In this document: positions 1 through 64,000 of the stretch, piece after piece
How positions within the stretch are numbered: position 1 is the first letter of the stretch
How the letters are laid out: every line of letters begins with the position of its first letter
Assembly: GCA_012514235.1 (NCBI GenBank)
Contig: JAAZAR010000035.1
Coordinates: forward strand, 6,997-70,996
Reading direction: 5' to 3'
DNA length: 64,000 nt
DNA from: Actinomycetota bacterium
Lineage (GTDB): Bacteria; Actinomycetota; Thermoleophilia; UBA2241
The notes under the pieces: model-generated
Databases searched by the model: none
What the model saw: the letters and a program-made list of their open reading frames with translations, nothing else
Told to the model about the DNA's origin: nothing
Program-made: the position numbers and the translations under genes

Positions 1-330
1 GAGCAGACGGAAGTCGGCGCCGAGGGCGTTCACGATGGCGGAGCGGTGCATGACGTACTCGTAGGGTACGTCCGAGTAGGCGAAGACGACCTGCTCCACG
101 CCGTGCTCCCTGACGAGATCGGGCATCTCGGACTCGTCACGGATCGGGATGCCGTCCGGGTACAGCTTCCCGGCGAGCTCGGCCGGGTACTTGCGGTCGT
201 CGATGTACGGGATCTGCGTGGCGGTGAAGGCCACGACCTCGTACTCCTCCCTGTCCCGGAAGTACGTGTTGAAGTTGTGGAAGTCGCGCCCGGCGGCTCC
301 CATGATCAGGACTCTGGTCTTCTCAGCCAT
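1..330 (-). CDS. DUF1611-family protein (DgcN-like Rossmann N-terminal domain), 5' portion only; gene continues beyond window start
   Basis: Minus-strand translation from ATG at 330-328 reads MAEKTRVLIMGAAGRDFHNFNTYFRDREEYEVVAFTATQIPYIDDRKYP..., a DUF1611-type N-terminus. Not in the ORF track because it runs off the window edge. Confidence 0.45.
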   Translation of the reverse strand, partial: MAEKTRVLIMGAAGRDFHNFNTYFRDREEYEVVAFTATQIPYIDDRKYPAELAGKLYPDGIPIRDESEMPDLVREHGVEQVVFAYSDVPYEYVMHRSAIVNALGADFRLL

Positions 331-375
331 GCTCACTCCTGTGCTTGCAGGTCCCTCCGCGCCACGATCCTTGTG

Positions 376-1446
376 TCAGGCCGGCGGAGTGAACACCTTG
401 GTGACGTAGGGCGACGTGAACAGCTGCAGCGTCGCCGCGTAGGTAGGGACGAAGGTGATGCAGTCGCCCAGCGCCGGGGGCCGGTCGAGCGCCTCGACGT
501 CCAGGATGAGGTGGTCGCTGGAGGCGCCGAGGACCTCGACGCGCGGGTCGACGGGCACGAGACCATCCGGCGGCGCGTCCTGGCGCCCGAGGGCGCAGAT
601 CGCGCGCCGCCGCGCGCCGCGGTCAGTGAACAGGGGGCGGTTGCCGAACGCGTCCTGTGCGACGGTGCCCTGCGGCAGCGACGGCTTCACGAGGCACTCG
701 ACCACCGGCGCCTCGACGATGAAGGCGTCGAGGTGCAGCCCCAGCGTGGGCTCCCGGGTGAGGGTGTCGACGCCGAGGAGGATCGTCTCGCCGATGCGCA
801 GCGAGTCGACGGCCGCCGGCATGCGACCGGAGGTGACCATGCCGATGGAGCCGGAGTTGCCGCCGGAGACGAGGAGCGGCCGGCCGAGCCGTCGTTCGCT
901 TCGCTCGGCGAGCTCGGCCAGCCGCCCCAGGTTGTCCTCGTCGGGCATGATCGCCCCATAGCACGTGAGGTTGACGCCGATGCCGGCGATGTCGATGTGG
1001 CTCATGCGGTCGACGCGGTCAAGGAACGCGGGCAGGTCGGCGGGAAGCATGCCCTCCCGTAGATCGCCGAGGTCGACCATGGCGACCACGGCATGCCGCC
1101 GCCCCGCCGCTGCGGCGGCGTTCTCGAGCGCGACCACCGTCTCGAGCTCGCTCTCCAGCGAGACGTCGGTGAGCTGCACGACCTCGCCGGCCAGCTCGGG
1201 GACCGGTGCCCGCAGGAGCCAGATGGGCGCCGTCAGGCCGGCGTCCCTGAGGCGCTCGGCGTTCTCGAGCCTCGACTCGCCGAGCGCCTTCGCCCCGCCG
1301 GCGAGCATGGTGCGGGCCACCTGCGGCGACCCGCAGGTCACTTTTGTCACGCCGACGACGGAGATGCCCGGAAGGGCGTCCACGACGGTCCGCGCGTTCG
1401 CGCGCACCTTCCCGAGATCGACGGTGACGGTGGCTCTCGCCGGCAT
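376..1446 (-). CDS. PLP-dependent amino-acid racemase, alanine-racemase fold; best fit is ornithine racemase of the ornithine oxidative degradation pathway
   Basis: ORF 376..1512; start reassigned to the internal ATG at 1446 (MPARATVTVDLGKVRANARTVVD...), which is preceded by a GGGGAGGG ribosome-binding site. The sequence resembles the alanine racemase N-terminal domain family (YhfX/Orr-like). The same strand carries ord/ortAB/oraSE further up. Confidence 0.6.
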   Translation of the reverse strand: MPARATVTVDLGKVRANARTVVDALPGISVVGVTKVTCGSPQVARTMLAGGAKALGESRLENAERLRDAGLTAPIWLLRAPVPELAGEVVQLTDVSLESELETVVALENAAAAAGRRHAVVAMVDLGDLREGMLPADLPAFLDRVDRMSHIDIAGIGVNLTCYGAIMPDEDNLGRLAELAERSERRLGRPLLVSGGNSGSIGMVTSGRMPAAVDSLRIGETILLGVDTLTREPTLGLHLDAFIVEAPVVECLVKPSLPQGTVAQDAFGNRPLFTDRGARRRAICALGRQDAPPDGLVPVDPRVEVLGASSDHLILDVEALDRPPALGDCITFVPTYAATLQLFTSPYVTKVFTPPA

Positions 1447-1555
1447 GACCCTCCCCTTGCATAAGATGTATGCACGAGAGTATCTTCCCGATGCCGTCAG
1501 GTGCAAGCCCACGACCGGCGTTGGCCGCCGTTCCGCGCGGGCGGCGGTGGCGCAA

Positions 1556-2341
1556 CTACCGCTGGCAGCTCGGACACCAGTACGTGGTGCGGTTGTCGTC
1601 CCCCTGGCCCCGAGCGGCGATCAGCACAGCGGGACCGCACCGCGGGCACGGAAGACCCGCACGGCCGTAGATCACGCGGAACTCGCTCTGGCGCCCGTGG
1701 CGCGCCGACTCCTGCATCAGCGGACGAAGGGCGCGCACGACCGCGAGCGCCTCTTCGTCGGAGACCTGGGAGAGACGGCGCCACGGGTCGATGCCGGCGA
1801 GCCAGCAGCCCTCGGACTTCCAGAAGTTGCCGATGCCGGCCACGATGTGCTGGTCCAGCAGCGCGTCCCCGAGGCCGCGCGTCTGGTCGTCCTCCCGCAG
1901 GCGAGTCAGGAACCTCGCTTCGTCGAACGGGCGCCCTGCGACGATGTCCGGTCCGAGCCGCGTGAGGCGTGGATCGCTACGGATCCGCGTCGCCGTCAGC
2001 AGGTCGAGCACGGGACCGTTGAACTGGAGCACCTCGTACTCGGCGCGGCGGAGCACGAGCCAGGCCGCCCTGGGCGAGCGCGGCCACCGTTCCCCCGCGC
2101 GGCCCACATGCCAGGACCCGCTCATCCGCAGGTGAGAGTGGATGACGAGCCCGCCGTCGAAGCGGATGAGGAGGTGCTTGCCGACGGCCTCGACCGCATC
2201 GACCCGGCGCCCGCCCAGTCGCTCCGGCCAGCGGGCGCGTCCGAAGCGCGGGTGGGGCGTCTCGATCGCCGAGGGCACGTGACCGGTGAGGGCCGCACCC
2301 ACGCGGAGCGCGGCGTGATGGAGCGTGTCGCCCTCAGGCAT
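1556..2341 (-). CDS. nei: Fpg/Nei-family DNA glycosylase (endonuclease VIII-like)
   Basis: Internal start MPEGDTLHHAA is the canonical Fpg/Nei N-terminus (catalytic Pro2/Glu3). The C-terminal zinc finger reads CPRCG...YWCPSCQ. The ATG at 2341 overlaps the lhr stop by 8 nt. Confidence 0.75.
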   Translation of the reverse strand: MPEGDTLHHAALRVGAALTGHVPSAIETPHPRFGRARWPERLGGRRVDAVEAVGKHLLIRFDGGLVIHSHLRMSGSWHVGRAGERWPRSPRAAWLVLRRAEYEVLQFNGPVLDLLTATRIRSDPRLTRLGPDIVAGRPFDEARFLTRLREDDQTRGLGDALLDQHIVAGIGNFWKSEGCWLAGIDPWRRLSQVSDEEALAVVRALRPLMQESARHGRQSEFRVIYGRAGLPCPRCGPAVLIAARGQGDDNRTTYWCPSCQR

Positions 2342-5300
2342 CGCCGGGCGCGAGGGAGAAGTCGTGCAGGCCGCGCCGGAAGCCGAGTGCGATGAGCCGC
2401 TCGGCGAGCGGGCTTGCGACGGCAGGCTCGCCGTCGATCGTGTCGACCACCAGACGGCGGAGGCGGCCGCCACGCACCTCGGCCGCGAGCGCCTCGAGGG
2501 CCGGCTGCACGTCGTCAGGCCGGCCCAGCACTCGCAGCGACCTGCCGCCGGCGTGCACCGAGAGCGCCGGGCGGCCGCCGACGGTGACGAGCTGCGCGCC
2601 CGCGCGGCGGGACGGCGGACGCGAGTCCCCGTCAGGCCAGCGCAGGCCGGCGCCGTACAGCTGAGCCGGATCGGCGGCGGCGATCACGAGCGCCTGCTCC
2701 GGAGCGTCCTCGAGCGCGCGCAGCCGCTCGACGGCTCCCGGCAGCGCGAACTGGGCGCCGCCCAGACCCTCGACGAAGTAGCCGCGGCGGGCCACGCCCA
2801 GCGTCTCCAGCGCCGAGAGCGCCGGATACAGCGCCGAGAAGCCGCCCGGGTACCCCTCGGCGCGCACCAGCTCGCGCGTCAGGACCCCGTGACGCTCGAG
2901 CAGCAGCTCGGCCCAGGCGCGGCGCCGCGCCTCGGGATCGGCGGGCACGGCGGGGAAGATCTCCGAGGCCAGCGACCACCGGCCCTGGAGCGGCGGCGTG
3001 CCACGGGAGCGCCGGCGGAACCTGGCGGACGCGGCGCGCCGACTGGGTGAAGGAGCCGCCGCCTTGGTCCCGCGCGACCGCAGCGGCGCGAAGGCGTCGT
3101 TGGTCACCTCGCCCGCCCAGGCGAGGTCCCACAGCGCCTCGCGGAGCTCCTCCGGGCTGTGACCGGAGAACTCCACGAGGAGGTCCGAGAAGAAGCACGC
3201 CCCGCGCTGGAGCCGCTCCCGCAGGCGATCGTGCAACTCACCCCGTGGCGCCTCGCCGAGGGCGGGCGGCGGACCGAGGAGCGGCGCGTCCTCGCGGAAG
3301 TAGAGCGCGACGCGGCCGGTGCGGGTGCCGAGCGGCCCCGCGCCGACCCACACGACCTCGCCGCCGGCGCACAGTTCGTCGAGCCAGTATGGCGAGTACG
3401 TGCCCAGCCGGCGCGGCAGCACGTCCTTCTCCCACACCTCCGGCGCCAGCGGCAGCCCCTGCAGCGGCGCGAGCACGTCGCGCAGCCTGTCGACCCCGGC
3501 GCCTGCCGCCGCGAACCGGTCCACACCCTGCCAGGCCGGGGCGAAGCGCGCCAGCGTCTGCTGGGCGACAGGTTCGATCTCCTTGCGCAGGACCGCCAGC
3601 GACGCCCGCCGGAGGCGGCGCAGCACGTCCGAGTCACACCATTCGCGTCGCGTCCCGAGCGGGCGAAGCTCGCCCCGCACGAGTCCACCGGCTCGTTCGA
3701 GCTCGGCGAGAGCCGGCCCGGGATCGACGCCGTACCGCGCGTGCACCTCGCCAGCCTCGAACGGACCGTGGGAACGCGCGTACCGGCGCAGCAGGCCGAG
3801 CGTCGCATCCGGCACGTCCTCCAGGAAGGCGTCGGGGAGGCCGCCGGGCGGCACGACGCCCAGGGCGTCGCGGTACAGTCCGGCATCCTCGGCGGCGATC
3901 CAGCGCTCCTCGCCGCCGAGGCGGACGCGCACCGCGCGGCGTTCGTCTTCGAGCCGTTCCAGCCAGGCGCCCGCGTCCCGCGACGGCTCGGCACGCTCCG
4001 CCGCCTCCCCCGCCGTGAGGTCGCCGACGCGACGCAGCACGTCGTGCAGCGCGTCGGCGTCCCGGGCTCTCAGGTGGTCCGAACGGTACTGGAGGTCGTC
4101 CTCCACCTGTTCCAGCGCCGCAGGGTCGATGAGGTCGCGCAGCTCCTCCTGCCCGAGCAGCTCGCGCAGCAACTCGCGGTCCAGCGAGAGGGCGACAGCG
4201 CGCCGCTCCGCGGCCGGCGTGTCGCCCTCGTACATGTAGGCGGCGACATAGTCGAACAGCAGTGAGGACGCGAACGGTGAAGCCGTCTGGGTCTCGACCT
4301 CGATCAGGGAGATCTCGCGGGTGCTCACCCTGCGCAGCACCTCCTGCAGGCCGGGGACGTCGAGTACGTCACGCAGGCACTCGCGGTACGTCTCGAGGAC
4401 CACCGGGAACTGCGGGTACCGCCTGGCGACCTCGAGCAGGGACTGCGCCTTCAGGCGCTGCTGCCAGAGCGGCGTGCGACGCCCGGGGTAGGCGCGCGGG
4501 ATGAGCAGCGAGCGCGCGGCGTTCTCGCGGAACCGCGCCCCGAACAGCGCGCTCGAGCCCAGCTCGGCGACGACGAGATCCTCGGCCTCGTCCGGCTCGA
4601 CCAGGACGAGCTCCGCGCCCGGCGGCTCGTCCGCGTCCGGCAGGTGCACGATGATGCCGTCGTCCGACCAGATGGCGTCCGCCTCGAGCCCGAAGGCGAC
4701 GCGGATGCGCGCCGAGAGGGCGAGCGCCCACGCAGCATGCACACGCCCGCCGTACGGCGACAGGACGCACAACCGCCAGTCGCCGATCTCGTCGCGGAAG
4801 CGTTCGGCGACGAGCGTCCTGTCTGACGGCACGACGCCGGTGGCCGCCTCCTGCTCGCGCAGGAACGCGAGCAGGTTGGAGGCGGCCCGCTCGTCCAGGT
4901 CGTACTCGGCCGCCAGCTGCTGTTCGTCGCGCCGCACCGCCTCGCGCGCGAACGCGCCGATGGCCTCGCCGAGCTCGCGCGGACGCCCGACGCTGTCGCC
5001 GTGCCAGAACGGCACGGCGCCCGGCACGCCGGGCGCCGGCGTGACCACCACGCGGTCGCGCGTGATCTGCTCGATGCGCCAGCTGGTGGCCCCCAGCAGG
5101 AACGTCTGTCCCGCCCGCGCCTCGTACACCATCTCCTCGTCGAGCTCGCCGACCCGGCGGCCGTCCGGCAGGTTGACGGTGAAGAGGCCGCGGTCCGGGA
5201 TGGTGCCCGCGTTCGCGACCGCGAGGGATCGTGCACCCTGCCGCGCCCGCACCGTCCCGGCGAGCCGGTCCCACACGATGCGCGGCCGCAGCTCGGCGAA

Positions 5301-6752
5301 CTCCGCCGACGGATAGCGGCCGTCCAGCATGTCGAGCACGTTGTCGAGCTGCCGGCGCTCCAGCTCGGCGTACGTCCAGGTGCGCCGCACGAGGGCGTGG
5401 AGCTCGTCGACCGCCACGCCCTCCTCCCCGGCGCTCGCCGCGACGGCGACCACCTGTTGCGCCAGCACGTCGAGCGGGTTGCGCGGTACGACCGTGGTCT
5501 CGATGAGCCCCTCGCGCATGCGCCGCGCCACGACGGCGCACTCCAGCAGGTCCGCACGGAACTTGGGGAAGATCCGTCCGCGCGAGACCTCGCCCACGCC
5601 GTGCCCGGCGCGGCCGATCCGCTGCAGCCCTCGCGTGACCGACTTCGGAGACTCGACCTGGATGACGAGGTCGACGGCTCCCATGTCGATGCCGAGCTCG
5701 AGCGACGACGTCGCGACCAGGCACGGCAGCCGCCCGGACTTGAGCTGGTCCTCGATCACGACGCGCTCCTCGCGCGCGAGCGACCCGTGATGGGCACGGG
5801 CGATCTCGCGCGCGCTCTCCCCCGCCGCCTCCGACTCCTGGGCGGCGAGGTCGTTGAGCCGCAGGGCGATGCGCTCCGCCGCCCGGCGGTTGTTGACGAA
5901 CACGAGCGTGGAGCGGTGCTCGCGCACGAGGCGCAGCAGCTCCGGGTAGATGGCCGGCCAGATGCTGCGCCGCGTGGCCTCCCCGCCGCCCGGCAGATGG
6001 TCGAGCTCGACCGTGACGTCCGGCTCGACCATCGACTCGACCGGGACGTGGATGCGCAGGTCGAGCGGCTTGCGCACCCCTGCGTCGACGACGGTGCAGG
6101 TCCGGGACGGGCCGACCAGGTACCGAGCGACCTCGTCGAGCGGACGCTGCGTGGCGGAGAGCCCGATGCGCTGCACGTCGCGGCCCGCCTGCTCGACCAG
6201 CCGCTCGAGGGTCACCGCCAGGTGCGCCCCGCGCTTGGTCTGCGCCACGGCGTGGATCTCGTCGACGATGACCCACTGCGTGGCGGTGAAGAGTCTGCGC
6301 GCCTGCGAGGTGAGCATGAGATACAGCGACTCGGGGGTCGTGATGAGGATGTCGGGCGGCGTGCGCAGCATGGCCGCTCTCTCCTTCTGCGGCGTGTCGC
6401 CGGTCCGCACCGCGACGTGCACGTCGGCTCCGATGCCGCGCAGCGGCGCACGAAGGTTGCGTTCCACGTCGTAGCCGAGCGCCTTGAGCGGCGAGACGTA
6501 GACGAGGCGGAGCGTGCGCTCCCTCGGGTCCGCCGGTGGAGGGTCGGCGACGAACCGGTCGAGCGCCCACAGGAAGGCGGCGAGGGTCTTGCCGGAGCCT
6601 GTGGGCGCCGAGACGAGTGCGTGCTCGCCCCGGGAGATGGCGGGCCACGCCTGCACCTGCGCCGGCGTGGGCTCGGCGAACGCCCGCTCGAACCAGTCGC
6701 GCACGCGGGGCGTGAACGGCGCGAGCGCGGGATGGATGTGCTGTGCTGTCAT
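2334..6752 (-). CDS. lhr: Lhr-type ATP-dependent DNA helicase (large helicase-related protein)
   Basis: The 1484-aa ORF has a DEAD/DEAH helicase core (SAPTGSGKTLAAF, DEIH) and a long C-terminal extension; its size and architecture match Lhr. The mycobacterial lhr-nei2 operon arrangement is reproduced here. Confidence 0.8.
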   Translation of the reverse strand: MTAQHIHPALAPFTPRVRDWFERAFAEPTPAQVQAWPAISRGEHALVSAPTGSGKTLAAFLWALDRFVADPPPADPRERTLRLVYVSPLKALGYDVERNLRAPLRGIGADVHVAVRTGDTPQKERAAMLRTPPDILITTPESLYLMLTSQARRLFTATQWVIVDEIHAVAQTKRGAHLAVTLERLVEQAGRDVQRIGLSATQRPLDEVARYLVGPSRTCTVVDAGVRKPLDLRIHVPVESMVEPDVTVELDHLPGGGEATRRSIWPAIYPELLRLVREHRSTLVFVNNRRAAERIALRLNDLAAQESEAAGESAREIARAHHGSLAREERVVIEDQLKSGRLPCLVATSSLELGIDMGAVDLVIQVESPKSVTRGLQRIGRAGHGVGEVSRGRIFPKFRADLLECAVVARRMREGLIETTVVPRNPLDVLAQQVVAVAASAGEEGVAVDELHALVRRTWTYAELERRQLDNVLDMLDGRYPSAEFAELRPRIVWDRLAGTVRARQGARSLAVANAGTIPDRGLFTVNLPDGRRVGELDEEMVYEARAGQTFLLGATSWRIEQITRDRVVVTPAPGVPGAVPFWHGDSVGRPRELGEAIGAFAREAVRRDEQQLAAEYDLDERAASNLLAFLREQEAATGVVPSDRTLVAERFRDEIGDWRLCVLSPYGGRVHAAWALALSARIRVAFGLEADAIWSDDGIIVHLPDADEPPGAELVLVEPDEAEDLVVAELGSSALFGARFRENAARSLLIPRAYPGRRTPLWQQRLKAQSLLEVARRYPQFPVVLETYRECLRDVLDVPGLQEVLRRVSTREISLIEVETQTASPFASSLLFDYVAAYMYEGDTPAAERRAVALSLDRELLRELLGQEELRDLIDPAALEQVEDDLQYRSDHLRARDADALHDVLRRVGDLTAGEAAERAEPSRDAGAWLERLEDERRAVRVRLGGEERWIAAEDAGLYRDALGVVPPGGLPDAFLEDVPDATLGLLRRYARSHGPFEAGEVHARYGVDPGPALAELERAGGLVRGELRPLGTRREWCDSDVLRRLRRASLAVLRKEIEPVAQQTLARFAPAWQGVDRFAAAGAGVDRLRDVLAPLQGLPLAPEVWEKDVLPRRLGTYSPYWLDELCAGGEVVWVGAGPLGTRTGRVALYFREDAPLLGPPPALGEAPRGELHDRLRERLQRGACFFSDLLVEFSGHSPEELREALWDLAWAGEVTNDAFAPLRSRGTKAAAPSPSRRAASARFRRRSRGTPPLQGRWSLASEIFPAVPADPEARRRAWAELLLERHGVLTRELVRAEGYPGGFSALYPALSALETLGVARRGYFVEGLGGAQFALPGAVERLRALEDAPEQALVIAAADPAQLYGAGLRWPDGDSRPPSRRAGAQLVTVGGRPALSVHAGGRSLRVLGRPDDVQPALEALAAEVRGGRLRRLVVDTIDGEPAVASPLAERLIALGFRRGLHDFSLAPGDA

Positions 6753-6831
6753 CTGCTGTGTGATGCCCTCGAGGCAGCCTAGCATCACACGGCGCCGGGA
6801 CGGATGCGGCGCAGGCCGAACCGGACCGAGT

Positions 6832-8181
6832 TCAGACGCCTATGCTGGCGCGCGCGATGGCGGTCACGGCCTCCGGCGCGAAGTGCTGCAGGAGGGCGCC
6901 GCAACAGGCGAAGACGTAGTCGCGATCGAGGGCGATGCGCGCGTCCGGCGGCGGCAGCAGGCGTTCTCCGCCGCCGCCCCGCGCGCGCACGTCGGCCAGC
7001 AGGGCCTCACCGCCGGGCAGGCGCGTGAGGGCGCCGCCGGTGCCGATCACCAGCCGGCAGGCGGTCAGGTCGCGCCCGCGGGCGACCGTCTGCCGGCCCG
7101 TCGGCGTGTAGAGGTGCGCCAGCTGTCCGGCGTGCCGCTGCACGCCGGTCGTGGCAGCGAAGTGCGTCAGCGTCAGCGCCGCCGCGACCTCTTCCTGCGT
7201 CCGCGGGAGCGCCGGAGGGAGATGCACGGGACGGTCCTGGGCGGCGAGCATCTCCACGACGTGGGGCGCGCTCACGTACGTCCCGAGGTCGCCCTCCACG
7301 GTCCGCTTGCTGTGCGGCTGCGGCTCGATCATGAGGGCCGCCATCTCGGGGCTGCCGTCGGTGATGGAATGCACGTCGGTCGTCGCCCCCCCGACGTCGA
7401 CGACGACGAGGTCGCCGAGGTCCTCCGCCAGCCGCTCGGCGGCGATGAGCACGGCGCCCGGCGTCGGGAGGATCCTGCCGCTCACCAGCTCTCCGATGCG
7501 CTCCATCCCCGGGGCGTGCGTGATGTGCTCCTCGAACGCGTCGTGGATGACGTGGCGGGCGGGGACGATGTCGAGCTCGTCGACCGCCGGATACACGTTG
7601 CTGGTGAGCTTGACGCGGAAGCCGGCGGCCTCGAGCAGCTCCTGCGCGTCGCTGCACACCACGCTGTTGCCGGCATAGACCACGATCGGCCGGTCCTCGA
7701 GCTTCGCGAGCTCCGCGGCGTTGGCGAGCACGGTGTCGCAGTCGCCGCCCTCCACCCCCCCGGCGAGCAGGATGAGGTTGGGATGGACCGCCTCGATCTC
7801 GCGCAGGTCGTGTGCTCGCAGGCGGCCGGCGGTCTGGTACTTGACGACCGCGCCGGCCCCCAGCGCGGCCTCGCGCGCCGCCATGGCCGTCATGCGCTGG
7901 GTGAGGCCGTGGACGGTCATCCGCAGGCCGCCCGCGGCGGAGCTGGTCGCCAGCGTGAGCTCCGGCTCCACCGAAGCGCCAAGCGCCGCCTCCAGCTCCG
8001 CCCGGGCGGCGCTCACCCCGATGGTGACGTCGCCGTCGGCGATCGACGTGGCGGCGACGCCCTGCCCGACGAGGGAGGGAGTCGCCGCCGGATACTCGCG
8101 CAGCCCGGCGAACGCCGAGACCACGGTGGTCGTCGAGCCGATCTCGGCGACGAGCGCATCGACTGGCCGCGGCGCGTCCAT
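6832..8181 (-). CDS. MutL/GlmL-like B12-mutase reactivating/chaperone component (OraL-like)
   Basis: 449-aa protein with the glutamate-mutase MutL-family look (GSTTTVVSAF... ATTDVHS). It sits immediately downstream of oraE, abutting it with a 1-nt gap. Confidence 0.6.
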   Translation of the reverse strand: MDAPRPVDALVAEIGSTTTVVSAFAGLREYPAATPSLVGQGVAATSIADGDVTIGVSAARAELEAALGASVEPELTLATSSAAGGLRMTVHGLTQRMTAMAAREAALGAGAVVKYQTAGRLRAHDLREIEAVHPNLILLAGGVEGGDCDTVLANAAELAKLEDRPIVVYAGNSVVCSDAQELLEAAGFRVKLTSNVYPAVDELDIVPARHVIHDAFEEHITHAPGMERIGELVSGRILPTPGAVLIAAERLAEDLGDLVVVDVGGATTDVHSITDGSPEMAALMIEPQPHSKRTVEGDLGTYVSAPHVVEMLAAQDRPVHLPPALPRTQEEVAAALTLTHFAATTGVQRHAGQLAHLYTPTGRQTVARGRDLTACRLVIGTGGALTRLPGGEALLADVRARGGGGERLLPPPDARIALDRDYVFACCGALLQHFAPEAVTAIARASIGV

Positions 8182-8182
8182 C

Positions 8183-10471
8183 TCACCTCCCGCGCTCGCG
8201 CAGCGTCTCGACGACGAACGAGGCGACGTTGATGCCCTTAGTGCCGCGTCCGAAGCCGGCGTCCATGCCCCAGCTCCGGGCGAGCTCGTCGGTGACCTGG
8301 GTGCCGCCGGAGATGAGGATCAGCTTGTCCCGCACCCCCTTCTCCACCGCGAGGTCGGCGAGCTTCTCCATGTTGTTCCGGTGCATGTCGCCGTGCGTGA
8401 TGATCGTGCTGATGAGGACGATCTGCGCCGCGTGCTCGATGGCCGCGTCCAGCACCTTCTCGACGGGGACGCTGGTGCCGAGGTACTCGCACGAGAAGCC
8501 CCACTTCTCGAGACCGCCGTGCTTGATGTCGATGATCTCGCGCATGCCGACCGAGTGTTCGTCCTCGCCGACGGTGGCGGCCACGCACTTGAGGCCTCGC
8601 TCGGCGACGAACGCCCGGATCTCGTCGTCCTTCATCACCACCGGCTCCGGCGGGATCACCAGGCGGGCCGGGTCGACGACGACGTCCAGCCGGCCCTTCA
8701 TCTCGATGAGCGTGCCCTCGGCCGGGTGCATGACCTGCCTGTTGATGACTTCGCAGTCCTGCAGGTTCATGGCCTTGCCGAACTCGAGCGCCGCGAACTC
8801 CGCGACGCGCGGCGCCGCCGGCAGGAACAGCGTGACCACGACCCAGCCGTCGGCCGCCCACTCGACCTCCGGCTTGATGAGCTGCCGCTCGCGGAGCTCC
8901 TTCGTCTGCGCGAGCCGGGCGTTGACGTTGTCCTCCGCGTCGAGCTCGTCGATGAACGGGACCTTGCCGGCGTCGCACAACGTGCACCCGCCGATCAGGT
9001 CGCAGGGCTTCTTCAGCCCGGCCGGAGTGCCCTCGCCGCCCTCGGCGTCGTAGCCCTCCGGCAGGTGGTTCTCGCCGAAGTGGTGGCACACCGGCGCCAG
9101 GTAGTCGGCGGCGCGAGGCACTATCGTGCCCGCCGCCACGCCGCCGTCGCTCTTGCGGGCGATGCCGTCGTCGTGGGTCTCGGGGTAGATGCCGGAGTCG
9201 ACGAAGTACGCCTCCTCGACGGCGGCGAAGTAGCCGCCGTCCTCCAGCATGGCCTCCAGGAAGAGGACGGTGCGTTCCTTGATCTCGCGCACCTTGGCCT
9301 TCAGCTCCGGCGCCTCGCGGTCGATCTTGACCATCTCGCGCAGGCCGTCCATGCCGATCAGGCTCTGCTTGGCCGTGTTCACCGCCGCGACGTTGTTGTA
9401 GTGCCAGGGCACGTTGCGGCCTTCGTCGGGCGTGATCGTACTCTGGATGTCGGCGCTCGTGAGACGGCTGATCATGAGGTTCATCACGTGGCTGACCGTG
9501 GCGTCGCGCCCGTCGGCCTCCATGTAGCGCGTGTTCTCCTGGGCGCGCATCTTGTAGTCGCCGAACAGGTCGCGCAGGGCGACCGCGTAGGGCAGGTCCA
9601 TGCGCATGCAGGGGGCCGGAGCGGCGTCCGGCGGCACGGTGCTCAGGCAGATGTCCTCGGCCGGCATGCCGACAGAGACGGAGTAGCGGCAGTTGATGGC
9701 GTGCTGCACGAGCAGCTCGGGCATCACGTTCCACGCCTCGACGGCCGTGGCGTTGGCGTTGTGGGCGCCGTCGATCTGCGCCATGCGCACGCTGGCCATG
9801 ACGTGCTTGGCCACGGCCGCGTCCACGAAGCTGCGGTACATGTTGATGTTGCGGTAGAGGACGTTGTACTGGGGATCCTGATGGGCCCCGTTGACGCCCT
9901 CCTCGGCGAACATGACGGCCATCTCGGGGCCGGCGACGCCGCTGACGTAGCTGTGGAAGTTGATCGGCCTGCCCACCTCGTCCTCGATGAGGTCGAGCGC
10001 CTTGCGTGTGGCGCGGACCTGCTTGCGCGTGACGGCGATGCCGCCGACGCCTTCGGGTGTGCCCTCGAGCAGGCCGTCCATGTGGCTCTGGCCGGCGGTG
10101 CGGATGACCATCATGTGGTCCGCACCGTGCCAGGCCGCCATGCGCATGCGGCGGATGTCGTCCTCGAACCGCCCGGAGGCGATCTCGGTGGTCACCACGC
10201 AGTCCGGCTGCGGGTCGATGTCGCCGAAGTAGTGGGCGGCCGGCAGCGGGATGCTGCGTTCGAGGCCCTTCGACGTCTCCTTGTAGGTGAACTTGTGCAG
10301 CCGCTGGTCCGGCACGGGCTCGCGCCAGTGCCAGCCCTTGCGCCGCGGGCGGTAGTGCTCGAGGTCCCGCAACAGGGCCTCTACGTCGAGCTTCTCGTCC
10401 GGGTCGAGCGGCGGCAGGCCCACGCCGGCCGCCGCGCCGCCCTCGGGGCGCGTGTCGTCAGGCTTCATCGC
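8183..10471 (-). CDS. oraE: D-ornithine 4,5-aminomutase large (E) subunit, adenosylcobalamin- and PLP-dependent
   Basis: About 763 aa from the internal ATG at 10471. The Arg-rich N-terminal 56 codons of the ORF look like a GC artefact. The C-terminal Rossmann B12 domain carries the DxHxxG motif (DEHSVG). It is paired with a 120-aa S subunit and with ord/ortAB. Confidence 0.75.
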   Translation of the reverse strand, partial: AMKPDDTRPEGGAAAGVGLPPLDPDEKLDVEALLRDLEHYRPRRKGWHWREPVPDQRLHKFTYKETSKGLERSIPLPAAHYFGDIDPQPDCVVTTEIASGRFEDDIRRMRMAAWHGADHMMVIRTAGQSHMDGLLEGTPEGVGGIAVTRKQVRATRKALDLIEDEVGRPINFHSYVSGVAGPEMAVMFAEEGVNGAHQDPQYNVLYRNINMYRSFVDAAVAKHVMASVRMAQIDGAHNANATAVEAWNVMPELLVQHAINCRYSVSVGMPAEDICLSTVPPDAAPAPCMRMDLPYAVALRDLFGDYKMRAQENTRYMEADGRDATVSHVMNLMISRLTSADIQSTITPDEGRNVPWHYNNVAAVNTAKQSLIGMDGLREMVKIDREAPELKAKVREIKERTVLFLEAMLEDGGYFAAVEEAYFVDSGIYPETHDDGIARKSDGGVAAGTIVPRAADYLAPVCHHFGENHLPEGYDAEGGEGTPAGLKKPCDLIGGCTLCDAGKVPFIDELDAEDNVNARLAQTKELRERQLIKPEVEWAADGWVVVTLFLPAAPRVAEFAALEFGKAMNLQDCEVINRQVMHPAEGTLIEMKGRLDVVVDPARLVIPPEPVVMKDDEIRAFVAERGLKCVAATVGEDEHSVGMREIIDIKHGGLEKWGFSCEYLGTSVPVEKVLDAAIEHAAQIVLISTIITHGDMHRNNMEKLADLAVEKGVRDKLILISGGTQVTDELARSWGMDAGFGRGTKGINVASFVVETLRERGR

Positions 10472-10827
10472 GCCCCTCCCCACTTCTGCTCGACCGTGTC
10501 CCAGCCCTCGCCGACGGCGAGCCGGCGTGCGGCCTCGGGCGCGGCGCAGTCCCACGTGGTCGCGCAGTGCAGCACCACGTGCCCGGCGCCGTGCCCCAGC
10601 AGGCCGCGCTTCTCGCACTCGCCGACCACCGCCAGACACGTCGGCGAGTCGACGCCCATGCGCATGAGCACCGAGCGCTCGATGCTCGGACTCGTGTGCG
10701 TACGGGCGAGCTCGACCATCGGGTCCACGACCCGCTGCGCGAGCTCCCAGAACCGCGCCTCGAGCTCCTCGTCGCTGAGCTCGGCGAGGTGCCCGCGGAT
10801 CTTCAGGTACGTGTCCTCGCGGGCCAT
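10465..10827 (-). CDS. oraS: D-ornithine 4,5-aminomutase small (S) subunit
   Basis: 120 aa, the size of OraS. Its stop overlaps the oraE start (translational coupling). Position within the or-cluster also supports the call. Confidence 0.7.
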   Translation of the reverse strand: MAREDTYLKIRGHLAELSDEELEARFWELAQRVVDPMVELARTHTSPSIERSVLMRMGVDSPTCLAVVGECEKRGLLGHGAGHVVLHCATTWDCAAPEAARRLAVGEGWDTVEQKWGGAR

Positions 10828-10828
10828 C

Positions 10829-12241
10829 TCAGCCCTCCCTCAGCTCGGCGATCGTCGCCTCCACCGTGTCCGGGTCGGACTTGGTGTCGGCGGCCAGGAA
10901 CTCGATGTCGTCCGACGTCGGCGCATACCCCTCGGGGGCATTCCTGAGCGCGTTGCGGATGTAGCTCTTACGCATGCGCGCCAGGTCGAAGTCCGTGGCG
11001 CGGATCTGCTCGATCCGCTCCGGGATGACGATGACCTCGCCGGGCACGTTCTCCGCGGGATCGCCGGCGCGCACCTCGACGCCCATCTCCCTGGCGAAGT
11101 TGAGCTGGCTCCAGTGGTGCTTGCCGGCGCCCGTGTACTCCGTCTCCTGCACGACCACGGTCGCGTCGCGCGGCAGGTCACGGGCGAGGCTCACGGCCGC
11201 GGTCATGGCGGTGTTGCCGGCCGGGCCGCGCTCGAGGCCTTCCAGCTTGGCCATGGCCTCCGTGATGTAGAACACCTCGCCCTGGGTCACCGTGAGGTAG
11301 CGGTCGATGTACCGGAGCGGCCGGGCCGCGTTGCGCGGCACGTCGGCGCGGTCCGGCCACGTGGCGAACGGCACGCCGAACCCGGTGTGGCCGGTGGTGA
11401 AGCTCTTGCGGTTGAAGTCGACGTCGCTGGCCATGTGGAGCCCGCTGAGGTCGACGGACGCGCTGACGATCTGCGTGTCCGTGGCGCCGGCGCACTCCAG
11501 GCCCCGCGCCGTGCCGGTCGTGTTGCCGCCGCCGGCGTGGGTGACCACCACGTGCGTCGGCGGCGCGCCCGTGAGGTGCTCCATCTCACGGGCGATCTCC
11601 ACACCGAGCGTCTCGATGCCGCTCACGCCGAAGCTGCTGTAGAGCGATGCGGCGAAGTACCCGGTCACGTCCAGCAGCTCTACCATGTGGAAGAAGAGTT
11701 CCGGGCCCACGGTGAGCTGCACGACCTCGGCGCCGTAGCTCTCGCAGATACGGCCCTTCTCGACGATCTCGGGCTGGCCGACGTGCCGGCTGTCGAAGGT
11801 CTCCTGGACGATGATGCACTTGAGGCCGTTGCGCGCCGCCTGGCTGGCGACGGCGGCGCCGTAGTTGCCCGACGTCGCCGCGATGACGCCCTCGTAGCCC
11901 TTCTCCTTCGCGACGAAGATGCTGACGCTGGCGCGCCGGTCCTTGAAGGCGCCGGCGAGGTTGGCCGCCTCGTCCTTCACGAAGATGCGCGCACCCTTGC
12001 CGGGCTCGCTGATGCTGCGCACGAGGTCCGTCAGGTTCTTCAGCTCGAGAAGCGGCGTGGAGCCAACGCCGGCCCGCGTCTGGATGGAGACGATCTCGTC
12101 CAGCGAGTAGCCGTGCGCGCCCATCATGCGCTCGTAGTCGAAGGCGATGGGGCTCAGCTCGAACTCGCTGTAGTCCATGCCGAGCGCCTTGCGCATGATC
12201 TCGCCGCGGCGCGCCATGATGGCGTCGAACTTGCTGGCCAT
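10829..12241 (-). CDS. ortB: 2-amino-4-ketopentanoate thiolase beta subunit (PLP-dependent, tryptophan-synthase-beta fold)
   Basis: 470 aa with a fold-type II PLP enzyme signature (KDEAANLAGAFKDR with the PLP-binding Lys; SGNYG). It is adjacent to the small alpha subunit and to ord. Confidence 0.75.
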   Translation of the reverse strand: MASKFDAIMARRGEIMRKALGMDYSEFELSPIAFDYERMMGAHGYSLDEIVSIQTRAGVGSTPLLELKNLTDLVRSISEPGKGARIFVKDEAANLAGAFKDRRASVSIFVAKEKGYEGVIAATSGNYGAAVASQAARNGLKCIIVQETFDSRHVGQPEIVEKGRICESYGAEVVQLTVGPELFFHMVELLDVTGYFAASLYSSFGVSGIETLGVEIAREMEHLTGAPPTHVVVTHAGGGNTTGTARGLECAGATDTQIVSASVDLSGLHMASDVDFNRKSFTTGHTGFGVPFATWPDRADVPRNAARPLRYIDRYLTVTQGEVFYITEAMAKLEGLERGPAGNTAMTAAVSLARDLPRDATVVVQETEYTGAGKHHWSQLNFAREMGVEVRAGDPAENVPGEVIVIPERIEQIRATDFDLARMRKSYIRNALRNAPEGYAPTSDDIEFLAADTKSDPDTVEATIAELREG

Positions 12242-12624
12242 CAGCGCTCACCGCCTTCGGCCGGCGCGCCCGGTGAGGCCGGTGTTCCGGGAGCCAGACC
12301 GGCCTCCTGCCGCCTGAAGGCCGCGAGCCGGGCACGCAGGTCGCGGCCCACATGCGTCAACTCCGGGATCGGCGAGCCGTAGGTGATGTAGTAGCCGGGG
12401 TTCACCGCCGAGAGCGTGCCCACGACCCTGCGGCCGGTGATCGTCTCCACGGCGAGCTCTTCGCCGACGGCAGCCTCGCCCTCGGCGAACCCCTTGACCC
12501 ACATCATGAGCGGCTTCTCCGCCGTCTCCGGCGGCAGGTTCGCGCTGCGGTCGGCGGGGTCGAGCAGCTTGACCTCGATCTCGACCCAGTCGCCCTCACG
12601 GGCGGCGCGGATGTCGTCCGTCAT
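12241..12624 (-). CDS. ortA: 2-amino-4-ketopentanoate thiolase alpha subunit
   Basis: Small (about 100-127 aa) protein directly 5' of ortB, with a start/stop overlap at 12241. This matches the OrtA size and position. Confidence 0.6.
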   Translation of the reverse strand: MTDDIRAAREGDWVEIEVKLLDPADRSANLPPETAEKPLMMWVKGFAEGEAAVGEELAVETITGRRVVGTLSAVNPGYYITYGSPIPELTHVGRDLRARLAAFRRQEAGLAPGTPASPGAPAEGGER

Positions 12625-12634
12625 GCAGGCCTCC

Positions 12635-13645
12635 TCACACCGTCGGCGTCCAGAAGCGCGGCAGCGGCATGTCCACCACGGTGAGCATGCCGGCCGGCGC
12701 GTCCTTCACGAGAGGGATGTAGTTGCCCGTGCTGGCGTAGGTCCCCTTGCCGCCCGGGATCTCCGGCTTGTTGCCCATGGTCACGTTGGGGTCGCCGTGG
12801 ATCTCGATGTAGTCGCCGGTCTCGACGCCGGCGAGCTCCGGGTGGATCTGCTGCGGGTGGATGAGCTCGATCTTGAGCTCGTCGCCCACGTAGCCGCGGC
12901 CGATGTGACGGCAGCCGGCCACGTCACCGGGCGCCACGTGCACGTGCGGCGTGGAGCGCTCGACCTCGGTGACGATCGGCTCGCGGGTCTCCTCGACCCG
13001 GTCGATCCTCCACCCCAGCGCCCGGGCCATGAGCCCGATGCTCTCGGGGAAGCCGATGTGGCCGACGATACTGCCCTCGGCGACGCCCTTCTCGAACTCC
13101 TCTACGGTGGTGCCCACCCCCTGGCCGTTCAGCACGGTCGGACCGAAGGGCGAGAGGTCGTTCACGCGCGTCGCGACGATCCTGTCGACGCGCAGGCACA
13201 CGGAGCTCCACATGACGACGAGCGCGTCGAGCATGAATCCGGGGTTGATGCCGGCACCGAGGCAGGTGACGTCGTTCTCCTTCGCCACCGTGTCGAACAG
13301 CTCCGCGCGCTCGGGATCGCTCGCCCACGGGTAGCTCATCTTCTCCGCGATGCAGATGACGTCGCAGCCGGCCCGAAGCGCGGGCAGCACCTGCGGCTCC
13401 ACCTCGTGGAGGTTGCTCTGCGTGCAGATGCAGACCACGTCGGGCTTGCCGGCGAGTACGGCCTCGACATCGCTGGTCATCTTGACGTCGCACGGACGGC
13501 CGAGCAGCTCGCCGACGGACATGCCCTCCCTGTCCTGGTACGTCTCTATGACCCCGACGAGGTCGATGTCCTTCGGGCGGTCCAGGATGTAGCCCAGGAG
13601 GCCCTGGCCCATCATGCCGGTGCCCCACGCAGCGACCTTGATCAT
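12635..13645 (-). CDS. ord: 2,4-diaminopentanoate dehydrogenase (dihydrodipicolinate-reductase-like NAD(P) enzyme)
   Basis: 336 aa with an N-terminal Rossmann motif AAWGTGMMGQ. It belongs to the DapB-like family and is the first gene of the ord-ortA-ortB-oraS-oraE-oraL string. Confidence 0.7.
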   Translation of the reverse strand: MIKVAAWGTGMMGQGLLGYILDRPKDIDLVGVIETYQDREGMSVGELLGRPCDVKMTSDVEAVLAGKPDVVCICTQSNLHEVEPQVLPALRAGCDVICIAEKMSYPWASDPERAELFDTVAKENDVTCLGAGINPGFMLDALVVMWSSVCLRVDRIVATRVNDLSPFGPTVLNGQGVGTTVEEFEKGVAEGSIVGHIGFPESIGLMARALGWRIDRVEETREPIVTEVERSTPHVHVAPGDVAGCRHIGRGYVGDELKIELIHPQQIHPELAGVETGDYIEIHGDPNVTMGNKPEIPGGKGTYASTGNYIPLVKDAPAGMLTVVDMPLPRFWTPTV

Positions 13646-13696
13646 GTCACGCTCCTGTTCACGAGTGCGCCGCTGTCGACGCTGGCTCTCATTCCT

Positions 13697-13713
13697 GCAT
13701 ACGGATTATGCAG
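13697..13713. promoter_or_regulatory. Perfect inverted repeat TGCATA-N5-TATGCA in the promoter region upstream of ord; candidate operator
   Basis: TGCATACGGATTATGCA read directly at 13697-13713. It lies 52 nt upstream of the ord start codon, in the 349-nt intergenic gap. Confidence 0.3.
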
Positions 13714-13994
13714 CAATGGGCAAGACTCGCCCACGGCCGGCGCTCGGTGCCGAAACGGCGCCGGGAGGTCGTAGGAGGCTACCCGTGCTGCGGGCGGATT
13801 CGCCGGCGCGGCGCGGCGCGCCTCAGGCGCGCCCGGCCGGCGTCACGAGCGTGATGCTGGAGGAGGCTGGTCGACCGTGTCGTGTGCGAGGATGCTGAGT
13901 TCCTTCCCCATCGCACCTCCTCTGGTCGACTCCCGCCGGCGGGCGCCGGCGACCGGGTCCAGACTACGTGGCGTCCCTGACGGCCGTCAACTCC

Positions 13995-14861
13995 TCACGC
14001 CAGGGTGAACGCCACCACGCCGGCGATCATGCAGAGGACGCCGGCGAGCCGCGTCGCCGTGACGCGCTCGCGCAGCACCCAGGCGCCGTAGAACACCCCC
14101 ACCATCATGGAGACCTCGCGGAGCGGGGCGACGTACGCCAGCGGGGCGAGCCTCAGCGCGAAGAGCACGAGCGTGAACGCGACCGGCGAGAGGATGCCCA
14201 CGGTGACGATCTGCCTCCGGCTCTGGCGCCACTCCGCTCCGAGGCACGCCGGCTCGCGGAGGGCGAACGGCGCCATCACGACCGCGGTGAGCACGAGCGA
14301 GAGCAGGAAGAAGACGAGCGGGCTGAGGCCGAGACTGGTGACGGCCCAGGCGTCGATCACGGTGTACGTGGCGATCCAGAGCCCCGTCAGCGTACCCCAG
14401 CCGACCCCCGCCGACCGCTTCCGCGATCCAGGAGCCGAGACAAGACCCGAGACGAGCACGATACCGACGAGGACGGCGCCGATGCCGACCGATCCGGCGA
14501 CGCCCGGCCGCTCTCCGAAGAGGAGGACCGCGGCCGCCACCGCGAACAGCGGCCCGGTGCCGCGCGCCACCGGATAGACGACCGAGAGGTCGCCGTGCCG
14601 GTAGCCGAGCTGGAGCAGCAGGAAGTACACGCCGTGGACCACTCCGCTGGCCACGACCGCGATCCACGCGGAGAGGCCCATCGACGGGGGGTCCACGGCC
14701 CACGAGACCAGGCCGAAGGGCAACGCCAGCCCCATGCTGACGACGCTCATGAGCCAGACGAAGGCGACGCTGTCGCCGTCGGACGCCCGTTTGGCACTCA
14801 GGTTCCAGGTGGCGTGCAGGACGGCTCCCGTCACGACCAGCGCCAGAGCGAGCGGACTCAC
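13995..14861 (-). CDS. EamA/DMT-family transporter (10 TM)
   Basis: 288-aa highly hydrophobic protein with duplicated EamA-like halves. It is immediately upstream of the or-cluster promoter and could import or export substrate. Confidence 0.65.
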   Translation of the reverse strand: MSPLALALVVTGAVLHATWNLSAKRASDGDSVAFVWLMSVVSMGLALPFGLVSWAVDPPSMGLSAWIAVVASGVVHGVYFLLLQLGYRHGDLSVVYPVARGTGPLFAVAAAVLLFGERPGVAGSVGIGAVLVGIVLVSGLVSAPGSRKRSAGVGWGTLTGLWIATYTVIDAWAVTSLGLSPLVFFLLSLVLTAVVMAPFALREPACLGAEWRQSRRQIVTVGILSPVAFTLVLFALRLAPLAYVAPLREVSMMVGVFYGAWVLRERVTATRLAGVLCMIAGVVAFTLA

Positions 14862-15255
14862 GGACGGCCGCCGAGGTCACGAAGGGTCACGGCCGTCTGT
14901 CCGGGGACCGCGCCAGAAGAGAGTCCGTACATGGCCGTAGTCTACGCCGCCGCGGCGGCCGAAACCCGGCGACGAGAGCTGCTCGTCCGATCCGACCCGC
15001 GGCCTAAGCGTCATCCCAGCCGGACCGTGACCGGCGGCGTCGCTCGCCCGTCTCCGAAAGACTCCTCGTTCGCGTCGATGGCGGCGAGCAGGCGGTCACG
15101 GTCGGTGACGGGACGCCGCCCGACTCCGCGGATCGCCGCCGCCGGAAGAGCTCGTGCGTGCTGGAGGGCCGGGCTGGGCCGCGGCGGCGGCACGCCGGCG
15201 ACAGGTCACGGATGCGAGCCGACCGTACTCCGAGGAGGCCCGGCCGCATCTCGCC

Positions 15256-15993
15256 TCAGCGAGCCGCCTCCACGATCGCCGCCGCGACGGCGACGTCGTC
15301 CGCGGCAGTCGTCGCCGGGCCACCGGGCAGGAAGACGTCGGCGACCCGGACGGCGAGCACGGCGAGCTGAGCCGGGTCGTCCGGGACCGCGCCGCCCGGA
15401 AAGACGGCCGCATGGGCGGGGATCCATCGTGCGGCAGCGGCCACGGCGGCGCGCCGGTCGCTGTCGCCGGGCGCGATGCACGAGAACCTCCAGCGCCGCG
15501 CCCGCTCCGTGATCTCCGGCCGGTCGGCTTCGATGCCGGCGGCGGCGAACACGCGGCAGTCGTAGGTGCGACAGGTGAGGGGCCGGCGGTCGTAGATGGT
15601 GCACAGACCGCTCTCGTCCAGGAGGGGACAGCGGCCACGGTCGTCGAACGGCAGCACGACGTGCCCGGCCGGCCGATCCGGCGCGGCGAACAGCAACTCG
15701 GCGGGCACCGCGGCCAGCGTCTCGACCTCGTCCGGGCCGATGTGCACGAAGTGCGACGTGGAGCAACAGGCACAGCAGTCCCCGCAGGGAACGTCCGCGT
15801 CGGCCTCGTGGAGCAGGGCGGCGCGCAGACGTTCGATCCACTCGCCGAACTCGCCGGCCGGCAGGTCGCAGGCTCCGCTGTCGGTCTCGCAGCTCACACG
15901 AGACACCGTGCCGCCCGGCGCTCCTGGCGTCAAGCCCATCTTCATGCGGTAGTAGGCCAGACTGACGTGGCGCTCCGGCCGCGCGGGCTGCAA
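15256..15993 (-). CDS. YkgJ-family Cys-cluster (zinc/iron-chelating) protein
   Basis: Contains CGDCCACC, a variant of the CxxCxxCC motif, plus GLCTIYDRRPLTCRTYDC, which matches the PF03692-type pattern. Confidence 0.55.
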   Translation of the reverse strand: MQPARPERHVSLAYYRMKMGLTPGAPGGTVSRVSCETDSGACDLPAGEFGEWIERLRAALLHEADADVPCGDCCACCSTSHFVHIGPDEVETLAAVPAELLFAAPDRPAGHVVLPFDDRGRCPLLDESGLCTIYDRRPLTCRTYDCRVFAAAGIEADRPEITERARRWRFSCIAPGDSDRRAAVAAAARWIPAHAAVFPGGAVPDDPAQLAVLAVRVADVFLPGGPATTAADDVAVAAAIVEAAR

Positions 15994-15999
15994 CGCCCG

Positions 16000-18900
16000 T
16001 CAGGCCGGAGTGACGGCCTCGTCATCCGCAACGAGCTCGTCGGGCACGACTGCCCGGCCCGCCGCCGCGGCCCCGGCGATCTCTCGCCGCGCCTCGGCGC
16101 GCAGCTCGTCGTCGACCGGCACCGTGACGACCAGCGCCGACCCGTCAGGCTGCCGGGCGCGGGCGGCGACGAAACACACCTCCCGGACGCTCCCCGTCCC
16201 GAGGAGAGCCTCAGCCACCAGTGCGTAGGCGGCGCCCTGCGGCCGATAGCGCGCGAGCAGCTCCTGCGGCTCCGCGACGCGGTCCGTCTTGTAGTCGACC
16301 ACGACCCAGCCTTCGTCACCCCGGAAGAGGAGGTCGACGGCGCCGCCGACGACGACTCCGTCGGTCAGCGCGCCTACGGGGACCTCCCGATACACGCGCT
16401 CGGGATCCGAGGCGGCGGCCCGGGCGGCCGCGCGTACCGGCGCAGAGCGCCAGCACGCGGCCGCCAGCTCCGCCGCCTCGGCGGCGAGATCCGGCCGCTC
16501 CAGCTCCCGTGCGGCGGCCTCCGCCATCACCTCGAGCGACGCCTCGTCGGAGAGATCGCAGAGCTCCATGACGCGGTGGACCGCCGACCCCAGTGCCAGT
16601 GCGCGCGCCCTGCCCGCGGGGGCACCGGGACCGCCGCGGCCGACGTCCTCGTCCACATGCTCCAGGCCGCTCGGGCTGGTGGCCGGAGCAGGGCGACGGG
16701 CGGCCTCGATGAGCACGCTGCGCCGGCGCGCCCAGTCTGCCCGCGAAGCCTCCAGGTCGACCTCGGCGGGTGCGCCGTCGCGGTCGTCCGCCGCCGGCGG
16801 CGCCTCTGGAGGGAGCACGAGGACCCCACCGTCCTCGACCGGAGCGTCGAGGGCGGCGGGCGCCGGCAGGACATCGGCGAGGGGCCCCAGAAGCACGCCG
16901 GCGGGCGATCCGTCCTTGTTCCGGAGGCGACCGAAGCAACTCACGACCAGGCGGTCGCGGGCACGCGTTGCCGCGACGTAGAGCAGGCGGCGAGCCTCAC
17001 TGGCCTCCATGAGCTTCTCCCGCTCCCGCAGGTCGGTGTAGCGTCGCGGCTCGAGGTCCCGGGCGGGAGCGCCCGGCAACTCGGCCTTGAGCCTGATGGC
17101 GAGCCGCCGCCGTTCGCGGTCGCCGATGGGCTCCCCGCCGTTCCCGTGGCCCGCGAGCGCCCCGCCGGCCAGGATCACGATGGGGTACTCCAGTCCCTTC
17201 GCCTTGTGGATCGTGAGGAGGTGGACGACGTCCCCGTCGTCGTCGACCTGCGACTCCTTTTCTCCGGCCGCGTCCCCGGCTTCGGCCGCCCACGAAAGGA
17301 ACGCCCCCAGGCCTCTCCCGCCGGCGCCGGAGAACGCCCGTGCCCGGTCCACGAGCTTCTGCAGGTTGGCGACGGCCTGCGGACCGGCCGGTCCCGACGC
17401 CGCCAGCACTTCGGACGCCCTGGCGGCGCGCAGCAGTTCTTGCGCCAGCTCGTGAGGCTCGGCGGAGGTGCGCCGCTCGTGCAGCCTGCGCAGGGTCGCG
17501 AGCGCCTCGGCGACGGCCGCGTGCTGCTGCGGCTGCTCGGCGAACAGGTCGAAGCGGCCACCGCCCGCCCAGAACAGGAACAGCTCGTCGTCGCTGAACC
17601 CGAAGAGCGACGAGTGCAGCGCGCCGTACACCGCCGGCCCGTCTGACGGGTCGTCCACGGCGCGCAGGCAGAGGAGCGCGTCGTCCACCTCCCGGCGGGC
17701 GAAGTACGACGCGCCGCCGTCGACCCGGTACGGCACGCCGGCGTCGCGCAACGCCTGCTCGTACGTCTCGAGGTGCGTCGTCGACCGGAACAGGATGGCG
17801 ATGTCTGCCCATCGCGGCGCGCGCCACGCCTCCCCGGCCCCGTCGTCCGCGTCCCGGTCCTGCACGGTCCAGCTCTCGTGCGCGTCGCCGTGCATGGCGA
17901 GCAGGAGCGCGGCGAGCGCCTGTCCTTCGGCTCGTCGCGCCGCCTCGGCGGCGCCCGCCGCGGTTCCGTACTCGTCCCCCAGCAGCACGGCGACGCGCGG
18001 CCCGTCCGCTCGCGGCCGGTACGCCTCCACCGGCTGGTACCCCGGTTGCCGGCCCTCCTCCCGGTCGTCGTCGAACACGCCGGCGAACACGGTGTTCACC
18101 CAGTCGACGATCGTCGGTGTCGTGCGGAAGTTCTGGCGGATGACCTCGAGCGCCCCGGCGCCGTCCGGCTGGTCTGCGATCAGCCGCTTGACCTGGTCGT
18201 ACATGCCGATGTCGGCGCGACGGAAGCGGTAGATGGACTGCTTGGGGTCGCCCACGACGAACAGCTTGCCCGGCTGCAGCACCACCTCGCGCCAGTCGTG
18301 CGCCCGAGCCGCGCGCTCGCACAGGAAGAAGACGATCTCGGCCTGCAGCGGATCGGTGTCCTGGAACTCGTCGACGAGGATGTAGGCGAAGCGCCCCTGG
18401 AGCGCGCGGCGAGCCGCGAGATCCCCGGCGAGCAGGTCGCGCAGGCGACCCAGGAGGTCGGTGAAGTCGAGTCGCCCCTGAGCGAGCTGGGCTGCCGCAG
18501 CCCACCGGGAGAACCCGTCCGCCACACCCACGGCCACCGAGGTGAGGAACGCCGCGTAGGCCTCGCGAGCGGCGCTCACTGCGGCGGCGGCGGCGCGGTA
18601 GCGCGCCCGCAGCTCGTCCTTGCCGCCCTGCGCCGGGTCCCAGTTGCCCTTGGCGCCGCCGGGAGCCGTCGGCGTGTCCTTGACGGGCAGCGCGTAGAGT
18701 GCCGCAGCCAGCTCGTCGATGTCGTCGGGCGGCCGCTCGAGCAAGGCGGTGCCCGCGTCGACGAGTTCCATGGCCGCTACGCAGCCGCGGTCGTCGGCAG
18801 TGCTGCAGGCCGAACCGCAGAACGATGCGAGGCGCGAGAGTGGGACTTCCAGCGCCTCGAGCGCGCCACGCAGGTCGGGCTCGTCCGGCCACGGGGACGC

Positions 18901-19503
18901 GGGCTCGATGTCGTAGCGCTCGCCGAACACCCCCCGGGGGCCGATCGCGAGCTCGCGCAGCCGCTCGAGGCGCACGCCGGCGCGCAGGAGCCGAGACAGG
19001 CCCCTGCGCGCCGGATCCGACTCTGCACCCGCACCGGCGAGCTCCGAGAGCCACTCATCCCAGAGCTGCGCGCGCTCGAGGTCCGATCCGAGCTGGTCCA
19101 GTTGCTCGAACGCCGGGTCGACGCCGGCCTCAACCGGGAACTCCCTGAGCAGTCGTCCGGCGAACCCGTGGATGGTGCTGATCGGGGCGTCGTCGAGCAT
19201 GTCGAGCGCCCGGGACACCACCTCGGCGCGATCCGGATCGTCGGCAGCCGCGAGCGCCTGGCGCTCGAACTCTTCCCGCACGCGCTGGCGCAGCTCCCCG
19301 GCCGCCTTCTCCGTGAACGTGATGGCGGCCACCGTGCGCACGTCGCCGGTCCCGCGTTCCGGGTCGAGAACGCAGGTGACGTACCGGTCGACGAGCACCC
19401 GGGTCTTGCCCGTCCCCGCCCCGGCCTCGAGCAGGAAGCAGGTGGTGAGGTCCGTGGTGACCCGCCGCCTGACGTCGGCGTCGCAGACGGTGCGCTCAGG
19501 CAT
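16000..19503 (-). CDS. addA: AddA/RecB-like helicase-nuclease subunit (UvrD-type motor plus C-terminal PD-(D/E)xK nuclease)
   Basis: Start set at the internal ATG 19503 (MPERTVCDADV...). Walker A AGAGTGKT, UvrD-like motifs and a C-terminal nuclease region (GAVDLLFRGDEGWVVVDYKTD) are present. The start overlaps the addB stop by 8 nt. Confidence 0.75.
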   Translation of the reverse strand: MPERTVCDADVRRRVTTDLTTCFLLEAGAGTGKTRVLVDRYVTCVLDPERGTGDVRTVAAITFTEKAAGELRQRVREEFERQALAAADDPDRAEVVSRALDMLDDAPISTIHGFAGRLLREFPVEAGVDPAFEQLDQLGSDLERAQLWDEWLSELAGAGAESDPARRGLSRLLRAGVRLERLRELAIGPRGVFGERYDIEPASPWPDEPDLRGALEALEVPLSRLASFCGSACSTADDRGCVAAMELVDAGTALLERPPDDIDELAAALYALPVKDTPTAPGGAKGNWDPAQGGKDELRARYRAAAAAVSAAREAYAAFLTSVAVGVADGFSRWAAAAQLAQGRLDFTDLLGRLRDLLAGDLAARRALQGRFAYILVDEFQDTDPLQAEIVFFLCERAARAHDWREVVLQPGKLFVVGDPKQSIYRFRRADIGMYDQVKRLIADQPDGAGALEVIRQNFRTTPTIVDWVNTVFAGVFDDDREEGRQPGYQPVEAYRPRADGPRVAVLLGDEYGTAAGAAEAARRAEGQALAALLLAMHGDAHESWTVQDRDADDGAGEAWRAPRWADIAILFRSTTHLETYEQALRDAGVPYRVDGGASYFARREVDDALLCLRAVDDPSDGPAVYGALHSSLFGFSDDELFLFWAGGGRFDLFAEQPQQHAAVAEALATLRRLHERRTSAEPHELAQELLRAARASEVLAASGPAGPQAVANLQKLVDRARAFSGAGGRGLGAFLSWAAEAGDAAGEKESQVDDDGDVVHLLTIHKAKGLEYPIVILAGGALAGHGNGGEPIGDRERRRLAIRLKAELPGAPARDLEPRRYTDLREREKLMEASEARRLLYVAATRARDRLVVSCFGRLRNKDGSPAGVLLGPLADVLPAPAALDAPVEDGGVLVLPPEAPPAADDRDGAPAEVDLEASRADWARRRSVLIEAARRPAPATSPSGLEHVDEDVGRGGPGAPAGRARALALGSAVHRVMELCDLSDEASLEVMAEAAARELERPDLAAEAAELAAACWRSAPVRAAARAAASDPERVYREVPVGALTDGVVVGGAVDLLFRGDEGWVVVDYKTDRVAEPQELLARYRPQGAAYALVAEALLGTGSVREVCFVAARARQPDGSALVVTVPVDDELRAEARREIAGAAAAGRAVVPDELVADDEAVTPA

Positions 19504-22500
19504 CGGCGTCCTCCTCCGGCGCGGCCGACTGCAGCGCCACCACGGCGCCGAGTGCGTCGTGCTCGCGCTTGCGCGCCCGCGTCCAGGCCGACACGCCACA
19601 CGCGTACCGCAGGTCGCAGCAGTCGCAGCGCTGGCGGGTGGTGCGCGGGAACATGCCCGCCTCGACCAGCGCAGCGGCGCGCGCCACCAGATCCGCCAGC
19701 CGACGCGTCGATGCTCCCTCGTCCTCGGGCAGCGGGAGGTCCTCCAGCCCTCCCCGCCGGGTGACGAAGCGGTACAGGCAGGCGATGGACCCACACTCCC
19801 CGTCCCAGGCCTGCCTCAGCGCGAGCCGGTACACCGGCAGCTGCACGCTCAGCCGATCCTTGAGGCGGGCGCGCTCAGTGCCGCCCGAGCCCGACTTGTA
19901 GTCGATGACGCGCGTGCCCGAGGGCGTGACGTCCACGCGGTCCAGGCGGCCGGCGAAGCGGACGACCCGGCCGCCGTCCAGGTCGAGCGTCACGGGACGA
20001 TCGACGACCTCACCGAACCGCCACTCCACGGCCGAGGGACGAGAGTCGAGATCCGCGAACACGGGATCGCGGCGCACCGTCTCCAGCAAGTCCTCCAGCA
20101 GCAGTTCGCGGCGGACCTCCCACGACAGGGTAGCCCCGGTGACGCCTCGGGCCTCGGCATCCGCACAACACTCGCGCCACGCCGCGACGACGGCCGCCTG
20201 CGCCTCGTCGCGGCCCAGACCACGGTCGATGACCTGCTGGTAGGCGCGCTGCAGGATCTCGTGCGCCAAGGTGCCGAACTCGAGCGCATCCATCTCGAGC
20301 GAGTCGCCGGGCTCGTCAGGCGCCTCCAGCCCAAAGATGTCGCGCAGCAGGAACGAGAACGGGCAGGAGACGTAGCGCTCGAGCCGCGTGGGGTGCAGCT
20401 CGCCGCCGAACAAGTCCAGGCCGGCGAGCGCGGCTCGCGCCTCCGCGCCGAGGAGGCCGTCCCAGGCCCCCGGCACCGGGCTGCGCGCGGAGGCCCACGC
20501 GGCCAGTCTCCGCGCGGCGGCGTCGCCGCCGCCCAGCACCGTCGCCACGTAGGAGCGGACGGCGGCGCGCCGGCCGCCCGACGCTAGCGACAGCAGCAGC
20601 GCGACGTCGCGTTCGCGCTCGTCCACCCAGACGACGTCGTCCGAGAAGACGGGTGCGCCGGCGAGCCGGCGCCACACTGGTCTGAGCGGAGCTCCGGAGA
20701 GGAACTTGTCTAGCCCCACGGGGCGGCCGGCCGCCCACGACGCGAGGCGAAGCAGGACGCGCGACGGCAGGCGGGGTCGTCCGTCGGCAGCGCTCGTCCG
20801 CGGCGCGAGCAGCACGAGTCGGGCCTGCGCCGCCTCGCAGGCGAACGCGAACTGCAGCAGGGACTCCGCCTCGCGTTGCTCGGCCAGCGGCAGCCTGACG
20901 CCGAGCGCCGTGGCGATCCTGCGCCGCTCGGCGTCGCCCAGCAGCGGGTCGGGTCTGCCGCGCGACGGGAACCCTCCCTCAGCAAGTCCGGTGAACACCA
21001 CCGTGTGGAACCCGAGGCCGCGCGCCTCGAGCGGCGTGAGGACGGCGACACCGTCGCGGCCGACGCGACCGACGGGAAGGCGCGAGGCCGTGAGCGACTC
21101 GCGGAGGACGGCGACCGCCTCCGCGAGGTCCACGTCCTCCTCGAGCACGTCCAGAGCCCGCAGACGCGACGCGGCATCGCGTGCCTGGGCAGCGGTCTCG
21201 TCGTCGAACACCGCCTCGGCCACGGTCGCGAAGAACTCCGCCCACGTTCCCCACGAGCCGCGCTCCGGCGCGGCGACGCAGACCCGCACGAGGTCGCTGG
21301 TGACGCTCAGGAGGCTCTCGGTCGCAACCAGGCGGAGGCGGACGAGGCCGGCCTTGCCGGACACCTCGTCCTCGTCGTCGACCGCCTCGGCGCCGCGAGC
21401 CTCCAGACGCTGGAGCCGACTTCGGAGACCCCGGCGTCTGTCCGCGAGACGTGAGGTCCACTGCTCGGCTCCGGCCACGACGCCGGCCTGCCGGGCCTCG
21501 TCCAGCCACAGGGCCATCTCCCCCGGCTCGCCGCCGTGGCGAAGCGGCGCGGCGGCGAGCAGGTCTATGACCGTCCGCCGCGCGAACGGCTCACCGGCCG
21601 GCGGAACCAGGCACTCCGCCAACCGTGCCAGCGCACGTGCTCCGGCGCCGCGGTCCGGGAGCCTGCAGGCGACGGGAAGCCCGGCCTCGGCGAGCGCCGA
21701 CGCCGCCTGCTCCACGTCGTCGGCGTGCGGGACCACGACGGCGCACTGCCAGGCCGGCGCGCCGTCCCGCACGGCGGCGAGCACTTCGCGGGCCGCCTCG
21801 CGCAGCTCGGCGCGCTCGTCCGCGACGGACACCACGGCGAACGTGCCGTCGCCCCGGAACCCCGGCGCCGGGAGGTCGCGCGCCCACGCCGCCCTCGCAA
21901 GGTCGCGGTCGTGCCTGGGAGGCGGCGGGGCAGCGGCCCGTGACGGCAGGCCCAGGTCACGGGCGACCGCGTACGCGCGCAGCCCCTCCGGAGGTGCGCC
22001 GGCGGGCACGGGCACGAAGATGTCGGCGCCGCCCGTCAGGAGCGCGCGTGCCAGCTGTTCCTGCGCCTGGTTGAGGTCGTAGAGCCCGAAGAGCACGGCG
22101 GCGCCGTCAAGTGGGCGCTCGGCAAGGGAGGCGGCGGCGGTCAGGTGGAGACCGGCGTCGTCGAGCAGACCGCGGCGCATCAGCTCCGTGCAGTAGGCGC
22201 CGTACAGGAGCTCGAGATCCGCGGTCTTCGCCCCCGCGGGCGCGTGCACGTGCTCGGAGGCACCCGCGCTCGGCAGTGAGGCCGTGGCGCCCCATCCGGA
22301 TGCGGGCGGGACGCACGCCTCGCGCAGGTCCGCGAACGTCGCCGCGAGCGCCTGCGCGAAGTGCGGACGCTCGAGCACGGGGGCGAAGTACTGCACGTCT
22401 CTCGCGTGGCGTGCGACGAGGCCGCGCACCAGGCGTTCACGTACCCGCGCACTCGCCACTGCAGAGGGCACCCCCGCCCGGGCCGCGACGAGGTCGGAGG

Positions 22501-22726
22501 CGAGCCTCCCGAGCGTCGCGACCGAGACGTTCGCGGTGGCGCCGAGACGGCGCACGAGGAGATCGAGCACGCGCGTGCGGACGGCGGCGGAGCCGACGAC
22601 CACGGTGACGGGCGCGAGCGGACGGCCGCCCTTGAGCTCGACGACGCGCTCGCAGAGCGCCTCCTCGAGCTGAGGGAAGCGCCCATAGACGAGCTGCCCC
22701 AGATGTCGTCCGTCCCCGCCGGTCAT
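19496..22726 (-). CDS. addB: AddB-like helicase-nuclease subunit with C-terminal nuclease and Cys cluster
   Basis: Start set at the internal ATG 22726 (MTGGDGRHLGQ...); upstream codons are an Arg-rich artefact. The C-terminus has VIDYKSGSG (nuclease motif III-like) and CDCCDLRYAC, an Fe-S-type cysteine cluster typical of AddB. Confidence 0.65.
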   Translation of the reverse strand: MTGGDGRHLGQLVYGRFPQLEEALCERVVELKGGRPLAPVTVVVGSAAVRTRVLDLLVRRLGATANVSVATLGRLASDLVAARAGVPSAVASARVRERLVRGLVARHARDVQYFAPVLERPHFAQALAATFADLREACVPPASGWGATASLPSAGASEHVHAPAGAKTADLELLYGAYCTELMRRGLLDDAGLHLTAAASLAERPLDGAAVLFGLYDLNQAQEQLARALLTGGADIFVPVPAGAPPEGLRAYAVARDLGLPSRAAAPPPPRHDRDLARAAWARDLPAPGFRGDGTFAVVSVADERAELREAAREVLAAVRDGAPAWQCAVVVPHADDVEQAASALAEAGLPVACRLPDRGAGARALARLAECLVPPAGEPFARRTVIDLLAAAPLRHGGEPGEMALWLDEARQAGVVAGAEQWTSRLADRRRGLRSRLQRLEARGAEAVDDEDEVSGKAGLVRLRLVATESLLSVTSDLVRVCVAAPERGSWGTWAEFFATVAEAVFDDETAAQARDAASRLRALDVLEEDVDLAEAVAVLRESLTASRLPVGRVGRDGVAVLTPLEARGLGFHTVVFTGLAEGGFPSRGRPDPLLGDAERRRIATALGVRLPLAEQREAESLLQFAFACEAAQARLVLLAPRTSAADGRPRLPSRVLLRLASWAAGRPVGLDKFLSGAPLRPVWRRLAGAPVFSDDVVWVDERERDVALLLSLASGGRRAAVRSYVATVLGGGDAAARRLAAWASARSPVPGAWDGLLGAEARAALAGLDLFGGELHPTRLERYVSCPFSFLLRDIFGLEAPDEPGDSLEMDALEFGTLAHEILQRAYQQVIDRGLGRDEAQAAVVAAWRECCADAEARGVTGATLSWEVRRELLLEDLLETVRRDPVFADLDSRPSAVEWRFGEVVDRPVTLDLDGGRVVRFAGRLDRVDVTPSGTRVIDYKSGSGGTERARLKDRLSVQLPVYRLALRQAWDGECGSIACLYRFVTRRGGLEDLPLPEDEGASTRRLADLVARAAALVEAGMFPRTTRQRCDCCDLRYACGVSAWTRARKREHDALGAVVALQSAAPEEDADA

Positions 22727-22782
22727 GGCCCTCGCGAGCGTATCACGCCGCCCGGACGAGTCCCGGACGCCCCCGCGCCGGG

Positions 22783-23352
22783 CTACGTCAACTCGCGGAT
22801 GAGCTCCGCGTGCGCGGGGTAGGCGGCCAGCAAGGCGTCGCGTTCGCCCATCTCGAAGTCCTCGAAGGCGAACCCAGGCGTGACCACGCAGCTCACGAGG
22901 GCCCAGGCGCGGGCGGCCGGCAGGTGCGGGCCGCCGGCGAGCCGGGCGCCCTGCCAGCTGCCGGCCGGCACGAGCGACTGAGCCAGCCAGTCGCGCCCGC
23001 CCTCCGGCGACCCCGCCGACACCTCGCCGGCCTGCTCGCGATCGCCGGCTTGCCCGGCCGCCAACTCCGCGAGGTCGCCGAGCACGCGCCGCTGGAGCTC
23101 GCCGTCGGGCGCGATCGTCACCAGCTCCAGCGGCAGCCCTCCCTGGTACACCCACAGCTCGTCGCTGGAGAGGCGGTGCAGCCTGCTCGCCGAATCCTCC
23201 GTGACCAGGAAGAGGATGGCCGTGCACGCGGGCCGCGCGCCGCGCGGCGTCTGCATCGTCTCCGCCGCGCGGTACGTCTCCAGGTAGTAGCCGCCCTCAG
23301 GGTGGGGCTGAAGCCCCAGCGTGTCGGCCAGGTGTGCAGCGGTCGGTCGCAT
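22783..23352 (-). CDS. Cupin-fold protein (DUF985-like)
   Basis: HPEGGYYLETYR is the characteristic N-terminal motif of the DUF985 cupin family. Confidence 0.5.
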   Translation of the reverse strand: MRPTAAHLADTLGLQPHPEGGYYLETYRAAETMQTPRGARPACTAILFLVTEDSASRLHRLSSDELWVYQGGLPLELVTIAPDGELQRRVLGDLAELAAGQAGDREQAGEVSAGSPEGGRDWLAQSLVPAGSWQGARLAGGPHLPAARAWALVSCVVTPGFAFEDFEMGERDALLAAYPAHAELIRELT

Positions 23353-23427
23353 GTCCGCAGCATACCCGAGGGGCGGGCGGTCGTGCCCCTCCCCGCCCGC
23401 ACACTCGTCGCACCCTGCGCTGGTAGG

Positions 23428-24903
23428 ATGCAGCCGCCGAAGGGAGTCTCCATCCAGCTGACGAGCTACGCATTCCTGTTCGCCTTCCTGCCTGTCACGC
23501 TCCTCGTGTACTGGCTACTGCCGCGAGGCGTGTGGCGACTCGCGTTCCTCGTGCTCGCATCGTGGGTCTTCGTGGGCTGGTACGACTGGCGGTCCGTGTT
23601 CATCATGGTCGGCGCCACCTTCGTCGATTGGGCGGCGGCGCTGCTCATCGCCCGCTCCTCCCGACGGCCGCCGTCCGGCGCCCCGGCCGGCGCGGACGGC
23701 GCTTCCGTCGGAGACGCCGGCCGTCGCCGCGCGATCCTCGTCCTCGCCCTGCTCGCCAACGTCGCGATCCTCGGCTACTTCAAGTATCGCGGCTTCTTCC
23801 TCGACTCGCTCGACGGCCTCGGCTCCTGGATCGGCCTCGACCTCGATCTGCCGGCGCTCAAGGTGCTCCTGCCGCTGGGCATCTCCTTCTACACGTTCAG
23901 CGCCATGAGCTACGTGATCGACGTGTACCGGGGGGATGCGCCCGCCACCCGGAGTCTCCTGCGGTACGCGGCCTTCATCGCCCTCTTCCCGCGCGCCATC
24001 GCCGGCCCCATCCTGCGCTGGCGCGACGTGGAGGGCGACTTCGCGGACCTGCCGCGCCGCCTGACGACGCGTCTGGCGGCGCTCGGGCTCTTCTTCATCG
24101 CCTGCGGCATGGCCAAGAAGCTCCTCGTCGCCGACGTCTTGCTGCCGCGCGTGGACGAGCTCTTCGCCAACGCCGCGAACCTCCGCTTCTTCAGCGGGTG
24201 GGCCGCCGCCCTCGGCTACTCCCTTCAGCTCTACTTCGACTTCAGCGGCTACTCGGACATGGCCGTCGGCATCGCGTACCTGCTCGGGTTCCACTTCCCC
24301 CAGAACTTCGACTCGCCGTACAAGGCAGCCAACCCCAGCCAGTTCTGGCGGCGCTGGCACATGACCCTCTCGTTCTGGCTGCGCGACTACGTATACATCC
24401 CGCTCGGCGGCTCGCGCCGCGGCATGAGCGTCACCGTGCGCAACCTCATGCTCACGTTCATCGTCGCCGGCATCTGGCACGGCGCGGGCTGGACGTTCAT
24501 CGTCTGGGGCCTCCTGCACGGGCTCTACCAGTCGGTCCACGCGGTGGCCCGGTCGAAGGGCATGACCCCGAAGAGCCAGTGGCTGAACCGCGGACTGACC
24601 TTCGTCGCGGTGGTCGTGGCGTGGGTGTTCTTCCGCGCCTCCACGCTGGAACAGGCCTGTCACGTGCTCAAAGCCATGACCGGCCTGAACGGCCTCGGGA
24701 GCCTCTACTCGGCGAAGGTGCAGATCGGCTACGCGTTCACGCTGCTCATCGTCGCCGGGCTCGCGTGGGTCAACCTGGCGCCGAACACGTGGGAGATCGA
24801 GCCGCGACCGACCTGGAGGTACGGCGTCGTCTTCGGCCTGCTGCTCGGCGCCGCCGTGCTCGCGATGGGCAAGCCGGCGGAGTTCGTCTACGTGCAGTTC
24901 TAG
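23428..24903 (+). CDS. MBOAT-family membrane O-acyltransferase (AlgI/DltB-like); solitary
   Basis: True start is the ATG at 23428 (MQPPKGVSIQL...), inside the longer ORF 22810..24903. Multi-TM protein with the MBOAT His region (WRRWHMTLSFWLRDY). Confidence 0.8.
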   Translation: MQPPKGVSIQLTSYAFLFAFLPVTLLVYWLLPRGVWRLAFLVLASWVFVGWYDWRSVFIMVGATFVDWAAALLIARSSRRPPSGAPAGADGASVGDAGRRRAILVLALLANVAILGYFKYRGFFLDSLDGLGSWIGLDLDLPALKVLLPLGISFYTFSAMSYVIDVYRGDAPATRSLLRYAAFIALFPRAIAGPILRWRDVEGDFADLPRRLTTRLAALGLFFIACGMAKKLLVADVLLPRVDELFANAANLRFFSGWAAALGYSLQLYFDFSGYSDMAVGIAYLLGFHFPQNFDSPYKAANPSQFWRRWHMTLSFWLRDYVYIPLGGSRRGMSVTVRNLMLTFIVAGIWHGAGWTFIVWGLLHGLYQSVHAVARSKGMTPKSQWLNRGLTFVAVVVAWVFFRASTLEQACHVLKAMTGLNGLGSLYSAKVQIGYAFTLLIVAGLAWVNLAPNTWEIEPRPTWRYGVVFGLLLGAAVLAMGKPAEFVYVQF

Positions 24904-24941
24904 GCGCTCGTCGGCCGGCCGACGAGCGCCTCACCGATTGG

Positions 24942-24975
24942 AAAGGCCCCTCGTCCAGCTGGACCGAGGGGCCTC
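24942..24975. terminator. GC-rich hairpin (GGCCCCTCG-N16-CGAGGGGCC) between the MBOAT 3' end and the rnpB 3' end; possible bidirectional terminator
   Basis: Perfect 9-bp stem with a 16-nt loop read from the sequence. It lies 39 nt after the MBOAT stop and 6 nt after the rnpB 3' end. Confidence 0.35.
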
Positions 24976-24980
24976 TCTGT

Positions 24981-25380
24981 AGCAAGCCGTAAGCCGGATC
25001 CTGTCGTGGGTGACCATCCATCTCGGGCCGTCCGTTGCCGAACGGCTCGTGCGGCCGGAACCCGGGAGTCTCGGGCGAGCAACCCTCAGACACTCCCCTA
25101 TTTGGCCTTGCACCGGGCGGGGCTTGCCGAGCCGGCCTGTCACCAGGACCGCTGGTGAGCTCTTACCTCACCGTTTCACCCTTACCCGCACCGTCGGTCG
25201 GGGCTCGCACCCCTTCGACGGCCGCTGGCGGTCTGCTCTCTGTTGCGCTTTCCCTCGGGTTTCCCCGGCTGGCCGTTAGCCAGCGCCCTGCTCTGTGGTG
25301 TCCGGACTTTCCTCGAACGGTGCCTCACGGGCGCCGAAGCGCTGCGCGACGCGTCCCGTCCGCGGCCACCTGGCTTGCGC
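24981..25380 (-). ncRNA. rnpB: RNase P RNA (bacterial type A)
   Basis: The reverse complement carries universally conserved M1-RNA blocks: GGAAAGUCCGGAC, ACAGAGAGCAGACCGCC, GGGUAAGGGUGAAACGGUG..GGUAAGAGCUCACC, GCAAGGCCAAAUAGGGG and ACGACAGGAUCCGGCUUAC. The P1 helix is GCAAGCC/GGCUUGC. No credible ORF is present. Confidence 0.8.
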
Positions 25381-25471
25381 TGCAGAGTGTACCACCGCGC
25401 TCCCGGACTCAGACATGCGGGAGCGGCCGGGGCGGTCCCGCGCGAGCGGCCGGGGCCGAGACCGTCGCAGC

Positions 25472-25996
25472 TCAGCGCCGCGGACGGTAGTGCAGCTGCA
25501 CGCAGTCTCCCGGCAGCGTACGCGTCTCCACGAGCTGCAGGCGGGCGTAGGAGTCCGCGACGGACGGGAAGAGCGGCACCCCGGACCCCAGCAGGACGGG
25601 CACCACGGTGATGACCCACAGGTCGACGAGGTCGGCGGCGGCGAAGCCGGCGAACAGCCGGCCGCCGCCGACCAGCCACACCCTGCCCTCGCCGTCACGC
25701 AGGTCCACGGCGAGCTCCGTGAGCGGACCCGGCGTGACCGTCACGTGCTCCGTCCGACCCTCGGGCAGGGTGCTCGATACCACGTAGGCGGGCACGTCGC
25801 CGTAGGGCCACGTGGCCGCGTGCTCGCGGATCCAGGTGTAGGTCCGGCGACCCATGACGATCGCGCCCACCCGGCTGAAGAACTCGTCGAAGCCCAGATC
25901 TTCGCCCTCGAGCCGGGGCAGCCAGCCGAGATCGTCATCAGGACCGGCGATGTAGCCGTCGACGCTCGCGGCAAGATAGGCGACGATCTGGCGCAT
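25472..25996 (-). CDS. Dihydrofolate-reductase-like (RibD C-terminal domain family) protein
   Basis: 174 aa. MRQIVAYLAASVDGYIAGPDDDLGWL... is the typical start of YwjB/RibD_C-family reductases. Confidence 0.6.
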   Translation of the reverse strand: MRQIVAYLAASVDGYIAGPDDDLGWLPRLEGEDLGFDEFFSRVGAIVMGRRTYTWIREHAATWPYGDVPAYVVSSTLPEGRTEHVTVTPGPLTELAVDLRDGEGRVWLVGGGRLFAGFAAADLVDLWVITVVPVLLGSGVPLFPSVADSYARLQLVETRTLPGDCVQLHYRPRR

Positions 25997-26059
25997 ACGA
26001 GCCGGGTTCCCGGGAGCGCCGCGGTCAAACCGGCGACGGCGCTCCCGGAGCGATCCCGG

Positions 26060-26809
26060 TCAGGCGCGGGCGGCCGCGCTCAGTTCGGCCGCGGCCGCCT
26101 CGTCCAGCAGCCAGGTCAGCGTGCCGTGTGCCGGCGCCACGCCCTGCGCCGGCACGGCGATCGGCGCGCGCAGGCCCTCGATGACCTCGGCCACCATGCC
26201 GGCCTTGCCTGCGCCGCTCACGAGGAACCAGACCCGCCGCGCGGCGTTGATCACCGGCGCGGTGATGGTGAGGCGCGGCGACCCGTCCGGCGACTGCGTC
26301 GCCACGGCGAGGCGGTCGTCCACGGCGAGCGCTTCGCTGTGCGGGAACAGCGAGGCCGTATGACCGTCCGTCCCCAGCCCGAGCAGCACGAGGTCGAACA
26401 CGGGGACGTCGACCGCCGGACGTGACTGGGCGGCGAGAGCGCGCAGGTCCGTGTCGTAGGCCTGCGCGGCCACCTCGGGCTCGTCTTCTCCGCGCATGCG
26501 GTGCACGTTCTCAGCGGGGATGGGCACGTGCTTGATGAACGCGGCGTGCGCCATGCCGTAGTTGCTGGCCGCGTCGCCAGGCGGCACGCAGCGCTCGTCG
26601 CCCCAGTAGAGCTGCACGCGCCGCCAGGGGACCTTCTGGCTGAACTGCTGACGCGCGAGCAGCCTGTAGAGAGCGCGCGGGGTCTCGCCGCCGCTGAGGG
26701 CGACGGCGAAGCGGCCGCGCGCCGCCGCCGCCTCCTGGGCGGCAAGCGCGAACAGGTCTGCAGCGCGCAGGGCCAGCGCGTCCGCATCCGGCAGGATCTC
26801 GATGCTCAC
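26060..26809 (-). CDS. pgl: 6-phosphogluconolactonase
   Basis: Shows the glucosamine-6-P isomerase/6PGL family pattern (ALSGGETPRALY... GLGTDGHTASLFP). Its start overlaps the zwf stop (ATGA). Confidence 0.75.
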   Translation of the reverse strand: MSIEILPDADALALRAADLFALAAQEAAAARGRFAVALSGGETPRALYRLLARQQFSQKVPWRRVQLYWGDERCVPPGDAASNYGMAHAAFIKHVPIPAENVHRMRGEDEPEVAAQAYDTDLRALAAQSRPAVDVPVFDLVLLGLGTDGHTASLFPHSEALAVDDRLAVATQSPDGSPRLTITAPVINAARRVWFLVSGAGKAGMVAEVIEGLRAPIAVPAQGVAPAHGTLTWLLDEAAAAELSAAARA

Positions 26810-28476
26810 CTCTCGTCCCCCTTGGTCGGCCGACGCCAGGTGTGGCCGTCGCGGGCGATCAGCGCATCCGCCGCCTCAGGACCCCAGCTTCCGGCTTCGT
26901 AGATCGGTATGGAGCGCGGCGGCCGGCTGACCCACGCCTCGAGCACAGGGCCGACGATCCGCCAGGCCTCCTCGGCCTGGTCGCCACGCGTGAACAGGGT
27001 CATGTCGCCCTCCATCGCGTCGACGAGGACCGTCTCGTAGGCGCTGAAGGGCAGTTCGTTGAGCGTGGTGCCGTACGAGTAGTCCATGGCCACGGGCTGG
27101 AGAGCGACCGCGTGGCCGGGCACCTTCGACTCTATGGTCAGCGAGAAGCCCTCGTCCGGCTGCACGCGCAGGACGAGGACGTTCGGCTGCAGGCCGCCGC
27201 CGGCCATGGCGTCCCTGAAGAGCAGGACCGGCGGCCGCTTGAAGTGGATGGCGATCTCCGTGATGCGGCGCGCCATCCTCTTGCCGGTGCGCAGGTAGAA
27301 CGGCACGCCCTCCCAGCGCCAGTTGTCCACGAGGAGCTTGAGCGCCGCGTACGTCTCGGTGTAGGAATCCGCGGCGACGCGCTCCTCCTCGCGGTAGCCC
27401 GGCACCTGCTTGCCCTCCACCCTGCCGGCGACGTACTGCGCGCGGACCGCCCAGTCGTCCACGGCGTGAGCGGGGATGGGACGCACCGCGCGCAACACCT
27501 TCATCTTCTCGTCGCGGACGGCGTCCGCGTCGAAGGCCGCGGGCGGCTCCATCGCGACCAGCGAGAAGAGCTGGATGAGATGCGGCGTGATCATGTCGCG
27601 GAGGGCGCCGGCCTCCTCGTAGTACGGCGCCCGGTGCTCCACGCCGAGGGTCTCGGCCGCCGTGATCTCGACGTAGTCGACGTAGCGGCGGTTCCAGACC
27701 GGCTCGAAGATGACGTTGGCGAAGCGCAGGACCAGCAGGTTCTGCACCGTCTCCTTGGCCAGGTAGTGGTCGATGCGGTAGACCTGCCGCTCGTCGAACA
27801 CCTGCCCGATCACCCGGTCGAGGTCGCGTGCCGTCTCCAGGTCGCGGCCGAAGGGCTTCTCGATGACGATGCGCGTCCACCCCGGCCCGGCGCCGTCGCC
27901 CTGCCCGCGCCCGCCGCCCGTGGCGCCGGGCCGCGCCAGCCCCGCAGCGCCCAGCTGTTTCACGAGCACCGGGAACTGGCTGGGCGGGGTCGCGAGGTAG
28001 AACATGCGGTTGCCGCGCGACCCCCTCCCGTCGAGTTCGTCAAGCACCGCGGCAAGCCGTTTGAAGCCCTCCGGGTCGTCGAACTGCCCCTGCACGTAGC
28101 GGGGGCGGTGGAGGATGCGCTCGCACGTGTCGCCGTCGACGACCTCGACGCCGTAGTGGTCGTCGATGGCCTGCTGCATCAGGCTCCGGAAGGCCTCGTC
28201 GTCCATCGCCTGGCGTCCGTATCCGACGAGCGTCGTGCCGAACGGCAGGATGCCGTGACAGCCGAGGTCGTAAAGCGCCGGGATCAGCTTGCGGTGGGCG
28301 AGATCACCGGTGACCCCGAACATGACGAGGCTGCACGGATCGGGGTTCCGCTCGCCGCCGAACGGCGACGCCGCGGCGGCCGTCCTCGCCCTCCCCGTGA
28401 CGCGGACGCCGCTCTCGTCGCCGTAGTCCGGCTCGTCGTAGGTCAGGCGCCCGGCGGCGTCCCGCTCCACCGTCAC
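26806..28476 (-). CDS. zwf: Glucose-6-phosphate 1-dehydrogenase
   Basis: FGVTGDLAHRKLIPALYDL (NADP binding) and RIDHYLAKETVQNLLVLRFAN (active-site signature). Confidence 0.85.
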   Translation of the reverse strand: MTVERDAAGRLTYDEPDYGDESGVRVTGRARTAAAASPFGGERNPDPCSLVMFGVTGDLAHRKLIPALYDLGCHGILPFGTTLVGYGRQAMDDEAFRSLMQQAIDDHYGVEVVDGDTCERILHRPRYVQGQFDDPEGFKRLAAVLDELDGRGSRGNRMFYLATPPSQFPVLVKQLGAAGLARPGATGGGRGQGDGAGPGWTRIVIEKPFGRDLETARDLDRVIGQVFDERQVYRIDHYLAKETVQNLLVLRFANVIFEPVWNRRYVDYVEITAAETLGVEHRAPYYEEAGALRDMITPHLIQLFSLVAMEPPAAFDADAVRDEKMKVLRAVRPIPAHAVDDWAVRAQYVAGRVEGKQVPGYREEERVAADSYTETYAALKLLVDNWRWEGVPFYLRTGKRMARRITEIAIHFKRPPVLLFRDAMAGGGLQPNVLVLRVQPDEGFSLTIESKVPGHAVALQPVAMDYSYGTTLNELPFSAYETVLVDAMEGDMTLFTRGDQAEEAWRIVGPVLEAWVSRPPRSIPIYEAGSWGPEAADALIARDGHTWRRPTKGDER

Positions 28477-29375
28477 TCCTTCTCTCTCACGGCGTGGCCG
28501 CCGAACTCGTTGCGCAGGGCGGCGAGCACCTTGCCGCTGAAGGTGTCAGGCTGGCGCGAGCGGAAGCGCATGAAGAGCGCGGAGGCGATCGCCGGCATGG
28601 GCACGGCGTGGGCGATCGCCTGCTCCACCGTCCAGCGGCCCTCCCCCGTGTCCTCCACGTAGCCGCTGATCTTCTCGAGACCCGGATCCTTCTCGAAGGC
28701 GTCCGCGGCGAGCTCCAGCAGCCAGCTCCGCACGACACTGCCCTGGTTCCACAGGTCGGCGATCGCGGCGAGGTCGAGGTCCCATTCCGTCGCCTGGAGG
28801 AGCTCGAACCCCTCGGCGTAGGCCTGCATCAGCCCGTACTCGATGCCGTTGTGCACCATCTTCACGAAGTGGCCGGAGCCGTGGCCGCCCATGTAGTCGT
28901 AGCCGTGACCCGGAGGCGCCAGCGTCGCCAGCAGCGGTTCGATGTGCTCGTACGCCGACCGGTCGCCGCCGACCATGAGACAGTAGCCCACGTCGAGACC
29001 CCACACCCCGCCGCTGGTGCCGGCGTCGAGGTACCGGAGGCCCTTCTCCGAGAGTCGTGCGCCACGCTCGACGTCCAGCTGGTACGGCGAGTTGCCGCCG
29101 TCGACGAGGATGTCGCCCTCGGTCAGCAGCGGCGCGAGCTCGTCGATCGCCGCCTGGGTCGCGTCGCCGTAGGGAAGCATGATCCAGATCACGCGCGGAG
29201 CCTCGAGCGCCTCGACGACGTCGGTGAGTTCCCTGATGGGCTCGGCGCCCTCGGCACCGAGCTCTTCCGCCTTGGCATAGGTGCGGTTCCAGACAACCAC
29301 GCGGTGCCCGCCGCGGAGCAGCCGCCGCGCCATGTTGGCCCCCATGCGGCCCAGCCCGACCATCGCTACGTCCAT
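28473..29375 (-). CDS. gnd: 6-phosphogluconate dehydrogenase, decarboxylating, short (about 300 aa, YqeC-like) form
   Basis: Start at the internal ATG 29375 (MDVAMVGLGRMGANMARRL, Rossmann). Includes GGNS, GTSGG and HFVKMVHNGIEYG motifs. Its stop overlaps the zwf start. Confidence 0.75.
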   Translation of the reverse strand: MDVAMVGLGRMGANMARRLLRGGHRVVVWNRTYAKAEELGAEGAEPIRELTDVVEALEAPRVIWIMLPYGDATQAAIDELAPLLTEGDILVDGGNSPYQLDVERGARLSEKGLRYLDAGTSGGVWGLDVGYCLMVGGDRSAYEHIEPLLATLAPPGHGYDYMGGHGSGHFVKMVHNGIEYGLMQAYAEGFELLQATEWDLDLAAIADLWNQGSVVRSWLLELAADAFEKDPGLEKISGYVEDTGEGRWTVEQAIAHAVPMPAIASALFMRFRSRQPDTFSGKVLAALRNEFGGHAVREKE

Positions 29376-29412
29376 CTCGTCCTCCTCGTCGCGCCGGGAA
29401 AGGCCGGCGTCG

Positions 29413-31107
29413 TCATGTGACGGCGAGCGCGCCCTGCAGGACGGCGCGAAGCTGCTCCGCCCCCGCCGCTGCGTCGTCGCCGAGATCGACGCGGAGCGCA
29501 CGGCAGCCGTGCGCCCGCAGGGCGCCGAGATCGCCGCGCGCCTGCGCCCGCTTGAGCACGCCGAAGCTGTACGGCTGACCCGGGATGTCAACGTCGACCG
29601 GGTCCTGCCCGATGAGCTGCAGGAACAACCCTGTGTTCGGGCCGCCCTTGTGCAGCTGCCCTGTGGAGTGCAGGAACCGCGGACCGTAGCCCAGGGTGGT
29701 CGCGAGGCGGAGGCTGTCGCGGATCCGCAGACGCAGCGCCTGGAGGTGGTCCCAGACCGCCACTCCCGGCGCTACGTACGCCTGCAGCGCGACGTAGTCG
29801 CCCGGCCGCGCCTGACCGAGGAACTCGGCCAGCGCGGCCGGCAGATCGGGGTCGTCGACCGAGTAGGCCAGACGACCGTCCCCTTCCGGAAGGTCCTCGA
29901 GCAGCTCTCCGCTCGCGATGTAGCCGGCGAGCAGCCGCTTGGTGTTGTCCTTGCTCTCCTGCACGTTGGGCTGGTCGAACGGGTCGATGCCGAGGATGCG
30001 TCCCGCCGTGGCGACGGCGATCTCCCAGCGCAGGAACTCACCGCCGAGGCCGTACACGTCGTCGAGTTCGCGCCCCGTGACGGGGTGACCGGCCCTGGCG
30101 AGGTCCATGAGCTCGCCGGCATGGCCGGTCGCGGCGACGGACGCGAGGCCCACCGCCACGAAGACGCGGTCGTCGCCGTACGCGTCCGCGTCGCCGAGCA
30201 CCTCCAGGTCCACCGGGACGATCCCGGTCCCGTCCTTGCCGGTGCTCTCGGCGACGAGCTGCTCGACCCAGGCGCCGAGCGGCCGCAGCCGGGGCTCGGC
30301 GACGAACGTGAGCTTGTCGCGGCCGGCGAGCGCCGCCTCGCCGAGCATCGCGCCGAGGCGCAGGGCCGGGTTCTCGCTCGCCGGCACGTCCGGACCGCAC
30401 TCCACTGCAACCGCGCGCGCACCGTCCAGCAGGCGCTCGAGGTCCACCCCCATGAGCGCCGCGGGCACCATGCCGAAGAAGCTCAGAGCCGAGAAGCGGC
30501 CGCCGATGTCGGACGGGTTCACGAAGACGGCGCGGAAGCCCTGGTCGAGCGCCTCCCGTTGGAGCGAGGTGCCCTCGTCGGTGACCGCCACGAAGTGGCG
30601 GCCGGCGTGCTCGCCGTCCAGCTCCCTGAGGCGGTCGTAGAAGTAGGCGTGGAAGCTGGCCGTCTCCGTGGTGCCGCCGGACTTGCTCGAGACGACGAAG
30701 AGCGTCGTCTCGAGATCCACGGCGGCCTCCACCGCCAGCACGGCGGCCGGGTCCGTCGAGTCGAGCACGTGCAGGTCCAGGTAGCCCTCGCGTACGCCGA
30801 GCACCTCCCGCATCACCTCGGGTGCGAGGCTCGACCCGCCCATGCCCAGCAGCACCGTCGAGCGGTAGCCCTCGCCGCGCAGCTCGTCCACGAACTCCAC
30901 GAGGCCGGGGACCTGATCGCGGACCCCCTCGAAGACGCTGAGCCAGCCGAGGGATGCCCGGACGATCCGCTGGTGCTCCTCGTCGTCCGGCTTCCACAGG
31001 CTCGCGTCGGCCTCCCAGAGACGCCGGCTGTAGCCGTCCGTGTCCAGCGCCTCGAGACGCCTGCCTACGGCGGCATCCAGCCAGGCAGGCAGCAACCACT
31101 GGTCCAT
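29413..31107 (-). CDS. pgi: Glucose-6-phosphate isomerase
   Basis: 564-aa SIS-domain protein (LLGMGGSSLAPE, VVSSKSGGTTE). It sits between tal and gnd. Confidence 0.75.
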   Translation of the reverse strand: MDQWLLPAWLDAAVGRRLEALDTDGYSRRLWEADASLWKPDDEEHQRIVRASLGWLSVFEGVRDQVPGLVEFVDELRGEGYRSTVLLGMGGSSLAPEVMREVLGVREGYLDLHVLDSTDPAAVLAVEAAVDLETTLFVVSSKSGGTTETASFHAYFYDRLRELDGEHAGRHFVAVTDEGTSLQREALDQGFRAVFVNPSDIGGRFSALSFFGMVPAALMGVDLERLLDGARAVAVECGPDVPASENPALRLGAMLGEAALAGRDKLTFVAEPRLRPLGAWVEQLVAESTGKDGTGIVPVDLEVLGDADAYGDDRVFVAVGLASVAATGHAGELMDLARAGHPVTGRELDDVYGLGGEFLRWEIAVATAGRILGIDPFDQPNVQESKDNTKRLLAGYIASGELLEDLPEGDGRLAYSVDDPDLPAALAEFLGQARPGDYVALQAYVAPGVAVWDHLQALRLRIRDSLRLATTLGYGPRFLHSTGQLHKGGPNTGLFLQLIGQDPVDVDIPGQPYSFGVLKRAQARGDLGALRAHGCRALRVDLGDDAAAGAEQLRAVLQGALAVT

Positions 31108-31108
31108 C

Positions 31109-32269
31109 TCAGCCCCCTTCGGCGGCGAGGATCTGGGCGCGCTTCTCCTCCACCATGTCCACCGCGCGGTCGAACGCCTCGATGAACAGGTCGATACCCT
31201 CGTTCTGGAGCTGGGCGCCCACCCGTTCCAGGTCGATGCCCACCTGACTCAGTTCCCGCAGGAGGCGGTGCGCGTCGTCGATGCGCCGGTCCACGCTCCG
31301 GGCGACCGTGCCGTGGTCCCTGAACGCCTCCCACGTCTGCTCCGGCATGGTGTTCACGGTGTGCTCGCCGATGAGCTCGTCGACGTACAGCGTGTCGCGA
31401 TAGTCCGGGTTCTTCACGCCGGTGCTGGCCCAGAGCACGCGCTGGACCTTCGCGCCGGAGGCAGCGATGAGCTGCCACTCCCGACTGTTCAGGTAGCTGC
31501 GGAAGCGCTCGTACGCCACCCGCGCGTTGGCCACGCCCGCGCGACCCTTCATCGACTGCAGACGCCGCCGCTCCGTCTCGTCGGCAGCGGCCGCTGCTTT
31601 CTCGTCCAGCAGCTTGTCCACCAGCGTGTCGACGCGGGAGACGAAGAAGCTCGCCACCGACGACGTGGCGCGGATGGTCTCGTCGGCGTGCAGACGGTAC
31701 TCCAAGGCTTCGAGGTACGCGTCGGCGACCGCCTCGTACTGGCTGAGCGAGAAGAGCAGCGTGATGTTGATGTTGAGGCCGTCCTTGAGGCACTCGAGGA
31801 TGGCCGGGACACCCTCGCGAGTGCCCGGGATCTTGACGAGCACGTTGGGCCGGTCGACGGCGGCGAACAGGCGGTGCGCCTCCTCCGCCGACTTCTGCGT
31901 GTCGCGCGCGACGTGGGGCGATACCTCGATGCTCACGAACCCGTCCTCGCCGCCGCTGGCGAGGTAGACGGGGGCGAGGACGTCGCAGGCCGCCCGTACG
32001 TCGTCGATGATGAGGCGATCGAGGATCTCGAAGGAGGTGAGCCCCTGGCGAGCCAGGAGCTGGATGGCTTCGTCATAGTCCTTGCCGCCACCGATGGACT
32101 TCTCGAAGATGGCGGGGTTGGTCGTGACGCCTCCCAGGCCGTCGCGGTCGACCATCTTCTTGAGGCCGCCGCGCTGGATGAGATCCCGGTCGATGTGATC
32201 GAGCCACGGGCTCTGACCCAGACGGTGGAGCTCGGCGAGCCGGCTCTCGGCAGGGGGCACGGCGATCAC
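31109..32269 (-). CDS. tal: Transaldolase
   Basis: GQSPWLDHIDRDLI... TTNPAI... VLVKIPGT are hallmark transaldolase motifs; GTG start. Confidence 0.8.
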   Translation of the reverse strand: MIAVPPAESRLAELHRLGQSPWLDHIDRDLIQRGGLKKMVDRDGLGGVTTNPAIFEKSIGGGKDYDEAIQLLARQGLTSFEILDRLIIDDVRAACDVLAPVYLASGGEDGFVSIEVSPHVARDTQKSAEEAHRLFAAVDRPNVLVKIPGTREGVPAILECLKDGLNINITLLFSLSQYEAVADAYLEALEYRLHADETIRATSSVASFFVSRVDTLVDKLLDEKAAAAADETERRRLQSMKGRAGVANARVAYERFRSYLNSREWQLIAASGAKVQRVLWASTGVKNPDYRDTLYVDELIGEHTVNTMPEQTWEAFRDHGTVARSVDRRIDDAHRLLRELSQVGIDLERVGAQLQNEGIDLFIEAFDRAVDMVEEKRAQILAAEGG

Positions 32270-32419
32270 TCTCCTTTCGTCGGACTGAAGCCCGGCCGTT
32301 CTGGTGTCACGGATGCTGCGACGGCCGCGCGGACCGCCGGCGCTGCGGCGCCGGCCCTCCGCGCGGCCTTCAGACTAGTCAATTACCCCGGTGGCCGGAT
32401 TTCAAGGATGAGAACGAAC

Positions 32420-32779
32420 TCAATAGTCGCCGCTCTCCGGGACGATGCACACGAAGGAGAGCGGCCCGTCCGCCCCCGCCCTGAACTGGTGCTCGTGGTT
32501 GGACGGCACGTAGGCGTACGAGCCGGGCTCGAGTTCGTGCTCGACGCCGTCGAGGACCAGCACCCCCCTGCCGCCGGCGACGAAGTTGATGTGCGGCCAG
32601 TCGTGGTTGTGTCTGGGCGTGTGCCCGCCCGGCTCGATGTCGAACAGGCGCATCACCCACCCGTCCCACCCCTGCTCGGGCGAGACCAGCACACGCTTGA
32701 CGACGCCCTCGATACCGTCGCCGGACAGCTTCGTCGCGGCGACGTCGTCCTTGCTCCCTACCACCCAGCGGTCGCTCAT
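32420..32779 (-). CDS. Cupin-domain protein
   Basis: Start at the internal ATG (MSDRWVV...). The two-His cupin motif reads GGHTPRHNHDWPH ... PSNHEH. Confidence 0.5.
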   Translation of the reverse strand: MSDRWVVGSKDDVAATKLSGDGIEGVVKRVLVSPEQGWDGWVMRLFDIEPGGHTPRHNHDWPHINFVAGGRGVLVLDGVEHELEPGSYAYVPSNHEHQFRAGADGPLSFVCIVPESGDY

Positions 32780-32920
32780 GCGCACTCCTCGGTCACGTCT
32801 TCGTCTGGCGCACTGTACCCGTCCGGACGCGGCCAGGCACCTCGCCTCCGGCGTCACGCATCACGAGCTGCCCCGGTGACGCCTCCCGGCGACTCCGGCG
32901 GCTCGCCGCCCCTCGCACGC

Positions 32921-33433
32921 TCACGTTCGTCCATCCTGCCGTCCGGCCGAACGCTGCATGAACCAGACGTCCGGCAAGGGCGGGTCCTCCGGCGGCGGAT
33001 CGGCGCGGACAAAGCCCAGCCGGGTGTAGAGCCTCGTCGCCACGACATTGTCGCTGCAGACGTACAACGTGACGCGCCGAAACCCGGCAGCCGCGGCACG
33101 CGCGAGCACGACCTCGACGAGCGCCCTGCCAAGCCCACGCCCCCGAGCGTCCGGGCGGACGACCACGCGCGCCAAGTGTGCGCGCTCAGGACCGCGCGGG
33201 ACGGCCTGGCCGAAGGCGGCGAGGCCGTCCCCGTCGACGAGCGCGACGTTGACGGCGGCGGCCATCTCGATCTCCTCGCGCAGCCGCTTCGGCTCGATGG
33301 GATAGGAGACTCGTGGTCCTGCCCAGCGCCGGCACTCCTCCCGTGTCCCGATCCATGAAGCGACGATCGCGAGGTCGTCGGCCGCAGCGCGTCTCGTCGC
33401 CGTCGAGGTCGATGATGACCCACCTTCCGTCAT
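32921..33433 (-). CDS. GNAT-family N-acetyltransferase
   Basis: Acetyl-CoA-binding core RGRGLGRALVEVVLARAAAAGFRRVTLYV. Confidence 0.6.
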   Translation of the reverse strand: MTEGGSSSTSTATRRAAADDLAIVASWIGTREECRRWAGPRVSYPIEPKRLREEIEMAAAVNVALVDGDGLAAFGQAVPRGPERAHLARVVVRPDARGRGLGRALVEVVLARAAAAGFRRVTLYVCSDNVVATRLYTRLGFVRADPPPEDPPLPDVWFMQRSAGRQDGRT

Positions 33434-33458
33434 GGTACGTCGTCCTTCACAGACACCA

Positions 33459-34265
33459 TCAGCGCGGCATCAGGGCGAACACCCCCCAGCCCAGGTACTC
33501 CCGAGTGAAGGTGGCGTAGCGCTCGGGCTCGGAGGTCAGCTGGGCTCGAACCTCGTCGGCGAGCTCGTCGTCGGGATTCGCCTCGAGCCATCGGCGCATG
33601 GTGAGCCACTTGGCCGCCTCGTATCTGTCCCAGCCGTCCTGGTCGGCCAGGACCATCTCCACCACGTCGTAGCCGAGCTCGCCGAAGGAGGCGAGCAGTC
33701 CCGGAAGCGTAAGGTACTCGGAGGCCGAATGGGCGCCACATCCTGTAGCGACCTCCTCCGTCGGCGGCGACTGCCGCCAGTACGGCTCGCCGACGAGGAT
33801 GATCCCTCCGTCGAGGAGGCTCCGCGCCAGAAGCTCGATGGTGCCGGCGACGCCGCCGCCGATCCACGTGGCGCCGACGCACGCCGCCACGTCGGCCTTC
33901 TCGTCGGCGACGTACCCGGCGGCGTCGCCGTGGACGAACGCCACTGCGTCGGCGACGCCGAGTTCCTCAGCGCGGAGCCTCGCCTGTTCCGTGAACAGCC
34001 TGCTCATATCGACACCGGTGCCGACGATGCCGTGATCCCGTGCCCAGGTGCACAGCATCTCCCCCGAGCCGCTGCCGAGGTCGAGCACCCGAGCCCCGGG
34101 CTCCAGGCGCAGCGCCGCGCCGAGGGTGGCGAGCTTGTCGGGTGTGATCGGGTTGTGGATGCGGTGCGCGCTCTCGGTGATGGTGAAGATGCGTGGGATG
34201 TCCACAGCGGAGGTTCCCTTCTGCGAGTGTCTGGATTCGATCGTTCCGTCTGCTGCCGCCTGCAC
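33459..34265 (-). CDS. Class I SAM-dependent methyltransferase
   Basis: Motif I VLDLGSGSGEM; Rossmann-like methyltransferase fold. Confidence 0.6.
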   Translation of the reverse strand: MQAAADGTIESRHSQKGTSAVDIPRIFTITESAHRIHNPITPDKLATLGAALRLEPGARVLDLGSGSGEMLCTWARDHGIVGTGVDMSRLFTEQARLRAEELGVADAVAFVHGDAAGYVADEKADVAACVGATWIGGGVAGTIELLARSLLDGGIILVGEPYWRQSPPTEEVATGCGAHSASEYLTLPGLLASFGELGYDVVEMVLADQDGWDRYEAAKWLTMRRWLEANPDDELADEVRAQLTSEPERYATFTREYLGWGVFALMPR

Positions 34266-34297
34266 CTAGACCATAGCGCAGGCTCACGATGAGACGT

Positions 34298-34465
34298 CAG
34301 TTCGCGCCGAAGGGCGTGGCGATGGTCGCGAGAAATGAACGGATGGCGCCTTCGACCTCGTCCGGCTTGGCCAGGAACACGTAGTGCGGGGCCCCGTGCA
34401 CCTCGACCATCTTCGCGTGGGGAGCCTTCCGCCTGAAGGAGGCCCGGACGCGGGCAAAGGTGGCC
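34298..34465 (-). pseudogene. C-terminal remnant of an alpha/beta-hydrolase gene, cut by an in-frame TAG
   Basis: Minus-strand frame reads *ATFARVRASFRRKAPHAKMVEVHGAPHYVFLAKPDEVEGAIRSFLATIATPFGAN*. This is a typical alpha/beta-hydrolase C-terminus, but only about 55 codons long and with a stop directly upstream. Confidence 0.3.
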
Positions 34466-34966
34466 TACTGCTGGGCGCACCAGCTGCGCTTCTCATGGCG
34501 CCTCGGTCGACCACGCATTCGGGGTCATGCTCGGGGTGGCGGCACTGTCGTTGGGGCGCTGGTAGAGGATGCGGACTCCTGGACCTGCCGGGTCGGTGAG
34601 CAGCAACTCTCCCGAGTCTGGCTGTCGGGTGAGGTACATCTCCCTGCCGACCTGGGGCTCCGCCCCCGCCCAGAGCCGACGAACGGGTCTTGCTCGCCGC
34701 CGCAGCCCGACGCGAGGAGCGGCAAGGCTACGAGGAAGACGCCGTAAGAGGCGAGCCAGCCTGGTCCGTTTGCTGGGCCCACGGCTCACTGACCTGGCAC
34801 CGACGCCGAGTCGACACCGGTGAGACCGGTGAGCACCTCACGCTCGTCCGTCGGCTTGACGACGGACCACGACTCTCCGCCGTCGGCGGTACAGAGGAGT
34901 GCGTCGTGGCCGATGAGCGCCCAGCCGTGCTTCGGATCGCTGAATGACACCCGCTTCAGCTCGAAG

Positions 34967-35581
34967 TCACGGCCGGGGTCCTGCGCCGACCAGGTCGTGC
35001 CGCCGTCGCTGGTCGCGACCATGGTGCCAGGCAACGCCCAGCAGGCGAGAGCGACGCCAGAAGGTGACGGTGGTCACCGCCGCGCCCAGGGCGACGCCGA
35101 GAAGCGGGACCACTATCGCCGCGAGTGAGAAGACGAGGTAGACGGGGTACGAGCGCCCGGGAGCGACGAACGGGATCACGGCGACCAGGACGACCGCGAC
35201 GGGGATGAGCAGCCAGAGGAAGCGCACTCGCGCCGGGCGCCGCATCAGCGCGGCGACGATGCCGATCCCGAGGCAGGCGAGCACGAGCATCGCGGCCAGG
35301 AGCGGCCAGCCGTGGCCGGCGTAGAGGCGCGCCACCTGGGGGTGCGAGTAGGCGCCGAGTCCGAAGCCGGCGAAGACCGCGGGCAGCAGCGGCGCGGACC
35401 ACGCGAAGCCGACGGCAAGCAGCTGCGCGAACCGCCCCACGTCCCCTCCGAGCAGGGCGCCCTCGGACGGCCTGACGGCCGGCTCGTTCACGAGCCGCGC
35501 CTCCGTTCGGGCGGGTCCGTCCAACGGACCGCGGATCGGCGGCGAGGACTCACTCACGCTGCGGCCTTCCGGAGTCGCCAT
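34967..35581 (-). CDS. Hypothetical integral membrane protein
   Basis: Several predicted TM helices; no recognisable family; start uncertain. Confidence 0.35.
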   Translation of the reverse strand: MATPEGRSVSESSPPIRGPLDGPARTEARLVNEPAVRPSEGALLGGDVGRFAQLLAVGFAWSAPLLPAVFAGFGLGAYSHPQVARLYAGHGWPLLAAMLVLACLGIGIVAALMRRPARVRFLWLLIPVAVVLVAVIPFVAPGRSYPVYLVFSLAAIVVPLLGVALGAAVTTVTFWRRSRLLGVAWHHGRDQRRRHDLVGAGPRP

Positions 35582-35966
35582 CAGTCGGCGCCTGGCGCAC
35601 CGGTGACGAGGCGAGGACGCTGACGATCAGCAGAAGGACGGCAGGAACGTAGGCGACGCCGATCGACAAGAGACCGAGGAGCGCGAAGACGGCGAGGAGC
35701 ACGGCGGCGATGATGAGCGGCGTCCGGTGATGCCGAGCTGCGGCCCACGCCGCCAGGGCGCAGAGCAGCACCGGGACGATGAGCGGCCAGACGCTTGAGA
35801 GCGAGAGCGTGAAGACGCGCTCTCTGGTCTCGACCTCCGCGCCCGATGAGGAGGCACCGACGGACGTGCCAAGCGGCAGGAGGTAGAGCAGCACGCCGAC
35901 CACGACCGACCAGAGGAGTCCGGCGGCGGCGAGGTAGAACGCGAGTCTCCAGTCACGCCAGTTCAC
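35550..35966 (-). CDS. Hypothetical integral membrane protein (4 TM)
   Basis: 138-aa hydrophobic ORF directly upstream of, and overlapping, the 34967..35581 membrane ORF. Confidence 0.4.
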   Translation of the reverse strand: MNWRDWRLAFYLAAAGLLWSVVVGVLLYLLPLGTSVGASSSGAEVETRERVFTLSLSSVWPLIVPVLLCALAAWAAARHHRTPLIIAAVLLAVFALLGLLSIGVAYVPAVLLLIVSVLASSPVRQAPTDGDSGRPQRE

Positions 35967-36437
35967 GGTCCAACCTCGTTGCTCCTACTGCTGGCGGACA
36001 CGCTGCGCGGGCAACGACCTATCGTGACACAATCGGCGCCGCTGCGAGCCGGCTTGATCCGCTCACTGTGCGCGGGTTCACGTCTCTGGTTACCACATTT
36101 CACGAGCCTACTGAAGAACCCGACGAGACGGAAGTCGTCATTTCACCGAGCACGCTCATGCGTCGGCTCGCTCACTCGCTCGAAGACGCTGCGCCCGCCC
36201 AGAGCTCGCGCGCCGCGGCGCAGGCGGAGAGCCCGAACACCGAGCAGAGCGAGATGACGCCGACCAGCACGAGCGCGACCGGACTGCTGCGGCGGAGGCG
36301 ATGCGGCCTCACGTCGGACCTCCCCACCTTCCTCCTGTCGCGCCCGCAGGGCGCACTGCGACTCGTCGATCGGCGCGGCAATGACGCCGGCGTCCGGGCG
36401 AGCGCAGCCGCGTGTCCGGCCCGAAGGCCGGCGGGCC

Positions 36438-37823
36438 TCAGACCTTCTTCACGCCGGCGATGAGCTTGCTCGCGACCTCCTGGGCGTCCCCGTACACCAT
36501 GCGGGTGTTGTCCGCGTAGAACAGCTTGTTCTCGATGCCGGCGAACCCTGCGCCGCGTCCGCGCTTGATCACGAACGCCTGCTGCGCCTTGTCCACGTCC
36601 AGGATCGGCATGCCGTAGATGGGACTGCCGGGGTCGTCGCGCGCCGCCGGGTTCACCACGTCGTTGGCGCCGATGACGATGGCGGCGTCGGCCGTCGGGA
36701 ACTCCCCGTTGATCTCGTCCAGATCGAAGATCATGTCGTACGGCACGCCGGCCTCGGCGAGCAGCACGTTCATGTGCCCGGGCATGCGGCCTGCTACCGG
36801 GTGGATGGCGAACTTGACCTGGATCCCGCGCTCGCCCAGCAGCTTGGCCAGCTCCCAGACCTTGTGCTGCGCCTGGGCGACGGCCATGCCGTAGCCGGGC
36901 ACGATGATGACCTTCTGGCCGAACGCCATCGTGATGGCGGCGTCGTCCGGACTGGTCTCCTTCATCGTGCCTTCGATGTCGGTCAGCTCCTGGCCGCCGG
37001 CAGCGCCGAACCCGGCGAACAACACGTTGCCGAGCGAACGGTTCATGGCCCTGGCCATGAGCTGGGTGAGCAGCGTGCCGGCGGCACCGACGACGATGCC
37101 GGCGATGATCAGGGCGCCGTTGCCGAGCACGTACCCCTCGAAGCCGACCGCGAGGCCCGTGAGGGCGTTGTAGAGGCTGATGACGACCGGCATGTCGGCG
37201 CCGCCGATCGGCAGCGTCATGAGCACGCCGTAGAGCAGCGAGACGACGAAGAAGGCAATCAGCGTGAGCGTCTCGTTGCCGCCCATGGTGCCGGTGTGCT
37301 GCAGGGCGATGATGACGGCCAGGACGACCGACGCGGCCAGCACCAGCAGGTTGACGATGTTCTGGCCCGGGAACAGGAACGACTTCTTGATGATCCCCTG
37401 CAGCTTGGCGAAGGCGATCATGCTGCCGCTGAAGCTGACCGAGCCGATGAGCGCGCCGGCGATGCCGAGCACGGCGAAGCTCGCCGACATCGTCTCCGGC
37501 CGCATGAACTCGGCGGCGGCGATGAGTGCCGCCGCGCCGCCGCCCATGCCGTTGTAGATGGCCACCATCTGCGGCATGTCGGTCATCGCGACGCGCCGCG
37601 CCGCCACGTAGGCGACGGCGCCGCCGATGAGGAGCGCCGGCGTCATCCACAGGAAGTTGCCCATCTCGGGCGTCGCGAAGGTGATGGCGGTAGCGACGAG
37701 CATGCCGACACCGGCCCAGATGATGCCGCGCCGCGCCGTGCGCGGCGAGCTCATGCCCTTCAGGCCGAAGATGAAGAGCACGGCGGCGGCGATGTAGGCG
37801 ATCTGGATGGCGTCCTCACGCAT
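36438..37823 (-). CDS. pntB: NAD(P) transhydrogenase beta subunit
   Basis: 461 aa with a multi-TM N-terminal half and a C-terminal NADP(H)-binding domain (VIIVPGYGMAVAQAQH... GANDVVNP). Confidence 0.85.
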   Translation of the reverse strand: MREDAIQIAYIAAAVLFIFGLKGMSSPRTARRGIIWAGVGMLVATAITFATPEMGNFLWMTPALLIGGAVAYVAARRVAMTDMPQMVAIYNGMGGGAAALIAAAEFMRPETMSASFAVLGIAGALIGSVSFSGSMIAFAKLQGIIKKSFLFPGQNIVNLLVLAASVVLAVIIALQHTGTMGGNETLTLIAFFVVSLLYGVLMTLPIGGADMPVVISLYNALTGLAVGFEGYVLGNGALIIAGIVVGAAGTLLTQLMARAMNRSLGNVLFAGFGAAGGQELTDIEGTMKETSPDDAAITMAFGQKVIIVPGYGMAVAQAQHKVWELAKLLGERGIQVKFAIHPVAGRMPGHMNVLLAEAGVPYDMIFDLDEINGEFPTADAAIVIGANDVVNPAARDDPGSPIYGMPILDVDKAQQAFVIKRGRGAGFAGIENKLFYADNTRMVYGDAQEVASKLIAGVKKV

Positions 37824-38142
37824 CGCCGCCTCCCTTCGCCGCGGCGGCGCCCTTCTTCTGGTCGCCCGAGCTCTTGAACATCTCGAGCATGCGCTCGGTC
37901 ACGGCGTAGCCGCCGACGGCGTTGGCGGCGCCGAGCAGGACCGCGAAGAACCCCACGATGCGCTCAGGGGTCGTCTCCGCCGCCCCGAGCACGATCATCG
38001 CGCCCACGACGACGATGCCGTGCACGAAGTTGGATCCGCTCATGAGCGGCGTGTGCAGGATCACCGGGACGCGGCTGATGACCTCGTAGCCGACGAAGGC
38101 GGCGAGGATGAAGATGTAGACGGCGGCGAACCCCTCGATCAT
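37816..38142 (-). CDS. pntAB: NAD(P) transhydrogenase alpha subunit part 2 (membrane domain)
   Basis: 108 aa from the ATG at 38142 (MIEGFAAVYIFILAAFVGYEVISRVP...). Its stop overlaps pntB by 8 nt. The rest of ORF 37816..38922 is artefact. Confidence 0.8.
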   Translation of the reverse strand: MIEGFAAVYIFILAAFVGYEVISRVPVILHTPLMSGSNFVHGIVVVGAMIVLGAAETTPERIVGFFAVLLGAANAVGGYAVTERMLEMFKSSGDQKKGAAAAKGGGDA

Positions 38143-39362
38143 GACGCGCCTCCTTCCTCGTCGGGCGCGTCGCCCGGAGCCCCGGCCGGCTCGGCCGGCG
38201 CCGCAGGCGCCGGCGTCTCCGGCCCGTGTGCCTCGTCCGCTCCCTCGATCCGCTCGCGGACCTGCGCGTTCACGATCGTGCCGTCGCGCGTCAGGACGCT
38301 CCCGGCGAGGACCTCGTCGTCCCAGTCGAGCTGCAGCTCTCCCTCCTTGATGAACGGCGTCAGGAAGTGCATGAGGTTGCGCGCATACTGGTCGCTCGCG
38401 TGTTCCGGCAGCATGCTCGGGATGTTGAGCGGCCCGTAGACGATGACGCCGTTGGTGTGGATGTACTCCTCGCCGGGCCGGGTGAGCTCGCAGTTGCCGC
38501 CGCCTTCGGCGGCCATGTCGACGATCACCGCGCCCGGCTTCATCCTGTCCACCACGTCGGCGGTCACCAGGATCGGCGCCCGTCTGCCCGGCACGGCCGC
38601 GGTGGTGATCACCGCGTCGGCCTGCACGATGTGGCCGTCGACGATCTCCTTGGCCTTGGCCTTCTCCTCGTCGGTCAGCTCGCGCGCGTAGCCGCCCTCC
38701 ACCTCGGCGTCGATGCCGGTGTCGATGAAGCGGCCGCCGAGCGACTGCACCTGCTCGCGGGTGACCGAGCGCACGTCGTAGGCCTCGACCACGGCGCCGA
38801 GCCGGCGGGCCGTCGCGATGGCCTGCAGGCCCGCCACACCGACGCCGAGCACGAGCACCTTGGCCGGCCGGAGCGTCCCGGCCGGGGTCATGAGCATGGG
38901 GTAGTACCGGCCGGCCATGCACGCGCTCATCAGCGCGGCCTTGTAGCCGGCGATCGAGGCCTGGCTCGTGAGCGCGTCCATCGATTGCGCCCTCGTGATG
39001 CGCGGCAGGAACTCGAGCGCGAGACTCGTGATCCCGCGGTCGCGCAGCGCCGTGATGGCGTCGTCCGCCTTGTACGGCTGGAGCAGGCCCAGGACGACGG
39101 CGCCCTCCCGCATCTGCTCCACCTCTGCCGGTGTGGGCGGGTCGACCTTCAGCACGACGTCGGCGGCGAACACCTCAGCCGGATCGTCGACCAGGGTGAC
39201 CGTCGCGTACTCCTCGTCACCGATGTGGCTGAGCTGTCCGGCGCGGCGCTCGAGCAGCACTTCGGCACCGAGCGCCGCGTACTTCTCGGCCACAGCCGGC
39301 ACCAGCGCCACGCGCGTCTCTCCCGGCGCCGTCTCCCGGGGGACGCCAATGCGGACTGCCAT
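38139..39362 (-). CDS. pntAA: NAD(P) transhydrogenase alpha subunit part 1 (NAD-binding, alanine-dehydrogenase-like)
   Basis: Start at ATG 39362 (MAVRIGVPRETAPGE...). Rossmann motif VLVLGVGVAGLQA. Its stop overlaps the pntAB start (ATGA). Confidence 0.85.
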   Translation of the reverse strand: MAVRIGVPRETAPGETRVALVPAVAEKYAALGAEVLLERRAGQLSHIGDEEYATVTLVDDPAEVFAADVVLKVDPPTPAEVEQMREGAVVLGLLQPYKADDAITALRDRGITSLALEFLPRITRAQSMDALTSQASIAGYKAALMSACMAGRYYPMLMTPAGTLRPAKVLVLGVGVAGLQAIATARRLGAVVEAYDVRSVTREQVQSLGGRFIDTGIDAEVEGGYARELTDEEKAKAKEIVDGHIVQADAVITTAAVPGRRAPILVTADVVDRMKPGAVIVDMAAEGGGNCELTRPGEEYIHTNGVIVYGPLNIPSMLPEHASDQYARNLMHFLTPFIKEGELQLDWDDEVLAGSVLTRDGTIVNAQVRERIEGADEAHGPETPAPAAPAEPAGAPGDAPDEEGGAS

Positions 39363-39491
39363 CGAACCCTCCTCGTGCGTCGGGCCCACTCGGACCCGCT
39401 CACTCACTTCCCACCGGCAATGGCACAAAAACCTCGCCCGGCGGTGGAAACGGTGGTCGGAGACAGCGCCCGGCGACTCGGCGGCCGGAGC

Positions 39492-39998
39492 TCACTTCCC
39501 GCCCGGCAGCGCTCCCATCTTGCGCAATACCTTGCGCGCGGCACCGGCGACCTTGGGGTCCACGTCGCCCACCGCGCGGCGGAGCGTGTCGATCGCGGCG
39601 GGGTCGCCGATCTTGCCCAGCGCCTCCACCACGATCAGGCGCAGCAGGGGATCGGGGTTGTGCATGGCCATGCACAGCGGCTCGACCGCCTCGGGGTCCT
39701 TCATGAGACCGAGCACGTAGGCGGCGTCCTGGCGCCGATGCAGGTGCCCCTCCCTGAGGATGAAGACGAGTCGGTCGCGGGCGGGCCGACCGACGGCGAC
39801 GAGCGCCTCGCGGGCGGTGTTGAGCTGCACGATGTTCCTGGTCTGCAGCCGCTCGATGATCGTGTCCAGGTAGCCCTCGAGCGCCCGGCGGGCCTGCTCG
39901 GCCACCTCGGGATCCTTGTATCTGGTCGCTCTGACCAGGCCGTCGATGTTGCCCTTGGCGTCGAGCCTGGCGACGTTGGGCGGACCGAACAGGGCCAC
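39492..39998 (-). CDS. HEAT-repeat (PBS-lyase-type) protein
   Basis: Repeated ...AR.ALG.IGDP.AV..L...L.D.D..VR.AA..AL... units. Confidence 0.55.
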   Translation of the reverse strand: MALFGPPNVARLDAKGNIDGLVRATRYKDPEVAEQARRALEGYLDTIIERLQTRNIVQLNTAREALVAVGRPARDRLVFILREGHLHRRQDAAYVLGLMKDPEAVEPLCMAMHNPDPLLRLIVVEALGKIGDPAAIDTLRRAVGDVDPKVAGAARKVLRKMGALPGGK

Positions 39999-40076
39999 GT
40001 GACTCTCCTCGCGGTCGTGCGCTGGACCGGGACGCGAGCGTCGAGCGAGACGTCCCCACGCTCGCAGAAGGTCAGT

Positions 40077-40964
40077 CTACCGCAGGATCCGGTTGGCGAC
40101 GTCCAGCAGTCGCGACGGCAGGTCCCGGAAGGCACGCACCGGGAACACGTCGCCGTGGCCGGCATCTGCCAGCTCGCGGCAGAGCTCGGGGTTCATCTTG
40201 TAGTCCTCCGTCAGCAGGACGAACAGCTGCGGGAAGCGATGGGCGAGCGGCCTGGGGTCTCCGCCGGAGGTGACGACGCCGTCGGTGATGAGCAGGCCGC
40301 TACGGCGGGGGTTGCGGCCGCGCTCCAGCTCGGCTACGCCGAGCGCCAGCGCGGCCTCGATGTTCGTGTAGCCCCGCACCGGCTGGTCGAGCATGCGCCG
40401 GACCACCTCCTGCGGCGGGTCCGGCACGTCCAGATGCGTCGCGGCCGTCGCCTTGTCCTCGAAGACGACCACGGAGAGGTCCTCGGGGTGCAGCTTGAGC
40501 GCGAGGACCGCCGCCGCGACGGCCGCGATCGCCATGTTCTCGCCGCTCATGCTGAGCGACGTGTCGACCATGAGCACTACCTGGTGCCGGCGGTCGACGC
40601 GTCGCTGCACGATCCAGTCGCCCTGTTCCGGGTACGGCTTGCCGATCACGTTGTCCACGGTCGCCTCGACGTCCAGCTCGCCGCCCCACGGTTCGCGCAT
40701 CGGCTCCCTCACCGTCTGCGTGGCGGCCTGCAGCGGGCCGACGAGCCGCCCGGCCTTCTGGAGGACGGCGCGGGCGGCCAGCCGTTCGGCGTAGTAACGC
40801 AGGCCGGGATCCGTGATGCGGCAGTCGCTCCGCGTGAGGTTGGTGGCGATCGTCCAGCCGTCCAGCTCGTCGGGAGCCACCCTGTACCGGGCGGCGATCG
40901 CCGCCAGGGGGGCGGCTCCGGCCGGGGGCTCCGGGGCGCACGACGGCAGGCCGCGGACCTCCAC
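40077..40964 (-). CDS. VWA-domain protein partnered with the upstream MoxR ATPase
   Basis: The C-terminal about 290 aa of ORF 40077..41765 carry a VWA/MIDAS-like region (VVLMVDTSLSMSGE...TNIEAAL). The upstream part of that ORF overlaps MoxR out of frame, so the start is placed at a GTG near 40964. The start is uncertain. Confidence 0.5.
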   Translation of the reverse strand: MEVRGLPSCAPEPPAGAAPLAAIAARYRVAPDELDGWTIATNLTRSDCRITDPGLRYYAERLAARAVLQKAGRLVGPLQAATQTVREPMREPWGGELDVEATVDNVIGKPYPEQGDWIVQRRVDRRHQVVLMVDTSLSMSGENMAIAAVAAAVLALKLHPEDLSVVVFEDKATAATHLDVPDPPQEVVRRMLDQPVRGYTNIEAALALGVAELERGRNPRRSGLLITDGVVTSGGDPRPLAHRFPQLFVLLTEDYKMNPELCRELADAGHGDVFPVRAFRDLPSRLLDVANRILR

Positions 40965-41002
40965 GCGGCCGGCGTGCCGGAGCGGAGCCCCGGCGGATGG
41001 GA

Positions 41003-41914
41003 TCAGGCTTTTGGGGAGGCCTCGGGCGGCGCGAGGGCGACGTCGGGGTCTTCGCCGCGCTCGACGACGAGCTCCATGAGCTCGTCGAGCGCGGCCCCGA
41101 AGTCCGCGTCGATGTCGTCGCGGAGGTCGACGCGGGTGGTGAGCGCGGCCACGGCCGCGCGGCGCAGCGTCTCGCGGCTCACGGTGCCGCCTGTCCCCCG
41201 CTCCTCGGCGCCCAGCCGCTCGGCGATCGCCACGGTGGCGATCGCGCCGCGCACGGACGCTCCCTTGCGGAAGCGCGGGTGCAGCCGCGTCGCCCGCGCC
41301 AGCCGCACGGCCGTCCGCACGAGATCGGCGTCGTCCGAGCCGGTCTCGCCGGCCACGATCGCCGTCTCTTCCCCTGCGTCCTGGTAGTCGAGGGCGAGGT
41401 GCTCGAACCGGTCGCGCAGCGCCTCGCTCAGGTGGCCGGTGGCGACGTACTCCACCGGGTTCTGCGTCGCCACCACCTGGAACCCGTCGGCGGCGTGCAC
41501 CTCGCCGATGTGCGGCAGCTGGAGGAGCCGCTCGTCCAGCGCCGGCAGGAGCACGTTCTGCACGCTCTCCGGCATGCGGTTCAGCTCGTTGATGAACAGC
41601 ACCTTGCCGTCGCGCATGGCCTCCACCAGCGGGCCGGCGAAGAACGCCTCCTCCCCGTACCCCTGCTTGAGCACGAGCGGCGGGTCGAACCAGCCGGTGA
41701 GCTTGCTCTCCGAGTAGCGGTCGTCGCCGTCCACGCGCACCGTGTCGCGCCCGAGATGCCCGCACACAGCCAGCGCGACCGTGGTCTTGCCCACGCCCAC
41801 GGGGCCCTCGAGCAACAGGTGGCGACCGGCACCGAGCACCGCCAGCGCCGTCGCCAGCTCGCGCTCGCGGCCGACGATGCCGTGCTGCTGCTGGATCTGC
41901 TCGATCGGAGTCAT
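41003..41914 (-). CDS. MoxR-like AAA+ ATPase (AAA_5)
   Basis: Walker A GPVGVGKT, Walker B LFINELNR, sensor region; 303 aa. Confidence 0.75.
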   Translation of the reverse strand: MTPIEQIQQQHGIVGRERELATALAVLGAGRHLLLEGPVGVGKTTVALAVCGHLGRDTVRVDGDDRYSESKLTGWFDPPLVLKQGYGEEAFFAGPLVEAMRDGKVLFINELNRMPESVQNVLLPALDERLLQLPHIGEVHAADGFQVVATQNPVEYVATGHLSEALRDRFEHLALDYQDAGEETAIVAGETGSDDADLVRTAVRLARATRLHPRFRKGASVRGAIATVAIAERLGAEERGTGGTVSRETLRRAAVAALTTRVDLRDDIDADFGAALDELMELVVERGEDPDVALAPPEASPKA

Positions 41915-42107
41915 CTCGTCACCTTCTCAGCCGGTGTCGCCGTCGTGTGTCGGCCTGCCCGGTCCGTCGGCAGGACCGCGAAGGCATGATACTCTCCTCC
42001 GCCGGCACGGCTCATCCGGCGCCGCGAAGTTCGGCTGCTCGCCGGCGAGATGGCCGTCCCTCGGACGGCGGAGCGGGCCACGCCGGCGGCGGACCCCTGT
42101 CCCGGAC

Positions 42108-43196
42108 CTACTCCCGCACGAATACGAACCCGAACCCCGCACCCTGCTCGGGCAGCGGCACGAGAGGGCTGCGGGGTACGCCGGCGTGCGCCTCGCCGTG
42201 GTACTCGCGCGGGGCGACGTCGTTGGGCCCGTCCGGGTAGAACAGGCTGGCCAGCGCCTGGATCTGGTCGCGGCCGATGCCGAGCTCGAACTGGCCGCCG
42301 CCGTACAGGACCATGCCGGCGGCCTGCGCGCGCTCCACGCAGTCGAGCAGCGCGCGCAGGCTCCCGAACCGCGACGGCTTGATGTTCAGACGGCCGAGCG
42401 CAAAGCGGTCGCACTCCGGGTCGCACGCCGCCGCCACCCTCGCACTCGTCGCCTCCACGTCGGCCCAGGAGTGGATGGGCGCATCGAAGCTGAACCGGGC
42501 CTCCTGCCCGCGCAGCGCCTCGCGTGCCGGCCCCTCGAGCGCGGGGTCCTCGAGCACGGCGTCCGGGAAGACCTCGCTGACCAGGCGGTATTGCAGCGGA
42601 TCGGGCGGATTGTCGACCGGCGAGCCCTCGTAGAACGCCTTGAAGTCGAGCTGACGCACGCGACCTGTCGCGGCGATCTCCCGCATCAGCCTCTCGTCCC
42701 ACTCCGGCGTCGGGTCGAGCTTGAACTCGAGACAGGGGTCGACGGCGAGCCAGGGCTTGATGTCCAGGCGCGTGCTGAGGACGAACCGCACCGGCGAGTA
42801 GCGCCGCCCCAGTGCCTCACCCAGACTCGATCCGGCCTGCCGCAAGGCGAGGTCGAGGGCGGCGCTCTCGAACGCCCAGCGCCGGTACGGGCGGAAGAAC
42901 TCCTCCTGAGGCGGCCCGGCAGGGAACAGGTCCAGGCCGCCCACACGCTCCGAGAACCCGTCCAGGGTCCACTCCCCGGCCAGAGGCAGCTCCGCCGGGT
43001 AGTCGTCGTGATCCTCGGCCGCGTAGGTGACGTCCTCGCCGCGACCCTCGAGCCCGCCGCCGCGCAGCACGACTTCGGTCGTCACGCGGCGGAACCCGCT
43101 GGAGACGTCCAGCTCCTGCCGCTCGGTGCGGTAGCCTTCGACCACCAGACCGAGCCGCGCCAGACGCTCGTATGCCTGCCCGGATGCCTCGCCCAT
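42108..43196 (-). CDS. Enolase-superfamily (mandelate racemase/muconate lactonizing enzyme-like) protein
   Basis: Start at the internal ATG 43196. Enolase-superfamily-like blocks WAFESAALDLALRQAG and NIKPSRFGSLRALLDCVERAQAAGMVLYGGGQFELGIG. Function not assignable. Confidence 0.45.
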   Translation of the reverse strand: MGEASGQAYERLARLGLVVEGYRTERQELDVSSGFRRVTTEVVLRGGGLEGRGEDVTYAAEDHDDYPAELPLAGEWTLDGFSERVGGLDLFPAGPPQEEFFRPYRRWAFESAALDLALRQAGSSLGEALGRRYSPVRFVLSTRLDIKPWLAVDPCLEFKLDPTPEWDERLMREIAATGRVRQLDFKAFYEGSPVDNPPDPLQYRLVSEVFPDAVLEDPALEGPAREALRGQEARFSFDAPIHSWADVEATSARVAAACDPECDRFALGRLNIKPSRFGSLRALLDCVERAQAAGMVLYGGGQFELGIGRDQIQALASLFYPDGPNDVAPREYHGEAHAGVPRSPLVPLPEQGAGFGFVFVRE

Positions 43197-43337
43197 CTCG
43201 CCCACCTGCCTCCTCCAGCACGGCCCGCCTCCCGGCGGCCGCCTTCGTCCCACCCGTCACCAGCGGTACCACCCGGGCCCGCTCGTTGGCCCGCTTCTAC
43301 CCCGTCCTCCACCGCCACAAGCCACGTGCCGCCGGTG

Positions 43338-44162
43338 ATGGCGCAGCGGCGGCCGCGAACGCGGGCGCTCCCCCTTCTGGCATACTGGAGCACCGTGCGC
43401 ACCACCACCCCCCACATCGGCGTCTCCACGAGTGCCTACAGCGAGGTCATGCTGCCGGCCGCGCTCGAGCGGATCTCGGAGCACGCGACGCGCGCCGAGA
43501 TCCGCTCCTTCGGCCTGCACACACTGCTGAGCACGCGCAACCGCGACGAGGCGCAGCGTGCCGGACTCACCTACACCGTGCACGGGCCGTTCGGCTCCGG
43601 CGGGATCTGGGACCCGGACGAGACGGGGCGGCGTGCGGCGCTCGACGAACACCGCAGGCATCTGGAGGCGGGCGCCGAGATCGGGGCGCGTCTCTACGTG
43701 GTGCACCCGGACTGGCACCCCGAGGCCAGGCCGCGGGACCCCGTCGTCGTCACCCAGCTCGGCCGTTCCTTCGAGACCCTGCGCCGCTGGCAGGACGACC
43801 TCGGGGTGGAGATCGTCGTGGAGAACATGCCCGGTCTCGGGATGAGCCACTTCACGCACCCCGGCGACCTCGACCTCTGCGGCCTCGGACTCGCTCTCGA
43901 CGTGGGTCACGCGAGCATCAGCGGCTGCCTGCACGACTGGCTGGACGGTCCGGGGGCGAGGCTGCGCCACCTGCACCTGCACGACAACCACGGCGAAGGC
44001 GATCACGACGACCCGCATCTCGCCCTGGGGCAGGGCGTGATCGACGTCGCGGCGGTCGTGCAGGCGGCACGAGAGGCCGGCGCCTCAGCGGTGCTCGAGC
44101 ACTACTCAGAGCGCTCGGTCAAGACCAGCCTCGCCCACCTGCGTGAGCTCGGCCTGCTCTGA
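43338..44162 (+). CDS. Sugar-phosphate isomerase/epimerase (xylose-isomerase-like TIM barrel)
   Basis: Only the C-terminal 274 codons of the 806-aa ORF 41742..44162 look real, from ATG 43338. Motifs LYVVHPD, VVENMPG, LDVGHA and HLHDNHG fit an AP-endonuclease-2/Xyl-isomerase-like barrel. Confidence 0.6.
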   Translation: MAQRRPRTRALPLLAYWSTVRTTTPHIGVSTSAYSEVMLPAALERISEHATRAEIRSFGLHTLLSTRNRDEAQRAGLTYTVHGPFGSGGIWDPDETGRRAALDEHRRHLEAGAEIGARLYVVHPDWHPEARPRDPVVVTQLGRSFETLRRWQDDLGVEIVVENMPGLGMSHFTHPGDLDLCGLGLALDVGHASISGCLHDWLDGPGARLRHLHLHDNHGEGDHDDPHLALGQGVIDVAAVVQAAREAGASAVLEHYSERSVKTSLAHLRELGLL

Positions 44163-44474
44163 CGCAGCCGGCCGCTGCGCGGCGCCGCCTCATGCGTCGA
44201 CCGCCGCGGCCGTCAGCACTCGAGCACCTCGATGAGTTCCTCCCGTATCTCGCGCAGGCGCACGGACACGAGGCCGGCCAGCTTCTTCATGACCCGGTCT
44301 CATGTCCTCCCCCTCAGATAGACAGCGACGACCTTCGGCCCTGTTGTACCCGCCGGCCCTTTCCAGGTAGTGCGTTGGCTCGACTCCGAGCCCGGTCGCG
44401 AGGTCGTCTGATAGAATTCCGCGGGCGCCGCCCCGGCGCACCCCCCTTCCACGTCAACGACCGAAGGCGCACCC

Positions 44475-45308
44475 ATGAGCAAGTCCTTCACCTACACGGG
44501 CACCAGCGACTACATCGCCGCACCCGACCTCATGCAGACCGTCAACGTCGCAGTGCAGCTCGGCCGGCCGCTGCTCATCAAGGGCGAGCCGGGCACCGGC
44601 AAGACCATGCTCGCCCAGTCCATCGCGAACGGCCTGGACATGCCGCTCCTCGTCTGGAACGTCAAGTCCACCACCAAGGCACAGGACGGCCTGTACGTCT
44701 ACGACACGGTGCAGCGCCTCTACGACGACCAGTTCGGCGACCGCGACGTGAGCGACATCTCCCAGTACATCAAGCTCGGCAAGCTGGGCGAGGCCTTCAA
44801 CAGCGAGGAGCGCGTGGTGCTGCTCATCGACGAGATCGACAAGGCCGACCTCGAGTTCCCCAACGACCTGCTGTGGGAGCTCGACCAGATGGAGTTCCAC
44901 ATCCCCGAGACGCGTGAGACGATCAAGGCGAAGCACCGCCCTATCGTGCTCATCACGAGCAACGCCGAGAAGGAACTGCCGGACGCGTTCCTGCGCCGCT
45001 GCGTGTTCCACTACATCGAGTTCCCGGACGAGGAGATGATGGAGCGCATCGTCGGCGTCCACGTGCCGGGGCTGGACAAGCGACTGCTCGACCTGGCGAT
45101 CCAGGCCTTCTACTGGCTGCGCGACGTGAACGGCCTGCAGAAGAAGCCCAGCACCAGCGAGCTCATCGACTGGGTGCAGGCGCTGGAGCGCGGCGGGGTC
45201 GACCCGCAGGAGATCGCCGCGCGCCTGCCCTTCATGGGCGTGCTCCTCAAGAAGGACCACGACGTGGACGTCGCGCAGCAGGCGCTGGCGTCGACCCGGA
45301 GGAGGTAG
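44475..45308 (+). CDS. MoxR-like AAA+ ATPase (AAA_5)
   Basis: GEPGTGKTMLAQ Walker A, LLIDEIDKA Walker B; 277 aa. Confidence 0.75.
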   Translation: MSKSFTYTGTSDYIAAPDLMQTVNVAVQLGRPLLIKGEPGTGKTMLAQSIANGLDMPLLVWNVKSTTKAQDGLYVYDTVQRLYDDQFGDRDVSDISQYIKLGKLGEAFNSEERVVLLIDEIDKADLEFPNDLLWELDQMEFHIPETRETIKAKHRPIVLITSNAEKELPDAFLRRCVFHYIEFPDEEMMERIVGVHVPGLDKRLLDLAIQAFYWLRDVNGLQKKPSTSELIDWVQALERGGVDPQEIAARLPFMGVLLKKDHDVDVAQQALASTRRR

Positions 45309-45310
45309 CG

Positions 45311-45409
45311 ATGAGCACTGTCGGCGCGGCAGAGCTCTTCATCGTCATCGTCGTCGCCATCATCGTCGCCGCGCTCGTCCTCAGAGAGATCGGGCGCCGC
45401 GGCCGCTGA
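45311..45409 (+). CDS. Micro-ORF encoding a 32-aa single-TM peptide between the MoxR and VWA genes
   Basis: ATG at 45311, 2 nt after the MoxR stop. Translation is MSTVGAAELFIVIVVAIIVAALVLREIGRRGR*. It is not in the ORF track because it is too short, but it is tightly packed between two genes with no other spacer. Confidence 0.3.
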   Translation: MSTVGAAELFIVIVVAIIVAALVLREIGRRGR

Positions 45410-45419
45410 GGCCGCCCCG

Positions 45420-46628
45420 GTGTTCACCGACTTCTTCTTCCTGCTGCGCGCCTACGGCGTGCCGGTGACGGTCACGGAGTGGCTCGCGCTCATGCGCGGG
45501 CTCGCCATGGGCCTCGCGCCCGCCGGCCTCGACCAGTTCTACGCCGTGGCGCGCAGCGTGCTCGTCAAGAGCGAGGCCTACTTCGACCAGTACGACCAGG
45601 CGTTCGCGCACATGTTCCGCGGCATCGAGACCCCGGCGGAGATCGAGGACGAGGTCTGGGACTGGCTCGCCGATCCTCTGGCCATGCCGGGCCTGAGCGA
45701 CGAGGAGCGCCGGCTGCTGGCCGCCGCGCTCGAGGACCTGGACCTTGAGGCGCTCAAGAAGCTGTTCGAGGAGCGCCTCACGGAACAGACAGAGGCCCAC
45801 CACGGCGGCAGCTACTGGGTGGGCACCGGCGGCACCAGCGCCTTCGGCCACTCCGGCTTCCACCCCGGCGGCATCCGCGTGGGCGGTGAGAGCCGGAGCA
45901 GGTCCGCCGTCAAGGTGGCCGGCGAGCGCCGCTTCCGCGGCTACCGCACGGACCAGGAGGTCGGCGTGCGGCAGTTCGAGCTGGCGCTGCGCCGTCTCCG
46001 CCGGCTCAGCTCCCGCACTGAAGGCGTGCCGGACGAGCTGGACCTCGACGAGACCGTCGAGGAGACGGCGAGCAACGCCGGCCGTCTCAGCCTCGTGTGG
46101 CGCAAGAGCCGCAAGAACGCCGTCAAGGTCCTGCTGCTGATGGACGTCGGCGGCTCCATGCACCCCTACGTCCGCCTCTGCAGCCAGCTCTTCAGCGCCG
46201 TCAACCGCAGCAGCCACTTCAAGGATCTGCGGTTCTACTACTTCCACAACTGCGTCTACGACTGGCTGTACACGAGCACGCGCATGACGTCGTCGGAGGC
46301 GATCTCGACCCGGCGCGTCCTCCAGGGACTGCCAAGCGACTACAAGCTCATCATCGTCGGCGACGCGGCGATGGCACCCAGCGAGCTCATGGCCCGCGAC
46401 GGCATCATCTGGTGGGGCTTCGGCAACGACGAGCCCGGCATCGAGTGGCTCCGGCGTCTGCGTCGCCACTTCGATCACTCCGTGTGGCTCAACACCATCC
46501 CCGAGGCCGACTGGGAGCGAGCCTACGGCAGCGTGACCATCCGCAAGGTGCGCGAGGTCTTCCCCATGTTCGAGCTCACGGTGGACGGACTCACCGCCGC
46601 CACGCGCGCGCTCATGGTCCGCTACTGA
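45420..46628 (+). CDS. VWA-domain protein (CoxE-like, MoxR-associated)
   Basis: 402 aa; VLLLMDVGGSM (MIDAS DxGxS-like). Reads as a CoxE/VWA_CoxE family member. Confidence 0.7.
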   Translation: MFTDFFFLLRAYGVPVTVTEWLALMRGLAMGLAPAGLDQFYAVARSVLVKSEAYFDQYDQAFAHMFRGIETPAEIEDEVWDWLADPLAMPGLSDEERRLLAAALEDLDLEALKKLFEERLTEQTEAHHGGSYWVGTGGTSAFGHSGFHPGGIRVGGESRSRSAVKVAGERRFRGYRTDQEVGVRQFELALRRLRRLSSRTEGVPDELDLDETVEETASNAGRLSLVWRKSRKNAVKVLLLMDVGGSMHPYVRLCSQLFSAVNRSSHFKDLRFYYFHNCVYDWLYTSTRMTSSEAISTRRVLQGLPSDYKLIIVGDAAMAPSELMARDGIIWWGFGNDEPGIEWLRRLRRHFDHSVWLNTIPEADWERAYGSVTIRKVREVFPMFELTVDGLTAATRALMVRY

Positions 46629-46763
46629 ACCACCCGGTCAAGAGGGGCGTCCCTCTTCAGGGCCGCGCCCGGCGCAGCGGATCCCGTGCCCTCGGTCAGG
46701 TGACCGACGACGAACGTCCCATGCGGACCGGACCGCCCTCTGTCGATACTCAGGCTGGCGACC

Positions 46764-48413
<1,650 letters not shown>

Positions 48414-48459
48414 GCCGCAGTCGCGGTACACGGCCGCGGCTCGGCCGCGCTCCGGCGGC

Positions 48460-50244
48460 TCAGCCCTTGTCGCCCAGGCAGTACAGCCAGCCGTCGCGAC
48501 AGCCGATGTAGACGCGTCCGTCCCACAGCGTCGGCGTGGACTCGAACGCCGCCTCGGCGAAGAACTGATCGCGTTCCTCGAGCGTCACCGTCCAGTACGT
48601 GCCGTCGCCGTTGGCGCTCGGCAGCGCCCCGTCGTCGCCCTTCTCGGCCTCGTCGTACCGGACGTTGAAGAGGTGGACGCGCTGGTCGTAGCCTGCGGCC
48701 ACCAGCGCGTCCCCCAACAGGATCGGGGTGGAGATGGCGCCCCCGTTCCAGATCTTCGCCACCTGCACGGGACGCGGCAGCCTGGGGCCGCGGTCCGGCC
48801 CCGGCACGGTCTCGTCGCTCATCACGTCCCGCGCGACCACGTACAGGTACCCGTCGATGGCGCTGAAGGCGCAGAGGGCCGGGTACCGCCCGTCGGGGTT
48901 GTAGGCGTCGTTCACGCTCGCCGAGCCGACGATGCCGCCTGCCCAGTCGCCGACCTTGCGGTTCTCGGTCGGGAAGTACCACACCGCCGCCTCGGCCGCC
49001 GGCTTGCTCGGGTCGAGCGCCAGCATCCCGCCCTTGCCCTTGATGTACTGCTTCTCCACAGCCTGGAGCAGGAGGCCGTCGCTCGTGGGCACAGGCGTGC
49101 CGTCGAGGTCGGAGCCGATGTGGTAGCCCCAGACGACCTTGAGGTCGGGGCGCCGGAGCCCGTAGACGTGACCGGCGCCGGATGCGACGTACAGGGTCGT
49201 GCCGACGGCCGACGGCGACGACTCGAGGACCAGGTCGCCGTCATGACTGGCAGCGCGCCGGTCGCCGAGCAGCAGCCTCTCGGCCTCGACGACCGGCTTC
49301 TTGCCCTCGGCCCACTCCTGCGTCGTGAGCGGGTCGAGGGCGTAGAACCACCCGCTCTCGACCCCGAGGTAGTACGTGCCGTCGAAGAAGAAGCCGCTGC
49401 CGTCGCAGTCGCGGCTGTAGCAGTCGGTCTGCGGCACCGGCAGGCGCCAGAGCTCCTTGCCGGTGCCGAACGTCACCGCCCGGACCGGGGCCACGCGCGG
49501 ATCGTCCAGCTTGTAGGGATAGCCGCGCCGCGACCCCGCGACGACGATGTACTTGTCGTCGCGGCCACTCGGCGCGGGGTTCTCGAACACTGTCGGGCTG
49601 CCCTTGATGATGTCGTCGAACTGGTACGCCCAGACGACCTTGCCGGTCTCCGCGTCGATCTTGCGCAGCTTGTACTCGTAGGAGCTCGCGATGACGTAGG
49701 TCTTGCCGCCGTCGACCACGATGCCGGGCTGGCCGGTCCAGCCGCTGCCGGCCCACTTGCTCGGCGGGTCCTCCTCGTACTTGCCCGAGCTCCACCCGCT
49801 CCCCAGCCTGACCTTCCAGATGACGTCCAGACGGTTCGGCGCCGGTCCCTGCCCGTAGTACCGGCGCCCGTAGTTACCGAGGAAGGTGCCGACCTTGACG
49901 CCGTCGCCGGCCACCTGCGGCGCCGGCGGCGCCGGCACGGGCCGGGCCTCCGCCGACCGCGCGCCCTCTCCGTCTCCGCCCCCGCAGCCGCCGCAGGCGG
50001 CGACGCGCCACGCGATCAGGACCGCGACGAGGATGAGCACGAGAAGCGCGACGCCGCGCCGGCGCCGCAGCTGGCGCTGGCGCTTGGCTGAGCGGCGGCG
50101 CGGCGGCCGCCGGTCCTGTCCGGCCGACGTCACGATGGCGCGACCATACACCACCGGGCGCCGGGATGCCCGACGCGAGATCAGGGCGGTTGCGTGGATG
50201 CTCGAGTGAGGCTGCGTCGCACTGCCCTGCCGTCCGCGCGTCAT
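48460..50244 (-). CDS. Membrane-anchored PQQ-like beta-propeller repeat protein
   Basis: Arg-rich cytoplasmic tail, one TM helix (VALLVLILVAVLIAWRVAA), then repeated beta-propeller blades (GKVVWAYQFDD..., YVIASSYEY...). Start is uncertain because the first ATG coincides with the divergent M42 peptidase start. Confidence 0.55.
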   Translation of the reverse strand: MTRGRQGSATQPHSSIHATALISRRASRRPVVYGRAIVTSAGQDRRPPRRRSAKRQRQLRRRRGVALLVLILVAVLIAWRVAACGGCGGGDGEGARSAEARPVPAPPAPQVAGDGVKVGTFLGNYGRRYYGQGPAPNRLDVIWKVRLGSGWSSGKYEEDPPSKWAGSGWTGQPGIVVDGGKTYVIASSYEYKLRKIDAETGKVVWAYQFDDIIKGSPTVFENPAPSGRDDKYIVVAGSRRGYPYKLDDPRVAPVRAVTFGTGKELWRLPVPQTDCYSRDCDGSGFFFDGTYYLGVESGWFYALDPLTTQEWAEGKKPVVEAERLLLGDRRAASHDGDLVLESSPSAVGTTLYVASGAGHVYGLRRPDLKVVWGYHIGSDLDGTPVPTSDGLLLQAVEKQYIKGKGGMLALDPSKPAAEAAVWYFPTENRKVGDWAGGIVGSASVNDAYNPDGRYPALCAFSAIDGYLYVVARDVMSDETVPGPDRGPRLPRPVQVAKIWNGGAISTPILLGDALVAAGYDQRVHLFNVRYDEAEKGDDGALPSANGDGTYWTVTLEERDQFFAEAAFESTPTLWDGRVYIGCRDGWLYCLGDKG

Positions 50245-50339
50245 CGGCGTCGGATGCCCAGCCCCTCCGAAGGGGGTAGGATGCGTGGGCCGGCCGGCGC
50301 AGCCGCGCCGGCGCCCACACACGAGACCCGGGAGGACCA

Positions 50340-51407
50340 ATGGCGACCGACCTCGACCTTCTGCGCGACCTCTGCGCCGCCCCTGCTCCCACCGGGTTCG
50401 AGGCCGCCGTCCAGGACCTGGTACGCGCCCGCCTCTCCGCCAGCACGGAACCGCAGGGGGACCCGCTGGGCAACGTCTGGGGCACGGTCGCGGGTGAGAG
50501 CGCCCCGAACGTCGTCGTCACCGCCCATGCCGACCAGATCGGCCTCATCGTCACCTACGTGGACGAGAACGGGTTCGTCTCCTACGACAAGATCGGCGGC
50601 GTCGACCCGCAGCTCCTCCCCGGCCGCAACCTCATCGTCCACGGTGCCGGCGGGCCGGTGAACGGCGTCGTCGGCCGCAAGCCGTCCCACAAGATGAGCA
50701 AGGAGGAACGCGCCAAAGCTCCGGAGCTCAGCGACCAGTGGCTCGACCTTGGCTGTTCCTCCCGCGACGAGGCGCTCGGGCTGGTGCAGATCGGCGATGC
50801 CATCACGTTCCCGCCCAACTTCCTCGAGCTGGCCGGCGGCCGCTACGCATCGCCGGCCTTCGACAACCGCGCCGGCGTGTACGTCTGCCTGCGCGCCCTG
50901 GAGCACTATGCCGAGGCCAGAGCGGCAGCCGATCTCACAGCGCTGCTCACGGTCCACGAGGAGACCACGTTCATGGGCGCCAAGTCGATGGCCATCCGCT
51001 GGCAGCCGGACATCGTCATCGTGGTGGACGTCGACTTCGCCAGCGACGACCCGGGGCTTGACGCCAAGAAGCTCGGCGGCGAGGTCAAGCTCGGCGCCGG
51101 ACCGGTGATCCACCGCGGCGCCGCCGGCAACCTCGTCCTCACCGACCTCGCCGTCCAGGTCGCGAAGGACGAGGGCATCCCGGTGCAGGTCAAGGCCATG
51201 CCGGGCGCCACGTCCACGGACGCCGAGGAGCTCATGGCCGCCGGGAGCGCCGCCACCCTTTCGTTCAGCATCCCCGTGCGCAACATGCACTCGGCGTTCG
51301 AGGTGATGCAGCCGGACGACGCGGAGGCCGGCGCCCGACTGGCGGCGGCCGTCATCCGCAAGGTCTCCGAGGACTGGGAGCCCGGCCGGTTCGTCCCGCG
51401 CGTCTGA
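50340..51407 (+). CDS. M42-family aminopeptidase (FrvX/CelM-like)
   Basis: 355 aa; HADQIGLIV, DNRAGV and HEETTFMG metal-ligand blocks typical of M42 peptidases. Confidence 0.75.
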   Translation: MATDLDLLRDLCAAPAPTGFEAAVQDLVRARLSASTEPQGDPLGNVWGTVAGESAPNVVVTAHADQIGLIVTYVDENGFVSYDKIGGVDPQLLPGRNLIVHGAGGPVNGVVGRKPSHKMSKEERAKAPELSDQWLDLGCSSRDEALGLVQIGDAITFPPNFLELAGGRYASPAFDNRAGVYVCLRALEHYAEARAAADLTALLTVHEETTFMGAKSMAIRWQPDIVIVVDVDFASDDPGLDAKKLGGEVKLGAGPVIHRGAAGNLVLTDLAVQVAKDEGIPVQVKAMPGATSTDAEELMAAGSAATLSFSIPVRNMHSAFEVMQPDDAEAGARLAAAVIRKVSEDWEPGRFVPRV

Positions 51408-51423
51408 GCCGTCGCGCGCTCCG

Positions 51424-52557
51424 TCAGCGCGGAGCGGCATCCGGCCGGGTGGCGAGCGGCGGCGGCGCCATCGCCACGTCCGGGCCGGTGAGCGCAGACG
51501 CCAGCCGGCGCGCCATCTCCGGCTGCCACTTGAGGCGCGCCGGGGCCAGCAGGTGGAAGAGGTCGGCGAAGTCGTGGTCAGTGAGGTCGACCTCGATGCG
51601 CGGGTACGGCACGCCGTAGCGGGCCGCCAGCTCGCGGGCGCGCTTCTGGTAGGCCGGCACGACCCCGTTCCAGTCCGGGCCGGCCGCCGATGCGTTGAGC
51701 GGCTGGTCGTACAGCACCACGTCGAACCCGCGCTCCTCCGCGAGCTTGAGGATCTCCTCGAGCATCGCGAAGTTGTAGTCGGCGTGCTTGCGGTACAGGA
51801 TGACGTCCTTCTGCAGCACGTACAGCACGTTGCGGCGCTTGCCGAGCTGCGTGTGTCCCTTCGCACCCCAGGGGTAGTAGTGCGTCTCGTACTCGATCGG
51901 AGTACCCCACAGCTTGCCGGTGGCGGCCCGCTCCTTGAGGTACGTGCCCACGTAGTCGAAGATGCCCGGGATCTGCCCCGTCACCGGGACCGTCCTGCCG
52001 AAGTACCGCGGCCCCAACTGCGCCAGCCGCGGGCTGCGCACGAGCAGCGTGTGGCCGCTGAGCATCTGCGCGTCGCGACCCGGAGAGCCGGTGACCCGGA
52101 TCGGGGCCAGGCCGATGGCGAGCGTGGCCGGACCCGGCGGCAGGTTGTCGACCAGCGCCAGCGTCATCGCCATGCTCTGCTGGTGGGCGGCGAGGCTCAC
52201 GACCCGGACGGGCTCCCCCGCCTCGCGGCTGATCGCGGCGCCGAGCGAGGCCTCGCTGACGAAGCACTCCATGGTGCCGGAGCCGCCGAAGAGGTACACC
52301 GTGCGCGTCTGCGGCGGCTCCTTGTTGAGTTCCTGCACACGCACCGAGACGTGCACGTAGTCGTCGTGCGTGATGCGCAGCAGACGGCCCTCCTGCACGA
52401 GGGTGAGGCCGCCGCCGAAGAGCAGCGCTTGCGCGCCGAAGAGGGCGGCGGCGGCGAGCGCCGCAGCCGCGACCAGCACAAGCGGACTGCGCTGGCGGAA
52501 CCCGAGCCTGAAGGATCGCCGGCGGTGAGCGCCCTCTACGTCACGCACACTCATCAT
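51424..52557 (-). CDS. DltD-like / SGNH-like membrane-anchored protein, paralog 3
   Basis: N-terminal TM anchor (SPLVLVAAAALAAAALF), FGGSGTMECFVS (SGNH block-I-like Ser), DNLPPGP and a C-terminal YGVPYP...DLTDHDFADLFHLL (DxxH). Paralogous to 53938..55008 and 55008..56078. Confidence 0.55.
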   Translation of the reverse strand: MMSVRDVEGAHRRRSFRLGFRQRSPLVLVAAAALAAAALFGAQALLFGGGLTLVQEGRLLRITHDDYVHVSVRVQELNKEPPQTRTVYLFGGSGTMECFVSEASLGAAISREAGEPVRVVSLAAHQQSMAMTLALVDNLPPGPATLAIGLAPIRVTGSPGRDAQMLSGHTLLVRSPRLAQLGPRYFGRTVPVTGQIPGIFDYVGTYLKERAATGKLWGTPIEYETHYYPWGAKGHTQLGKRRNVLYVLQKDVILYRKHADYNFAMLEEILKLAEERGFDVVLYDQPLNASAAGPDWNGVVPAYQKRARELAARYGVPYPRIEVDLTDHDFADLFHLLAPARLKWQPEMARRLASALTGPDVAMAPPPLATRPDAAPR

Positions 52558-52609
52558 CCTCGCTGGACCGTCTCCCACATGGTGTCACAGGTCCGACGCC
52601 GAGGCGCCT

Positions 52610-53941
52610 TCAGGGGTCACGACGAGGGCTCTGGCTGCGCCAGAGGCGCGCGACCGCGACGACCAGGACGAGGGCGAGCGCGACGGCGGCCGCGACGAGC
52701 AGCACGCCGGGAGCCTGCTGCAGAGGCAGCCGGAAGACGTTGTACGCGATCTTCAGACCCTGCTCGAAGCTGGCCGTGGAGACGAAGGCGTAGCCCAGGG
52801 CCACGTACAGGAAGGTCACCGGGTACCCCAGCCACTTCGTGTACCGTTCGTAGCTCGCCGCCGGCGGGAGGCCCGCCTTCTTGCGCTTCTTGCGGCGGGC
52901 CCTCTTCCACCGCTCCCAGCGAGCCACGACGACGAGTCCGGTGCCGTGCCAGAGTCCCCAGAACGTCCAGTTCAGGTCGACCGCGTGCCACAAGCCCATC
53001 ACCAGCATGCTCGCGTACAGGCCCAGCCACGTCTTGCGCGTCAGGCCGAACACCGGGAAGTAGACGTTGTTGCGCACCCAGGTGCTGAGCGAGATGTGCC
53101 AGCTGTGCCAGAAGTCGCTGAGGTTCTTCTGCCAGAACGGGAAGTGGAAGTTCTCCATGATGCGGAACCCGAACAGGCGCGAGAAGCCGACGGCGAGATC
53201 CGTGTACGCCGAGAGGTCGAAGTAGGCGCGCACGAAGACGATGATGCAGTAGGCGAGGGGCCACCACCACGCCACCTCGTTCGCGTTGAAGTCCGTGCGT
53301 CCGATGGTCGAGGTGATGTCGCCGAAGAAGATCGGGAACATGAAGTCGACCACGAAGACCTTCTTGAAGTAGCCGAGGGCGATGCGCCGCACGCCGTAGT
53401 AGAACTCCTGGCGGTCGAAGCCGACGGTGCGCTTCTCGTAGAAGCCCTGGTAGGTCTCGAGCGGCCCCGCCGGGAATGTGGGGATCCACATGATGAAGGC
53501 GGCCAGCCGCAGCAGGTCGTTCTCCTTGATCACGCCGCGCGCGCAGTCGAACACGTACTGCAGCATGCGGAAGACGAAGTAGCTGATGCCGAGCGGCATG
53601 ATGAGGTGAGTGACCACCCAGTCGCCCTCGTTCCAGAACACGAGGGCGCCGTCGCGTCCGTACTTGCCGATCCCGAGGGTCACCAGCGCGAGGACCACCG
53701 CGATGAGGACGGTCCTCGCGCCGCGCAGCTTCTGACGGCGCATGGCCTCGACCAGCTGGTGCGTGACCACCACGAGGCCCAGGGCGATGCCGGCGAAGAT
53801 CGGATGCAGCGCCGCCAGCACGCCCACGCTCACCACCAGCATGAAGACCAACCGGTGCGTTTCCTTGCGCAGCAGCAGCCAGAACGCCAGCAGCGAGAAG
53901 ACCACTACCGGGATCAGGTACAGCGTGAAGTAGATCTTCAC
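52610..53941 (-). CDS. MBOAT-family membrane O-acyltransferase (DltB/AlgI-like)
   Basis: 443 aa and about 11 TM helices. Conserved MBOAT histidine region FWHSWHISLSTWVRNNVY. Its GTG start overlaps the stop of the upstream DltD-like gene. Confidence 0.8.
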   Translation of the reverse strand: MKIYFTLYLIPVVVFSLLAFWLLLRKETHRLVFMLVVSVGVLAALHPIFAGIALGLVVVTHQLVEAMRRQKLRGARTVLIAVVLALVTLGIGKYGRDGALVFWNEGDWVVTHLIMPLGISYFVFRMLQYVFDCARGVIKENDLLRLAAFIMWIPTFPAGPLETYQGFYEKRTVGFDRQEFYYGVRRIALGYFKKVFVVDFMFPIFFGDITSTIGRTDFNANEVAWWWPLAYCIIVFVRAYFDLSAYTDLAVGFSRLFGFRIMENFHFPFWQKNLSDFWHSWHISLSTWVRNNVYFPVFGLTRKTWLGLYASMLVMGLWHAVDLNWTFWGLWHGTGLVVVARWERWKRARRKKRKKAGLPPAASYERYTKWLGYPVTFLYVALGYAFVSTASFEQGLKIAYNVFRLPLQQAPGVLLVAAAVALALVLVVAVARLWRSQSPRRDP

Positions 53942-55008
53942 CCGCCACTCCCTCCAGATTCGGCGGCATTGAGGAGCGGTACGAGCTCCCTCGCCAGTGC
54001 ATGTTGCCAGATGACGCGCCCGGGCGCGATGAGGTGCGAGAGGTCCTGGAAGTCACGGCTGGGGATGTCGACCGTCTCGTTGAGGTCGATGTACGGATAG
54101 CCGTACTCGTCCGCCAGCTTGGCGACCGGGATCTTGTACTTGCGCTGCGACGAGACGAAGGCGTCCTTCACGATCTCCTTGTTGAGCGGCAGCTCGAGAA
54201 GCACGACGTTCACGCCCCGCTCCCTGACCTTCCGCAACAGCTCCTCGAGCATCTGGAGATTGGCGACGCGGTTGCGCTCGAAGACGGGCTTGCGGCTCGT
54301 GTTCCATCTCTTCACGAGCCGCCTCTTGTGACCGTCCGAGCGCCGCGTCTTCTCCGAGTAGCGGTGCAGCTCGTACTCGGTGCTCGGCGTTCGACCGTCA
54401 AGCAGCGACCCGCCGTGCTTGCGCATCCAGTCGGTGACGTAGGCCCAGATGCCCGGCAGGATGGTGAACTGGTACTTCTCCAGGCCCCAGCGCGACGACA
54501 CGAACGACCGCACCGCGTCGCTCTTCAGCAGGAACTCGCGCCCCTGGCCCTGCTCCGCGTTCTCCTCCCTCGTCGCCGTGAAGCGGCCGAGGTTCACCCC
54601 CAGGAGCAGCCAGGCCGGCGTGTCCGGCGCGCTCTCCAGCACGCTGAGGCTCTCGGCGAAGTTCTGGTTGATCGAGCCGAGGTTGTAGACGGCGACGCGG
54701 GGGCCGCCGAGTCCTTCGATCTCGGCGGCGAGCGCGTCGCCGCTCACGATGCTCTCGCGCGCGCTCGAGCCGCCGACCAGATAGAGGCCCGGCATGTCGG
54801 GCTTGTCCTGCCGGGCCCTGCCCACCTGCCAGGAGACGTAGGTGAACGAGTCCTCCGGGTTGCGCAGAGCGGTGTCCAGTGGGACCACGGTCCAGGCACC
54901 GCTCGTGAACAGCCACTCGAAGCCCAGGAGCGCCGGCACGAGCAGGAACGCCGCCGCGATCAGGACGAGCGGATGGCGGTTGCGGAACCCGCGGCCGAAG
55001 GCGCTCAT
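53938..55008 (-). CDS. DltD-like / SGNH-like membrane-anchored protein, paralog 2
   Basis: Start at ATG 55008 (MSAFGRGFRNRHPLVLIAAAFLLVPALLGF...), overlapping the stop of paralog 1 (ATGA). Carries LVGGSSARESIVS, ESAPDTPAWLLLGVNLGRF and YGYPYIDLNETVDIPSRDFQDLSHL. Confidence 0.55.
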   Translation of the reverse strand: MSAFGRGFRNRHPLVLIAAAFLLVPALLGFEWLFTSGAWTVVPLDTALRNPEDSFTYVSWQVGRARQDKPDMPGLYLVGGSSARESIVSGDALAAEIEGLGGPRVAVYNLGSINQNFAESLSVLESAPDTPAWLLLGVNLGRFTATREENAEQGQGREFLLKSDAVRSFVSSRWGLEKYQFTILPGIWAYVTDWMRKHGGSLLDGRTPSTEYELHRYSEKTRRSDGHKRRLVKRWNTSRKPVFERNRVANLQMLEELLRKVRERGVNVVLLELPLNKEIVKDAFVSSQRKYKIPVAKLADEYGYPYIDLNETVDIPSRDFQDLSHLIAPGRVIWQHALARELVPLLNAAESGGSGG

Positions 55009-56078
55009 CAGAGCTCCGTCCTCAGCGTGCCGTCCGCATACAGCGCCGCCAGCCGTCGTGCGAGCTCGGCTTGCCACGCAGCCCGCCCCGCCGGCCGCAG
55101 GTGCGAGAGGTCGAGGAAGTCCTCACTCGGGATGTCGACCTCGTCGTTGAAGTCCAGGTACGGCACGCCGTAGCGCTCGGCGATGGCCGCCGTCCGCGCC
55201 CGGTAGGCGGCCATCGCCTCGTCGAAGGCGTCGCCGACGACCTCCCGGTTCCAGGGCAGCTCGACGATGACGATGTCGAGACCCCGGCGCTTGCCCTCGG
55301 CGACGAGCCCTTCGAGCATCTCTGCGTCGAACTCGTGCACCTTGCGGAACGCCGGATAGTACCTGGTCAGCCACTTCTGCACGAGCTCGCGTTTCCGCTC
55401 GTCGGAGAGGGTCTTGCGCCCGTCGAAGGGGTGCGGCTTGTACGGCCGGGCGTGCAGGCGGCCCTTGTACAGGAGGTCCTTCTCGCGCTGCTGCAGATAC
55501 GACGTCAGGGCCGAGAAGATGCCGGGCAGGATCGTGTACGAGTGCGCGTGCTCGCCCGAGTAGTCCGTGACCCAGCGGCGCAGCGAGTCGCTCTGGAGCA
55601 GCAGCTCGCGCCCGATGACCTGGTTGTAGTTGCTCTTCGGGCTGGTGGTGAAGCGGCCGAGGTTCACGCCGACCAGCACCGTGGTCGGCGTGTCGGGCAG
55701 GTTGTCGACGATCGCCCAGCTCTGCGCGTAGCGCTGCATCCGGGAGCTGAGGTTGCGGGCCGTGACCGTCGGGCCGCCCTCCGCCTGGATCGAGCGCGCC
55801 AGCGACGGGCCGCTGACGATAGCCTCGCGGCCGCTCGACCCGCCCAGGAGGACCACGAGCGGGGTGCTGGGCGGGTCCTGCTTGAGCCGGCCGACCATCC
55901 AGGAGACGACCATGTAGTCGTCGGTCGAGGTGCGCACCCAGCGCTGCACGGGTACGGCGCTCCAGGCGCCGCTCGTGAACCAGCTCTGAAGACCGAGAAG
56001 CGCCGGCACGAGGAGCGCCAGCGCCACGACGAGCACCAGGGGGTGTCTGTTGCGCAGGCCCCTGCGGAAGCTGTTCAC
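55008..56078 (-). CDS. DltD-like / SGNH-like membrane-anchored protein, paralog 1
   Basis: MNSFRRGLRNRHPLVLVVALALLVPALLGL (TM anchor), LLGGSSGREAIVS, DNLPDTPTTVLVGVNLGRF and YGVPYLDFNDEVDIPSEDFLDLSHL. About 35-40% identity to paralog 2 by eye. Confidence 0.55.
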   Translation of the reverse strand: MNSFRRGLRNRHPLVLVVALALLVPALLGLQSWFTSGAWSAVPVQRWVRTSTDDYMVVSWMVGRLKQDPPSTPLVVLLGGSSGREAIVSGPSLARSIQAEGGPTVTARNLSSRMQRYAQSWAIVDNLPDTPTTVLVGVNLGRFTTSPKSNYNQVIGRELLLQSDSLRRWVTDYSGEHAHSYTILPGIFSALTSYLQQREKDLLYKGRLHARPYKPHPFDGRKTLSDERKRELVQKWLTRYYPAFRKVHEFDAEMLEGLVAEGKRRGLDIVIVELPWNREVVGDAFDEAMAAYRARTAAIAERYGVPYLDFNDEVDIPSEDFLDLSHLRPAGRAAWQAELARRLAALYADGTLRTEL

Positions 56079-56094
56079 ACCCGCTCCCCGGGGG

Positions 56095-57651
56095 TCACCC
56101 GAGCTCCTCGGCGAGCAGCTTGTGCAGCTCGGCCCTGATCGCCTTTCCGGATCCGGTGCGCGGGATCTGCTCCACGGCGATCACGCGGCTGGGCAGGGAC
56201 GTGGAGGGCAGCACGCCGCGCAGCTCGCGCAGCAGTCTCGAAGCCTTGAAACCCTCCGGCTCGTTGGGGACGACGAAGGCGACCGGGACGTGGCCGAGGA
56301 TGTCGTCGGGCGCGGCCACCACGGCCACGTCGGCGAACCGTCCCAGGCCCTGCAGCGCCTCCTGCACGTGGATGATGCTGACCTTCTCGCCGCCGCGCTT
56401 GATGATGTCGTCCTTGCGGCCGGCGATCCACACCGCGCCGCTCTCGTCGACCTTGCCGAAGTCGCCCGTCTTGAGGCCGTGCTCCGTGAGCGTGACGGCG
56501 GTGATCTCCGGCTCGTCCAGGTACCCCTGCATGAGCAGCGAGCCGGTGACGTACAGCTCGCCCTGCTCTCCGGGCGCGGCCTCTGTGAGGTCGCCGCGCC
56601 TCGCGACGACGCGCATGTCGGCGATGGGGCGGCCGACGGAGCCCACCTTGACGTCGAGCTCGGCCGGCGGCAGCACGCACAGCCGGCCGCTCACCTCGGT
56701 GAGGCCGTACATGTTGAACAGGCTCACGCCGGGCAGCACGCGGCGCAGCTTCTCGATCACGGGGAGCGGCAGATGGTCGCCGCTGCTGATCCAGAAGCGG
56801 AAGGGGTGCTCTCGCGGCTCCTCCATGGGCTCGACCACGCGGACCAGATGGGCCGGAGCGCCGCCGAACCCCGTGCAGCCCTCGGCCTCCATCTCGTCGA
56901 GGAGGCCGGTGCCGAAGTAGAAGCCGAGCTGGCCGGCCACGCCGCCGCCGTTGGCCAGCAGCGTCAGGAAGTGACAGATGCCGCTGGTGAAGTACGGCGG
57001 CGTGTTGATGAAGATGCGGTCGTCCGGACCGAGCCCGAGCACCTGGGCGACGTGCCCCGCGTTGCTCGAGACGGCACGGAGCGTCTGGCAGACGCCCTTC
57101 GGGACTCCGGTCGTGCCGGACGTGAACATGATCATCGCGAGCTCGTCCTCGCCCACCGCCTCGAGCTCGCCCTCGTGCCGGGTGCCGTCTCCGGGCCGGT
57201 CCGCGGACGCGGCTGCGCCGCCGACCACACACACGCCGTCCACGAGCCCGTCACGGCCGGCGGTGACGACGAGGCGCAGCGGACCGCCGGCGGCCGTCGG
57301 GCAGGCTTCCTCGCCCGGCAACACGATCACGTCCGGGGCGGACTTGTCGACCAGCCAGTCGAGGTCGGCCTGCGGCAGGCTCACGTTGAGCGGCACGACC
57401 ACCTGGCCGGCCAGCCAGGCGCCGAGCATGCACACGAAGAACTGGTCGTACTCCTCGAGCACGAGCGCGACGCGGGCGCCGCGCCGGCCGGCGGCGGCCA
57501 GCAGGGCCGCCGCCACCCGCGTCGCCCGCTCCTCCACCTCCGCGTACGTGTACACGCGGCCGCGCGTGCGGAGGAGCGTCGCCTCCGGTCGCTCGGCCGC
57601 CCAGCGGCGCAGGCGCGCGACGGCGTCGGTCATGAGCGGTTGCGGCGTCAT
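56095..57651 (-). CDS. AMP-binding adenylation enzyme (DltA-like carrier-protein ligase / acyl-AMP ligase)
   Basis: 518 aa with classic ANL core motifs FTSGTTGVPKGV, YGLTE, GELYVTGSLLMQGY, TGDFG and GRKDDIIKRGGEKV. About the size of DltA. Confidence 0.75.
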   Translation of the reverse strand: MTPQPLMTDAVARLRRWAAERPEATLLRTRGRVYTYAEVEERATRVAAALLAAAGRRGARVALVLEEYDQFFVCMLGAWLAGQVVVPLNVSLPQADLDWLVDKSAPDVIVLPGEEACPTAAGGPLRLVVTAGRDGLVDGVCVVGGAAASADRPGDGTRHEGELEAVGEDELAMIMFTSGTTGVPKGVCQTLRAVSSNAGHVAQVLGLGPDDRIFINTPPYFTSGICHFLTLLANGGGVAGQLGFYFGTGLLDEMEAEGCTGFGGAPAHLVRVVEPMEEPREHPFRFWISSGDHLPLPVIEKLRRVLPGVSLFNMYGLTEVSGRLCVLPPAELDVKVGSVGRPIADMRVVARRGDLTEAAPGEQGELYVTGSLLMQGYLDEPEITAVTLTEHGLKTGDFGKVDESGAVWIAGRKDDIIKRGGEKVSIIHVQEALQGLGRFADVAVVAAPDDILGHVPVAFVVPNEPEGFKASRLLRELRGVLPSTSLPSRVIAVEQIPRTGSGKAIRAELHKLLAEELG

Positions 57652-57667
57652 CCCGATGGCGAAGCGC

Positions 57668-57865
57668 TCAGAAGCCGACGTAGCGGAACTCGGTGAGCTT
57701 GCCGCCCACGAGCACGGCCACGGTGATGGCCAGGAACAGCAGGAACCAGAGGAACGTCTGCAGGCTCAGGCCGAGGAGGTAGCAGAACCGGTGACCCCCG
57801 GCAGACGTCGACGGCGTGTCCTCGGCAGCCGCCGTAGGCCCCTTGTCTTCTCCCGCCTCAGGCAT
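57668..57865 (-). CDS. DltX-like membrane microprotein with C-terminal FxYxxF motif
   Basis: 65 aa: MPEAGEDKGPTAAAEDTPSTSAGGHRFCYLLGLSLQTFLWFLLFLAITVAVLVGGKLTEFRYVGF*. It has a single TM helix and ends in FRYVGF. It sits between the carrier-protein gene and the adenylase gene and overlaps the carrier stop by 8 nt. Confidence 0.45.
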   Translation of the reverse strand: MPEAGEDKGPTAAAEDTPSTSAGGHRFCYLLGLSLQTFLWFLLFLAITVAVLVGGKLTEFRYVGF

Positions 57866-58106
57866 CGCCCGCCTTCTTGCGCGCGATGTAGGCGAGCATG
57901 TGGTTCACGGTGTCGAGGTTCTCGTACACGATGTCCATGGGCTTGACCTTGATGGCGAACTCCTCCTCGAGGAACGCGATGAGCGCCGTGAGGTTCATGG
58001 AATCCAGCAACTGGTCGCGGAAGAGCGAGGTGTCGGGGCTGACCTCGCCGTCTTCCAGGTCGGCCTCGTCGCGGATGAACTCAAGGATCGTATCGGCGTC
58101 GGACAT
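57858..58106 (-). CDS. Acyl/aminoacyl carrier protein, DltC-like
   Basis: 82 aa; LLDSMNLTALIAFLEEEF resembles the DltC phosphopantetheine-attachment region (LLDSFG...LL.AIENRF). A good ribosome-binding site (GGAAGGAAACAGC) precedes the ATG. Confidence 0.7.
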   Translation of the reverse strand: MSDADTILEFIRDEADLEDGEVSPDTSLFRDQLLDSMNLTALIAFLEEEFAIKVKPMDIVYENLDTVNHMLAYIARKKAGDA

Positions 58107-58136
58107 GCTGTTTCCTTCCGGTCTGGGCGAGGAGCT

Positions 58137-58820
58137 TCAGGTGCGGGTGCCCTGCGAGTACGAGAAGACCATGGGGTTCACGAAGCCCGAGGCCTCGACC
58201 CCGGCCTTGATGAGACCGCCGAGGGTGAACACGCGTTCGGCGGTCTGGAACGCCTGCTCGAGCCCCCACTCGTCGCTCCGGATGTGGCCGCGCGCCCCGG
58301 CCCAGCCGTAGGCGCCGAACTGACTGGTGCCGTCGCCGTTGCCGACGACGAGGCAGCCGTTGCGCACGAAAGGAAGCCAGGTGGCGAGGATCGCCGTCTC
58401 GGCTCCGCCCGAACGGCGGCCGGCCGTAGCGAGTACGCCGACCGGCTTGTTGGCCAGCCTGAAGTCCTGATGACGCAGCGGGCGCGTGCGCATGATGAAC
58501 TTGCTGAACAGATCGGACGGCAGGCCGAAGTACACCGGCGTGGCCACGAGGATGCCGTCCGCGGCGACCATGGCGTCGAGCACGCCCTGGACGTCGTCCT
58601 CGTCGGCGCGGACGCAGGGGATGAACGTCCCGTCCTTCTTCTTGCCGCACACGTTGCAGGCCTTGCAGGGTTCGATGTGCAGGTCGCGCAGACTGATGAG
58701 CTCGTGCTCGCACCGGCCCGGGTACTTGGCATCCAGCTTCTCGAACGCCGTCTCGAGCATGATGTTGCTGTTGCTGTTGTCGCGGGGGCTGCAGTTGAGC
58801 CCCAGAAGCCGCACCGTCAT
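58137..58820 (-). CDS. Flavodoxin-like NAD(P)H-dependent FMN reductase / iron-sulfur flavoprotein family protein
   Basis: Start at the internal ATG 58820 (MTVRLLGLNCSPRDNSNSN...). Cys cluster EPCKACNVCGKK. Resembles the flavodoxin-like NADPH-dependent FMN reductase fold. Confidence 0.55.
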   Translation of the reverse strand: MTVRLLGLNCSPRDNSNSNIMLETAFEKLDAKYPGRCEHELISLRDLHIEPCKACNVCGKKKDGTFIPCVRADEDDVQGVLDAMVAADGILVATPVYFGLPSDLFSKFIMRTRPLRHQDFRLANKPVGVLATAGRRSGGAETAILATWLPFVRNGCLVVGNGDGTSQFGAYGWAGARGHIRSDEWGLEQAFQTAERVFTLGGLIKAGVEASGFVNPMVFSYSQGTRT

Positions 58821-58931
58821 GCGCAGCGCTCCTCTCCTGCACGGCCGCCCGGCGAAAGACGCGAGGGCGGAGGGAATCGTGATGGCCCGCAGTGGAGTAC
58901 GGGTATCGAATCCTACCAGACGACAGCCACG

Positions 58932-59018
58932 TGCGCGCATGGAGCGAACGGTGGTGCCGGAGGTGGGACTCGAACCCACACGCCCTTTCGGGCACCCGAT
59001 TTTGAGTCGAGCGCGTCT
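58932..59018 (-). tRNA. tRNA-Leu (anticodon CAA), class II with long variable arm
   Basis: Reverse complement reads GCCGGTGTGGCGGAACTGGTAGAC..CTCGACTCAAAATCGGGTGCCCGAAAGGGCGTGTGGGTTCGAGTCCCACCTCCGGCACCA. It has a T-loop GGTTCGAGTCC, anticodon loop CTCAAAA, encoded CCA and a long variable stem-loop. Positions 6:67 in the acceptor stem are a T:T mismatch. Confidence 0.75.
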
Positions 59019-59206
59019 ACCAGTTCCGCCACACCGGCACGGTGCACGTCAGGCCCTATTCTGACCTATCAGTGCCGTCCCCTGCACGCGCCGGCGCCGG
59101 CGGGAAGACCGGGAACGGCCGCCGGGAGCTCCCAGGAGCTCCCGGCGGCCGTTCCAACGGACACGCACGACGCGCCCGCGCGCGAGGGCGCGTCAGGCAG
59201 ACCGCC

Positions 59207-59944
59207 TCAGTACTGCGAGGCGAAGGTCGTGGTCCACATCTGCGGACCCATGCCCCTGCTGATCGCGTAGGCCGTCGCGAAGATCTGCGAACTGCCGTCG
59301 TAGATGCTGTCGCGACGGTACGGGTTCCAGCTCGCGGACCAGGTGCCGGTCCAGTACTGGAAGAGCCCCTTGTACGGCGAGCCGGAGCCGGCGAACCTGC
59401 GACCGCCGGACTCACGCATCATCATGCGGTACATGCCGTCGGCCTTGACGCCGTACTTGGCCGCCGCCACCTTGATGATCGGCATCCAGTCGCCCCGCCG
59501 CTCCCACGCGGCCATCTTGCGCTGGAAGCGGTACTGCCTGGCGAGACGCCGCACCCGCTTCTTGCAGGCACGGACGGCGCGGCGCGCCTTGGCCACGCGC
59601 TTCTTGAACTCCTCGACGCTGGGGGTCACGGGCGTGGCGGCGGTGCTGGACACGGCCATAGGCGTGGGGGTCGCGGAGGGCGCCGAGACGTCGGACGACG
59701 TCGAGATGGCGCTGGGATCGCCCGGGGCCGGCTCGGTGACGGCCGGCCCGGCGAGAACGACGGCTGCGGCCAGGGCGGCCTCGGCGGCCTTCAGGCGCTT
59801 CGTGGACTGGCGGAGGGCCTTCCTCGCGGAGGCCAGACGGTTCTTGAGGGACGCCGCCTCTGCCTGCCGCGGCACGGTCATGGCGGCGATGGTGACGGCG
59901 AGAACGACGATGATGACGGCGATCAGGCTCTTCCTTGGACTCAC
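59207..59944 (-). CDS. Secreted coiled-coil protein with C-terminal transglycosylase-like (Rpf-type) domain
   Basis: Signal peptide MSPRKSLIAVIIVVLAVTIAAMTVPRQAEA. Lys/Arg/Ala-rich helical middle. C-terminus MMMRESGGRRFAGSGSPYKGLFQYWTGTW matches the (C)ESGG...GLFQ...TW signature of transglycosylase-like/Rpf domains. Confidence 0.5.
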   Translation of the reverse strand: MSPRKSLIAVIIVVLAVTIAAMTVPRQAEAASLKNRLASARKALRQSTKRLKAAEAALAAAVVLAGPAVTEPAPGDPSAISTSSDVSAPSATPTPMAVSSTAATPVTPSVEEFKKRVAKARRAVRACKKRVRRLARQYRFQRKMAAWERRGDWMPIIKVAAAKYGVKADGMYRMMMRESGGRRFAGSGSPYKGLFQYWTGTWSASWNPYRRDSIYDGSSQIFATAYAISRGMGPQMWTTTFASQY

Positions 59945-60133
59945 AACGTCCTTTCGACGGCTTTTCCCCGAGGGCAGCGGCTTCGGCCTGTGCCGGTGGG
60001 GCGACCGCGCCTGGCCGCACGCTGCCTACATGCGCACGCCATGAAGGGGGTGAGGGGGGAAGTCAGGGGGGCGAACGGATGTGGGGGCGGCGGAGGCGCC
60101 TCGTTTGTTCGTTCGGGGAGCGAGTGAATCAGG

Positions 60134-60766
60134 TTAACGTTCTGCGCGCAACCCGGCGGCGTTGCGCAGCGTCGCCTCGACGATCCAGCCGGCCACGTGC
60201 GTCCGCTCGCGCACCAGTACGAAGCCGGCCTCGCGAGCGGAGCTCAGCGTGTCCCTGTCGAGTCGACACCCGCCGGCGACGGCTGCCCATGCCGGGGCCG
60301 CCCTGCGCTGCAGGGTCCGCCCCGGCTCCCACGCCAGGTGCACGTGCTCGAGCAGCAGCAGCGCGCCGCCGGAGACGAGGACCCGGCGGAGCTCCAAGAG
60401 TGCCGCCGCCGGGTCACTCACCGTGCAGAGCCCGAACGCGCTCACGGCCGCGTCGAAGCTGCCGTCCGGGAAGGGCACCTCCTCGGCACGGCCCTGGACC
60501 GCCGCCACGCGCGCGGCGGCGCCCGCCGCCCGCCGCCGCGCGCGCCCGAGCATCCCGGGGTCGGGCTCGAGCGCCGTGACCTCCGTCCCGGGCGCGTACC
60601 AGCGGAACTGCGCGCCGGTCCCGGCGGCGATCTCGAGTACCCGTCCGCGCGCCTCCACCGCCAGGCGGCGCCGCCACGCGCCCACGGCGGCCCGCTCCGC
60701 GGGCCACATGACCGCGTCGTACAGGGCGGCATGACCCCCTGACCGGGTTGTGCTGCGCGCGTCCAT
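60134..60766 (-). CDS. Class I SAM-dependent methyltransferase (UbiE/COQ5-like)
   Basis: VLEIAAGTGAQ (motif I), GSFDAAVSAFGL and LLLLEHV; start set at the internal ATG. Confidence 0.55.
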   Translation of the reverse strand: MDARSTTRSGGHAALYDAVMWPAERAAVGAWRRRLAVEARGRVLEIAAGTGAQFRWYAPGTEVTALEPDPGMLGRARRRAAGAAARVAAVQGRAEEVPFPDGSFDAAVSAFGLCTVSDPAAALLELRRVLVSGGALLLLEHVHLAWEPGRTLQRRAAPAWAAVAGGCRLDRDTLSSAREAGFVLVRERTHVAGWIVEATLRNAAGLRAER

Positions 60767-60849
60767 CCTGAGAGACTTGCCCCGTCCTTCCGGCGTCCCC
60801 CGGTTCATGCCCGGCCGGGCGACGCGACACGCATCGGGCTCCGAGGACG

Positions 60850-61272
60850 GTGCGACTCTTCGAGTTCATCAAGTACGACGCGGACGCCCCCGGGGCGGAG
60901 GTCGACGACAAGACCCGCCTCGAGCTCCGCCGTCTGGCGAACCTCTTCCTTCTCGCCGGCGTCACGCTGACGCTCTTCCTCCTGCGCGCTATCGCTGAGG
61001 CGCTCTCCGTCTCCTTCATCCCCACCCCCGTCATCGTCGTCTGGGGCGCCGCGCTCCTCTTCGGATGGGCGGCCACGCTCGTGTACGGCGTCTTCGTCAC
61101 GTTCGTCGCCCGCCGATACGGCTGGCTGGTGCTGTGCCTCCTCCCCCTCACGAGCATCCCGGCCGGCGTGGCGTACGCCTGGATCAGGCGCGGTGAGATC
61201 GAGAGCGCGGTGCTCGGCGACGAGCGCACCGCCCGGCCCCGGCAGCGCCGGGGCGGCCGCAGGAACCGCTGA
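60850..61272 (+). CDS. Hypothetical small membrane protein (3-4 TM)
   Basis: Hydrophobic 140-aa ORF immediately upstream of the flippase-domain gene; no family recognised. Confidence 0.35.
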   Translation: MRLFEFIKYDADAPGAEVDDKTRLELRRLANLFLLAGVTLTLFLLRAIAEALSVSFIPTPVIVVWGAALLFGWAATLVYGVFVTFVARRYGWLVLCLLPLTSIPAGVAYAWIRRGEIESAVLGDERTARPRQRRGGRRNR

Positions 61273-61434
61273 CGCGGCGTCCGGCGGCGGACCCCACGCC
61301 CGCCTCCGCCGCCGCCCACCGCAGGCTCCGTATGGTACTGTCTTGAGCTTGGCGGGAGGGCCCGCCGACTCCGTCCTTCCAGGGGGACCGCCATCAAGAA
61401 GACGCTCCGGCACATCATCGTCTTCGCCGTCATC

Positions 61435-62472
61435 GTGCTGGCGCTCTACCTGCTGCTGCCGCGGCTCGTCGACACCCAGGAGACGCTGCAGTACGTCTCG
61501 CGGGCGCGCTACGCGCTGCTCGTCCTCGCCGTCCTGCTCGAGGTCGCGGCGCTGGCCGGGTACGCCAACCTCTTCCGGTACATCCTCCGCGTGCTCGACA
61601 TCCGCATGCGCCTGCGCGAGGTGTGGGCGATCACGCTGAGCGGCCTCGCCGTGAGCCACATCCTCTCGGCCGGCGGCGTCGGCGGGTGGGTGGTCACCTA
61701 CAACGCACTCATGAAGCACAAGGTGCCGCACGGCATCATCTTCGTCGCGATCGCCGCGCAGCAGTTCTTCAACTACGTGGTCCTGTGGTTCTTCTTCGCG
61801 CTGGCCATCCTCTACCTCATCCTCGTGCGGGGCAGCGACTCCATCTTCGGGTACCTCGTCGGGATCGTCCTCATCGTCCTGATCCTGTGGCTCACGCTCT
61901 ACGGCGTGTACCTCTACAACCGCCCCACTCGCCTGCGCCTGCGCGTCACGCAGGTCGCTCACGCCGTCAACAGGCTGTGGCGGCGCGAGGTGATCAGGGA
62001 GCGTCACGTCGACGGCTGGATCGACAACCTGCTCATCGGCATGCGGCGGATGGTCAGGCACCGCGGGTCGTTCCGCACCACGCTCATGCTCGCCGCCGTC
62101 TTCTGGTTCTTCGACGCGCTCTGTCTCTGGGTGACGTTCCAGGCGTTCGGGTACACGGTCGGACTCGGCCACCTGCTCGTCGCCTACGTGGTGGCCTACT
62201 CCATCGGGACGCTGGCGCCCACGCCGGGCGGTCTGGGCGCCATCGAGGGCCTCATGATCGCCCTCTTCGTGAGCTTCGGCGTCCCTTCGGCGGTCGCGGT
62301 CGCCGTGGTGCTCGTCTACCGCATCATCAACTTCTGGCTGCCGATCCCGCCGGGGTTCGTCGCCTACGCGATCGTGCGGCCGGGGCGCAAGCCCATCCCG
62401 GACGGCGAGTGGCAGGCGGCGGCCTCCGAGGCGCCGGAAGGGCTCTCCGGCCGGCGGCCGGACCGGCCCTGA
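61435..62472 (+). CDS. Lysylphosphatidylglycerol-synthase transmembrane-domain (MprF flippase-like, UPF0104) protein
   Basis: About 8 TM helices; the C-terminal half (GLGHLLVAYVVAYSIGTLAPTPGGLGAIEGLMIALF) matches LPG_synthase_TM family conservation. GTG start; it may begin slightly upstream. Confidence 0.6.
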   Translation: MLALYLLLPRLVDTQETLQYVSRARYALLVLAVLLEVAALAGYANLFRYILRVLDIRMRLREVWAITLSGLAVSHILSAGGVGGWVVTYNALMKHKVPHGIIFVAIAAQQFFNYVVLWFFFALAILYLILVRGSDSIFGYLVGIVLIVLILWLTLYGVYLYNRPTRLRLRVTQVAHAVNRLWRREVIRERHVDGWIDNLLIGMRRMVRHRGSFRTTLMLAAVFWFFDALCLWVTFQAFGYTVGLGHLLVAYVVAYSIGTLAPTPGGLGAIEGLMIALFVSFGVPSAVAVAVVLVYRIINFWLPIPPGFVAYAIVRPGRKPIPDGEWQAAASEAPEGLSGRRPDRP

Positions 62473-62517
62473 CGGCCGGGCCGCCGGCCTGACCCGCCCT
62501 GACGGGGGGCGGCGGCC

Positions 62518-64000
62518 TCAGTCCAGGCGGTACAGCCTGAGCACCGGCCCGCGCTCGCCCAGGCCCGGCCGGAACTCCTTGACCAGGTCCGCCTCGGCGT
62601 CCAGCTCTTCGTAGAACGCCGCGGCGGTCGGGTAGTCGTCGGCCGCCGCCAGCACGCGCTCCCAGATGCGGCTGCTCACGAGCACGTACTCCACATCCTG
62701 GCCGCGAAGCCAGGCGAGGTCGCGCTGGACGTCCGGCGTCTCGGGCGCCGGCAGCTTGATCCGCAGGAGCCTGAAGGCGACCGGGTGCAGCCCGGCGTCG
62801 CGGTAGTGCTCCAGGTCGTCCTCGTCGACCAGCGGCGCCGTGTAGTTCTCCAGCGCGACATGGGCGCCGGGCGGCAGGTTCTCGTCGATCCAGGCGCGCG
62901 CCACCTCGCGGGTGTCGGTGCCGCTCAGCGCCCTGTCGAAGGCGACGGAGTCCGCAAGAGATGGCGCGAACGCGAGGGCGAGCACCACGGCGGCGGCGCA
63001 CACGGCGACGACCCGCCCCCGCACCCCCGCCCGAGTCCGCGCCCGCTCGACCACCTCGACCACGAGCCGCACGCCCACCAGGAGAAGCAGCGGGACGATC
63101 GGCAGGAGGTAGCGGTCGGCGAGCTCCTTCCAGGTGCCGATGTACACGAAGTAGAGGATGACGTAGGGCGCCACGATCAGGTCCGCACGGGTATGGCGCC
63201 AGAGCGCCCAGGCCAGTCCTGCCGCGGCGAGCACCAGGGCGACCACGCCGATCGCCCCCGTCAGGTTGGGCGTCACGTTGTACCAGAGACCGTTGCCGAC
63301 GTTCTCGAAGCCCAGCCAGCCCCTGTCCATGATCTCCGTCTGGCGGCGGAAGTCGCGGACGAAGTGCGGCGCGTCGAGCAGGACGAACGGGGAAGCGACG
63401 ACGAACGCGGCCAGCATCGGCAGGTAGACGCGCAGCCCCAGGAGGCGAAGCCACACGAGGACGGCGCGGCCGCCGGCGGCGACGCGCCCGGCGGCCTCTC
63501 CCCCGGCGGCGTAGACGGCGGCCACCGTCGCCGGCAGGACGAGCATCCCCAGGTTGTACTTGGTCGAGGTCGCGAGGCCGGCGGCCACGGCGCCGAGCAC
63601 GAGCAGACGCCGGACGCGACGGCCGGACGCGGCGTCCCCCTCGGCGCCGAAGGCCTCCGCCGGTCGCGCCGCCCGGTGCAGCAGCACGAGCGCCAGGAGG
63701 GCGAGGGCGACGGCGGTGACGTCGGTGACCGCCATGTGCGAGTAGGCCACGTGCAGGGGCGACGCCGCCAGGAACAGTGCCGCGAGAAGACCGGCCGGGC
63801 GGCCGAAGGCGTCCCGGCCCAGCCGGTACAGCAGGTAGACGGAGGCGGTCCCCATGGCCACGGAGAGCAGCCGCGCAAGGAGGAAGTAGGGCGCCGGATC
63901 CACGACAAACGACGTCTGGGCGAGCAGGTTGCCGTTGCCGAGCAGCCACCAGACGGGCGCGGCCGCCAGGTAGACCGCCGCGACCAGGTAGAAGAAGAAG
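62518..64000 (-). CDS. GT39/PMT_2-like membrane glycosyltransferase (ArnT/Pmt-like), N-terminus beyond window
   Basis: Multi-TM N-terminal region plus a soluble C-terminal domain. The reading frame stays open to the window edge (…FFFYLVAAVYLAAAPVWWLLGNGNLLAQTSFVVDPAPYFLLARLL…). Confidence 0.6.
   Translation of the reverse strand, partial: FFFYLVAAVYLAAAPVWWLLGNGNLLAQTSFVVDPAPYFLLARLLSVAMGTASVYLLYRLGRDAFGRPAGLLAALFLAASPLHVAYSHMAVTDVTAVALALLALVLLHRAARPAEAFGAEGDAASGRRVRRLLVLGAVAAGLATSTKYNLGMLVLPATVAAVYAAGGEAAGRVAAGGRAVLVWLRLLGLRVYLPMLAAFVVASPFVLLDAPHFVRDFRRQTEIMDRGWLGFENVGNGLWYNVTPNLTGAIGVVALVLAAAGLAWALWRHTRADLIVAPYVILYFVYIGTWKELADRYLLPIVPLLLLVGVRLVVEVVERARTRAGVRGRVVAVCAAAVVLALAFAPSLADSVAFDRALSGTDTREVARAWIDENLPPGAHVALENYTAPLVDEDDLEHYRDAGLHPVAFRLLRIKLPAPETPDVQRDLAWLRGQDVEYVLVSSRIWERVLAAADDYPTAAAFYEELDAEADLVKEFRPGLGERGPVLRLYRLD

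Follow-up and report, generated by a model that had tools for sequence, protein, structure and literature searches.

The 64-kb stretch of DNA analysed here (the window) carries, with a probability that we put at about 80%, an intact and complete ornithine oxidative-degradation pathway organised in two co-regulated units, with an autonomous lhr-nei2 operon lying between them. All nine genes from ord to the racemase (376-13645) are on the minus strand without internal stops, in the order ord-ortA-ortB-oraS-oraE-or-4 (6832-13645), lhr-nei2 (1556-6752) and orr (376-1446; Table 1). The HMM E-values of the cluster genes range from 1e-29 to 0, placing the gene assignments far beyond chance, and each assignment is backed by curated HMMs and solved structures. 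The host is an uncultured Thermoleophilia (Actinomycetota) bacterium of anaerobic habitats. Its contig is 99.95% identical to one from an anaerobic-digester metagenome (L162; loci are numbered with L) and 99.6% identical to a contig of the NCBI MAG GCA_030058515.1. The closest OraE matches are those of Thermoleophilia MAGs (94% identity), and the same cluster is found in at least 73 Actinomycetota species.

Table 1. Features of the ornithine region, with positions in the window
Feature	Position	Strand	Evidence and remarks
P-loop GTPase distantly related to cyclic 2,3-diphosphoglycerate synthetase (cDPGS)	1..330	-	N-terminal 110 of 440 aa; gene cut by window end
orr, ornithine racemase-type PLP enzyme, alanine-racemase fold, 356 aa	376..1446	-	NF040742 361 bits, full length (cut-off 480)
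Palindrome TGCATA-N5-TATGCA, putative operator 2	1458..1474		11 nt upstream of orr ATG; conserved there in relatives
nei2-type endonuclease VIII, 261 aa	1556..2341	-	Pfam Fapy_DNA_glyco, H2TH; best NCBIfam Nei2 143 bits, below cut-off
lhr, large helicase-related protein, 1472 aa	2334..6752	-	Pfam DEAD, Helicase_C, WH_Lhr, DEAD_assoc, WH2-4_Lhr; NF007284 1356 bits
Conserved lhr upstream region with inverted repeat GTGTGATGC...GCATCACAC	6758..6804	-	Kept in 10/10 lhr-bearing relatives, whatever the further-upstream neighbour
or-4, GlmL/MutL-like accessory protein, 449 aa	6832..8181	-	NF040744 524 bits (cut-off 600); Pfam MutL 447 bits
oraE, D-ornithine 4,5-aminomutase large subunit, 761 aa	8183..10468	-	NF040743 1311 bits (cut-off 800)
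oraS, D-ornithine 4,5-aminomutase small subunit, 120 aa	10465..10827	-	Pfam OAM_alpha 142.7 bits; PDB 3kow_E 108 bits
ortB, PLP-dependent thiolase beta subunit, 470 aa	10829..12241	-	NF040741 793 bits (cut-off 550)
ortA, 2-amino-4-oxopentanoate thiolase alpha subunit, 127 aa	12241..12624	-	NF040739 102 bits (cut-off 70); Pfam OrtA match
ord, 2,4-diaminopentanoate dehydrogenase, 336 aa	12635..13645	-	NCBIfam NF040740 441 bits (cut-off 400)
Palindrome TGCATA-N5-TATGCA, putative operator 1	13696..13712		50 nt upstream of ord ATG; conserved there in relatives

An earlier note on this DNA had proposed a complete ornithine degradation set with six contiguous, coupled genes and a racemase set apart on the same strand by lhr and nei, and all of this was borne out. 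Ord, OrtA, OrtB and OraE exceed the cut-offs of their NCBIfam equivalog models, and OraS that of Pfam OAM_alpha; Ord also matches Pfam DAP_DH_C (288 bits) and PDB 6g1m/6g1h (352 bits). Or-4 falls below its cut-off, as its actinobacterial orthologues do with similar scores, and is presumed to be the mutase reactivase or chaperone. From ord to or-4 the genes are tightly coupled at all five junctions by gaps of 1-10 nt or overlaps: 10 nt between ord and ortA, one nucleotide common to the ortA stop codon and the ortB start, 1 nt between ortB and oraS, an ATGA overlap of the oraS stop and the oraE start, and 1 nt between oraE and or-4.

The large subunit was also compared with D-lysine 5,6-aminomutase (KamDE), a better match to which had been named beforehand as speaking against the pathway. 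Fold and cofactors (TIM barrel plus B12-binding domain, PLP) are common to both enzymes; however, the window protein scores 135 and 131 bits with the models of the KamDE alpha and beta subunits versus 1311 bits with that of OraE, and shows the fused OraE architecture with a separate OraS subunit. Lysine 5,6-aminomutase was likewise rejected at the level of structures (98 bits versus 1074 bits for Clostridium sticklandii OraE, 3KOW), and alignment to the latter showed that the cofactor motifs DEHSVG (B12) and DIKHGG (PLP Lys) are intact.

The split of the cluster by lhr and nei had been regarded as unusual, a view that did not hold across relatives. At least 9 related species have lhr(-nei2) between or-4 and orr, and inserts of more than 500 bp interrupt the or-4/orr junction in 23 of the 42 actinobacterial loci, whereas inserts of this size never occur at ortA/ortB or oraS/oraE in these loci. 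Other inserts at or-4/orr vary by relative and include YkuD, C1 and C11 peptidases, carbamoyltransferase with ATP-grasp, and radical SAM genes. The or-4/orr junction is thus a natural break point. Neither repeats nor mobile-element signs flank lhr-nei2.

The pair resembles the lhr-nei2 operon of mycobacteria, a co-operonic, damage-induced unit (PMC9841417, PMC11323726). Shared features include the Lhr helicase core followed by a C-terminal domain with winged-helix modules, a nei2 gene immediately downstream that overlaps lhr (the 8-nt overlap in the window runs from the nei2 start to the lhr stop), and a Nei2 protein with MPEG at its N-terminus and both an H2TH domain and a zinc finger, which in the window is a four-Cys finger at the C-terminus (PMC9841417, PMC11323726, PMC8053096). 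Unlike its mycobacterial counterpart, the window pair sits between the two halves of a catabolic cluster. The lhr start ATG is kept in relatives, and about 55 bp upstream of lhr are conserved whatever the upstream neighbour. The block is not known to correspond to a LexA or PafBC motif.

It is unlikely that lhr-nei2 belongs functionally to the cluster, as it would if one long operon ran from ord through or-4 to orr and expressed DNA repair together with ornithine catabolism. Such an operon would fit the common strand of all genes, the short spacers (79 nt from or-4 to lhr and 109 nt from nei to orr), the lack of any terminator-like site at the or-4/lhr and nei/orr boundaries, and the retention of the arrangement in at least 9 related species across the Thermoleophilia-type clade. 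However, lhr keeps its own upstream block even when other genes part it from or-4 (L002, L008, L013), orr has a palindrome and a ribosome-binding site of its own, close relatives have no lhr-nei2 at this place or have unrelated genes there (L003, L004, L005, L014), and the mycobacterial pair is an independent damage-induced operon (PMC9841417). We favour lhr-nei2 as an ordinary actinobacterial DNA-damage-response operon with its own upstream region, which would occupy the gap between the two units and leave the pathway undisrupted.

The perfect palindrome TGCATA-N5-TATGCA occurs twice in 64 kb compared to 0.11 matches expected, once upstream of ord and once upstream of orr. Among 80 related loci we found 27 exact matches, 26 of which lie shortly before ord or orr; the remaining one (L058) is close to the end of a contig, where orr is not in view. 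The palindrome also precedes orr where this gene adjoins or-4 (L020, L046, L066). Its presence at both ord and orr, kept in relatives, suggests that two transcription units are regulated together and that the lhr-nei2 operon between them is autonomous. The first would comprise ord-ortA-ortB-oraS-oraE-or-4 and the second orr, the GTPase gene and an ornithine carbamoyltransferase gene, each preceded by a putative operator of one common regulator encoded away from the cluster.

A role other than operator is slightly less probable still than the single long operon. In the loci inspected, the surroundings of the cluster yielded no regulator gene, and the palindromes could be chance AT-rich sequences or RNA stem-loops acting post-transcriptionally, for instance by hiding the ribosome-binding site of orr. 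In RNA the sequence could fold into a 6-bp stem with a 5-nt loop, and the copy at orr, whose end is 11 nt away from the ATG, directly abuts the Shine-Dalgarno sequence. Chance is excluded by the counts and by the recurrence at the same two gene starts. The stem letters are constant in the exact copies and hence lack the covariation that an RNA structure would show, and the half-site TGCAT, known from the Streptomyces ARG box (PMC5839063, Table 1), is typical of a protein-binding site. With the ArgR/ARG box of actinobacteria the putative operators share this half-site (TGCAT/ATGCA) and a setting of arginine and ornithine genes. They differ in spacing, the ARG box being TGCAT-N4-ATGC (argG box CTTTGCATGGTCATGCGTAA) versus N7 between the half-sites in the window, and in being single 17-bp palindromes rather than tandem 20-mers.

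We consider it quite improbable that the racemase has no part in the pathway and acts, for instance on lysine or on a broad range of substrates, within a distinct module that also includes the GTPase and the carbamoyltransferase. In favour of such a module, the score of the racemase is below the cut-off of the Orr model, the gene is 5.4 kb distant from or-4, and the GTPase gene always comes next after it in Thermoleophilia-type loci. However, Orr is the best and only strong family match and covers the full length, and the score equals that of actinobacterial Orr genes directly adjoining or-4. The cut-off is likewise missed by every actinobacterial Orr and by three of the four Orr tested from Bacillota clusters. 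Orthologues adjoin or-4 in many Actinomycetota (60-88% identity) and in Bacillota (40-52%), and the palindrome is common to orr and ord. Lys35 and Cys162-Tyr163 are invariant in all 42 Orr sequences, and the catalytic Lys and Cys are the hallmark of ornithine racemase (OrnR; PMC13397332). The family comparison, on which the earlier identification had been made to depend, thus came out in favour of ornithine racemase.

A recent horizontal transfer of the cluster from clostridia, where the pathway was discovered and is best studied (PMC13397332, PMC3091704), or from other Bacillota is effectively refuted by a GC3 of 0.89-0.97 in the cluster genes, like that of the rest of the window including housekeeping genes (window GC 71%), by OraE identities of 66-70% to Bacillota copies versus 77-94% to those of 73 Actinomycetota species, and by a tree in which Actinomycetota form one clade apart from Bacillota. 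GC3 and the monophyletic actinobacterial clade uphold the long residence proposed before. The description of the pathway as best known from clostridia is fair, but its presence in actinobacteria had already been stated in the literature (PMC13397332). According to what PMC13397332 and PMC3091704 relay of Fonknechten et al. 2009 (J Bacteriol 191:3162), the clusters of Clostridium (Acetoanaerobium) sticklandii and C. difficile match that of the window in all seven proteins and in their order (ord, ortA, ortB, oraS, oraE, or-4, orr), and the Bacillota loci L074-L080 contain a compact form of this cluster. In contrast to the clostridial cluster, that of the window resides in a high-GC actinobacterium, has orr at a distance from or-4 with its own palindrome, encodes Orr and Or-4 that score below the NCBIfam cut-offs, and continues in its second unit into the cDPGS-like GTPase and ornithine carbamoyltransferase.

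The gene after orr, named 'predicted GTPase' in the sources, had been taken for a DUF1611 (DgcN-like) gene. DUF1611/DgcN and this gene both encode roughly two-domain proteins with a P-loop-like domain. However, neither the fragment nor full-length orthologues matched Pfam DUF1611 at E<=10, setting the gene apart from the DgcN N-acetyltransferase, and the assignment was replaced by that of a GTPase distantly related to cDPGS. The fragment matches PDB 9sxb (cDPGS), its only solved relative, over about 110 residues with E=1.5e-7, and shows weak similarity to cobW/HypB/UreG. The family is widespread in bacteria, beside carbamate kinase, ornithine carbamoyltransferase or arginyl-tRNA synthetase genes. 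Methanothermus fervidus cDPGS (PMC10690619; PDB 9sxb) and the window GTPase are alike in length (about 440-460 aa) and in having a C-terminal part with a P-loop, but their similarity is very distant, the window family carries an NKID guanine-specificity motif, and the solute cDPG is reported only in hyperthermophilic methanogens (PMC10690619).

As judged from its sequences, the pathway is a copy of the known B12-dependent route from ornithine to alanine and acetyl-CoA, the steps being assigned by protein family. Orr would convert L-ornithine to D-ornithine, in which OraSE, an adenosylcobalamin- and PLP-dependent aminomutase probably supported by the GlmL-like Or-4, would shift the 5-amino group to yield 2,4-diaminopentanoate. 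Ord would oxidise this to 2-amino-4-oxopentanoate with formation of NAD(P)H, and OrtAB would cleave the latter with CoA into acetyl-CoA and alanine. No cobalamin genes or cobalamin riboswitch, and no visible arginine deiminase or carbamate kinase genes, lie within the 64-kb window. In the nearly identical contig L162 the GTPase gene is complete and is followed by the ornithine carbamoyltransferase gene; the presence of this enzyme in the second unit suggests that the ornithine may be supplied from citrulline or arginine.

The nine intact genes at positions 376-13645, all encoded on the minus strand, have GC3 values of 0.89-0.97 in a window with a GC content of 71%. Taken in order from ord to or-4, which encodes a GlmL/MutL-like accessory protein, the genes of the first unit are joined by a 10 nt gap, a 1-nt overlap, a 1 nt gap, an ATGA overlap, and a further 1 nt gap. 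The single shared nucleotide lies between the adjoining ortA and ortB, which encode a two-subunit 2-amino-4-oxopentanoate thiolase, and the ATGA overlap is found where oraS sits just upstream of oraE. Compared to known structures, the 2,4-diaminopentanoate dehydrogenase Ord matched PDB 6g1m/6g1h at 352 bits and OraS matched PDB 3kow_E at 108 bits. The curated-model matches (see table) and the tight junctions demonstrate that the ornithine-pathway gene set described in the earlier note is real, far beyond chance, and, judged from sequence, the ornithine oxidative-degradation pathway is intact and was correctly identified. On the basis of protein families and of the pathway as published (PMC13397332, PMC3091704), Orr would convert L-ornithine to D-ornithine, from which OraSE would form 2,4-diaminopentanoate; Ord would oxidise this compound to 2-amino-4-oxopentanoate, and OrtAB would use CoA to yield acetyl-CoA and alanine.

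Features of the ornithine gene region (window coordinates, except where a related locus, L plus number, is named)
Feature	Position	Strand	Match or remark
ord	12635-13645	-	NF040740, 441 bits (cut-off 400)
ortA	12241-12624	-	NF040739, 102 bits (cut-off 70)
ortB	10829-12241	-	NF040741, 793 bits (cut-off 550)
oraS	10465-10827	-	Pfam OAM_alpha, 142.7 bits
oraE	8183-10468	-	OraE NCBIfam model, 1311 bits (cut-off 800)
or-4 (GlmL/MutL-like)	6832-8181	-	NF040744, 524 bits (cut-off 600)
lhr	2334-6752	-	all Lhr Pfam domains match
nei	1556-2341	-	NF040775 Nei2, best NCBIfam match, 143 bits (cut-off 400)
orr, alanine-racemase-fold	376-1446	-	NF040742, 361 bits (cut-off 480)
GTPase gene, partial	1-330	-	full length: L162:9712-11034, L012:16311-17639, L020:14804-16129
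palindrome copy 1	13696-13712		50 nt upstream of ord ATG
palindrome copy 2	1458-1474		11 nt upstream of orr ATG
ortA/ortB junction			inserts >500 bp never found, Actinomycetota loci
ortB/oraS junction			inserts >500 bp in 21/59 Actinomycetota loci
oraS/oraE junction			inserts >500 bp never found, Actinomycetota loci
oraE/or-4 junction			inserts >500 bp in 19/53 Actinomycetota loci
or-4/orr junction			inserts >500 bp in 23/42 Actinomycetota loci

The large B12 protein had been proposed to be an ornithine aminomutase, and this assignment held: it scored 1311 bits with the OraE model vs 135 and 131 bits with the two lysine aminomutase subunit models. Comparison with structures gave the same answer (1074 bits for Clostridium sticklandii OraE, PDB 3KOW; 98 bits for lysine aminomutase), and these two sets of scores rule out lysine 5,6-aminomutase as the oraE product. 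In the 3KOW alignment, the base-off/His-on B12 motif DxHxxG, which reads DEHSVG, is identical to the C. sticklandii sequence, as is the PLP-lysine motif IDIKHGG in the B12 domain. No cobalamin genes or cobalamin riboswitch were found in the 64-kb window.

The assignment of the racemase lying beyond lhr and nei was likewise supported: Orr is its only strong family match in NCBIfam, and one covering the full length. Orr belongs to the fold-III PLP type, with a Pfam Ala_racemase_N match and Lys35 aligned with the PLP lysine of alanine racemase. Ornithine racemases are distinguished by this lysine together with a conserved catalytic cysteine (Cys164 in the Salmonella enzyme) that replaces the alanine racemase tyrosine (PMC13397332, 2025). 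Lys35 and the pair Cys162-Tyr163 were invariant in all 42 orthologues aligned, which range from Thermoleophilia to Bacillota and include the Bacillota cluster copies; the alignments of Orr with alanine racemases in the PDB span the N-terminal part only, so that mapping of the alanine racemase catalytic tyrosine falls outside their range. Although the window Orr scores under the NF040742 cut-off, so do the cluster-embedded Orr proteins of five related loci (L076, L078, L079, L020, and L047; 358-408 bits), which makes the cut-off narrower than the Orr orthologue group. Orr encoded directly next to or-4 scored 358-360 bits in Actinomycetota and 404-408 bits in three Bacillota loci, and the Caldanaerobacter protein was the only one tested that exceeded the cut-off (525 bits); all actinobacterial orthologues tested and 3 of 4 Bacillota cluster copies are thus left out. 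For Or-4, NF040744 was the best match, with 495-511 bits for actinobacterial orthologues and 678-711 bits for those of Bacillota, and its cut-off also leaves out all actinobacterial orthologues tested; the place of or-4 after oraE is conserved in relatives. These scores indicate that the low value of Orr is a matter of calibration, and the Or-4 scores follow the same pattern. With cut-offs that miss the actinobacterial orthologues, automated annotation will under-call the pathway and leave these two genes with generic names.

To place the cluster among its relatives, we scanned one genome per species, which returned 588 stretches encoding OraE relatives, and kept 80 loci. The best OraE matches, at 94% identity, came from uncultured Thermoleophilia metagenome-assembled genomes; Actinomycetota account for 73 of the 80 kept loci (77-94% identity), followed by Bacillota (66-70%). 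The exact window Orr protein also occurs on a contig from an anaerobic-digester metagenome and in the NCBI genome GCA_030058515.1. In a neighbour-joining tree of OraE and OrtB, all Actinomycetota formed one clade apart from Bacillota, and this single clade and the GC3 values support the long residence that had been suggested for the pathway. The presence of the pathway in a high-GC genome is not new, because the catabolic ornithine operon has already been placed in 'anaerobic Firmicutes, actinobacteria and thermotogae' (PMC13397332). When the literature was searched for reports of the pathway from Thermoleophilia or Coriobacteriia, none turned up that was specific to these lineages.

The order ord-ortA-ortB-oraS-oraE-or4-orr is conserved in both phyla. 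The earlier note regarded the split of the cluster by DNA-repair genes as unusual, a view that the relatives contradict, since more than half of the Actinomycetota loci carry a large insert between or-4 and orr (see table) and in nine of them lhr lies at this junction, mostly with nei (L001, L002, L006, L008, L018, L021, L024, L027, and L034). In a tenth, L013, lhr follows or-4 on a contig view without orr. The Bacillota loci are compact, with one 706-bp gap only, at the ortB/oraS junction. Other inserts between or-4 and orr comprised an L,D-transpeptidase, papain-like peptidases, clostripain-like peptidases with a radical SAM enzyme, and a carbamoyltransferase with an ATP-grasp enzyme. The peptidases found in this gap in some Thermoleophilia (L005:17312-19156, L009:16610-17704, and L014:13722-16289) belong to the C1 (papain) and C11 (clostripain) families and may provide the pathway with free amino acids. 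At the ortB/oraS gap, two Coriobacteriia-type relatives (L023:6297-9535, and L025 at the same place) carry a NikR-like regulator gene and a CbiM/Q/O-type cobalt/nickel transporter, for which supply of cobalt to the B12 enzyme is a plausible role; the inserts at this gap differ in other relatives.

The loci bearing lhr are spread over the whole Thermoleophilia-type clade, its basal branch included, which makes it likely that the arrangement is old and was lost or replaced repeatedly. Insertion of lhr-nei by a mobile element was rejected, as we found no flanking repeats or element traces but only chance GC-rich matches. The encoded Lhr has the core helicase and the C-terminal winged-helix domain, and the directly adjacent gene, for a Nei-family glycosylase/lyase with the N-terminus MPEG, starts 8 nt before the lhr stop. 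In mycobacteria, lhr and nei2 form a co-operonic, damage-induced pair (PMC9841417, PMC11323726). Upstream of lhr, a conserved block of ~55 bp (window 6758-6804) contains the inverted repeat GTGTGATGC-N15-GCATCACAC; it is found in 10 of 10 lhr-bearing relatives regardless of what lies further upstream, and is possibly a damage-response operator. Rather than disrupting the cluster, the split is a juxtaposition conserved in the lineage, at what is probably a natural boundary between operons.

DNA-repair genes flank the ornithine genes on both sides, because an AddA/AdnB-like gene (UvrD helicase and PD-(D/E)XK nuclease) and an AddB/AdnA-like gene lie just upstream of the cluster (16000-23296, minus strand); many Thermoleophilia relatives keep the former gene upstream of ord. 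Directly upstream of ord is an EamA-family transporter gene (13995-14876, minus strand), seen among relatives only in L018, and beyond it a CxxCxxCC-domain gene (15256-15999, minus strand), which is conserved in relatives and often present in two copies. The rest of the window holds a class A RNase P RNA (251 bits; 24979-25377, minus strand), a tRNA gene (58955-59038, minus strand), and a housekeeping block (26060-32374 and 36438-39491, minus strand) with genes for 6-phosphogluconolactonase, glucose-6-phosphate dehydrogenase, 6-phosphogluconate dehydrogenase, a phosphoglucose isomerase-like protein, and transaldolase, then the pntB and pntA transhydrogenase genes. An MBOAT acyltransferase gene is grouped with an unknown, a GDSL-like, and an AMP-ligase gene (52610-57765, minus strand), which may form a surface-polymer acylation system; a second MBOAT gene lies at 22636-24903 (plus strand).

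The 64-kb window contains exactly two copies of the perfect palindrome TGCATA-N5-TATGCA, where 0.11 were expected with up to 2 mismatches allowed; they precede ord and orr. Among the 80 related loci we counted 27 exact matches, 26 of them at ord or orr starts, including loci where orr lies immediately next to or-4; the only exception (L058) sits close to the end of its contig, and no orr is visible there. Inexact copies, with 1-2 mismatches, carry the pattern through the Thermoleophilia-type clade, and no copy was found in the Coriobacteriia-type or Bacillota loci of this set. From this distribution we infer two transcription units under one common regulator, and the simplest reading would be that the ornithine cluster has two co-regulated halves, with an autonomous lhr-nei2 operon lying between them. 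A scan of the unit boundaries for intrinsic terminators and sigma-70 consensus promoters, which is weak for high-GC actinobacteria, found none; since terminator-like sites were not seen there, transcriptional read-through across the boundaries is possible. No regulator gene was found downstream of the carbamoyltransferase gene that closes the orr side (PMT, MFS, and HD-domain genes) or upstream of the cluster (EamA, CxxCxxCC, and AddAB-like genes). The half-site TGCAT is the same as that of the Streptomyces ARG box (PMC5839063, Table 1), but the ARG box reads TGCAT-N4-ATGC and usually occurs as tandem 20-mers (PMC5839063), whereas the window site is single with a spacing of N7, 3 bp wider; this spacing rules out a canonical ARG box.

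The gene after orr had been called DUF1611 (DgcN-like), an identity that is ruled out, as neither the window fragment nor two full-length orthologues matched Pfam DUF1611 at E<=10. It encodes instead a predicted GTPase with Walker A and NKID motifs and weak similarity to cobW/HypB/UreG-type P-loops, from a family without a Pfam family of its own, whose Thermoleophilia and Bacillota members are 61-65% identical. A local match of ~110 residues to cyclic 2,3-diphosphoglycerate synthetase (PDB 9sxb; E=1.5e-7, 34 bits) was also found. For the Thermoleophilia proteins, NCBI gives the name 'cyclic 2,3-diphosphoglycerate synthase', which is probably an over-annotation, and JGI uses 'predicted GTPase'. 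L162, the digester contig with 99.95% identity to the window, carries the entire gene (440 aa), and ornithine carbamoyltransferase comes next, an order shared by relatives. A metagenome scan confirmed at least 585 loci of this widespread family, of which 80 were kept, with GC contents from 30% to 71%. Same-strand genes up to 2.5 kb away in the kept loci encoded carbamate kinase (17/80), ornithine carbamoyltransferase (13/80), or arginyl-tRNA synthetase (13/80), a neighbourhood consistent with a tie of the family to arginine metabolism. A role of the GTPase as a MeaB-like chaperone dedicated to the aminomutase is unlikely, since of these 80 loci none had oraE beside the GTPase gene and one had orr. 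In Bacillota ornithine clusters the GTPase gene occurs with arcC, and with the carbamoyltransferase gene too in 2 of 3 loci checked; replacement of carbamate kinase by the GTPase is unlikely, as a normal arcC adjoins it there.

Because the orr unit includes a carbamoyltransferase gene, the ornithine source is suggested to be citrulline or arginine; no arginine deiminase or carbamate kinase gene was seen near the Thermoleophilia clusters. A tentative reading, to which we give a probability of roughly 30%, is that orr, the GTPase gene, and the ornithine carbamoyltransferase gene, with the shared palindrome, belong to a new arginine/citrulline-to-ornithine-to-alanine regulon, whose regulator would read ARG-box-like half-sites at a non-canonical spacing and whose GTPase would act in arginine/carbamoyl-phosphate metabolism. 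Both the putative operator common to the two units and the GTPase with its arginine link offer modest leads that can be tested.

Existing knowledge of the pathway itself is unchanged by these findings. Together, these results indicate that B12-dependent ornithine breakdown, which is mostly regarded as a Stickland trait of clostridia, is long-standing and widespread in uncultured anaerobic Actinomycetota, in Thermoleophilia-type and Coriobacteriia-type lineages of soils, peat, sediments, and digesters, a distribution that bears on who uses up arginine and ornithine in these environments.

Follow-up and report, generated by a model that had tools for sequence, protein, structure and literature searches.

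Shuttling of an acyl group on a tyrosine residue has been described for DltX and for PatA, through the FXYXXF motif that was defined in that work (PMC12148441), and DltD is bound by the motif at the C-terminus of DltX (PMC13653941). Outside the firmicute Dlt system, the shuttle has been described as fused to the MBOAT protein, a separate microprotein being known so far only in Dlt (PMC12148441). The dlt operons of Dickeya and Pectobacterium hold small ORFs at the position of DltX, which are reported to have the topology of DltX and no similarity to it in sequence (Kamar et al., 2017; PMC5541007). Here we compare with these systems a small gene and its operon from a window of 64,000 nucleotides (the whole stretch of DNA that was analysed) from the genome of an uncultured member of the actinobacterial class Thermoleophilia. 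In a preliminary description of this DNA, the gene product had been likened to DltX and its operon credited with a true Dlt-type mechanism.

Results

The microprotein gene and its family

The gene and the parts of its product are as follows.

57668..57865, minus strand: microprotein gene, proposed acyl-shuttle subunit; 65 aa plus stop; GenBank hypothetical protein GX624_03190 (NLE21777.1)
57785..57865, minus strand: N-terminal tail, residues 1-27; variable, acidic, Pro/Ala-rich, predicted to be disordered
57707..57784, minus strand: transmembrane (TM) helix, approximately residues 28-53, from helix prediction and invariant columns
57671..57688, minus strand: C-terminal hexapeptide FRYVGF (FxYxxF); Tyr62 codon at 57680..57682

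The ORF starts with ATG, stops with TGA and encodes 65 amino acids, MPEAGEDKGPTAAAEDTPSTSAGGHRFCYLLGLSLQTFLWFLLFLAITVAVLVGGKLTEFRYVGF, the last six of which, F60-R61-Y62-V63-G64-F65, are directly followed by the stop codon. The preliminary description had pointed to one TM helix, to the FRYVGF end and to a location between carrier and ligase genes; the first two are confirmed at 57668..57865 on the minus strand by the ORF and by the AlphaFold2 helix, and the third by the conserved gene order and by the coordinates, with a PP-binding carrier (57858..58106) on one side and an AMP-binding ligase (56095..57651) on the other. The microprotein ATG and the carrier stop codon share 8 nt (ATGCCTGA), an overlap which is kept in 22 of 32 microprotein ORFs (loci L001-L035) and which implies translational coupling of the microprotein, while 16 nt separate its own stop codon from the ligase ATG. 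The window has 848 stop-to-stop segments that are 30 aa or longer; two of them end in F.Y..F against an expectation of 0.001, namely the microprotein ORF and a second MBOAT protein.

The sequence data identify the microprotein gene as a real one that evolves under purifying selection. In a set of 27 distinct orthologous DNA sequences, the variable sites within the last 38 codons number 17, 10 and 32 at codon positions 1, 2 and 3, pairwise codon differences are 3168 synonymous versus 1299 non-synonymous, and Arg61 is retained by way of CGC, CGG, AGA and AGG codons, i.e. across the CGN and AGR families. We give next to no credence to the reading in which the frame between carrier and ligase stays open by chance in a high-GC genome, or is the 3' end of the one or the leader of the other. 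High-GC genomes are rich in spurious ORFs, an example being the overlapping plus-strand ORF 56978..57946, and the GC content of the N-tail by codon position (0.70/0.67/0.70) is without periodicity. However, over the TM and C-terminal part the same values are 0.61/0.34/0.97, resembling those of the neighbouring genes, the conservation is specific to this frame with mainly synonymous change, homologues number in the hundreds and have an invariant C-terminus, the carrier ends at normal length with the ligase starting downstream, and an Rfam scan of the region gave zero family matches. We regard the non-coding reading as already refuted by the conservation data, and the preliminary concern, of a frame belonging to the 3' end of the carrier gene or to the 5' UTR of the ligase, is answered in favour of a separate gene by gene order and frame-specific conservation. 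Promoter and terminator scans of the operon were uninformative, with 0 promoter-like sites and terminator-like sites at chance level, a PADLOC scan of the microprotein and the flavoprotein described below gave no match, and a literature search for 'FRYVGF' found no papers.

In the AlphaFold2 model, residues 22-63 form a helix with pLDDT above 90 for approximately residues 30-50 and a hydrophobic core at residues 28-53, and residues 1-20 are disordered, with pLDDT below 50 at residues 4-19. With one hydrophobic helix in a few dozen residues, the microprotein has the single-pass membrane form of the DltX class. Word-sharing homologues number 353 and, among the matches listed, 120 of 120 end in FRYVGF. 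At 50% identity the family forms 54 clusters, of which about two-thirds were read, and every intact cluster retrieved ends in E, D or Q followed by FRYVGF, rarely by FRYVRF or FRYVGY. Relatives range from 46 to 103 aa in total and their N-tails vary widely in length in the alignments; the last 36 or so residues are close to invariant among 120 clusters. G32, Q36, W40, F60, R61, Y62 and V63 are invariant throughout the family, and G64 and F65 are conserved at 90% or more. The i, i+4, i+8 spacing of G32, Q36 and W40 places them on the same helix face, and Tyr62, the invariant tyrosine of the C-terminal FxYxxF, is the fourth residue from the end, the position that it has in DltX. The preliminary description had staked its case on conservation of the ORF and of its terminal motif, and each orthologous cluster that was examined has kept both. 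The family is at present matched by no Pfam or NCBIfam model, and a PDB sequence search with the microprotein returned nothing at E ≤10.

Membrane-proximal Lys and Arg residues are usually commoner on the N side of the helix in family members and the C-tail is approximately net neutral, a charge pattern that is consistent with an N-in/C-out topology. The window microprotein has one such residue on the N side versus two in the C-tail, and its N-tail is net acidic, so that the positive-inside argument is weak for this protein itself.

The operon

The other genes of the operon, from its upstream end, are listed below.

58137..58820, minus strand: FMN-reductase-family flavoprotein, approximately 227 aa when counted from Met54 of the listed ORF; Pfam FMN_red, 3.7e-22
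57858..58106, minus strand: acyl carrier protein, DltC counterpart, 82 aa; Pfam PF00550, 4.7e-10
56095..57651, minus strand: ANL-superfamily adenylating ligase, DltA counterpart, 518 aa; Pfam AMP-binding, 3.3e-64
55008..56078, minus strand: SGNH_A, 356 aa, N-terminal TM anchor and extracytoplasmic SGNH domain, DltD-like
53938..55077, minus strand: SGNH_B, paralogue of SGNH_A (45% identity)
52610..53941, minus strand: DltB-like MBOAT, 443 aa; Pfam MBOAT, 3.2e-16
51424..52578, minus strand: SGNH_C, the third of the paralogues and a more divergent one (36% identity to SGNH_A)

The order FMN reductase, carrier, microprotein, ligase, SGNH, MBOAT, SGNH is kept, where the contig reaches, across 28 loci with the conserved gene set, which are from Thermoleophilia/Actinomycetota. 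Distant members (41-51% identity; one locus of 33% GC) retain the partner genes even when the order is rearranged. An MBOAT gene lies directly downstream of the P0171 microprotein, with carrier and ligase genes downstream, and locus L034 reads ligase, 370-aa protein, MBOAT, FMN reductase, carrier, microprotein. The FMN-reductase gene adjoins the carrier gene in 27 of the 28 loci, and does so too in the distant loci L030, L034 and L035; its product has a Cys cluster, CKACNVCGKKKDGTFIPC. The conserved cluster begins with the FMN-reductase gene, upstream of which a tRNA-Leu at 58952..59038 forms the boundary.

The carrier matches the NCBIfam DltC model NF003464 at 1.8e-7, under the cut-off, and has the serine site LLDSMNL, the serine motif being kept among its relatives. 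In NCBIfam and the PDB the ligase is matched best by fatty-acyl-CoA ligases and by LgrA, and DltA reaches just 2.8e-26. The A4 Asp binds the alpha-amino group of the substrate in NRPS A domains and in DltA. In the alignment, the A4 motif of the window ligase, NTPPYFTSG, has Thr at the position of the conserved Asp of LgrA, and Thr or Ala stands there in all ligase relatives. By NCBIfam, PDB and A4 alignment, the ligase is thus not of the DltA-type, D-alanine-specific kind. Since the alpha-amino-binding Asp is missing, the cargo is probably not D-alanine, and the acyl group is, to judge from these residues, probably not an alpha-amino acid; the chemistry may therefore differ from D-alanylation.

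Against the DltB model TIGR04091, the operon MBOAT scored 156 bits (1.3e-45) versus a cut-off of 375, and a PDB sequence search matched it only to DltB, in structures 8jem and 6bug (E about 1e-33). The histidines aligned with His289 and His336 of DltB are both retained. On these scores it would be a DltB homologue rather than an equivalog. Its orthologues are 414-417 aa long and end in ...RLPLAWIHGVLL. The C-terminal FxYxxF motif is absent from the operon MBOAT and from its 20 orthologues, which sets them apart from the fused-motif AlgI/PatA type. The window MBOAT has an extra C-terminal TM helix, and its equation with helix 15 of PatA was rejected on the grounds that the orthologues lack the extension.

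The conserved residues of SGNH_A are Ser81, Asp323 and His326, and SGNH_C has the same Ser, Asp and His residues and an N-terminal TM anchor. The start of SGNH_B is probably the ATG at 55008, which has one base in common with the SGNH_A stop codon. The SGNH fold and a conserved Ser/Asp/His triad are shared by all three membrane-anchored proteins, and the structure that matches them most extensively is that of DltD. This link comes from fold comparison only, as a profile of these paralogues retrieved nothing significant from the PDB. In fold, triad and N-terminal membrane anchor they correspond to DltD-type SGNH transferases.

Comparison with DltX

The microprotein has in common with DltX that it is a small single-pass membrane protein ending in FxYxxF with Tyr fourth from the end, and that its gene shares an operon with those for a carrier, an adenylating ligase, a motif-less DltB-type MBOAT and DltD-type SGNH protein(s), the genomic context of the DltX class. 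Those parts of the preliminary interpretation that could be checked all held up. The proposal of a true Dlt-type mechanism is supported by the DltB-like MBOAT, the DltD-like SGNH proteins, the carrier and an adenylating ligase, with the qualification that the ligase is not DltA-like at the amino-binding position. The microprotein motif also differs: FRYVGF has an invariant Arg, whereas DltX ends in FIYNEF or FLYFGF, and a hydrophobic residue occupies position 2 in characterized motifs (FIYNEF, FLYFGF and FIYANF). The TM helix has an invariant G-x3-Q-x3-W stripe of its own; the gene lies between carrier and ligase, whereas DltX is encoded first in dltXABCD; and the N-tail is long, acidic and variable, in contrast to the short, basic tail of DltX, so that the acidic, Pro-rich tail had been rightly singled out in the preliminary description as unlike firmicute DltX.

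Alignment to DltX sequences, the check that had been proposed, revealed no sequence relationship. The window microprotein had no match to the Pfam DltX model PF12459 at E ≤1 and none to any NCBIfam family, the conserved 40-aa core had none to PF12459 at E ≤10, and 0 of 32 family members matched PF12459 even at E ≤10; as a positive control, DltX of B. thuringiensis (MERLKEIWSRPLTQWVAKTVYYLAILFALLWLYGFHDTNTSTFIYNEF) scored 2e-21 on the same model. BLASTP of the microprotein against DltX gave no alignment at E ≤100. Comparison of the microprotein alignment with a DltX alignment in hhalign gave a probability of 0.6% over 6 columns, with a DltX side that is narrow, since the search seeded with B. 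thuringiensis DltX yielded only 12 proteins of the B. cereus group. The best reading of these comparisons is that the microprotein is a functional and architectural analogue of DltX and not a detectable homologue.

Comparison with fused-motif MBOATs and Gram-negative dlt operons

A second MBOAT in the window, of the AlgI/PatA type (23428..24903) and unrelated to that of the operon, has the motif fused at its C-terminus as EFVYVQF. When the last 21 residues of the microprotein, LAITVAVLVGGKLTEFRYVGF, were aligned end to end with those of the second MBOAT, LLLGAAVLAMGKPAEFVYVQF, 11 of 21 were identical and the BLOSUM62 score was 43; the maximum over 1639 membrane-protein windows was 24, and none of 100,000 shuffles reached 43. 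The microprotein family HMM did not recover the C-terminus of the second MBOAT when run against all window ORFs, and the likeness accordingly rests on the 21-residue ungapped comparison. This is a significant end-anchored resemblance of sequence, for which homology is not claimed. The microprotein thus appears to resemble the last helix and motif of AlgI/PatA-type MBOATs in the form of a separate gene: MBOATs of the AlgI/PatA/WssH type likewise have a terminal TM helix, a short linker and then FxYxxF (PMC12148441). It differs from them in that it is encoded on its own beside a carrier and its partner MBOAT is of DltB size (by the length of the orthologues), and in that the published fused-motif systems use acyl-CoA whereas a carrier protein is present in the microprotein cluster.

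The preliminary description had also suggested that the gene would extend DltX-like microproteins beyond the Firmicutes. The host is indeed a member of Thermoleophilia, unlike that of firmicute DltX, but the step outside the Firmicutes had already been noted in Gram-negative bacteria (PMC5541007). With the Dickeya and Pectobacterium ORFs, to which it is likened here by published description only, the microprotein has in common a lack of sequence similarity to DltX and a place in a dlt-like operon outside the Firmicutes. In the published description those operons are true homologues of dltABCD that serve D-alanylation, whereas the microprotein cluster differs in its type of ligase and in having an FMN reductase and more than one SGNH paralogue.

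Discussion

Our working model, which we consider likely to be right, is that the microprotein is the detachable acyl-shuttle subunit of a Dlt-type, carrier-dependent MBOAT-SGNH acylation machine. The ANL ligase would adenylate a carboxylic acid and load it onto the phosphopantetheine arm of the 82-aa carrier, and the motif-less DltB-like MBOAT would use its funnel to pass the acyl group on to Tyr62. The TM helix of the microprotein would pack on the MBOAT by its G32/Q36/W40 face, so as to hold the FRYVGF tail at the outer face of the membrane, from where the acyl-Tyr tail could swing across to one of the three SGNH transferases, which are DltD-like and anchored in the membrane, and meet its catalytic Ser; that transferase would then esterify an envelope polymer. 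Within this model, we infer the acylation of Tyr62, the N-in/C-out topology, the contacts with MBOAT and SGNH proteins, the nature of the acyl group and the acceptor.

A structural or regulatory subunit that assembles or stabilizes the MBOAT-SGNH complex, or recruits the carrier, and whose Tyr62 is never acylated, would also account for a number of these observations; an SGNH protein or a lipid intermediate would then receive the acyl group straight from the MBOAT. The TM helix is conserved as strongly as the motif and its one-sided G/Q/W stripe is typical of helix packing, the microprotein has no homology to DltX, and the invariant Arg in the motif is atypical. Nevertheless, we judge this explanation unlikely, given that F-x-Y-x-x-F at the terminus, with its Tyr in fourth place from the end, is the exact signature of the acyl shuttle, that in the intact clusters retrieved the motif is conserved even where the helix has diverged, and that the partner MBOAT lacks the in-cis motif of other MBOATs, a motif which the second MBOAT of the same window has fused.

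It is less probable still that the microprotein is the end substrate, i.e. a small membrane peptide on which the neighbouring enzymes carry out O-acylation or another modification, in the manner of a lipopeptide or RiPP. The tight coupling of a small gene to carrier and ligase, the variable N-terminus beside an invariant C-terminus and the accompanying flavoprotein gene would suit such a role, but it would leave three conserved membrane-anchored SGNH transferases with intact triads without a function, the conserved part is a TM helix and not a leader/core layout, and Pfam and NCBIfam searches recognized no protease, cyclase or exporter genes in the cluster. Much the same low probability attaches to a reversed, N-out/C-in topology, in which the motif would act on the cytoplasmic side, where it might, for instance, dock carrier or ligase to the entrance of the MBOAT. 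The N-tail of the window microprotein has a net charge of -3 and its C-tail contains K56 and R61, and acidic N-tails can be translocated, as is established for insertion of the Pf3-coat type. Against this, two to four Lys or Arg residues directly precede the helix in most family members, the N-termini of short members are basic (MDKKKF and MDSKPEKQKK, for example), the single Arg of the C-tail is balanced by a conserved Glu or Asp and the carboxylate, and fused MBOATs have the homologous position in the periplasm (PMC12148441).

For the family, this would mean that the split shuttle arrangement is more widespread than the DltX family, and it suggests an annotation rule, whereby a small TM ORF that ends in FxYxxF and lies beside a motif-less MBOAT is a candidate shuttle. 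The invariant Arg and the G/Q/W stripe may show which features of a shuttle are essential. A broader reading, which we offer tentatively and which, with its parts taken jointly, we think somewhat more apt to fail than to hold, is that the FRYVGF microproteins are a second trans-acting shuttle family, independently evolved or anciently split, that arose when the terminal helix and motif of an AlgI/PatA-type MBOAT became detached; that this family marks an uncharacterized carrier-dependent envelope modification in Thermoleophilia and other uncultured lineages; and that a non-amino acyl group, possibly tailored by the co-conserved Fe-S-type flavoprotein, is spread among different acceptors by DltD-like transferases, up to three in number. 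If true, a second shuttle family would contradict the published generalization by which a DltX-like microprotein and a carrier are absent from MBOAT pathways other than Dlt. With its probable non-amino acyl donor, flavoprotein and several transferases, the cluster points to an uncharacterized modification of the cell envelope in a poorly known class of soil bacteria.

The microprotein gene

The preliminary description had drawn attention to a 65-aa ORF with one transmembrane (TM) helix and an FRYVGF end, placed between carrier and ligase genes, and all of these details are borne out by the ORF sequence, an AlphaFold2 model and the coordinates of the flanking genes. The features concerned are as follows.

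58952..59038, (-), tRNA-Leu(CAA), directly adjoining the cluster as its upstream boundary
58137..58820, (-), FMN-reductase-family flavoprotein, first gene of the cluster, with Cys cluster CKACNVCGKKKDGTFIPC
57858..58106, (-), carrier, 82 aa, PP-binding
57668..57865, (-), microprotein gene, ATG start, 65 codons, product MPEAGEDKGPTAAAEDTPSTSAGGHRFCYLLGLSLQTFLWFLLFLAITVAVLVGGKLTEFRYVGF
56095..57651, (-), ligase, 518 aa, AMP-binding
23428..24903, (+), second MBOAT, 491 aa, starting MQPPKGVS, AlgI/PatA-like

The microprotein, annotated in GenBank as hypothetical protein GX624_03190 (NLE21777.1) of an Actinobacteria MAG, ends in F-R-Y-V-G-F, with Tyr the fourth residue counted from the end. Its ATG and the carrier stop lie in an 8-nt overlap (ATGCCTGA), and 16 nt separate its stop from the ligase ATG. 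Stop-to-stop segments of 30 aa or more with an F.Y..F end were expected 0.001 times in the window and observed twice, as this ORF and the second MBOAT protein. The AlphaFold2 monomer, based on an alignment of 46 relatives, has a disordered tail (residues 1-20) and a single long helix (residues 22-63), with pLDDT >90 in the membrane core.

Conservation and gene context

A word-indexed search gave 353 homologues, and the FRYVGF end was present in 120/120 among the matches listed; the last ~36 residues were near-invariant, and the N-terminal tail was free to vary in sequence and length. When 1.84 billion cluster representatives were searched exhaustively with a profile, 54 family clusters came up at E <=0.001. 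In the roughly two-thirds of these that were read, every intact cluster retrieved had the [E/D/Q]FRYVGF end, with a few in FRYVRF or FRYVGY; four retrieved sequences, which were frameshift fusions or truncations, were excluded. The ORF and its terminal motif are therefore conserved in the orthologous clusters examined. Over the wider cluster set only G32, Q36, W40, F60, R61, Y62 and V63 were invariant. Being spaced i, i+4, i+8, the residues G32, Q36 and W40 share one helix face, which would be a packing surface. The last 38 codons were compared in 27 distinct orthologous DNA sequences: codon positions 1/2/3 held 17/10/32 variable sites, codons compared pairwise differed synonymously 3168 times and non-synonymously 1299 times, and Arg61 was encoded by CGC, CGG, AGA and AGG. 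GC3 of the conserved part was 0.97, similar to that of the flanking genes, and an Rfam search of the region matched no family.

Species-representative genomes yielded 28 loci with the microprotein gene, all in Thermoleophilia or Actinomycetota MAGs, in agreement with the earlier suggestion that DltX-like microproteins extend beyond Firmicutes. On every contig that is long enough, the genes run from FMN reductase through carrier, microprotein and ligase to one or two SGNH genes, then MBOAT and a further SGNH. Of the 32 microprotein ORFs in loci L001-L035, 22 have the 8-nt overlap with the carrier, and at some other loci the junction is a 1-4-nt overlap or a short gap. Distant members of the family, at 41-51% identity, retain the partners; the gene orders at their loci, and around the family protein P0171, are listed below.

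L029 (560 bp, 33% GC): carrier, microprotein
L030: FMN_red, carrier, microprotein, ligase
L032: carrier, microprotein, ligase
L034 (rearranged): ligase, 370-aa protein, MBOAT, FMN_red, carrier, microprotein
L035: FMN_red, carrier, microprotein
P0171: MBOAT directly downstream of microprotein, carrier and ligase genes further downstream

The flavoprotein gene thus accompanies carrier and microprotein even in the distant or rearranged L030, L034 (where it lies within a 510-aa protein) and L035. That the partner association is kept despite rearrangement provides independent evidence for a functional link. The organisms behind L029 and P0171 are low-GC or differ in other ways, so the family extends past Thermoleophilia. 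Short members with basic N-termini (MDKKKF..., MDSKPEKQKK...) are those of L029 and of the 24-kb P0171 contig, which also codes for CotH, LTD and Ser/Thr kinase proteins.

In some MAGs of Thermoleophilia the whole carrier-microprotein-ligase cluster occurs two or three times, on separate contigs; L008, L009 and L027 belong to one MAG (CAVOVA01), and L002 and L023 to CAVUGS01. Several long-read-assembled loci have frameshift-like breaks in ligase or SGNH genes. The family protein P0049 and locus L007 lie on one contig of 58,054 bp that GenBank assigns to Krumholzibacteria (MBE0567442.1) and the genome collection to Thermoleophilia; inconsistent binning or taxonomy is the probable cause, not cross-phylum occurrence.

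Comparison with DltX

The DltX of Bacillus thuringiensis (sequence from PMC5541007) served as positive control and matched Pfam PF12459 at 2e-21; no match to this model came from the window microprotein or its conserved core, or from any of 32 family members. BLASTP gave no alignment with DltX, and hhalign of the family alignment against a B. cereus-group DltX alignment gave a probability of 0.6%. Because of these results we place the microprotein outside the DltX sequence family and reject its membership. Of the DltX likeness proposed earlier, the architecture stands: the two agree in size, in having one TM helix and a short linker, in a terminal FxYxxF and its Tyr offset, and in operon partners. 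No sequence relationship is detectable. The cluster differs from Dlt in its ligase, its flavoprotein and its multiple transferases. No NCBIfam model matches the family and a literature search for 'FRYVGF' found no paper; the family is new to Pfam, NCBIfam and the literature searched. Gram-negative dlt operons likewise have an ORF at the DltX position with the same topology and no sequence similarity (PMC5541007), and outside Dlt, MBOAT pathways are reported to have neither a carrier protein nor a DltX-like microprotein (PMC12148441).

Partner proteins

The claim of Dlt-type partners is upheld by the following comparisons. The sole PDB sequence relatives of the operon MBOAT (52610..53941) are the DltB structures 8jem and 6bug (E ~1e-33); it retains both histidines aligned with DltB His289 and His336 and scores 1.3e-45 against the DltB model TIGR04091, below the equivalog cut-off. 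C-terminal FxYxxF is absent from this protein and from 20 orthologues (414-417 aa, DltB-sized), so a shuttle motif, if used, comes in trans. The window copy has 443 aa and a 28-residue C-terminal extension (52610..52700) with an extra hydrophobic helix, ending ...QQAPGVLLVAAAVALALVLVVAVARLWRSQSPRRDP, and 20/20 orthologues end ...RLPLAWIHGVLL; the extension may reflect stop-codon loss or a frameshift, specific to genome or assembly.

By sequence, neither Pfam DltD nor the PDB offered a useful match to the three SGNH paralogues of the operon. All three are anchored by an N-terminal TM segment, Ser81, Asp323 and His326 are invariant among them, and the best 12 PDB matches of the SGNH_A (55008..56078) model (pLDDT 89.4) by Foldseek are all DltD. 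Copy number varies among L001-L028: the window (51424..56078, (-)) and many loci have three, two between ligase and MBOAT genes and one beyond the latter; L013, L016, L022, L024, L026 and L028 have just one ahead of the MBOAT gene, and L006, L018 and L020 none. The Ser/Asp/His triad is retained in all three paralogue groups, which suggests several acceptors or positions.

The carrier retains its serine site, LLDSMNL. As a generic ANL enzyme, the ligase has fatty-acyl-CoA ligases and LgrA as its nearest matches. In NRPS A domains and DltA, the Asp of motif A4 binds the alpha-amino group. The window motif, NTPPYFTSG (residues 216-224; 56990..57010, (-)), has Thr at the position of LgrA's conserved Asp, and Thr or Ala (Ala in L034) occupies it in 27/27 orthologues and three distant relatives. 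Because the binding Asp is replaced, the cargo is probably neither D-alanine nor another alpha-amino acid, and a non-amino acyl substrate is suggested.

The flavoprotein, which we take to resemble an iron-sulfur flavoprotein, starts at an internal Met (58820), because the long ORF 58137..58979 overruns the tRNA gene. Two other genes with an envelope-related character are nearby, an LPG_synthase_TM family gene (61435..62472, (+), 1.5e-35) and a PMT_2/ArnT-like GT-C glycosyltransferase gene (62518..63903, (-), 1.6e-12).

The second MBOAT, found by motif scan, has two additional C-terminal TM helices, ends ...GLLLGAAVLAMGKPAEFVYVQF and carries a fused shuttle motif, ...MGKPAEFVYVQF, an architecture described in PMC12148441; it scores 9.6e-51 against TIGR04091, below cut-off. 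Aligned end-to-end, its last 21 residues and those of the microprotein are identical at 11/21 (BLOSUM62 43); the best of 1639 further 21-mers from membrane proteins of the window scored 24, and 0/100,000 shuffles reached 43. This C-terminus escapes the family HMM, and we regard the match as a significant resemblance, with homology not proven. The microprotein looks like the terminal helix and motif of an AlgI/PatA-type MBOAT set apart as a separate gene. No SGNH gene adjoins the second MBOAT. Judged by eye, its neighbours seem to be pentose-phosphate enzymes, a cupin-like protein and a large ORF of nuclease/helicase type; its transferase might be one of the three SGNH paralogues in the 51-56 kb operon.

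Discussion

We consider it probable that the microprotein is an acyl shuttle, acting through Tyr62 in a DltB/DltD-like pathway. The gene, how far it is conserved and the families of its partners are observed; the covalent chemistry, together with the topology, the contacts, the cargo and the acceptor, we infer on the model of the published DltX and PatA mechanism (PMC12148441, PMC13653941). The ligase would load a carboxylic acid onto the carrier, the DltB-like MBOAT would hand the acyl group to Tyr62 at the membrane's outer face, and the acyl-Tyr tail would carry it to a DltD-like SGNH transferase, whose catalytic Ser would accept it and which would then esterify an envelope polymer.

Other readings fare less well. 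That the microprotein is a non-catalytic assembly subunit is the main rival and, beside an invariant Tyr62, an unlikely one. A reversed topology is much less likely still. Topology was judged from charge counts: most relatives have two to four Lys/Arg just ahead of the helix and a roughly neutral C-terminal tail, and short relatives have basic N-termini, although in the window protein, unlike most relatives, the charge distribution is ambiguous. The same low standing applies to the microprotein as end substrate of the pathway, and to a spurious ORF, the microprotein being a real gene under strong selection.

The acyl shuttle remains our preferred reading, and to a specialist the family would be a welcome, though not a shocking, addition to the acyl-Tyr shuttle model. 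It opens to direct testing how general the split shuttle is and how it evolved, as well as the actinobacterial envelope modification that the cluster points to.
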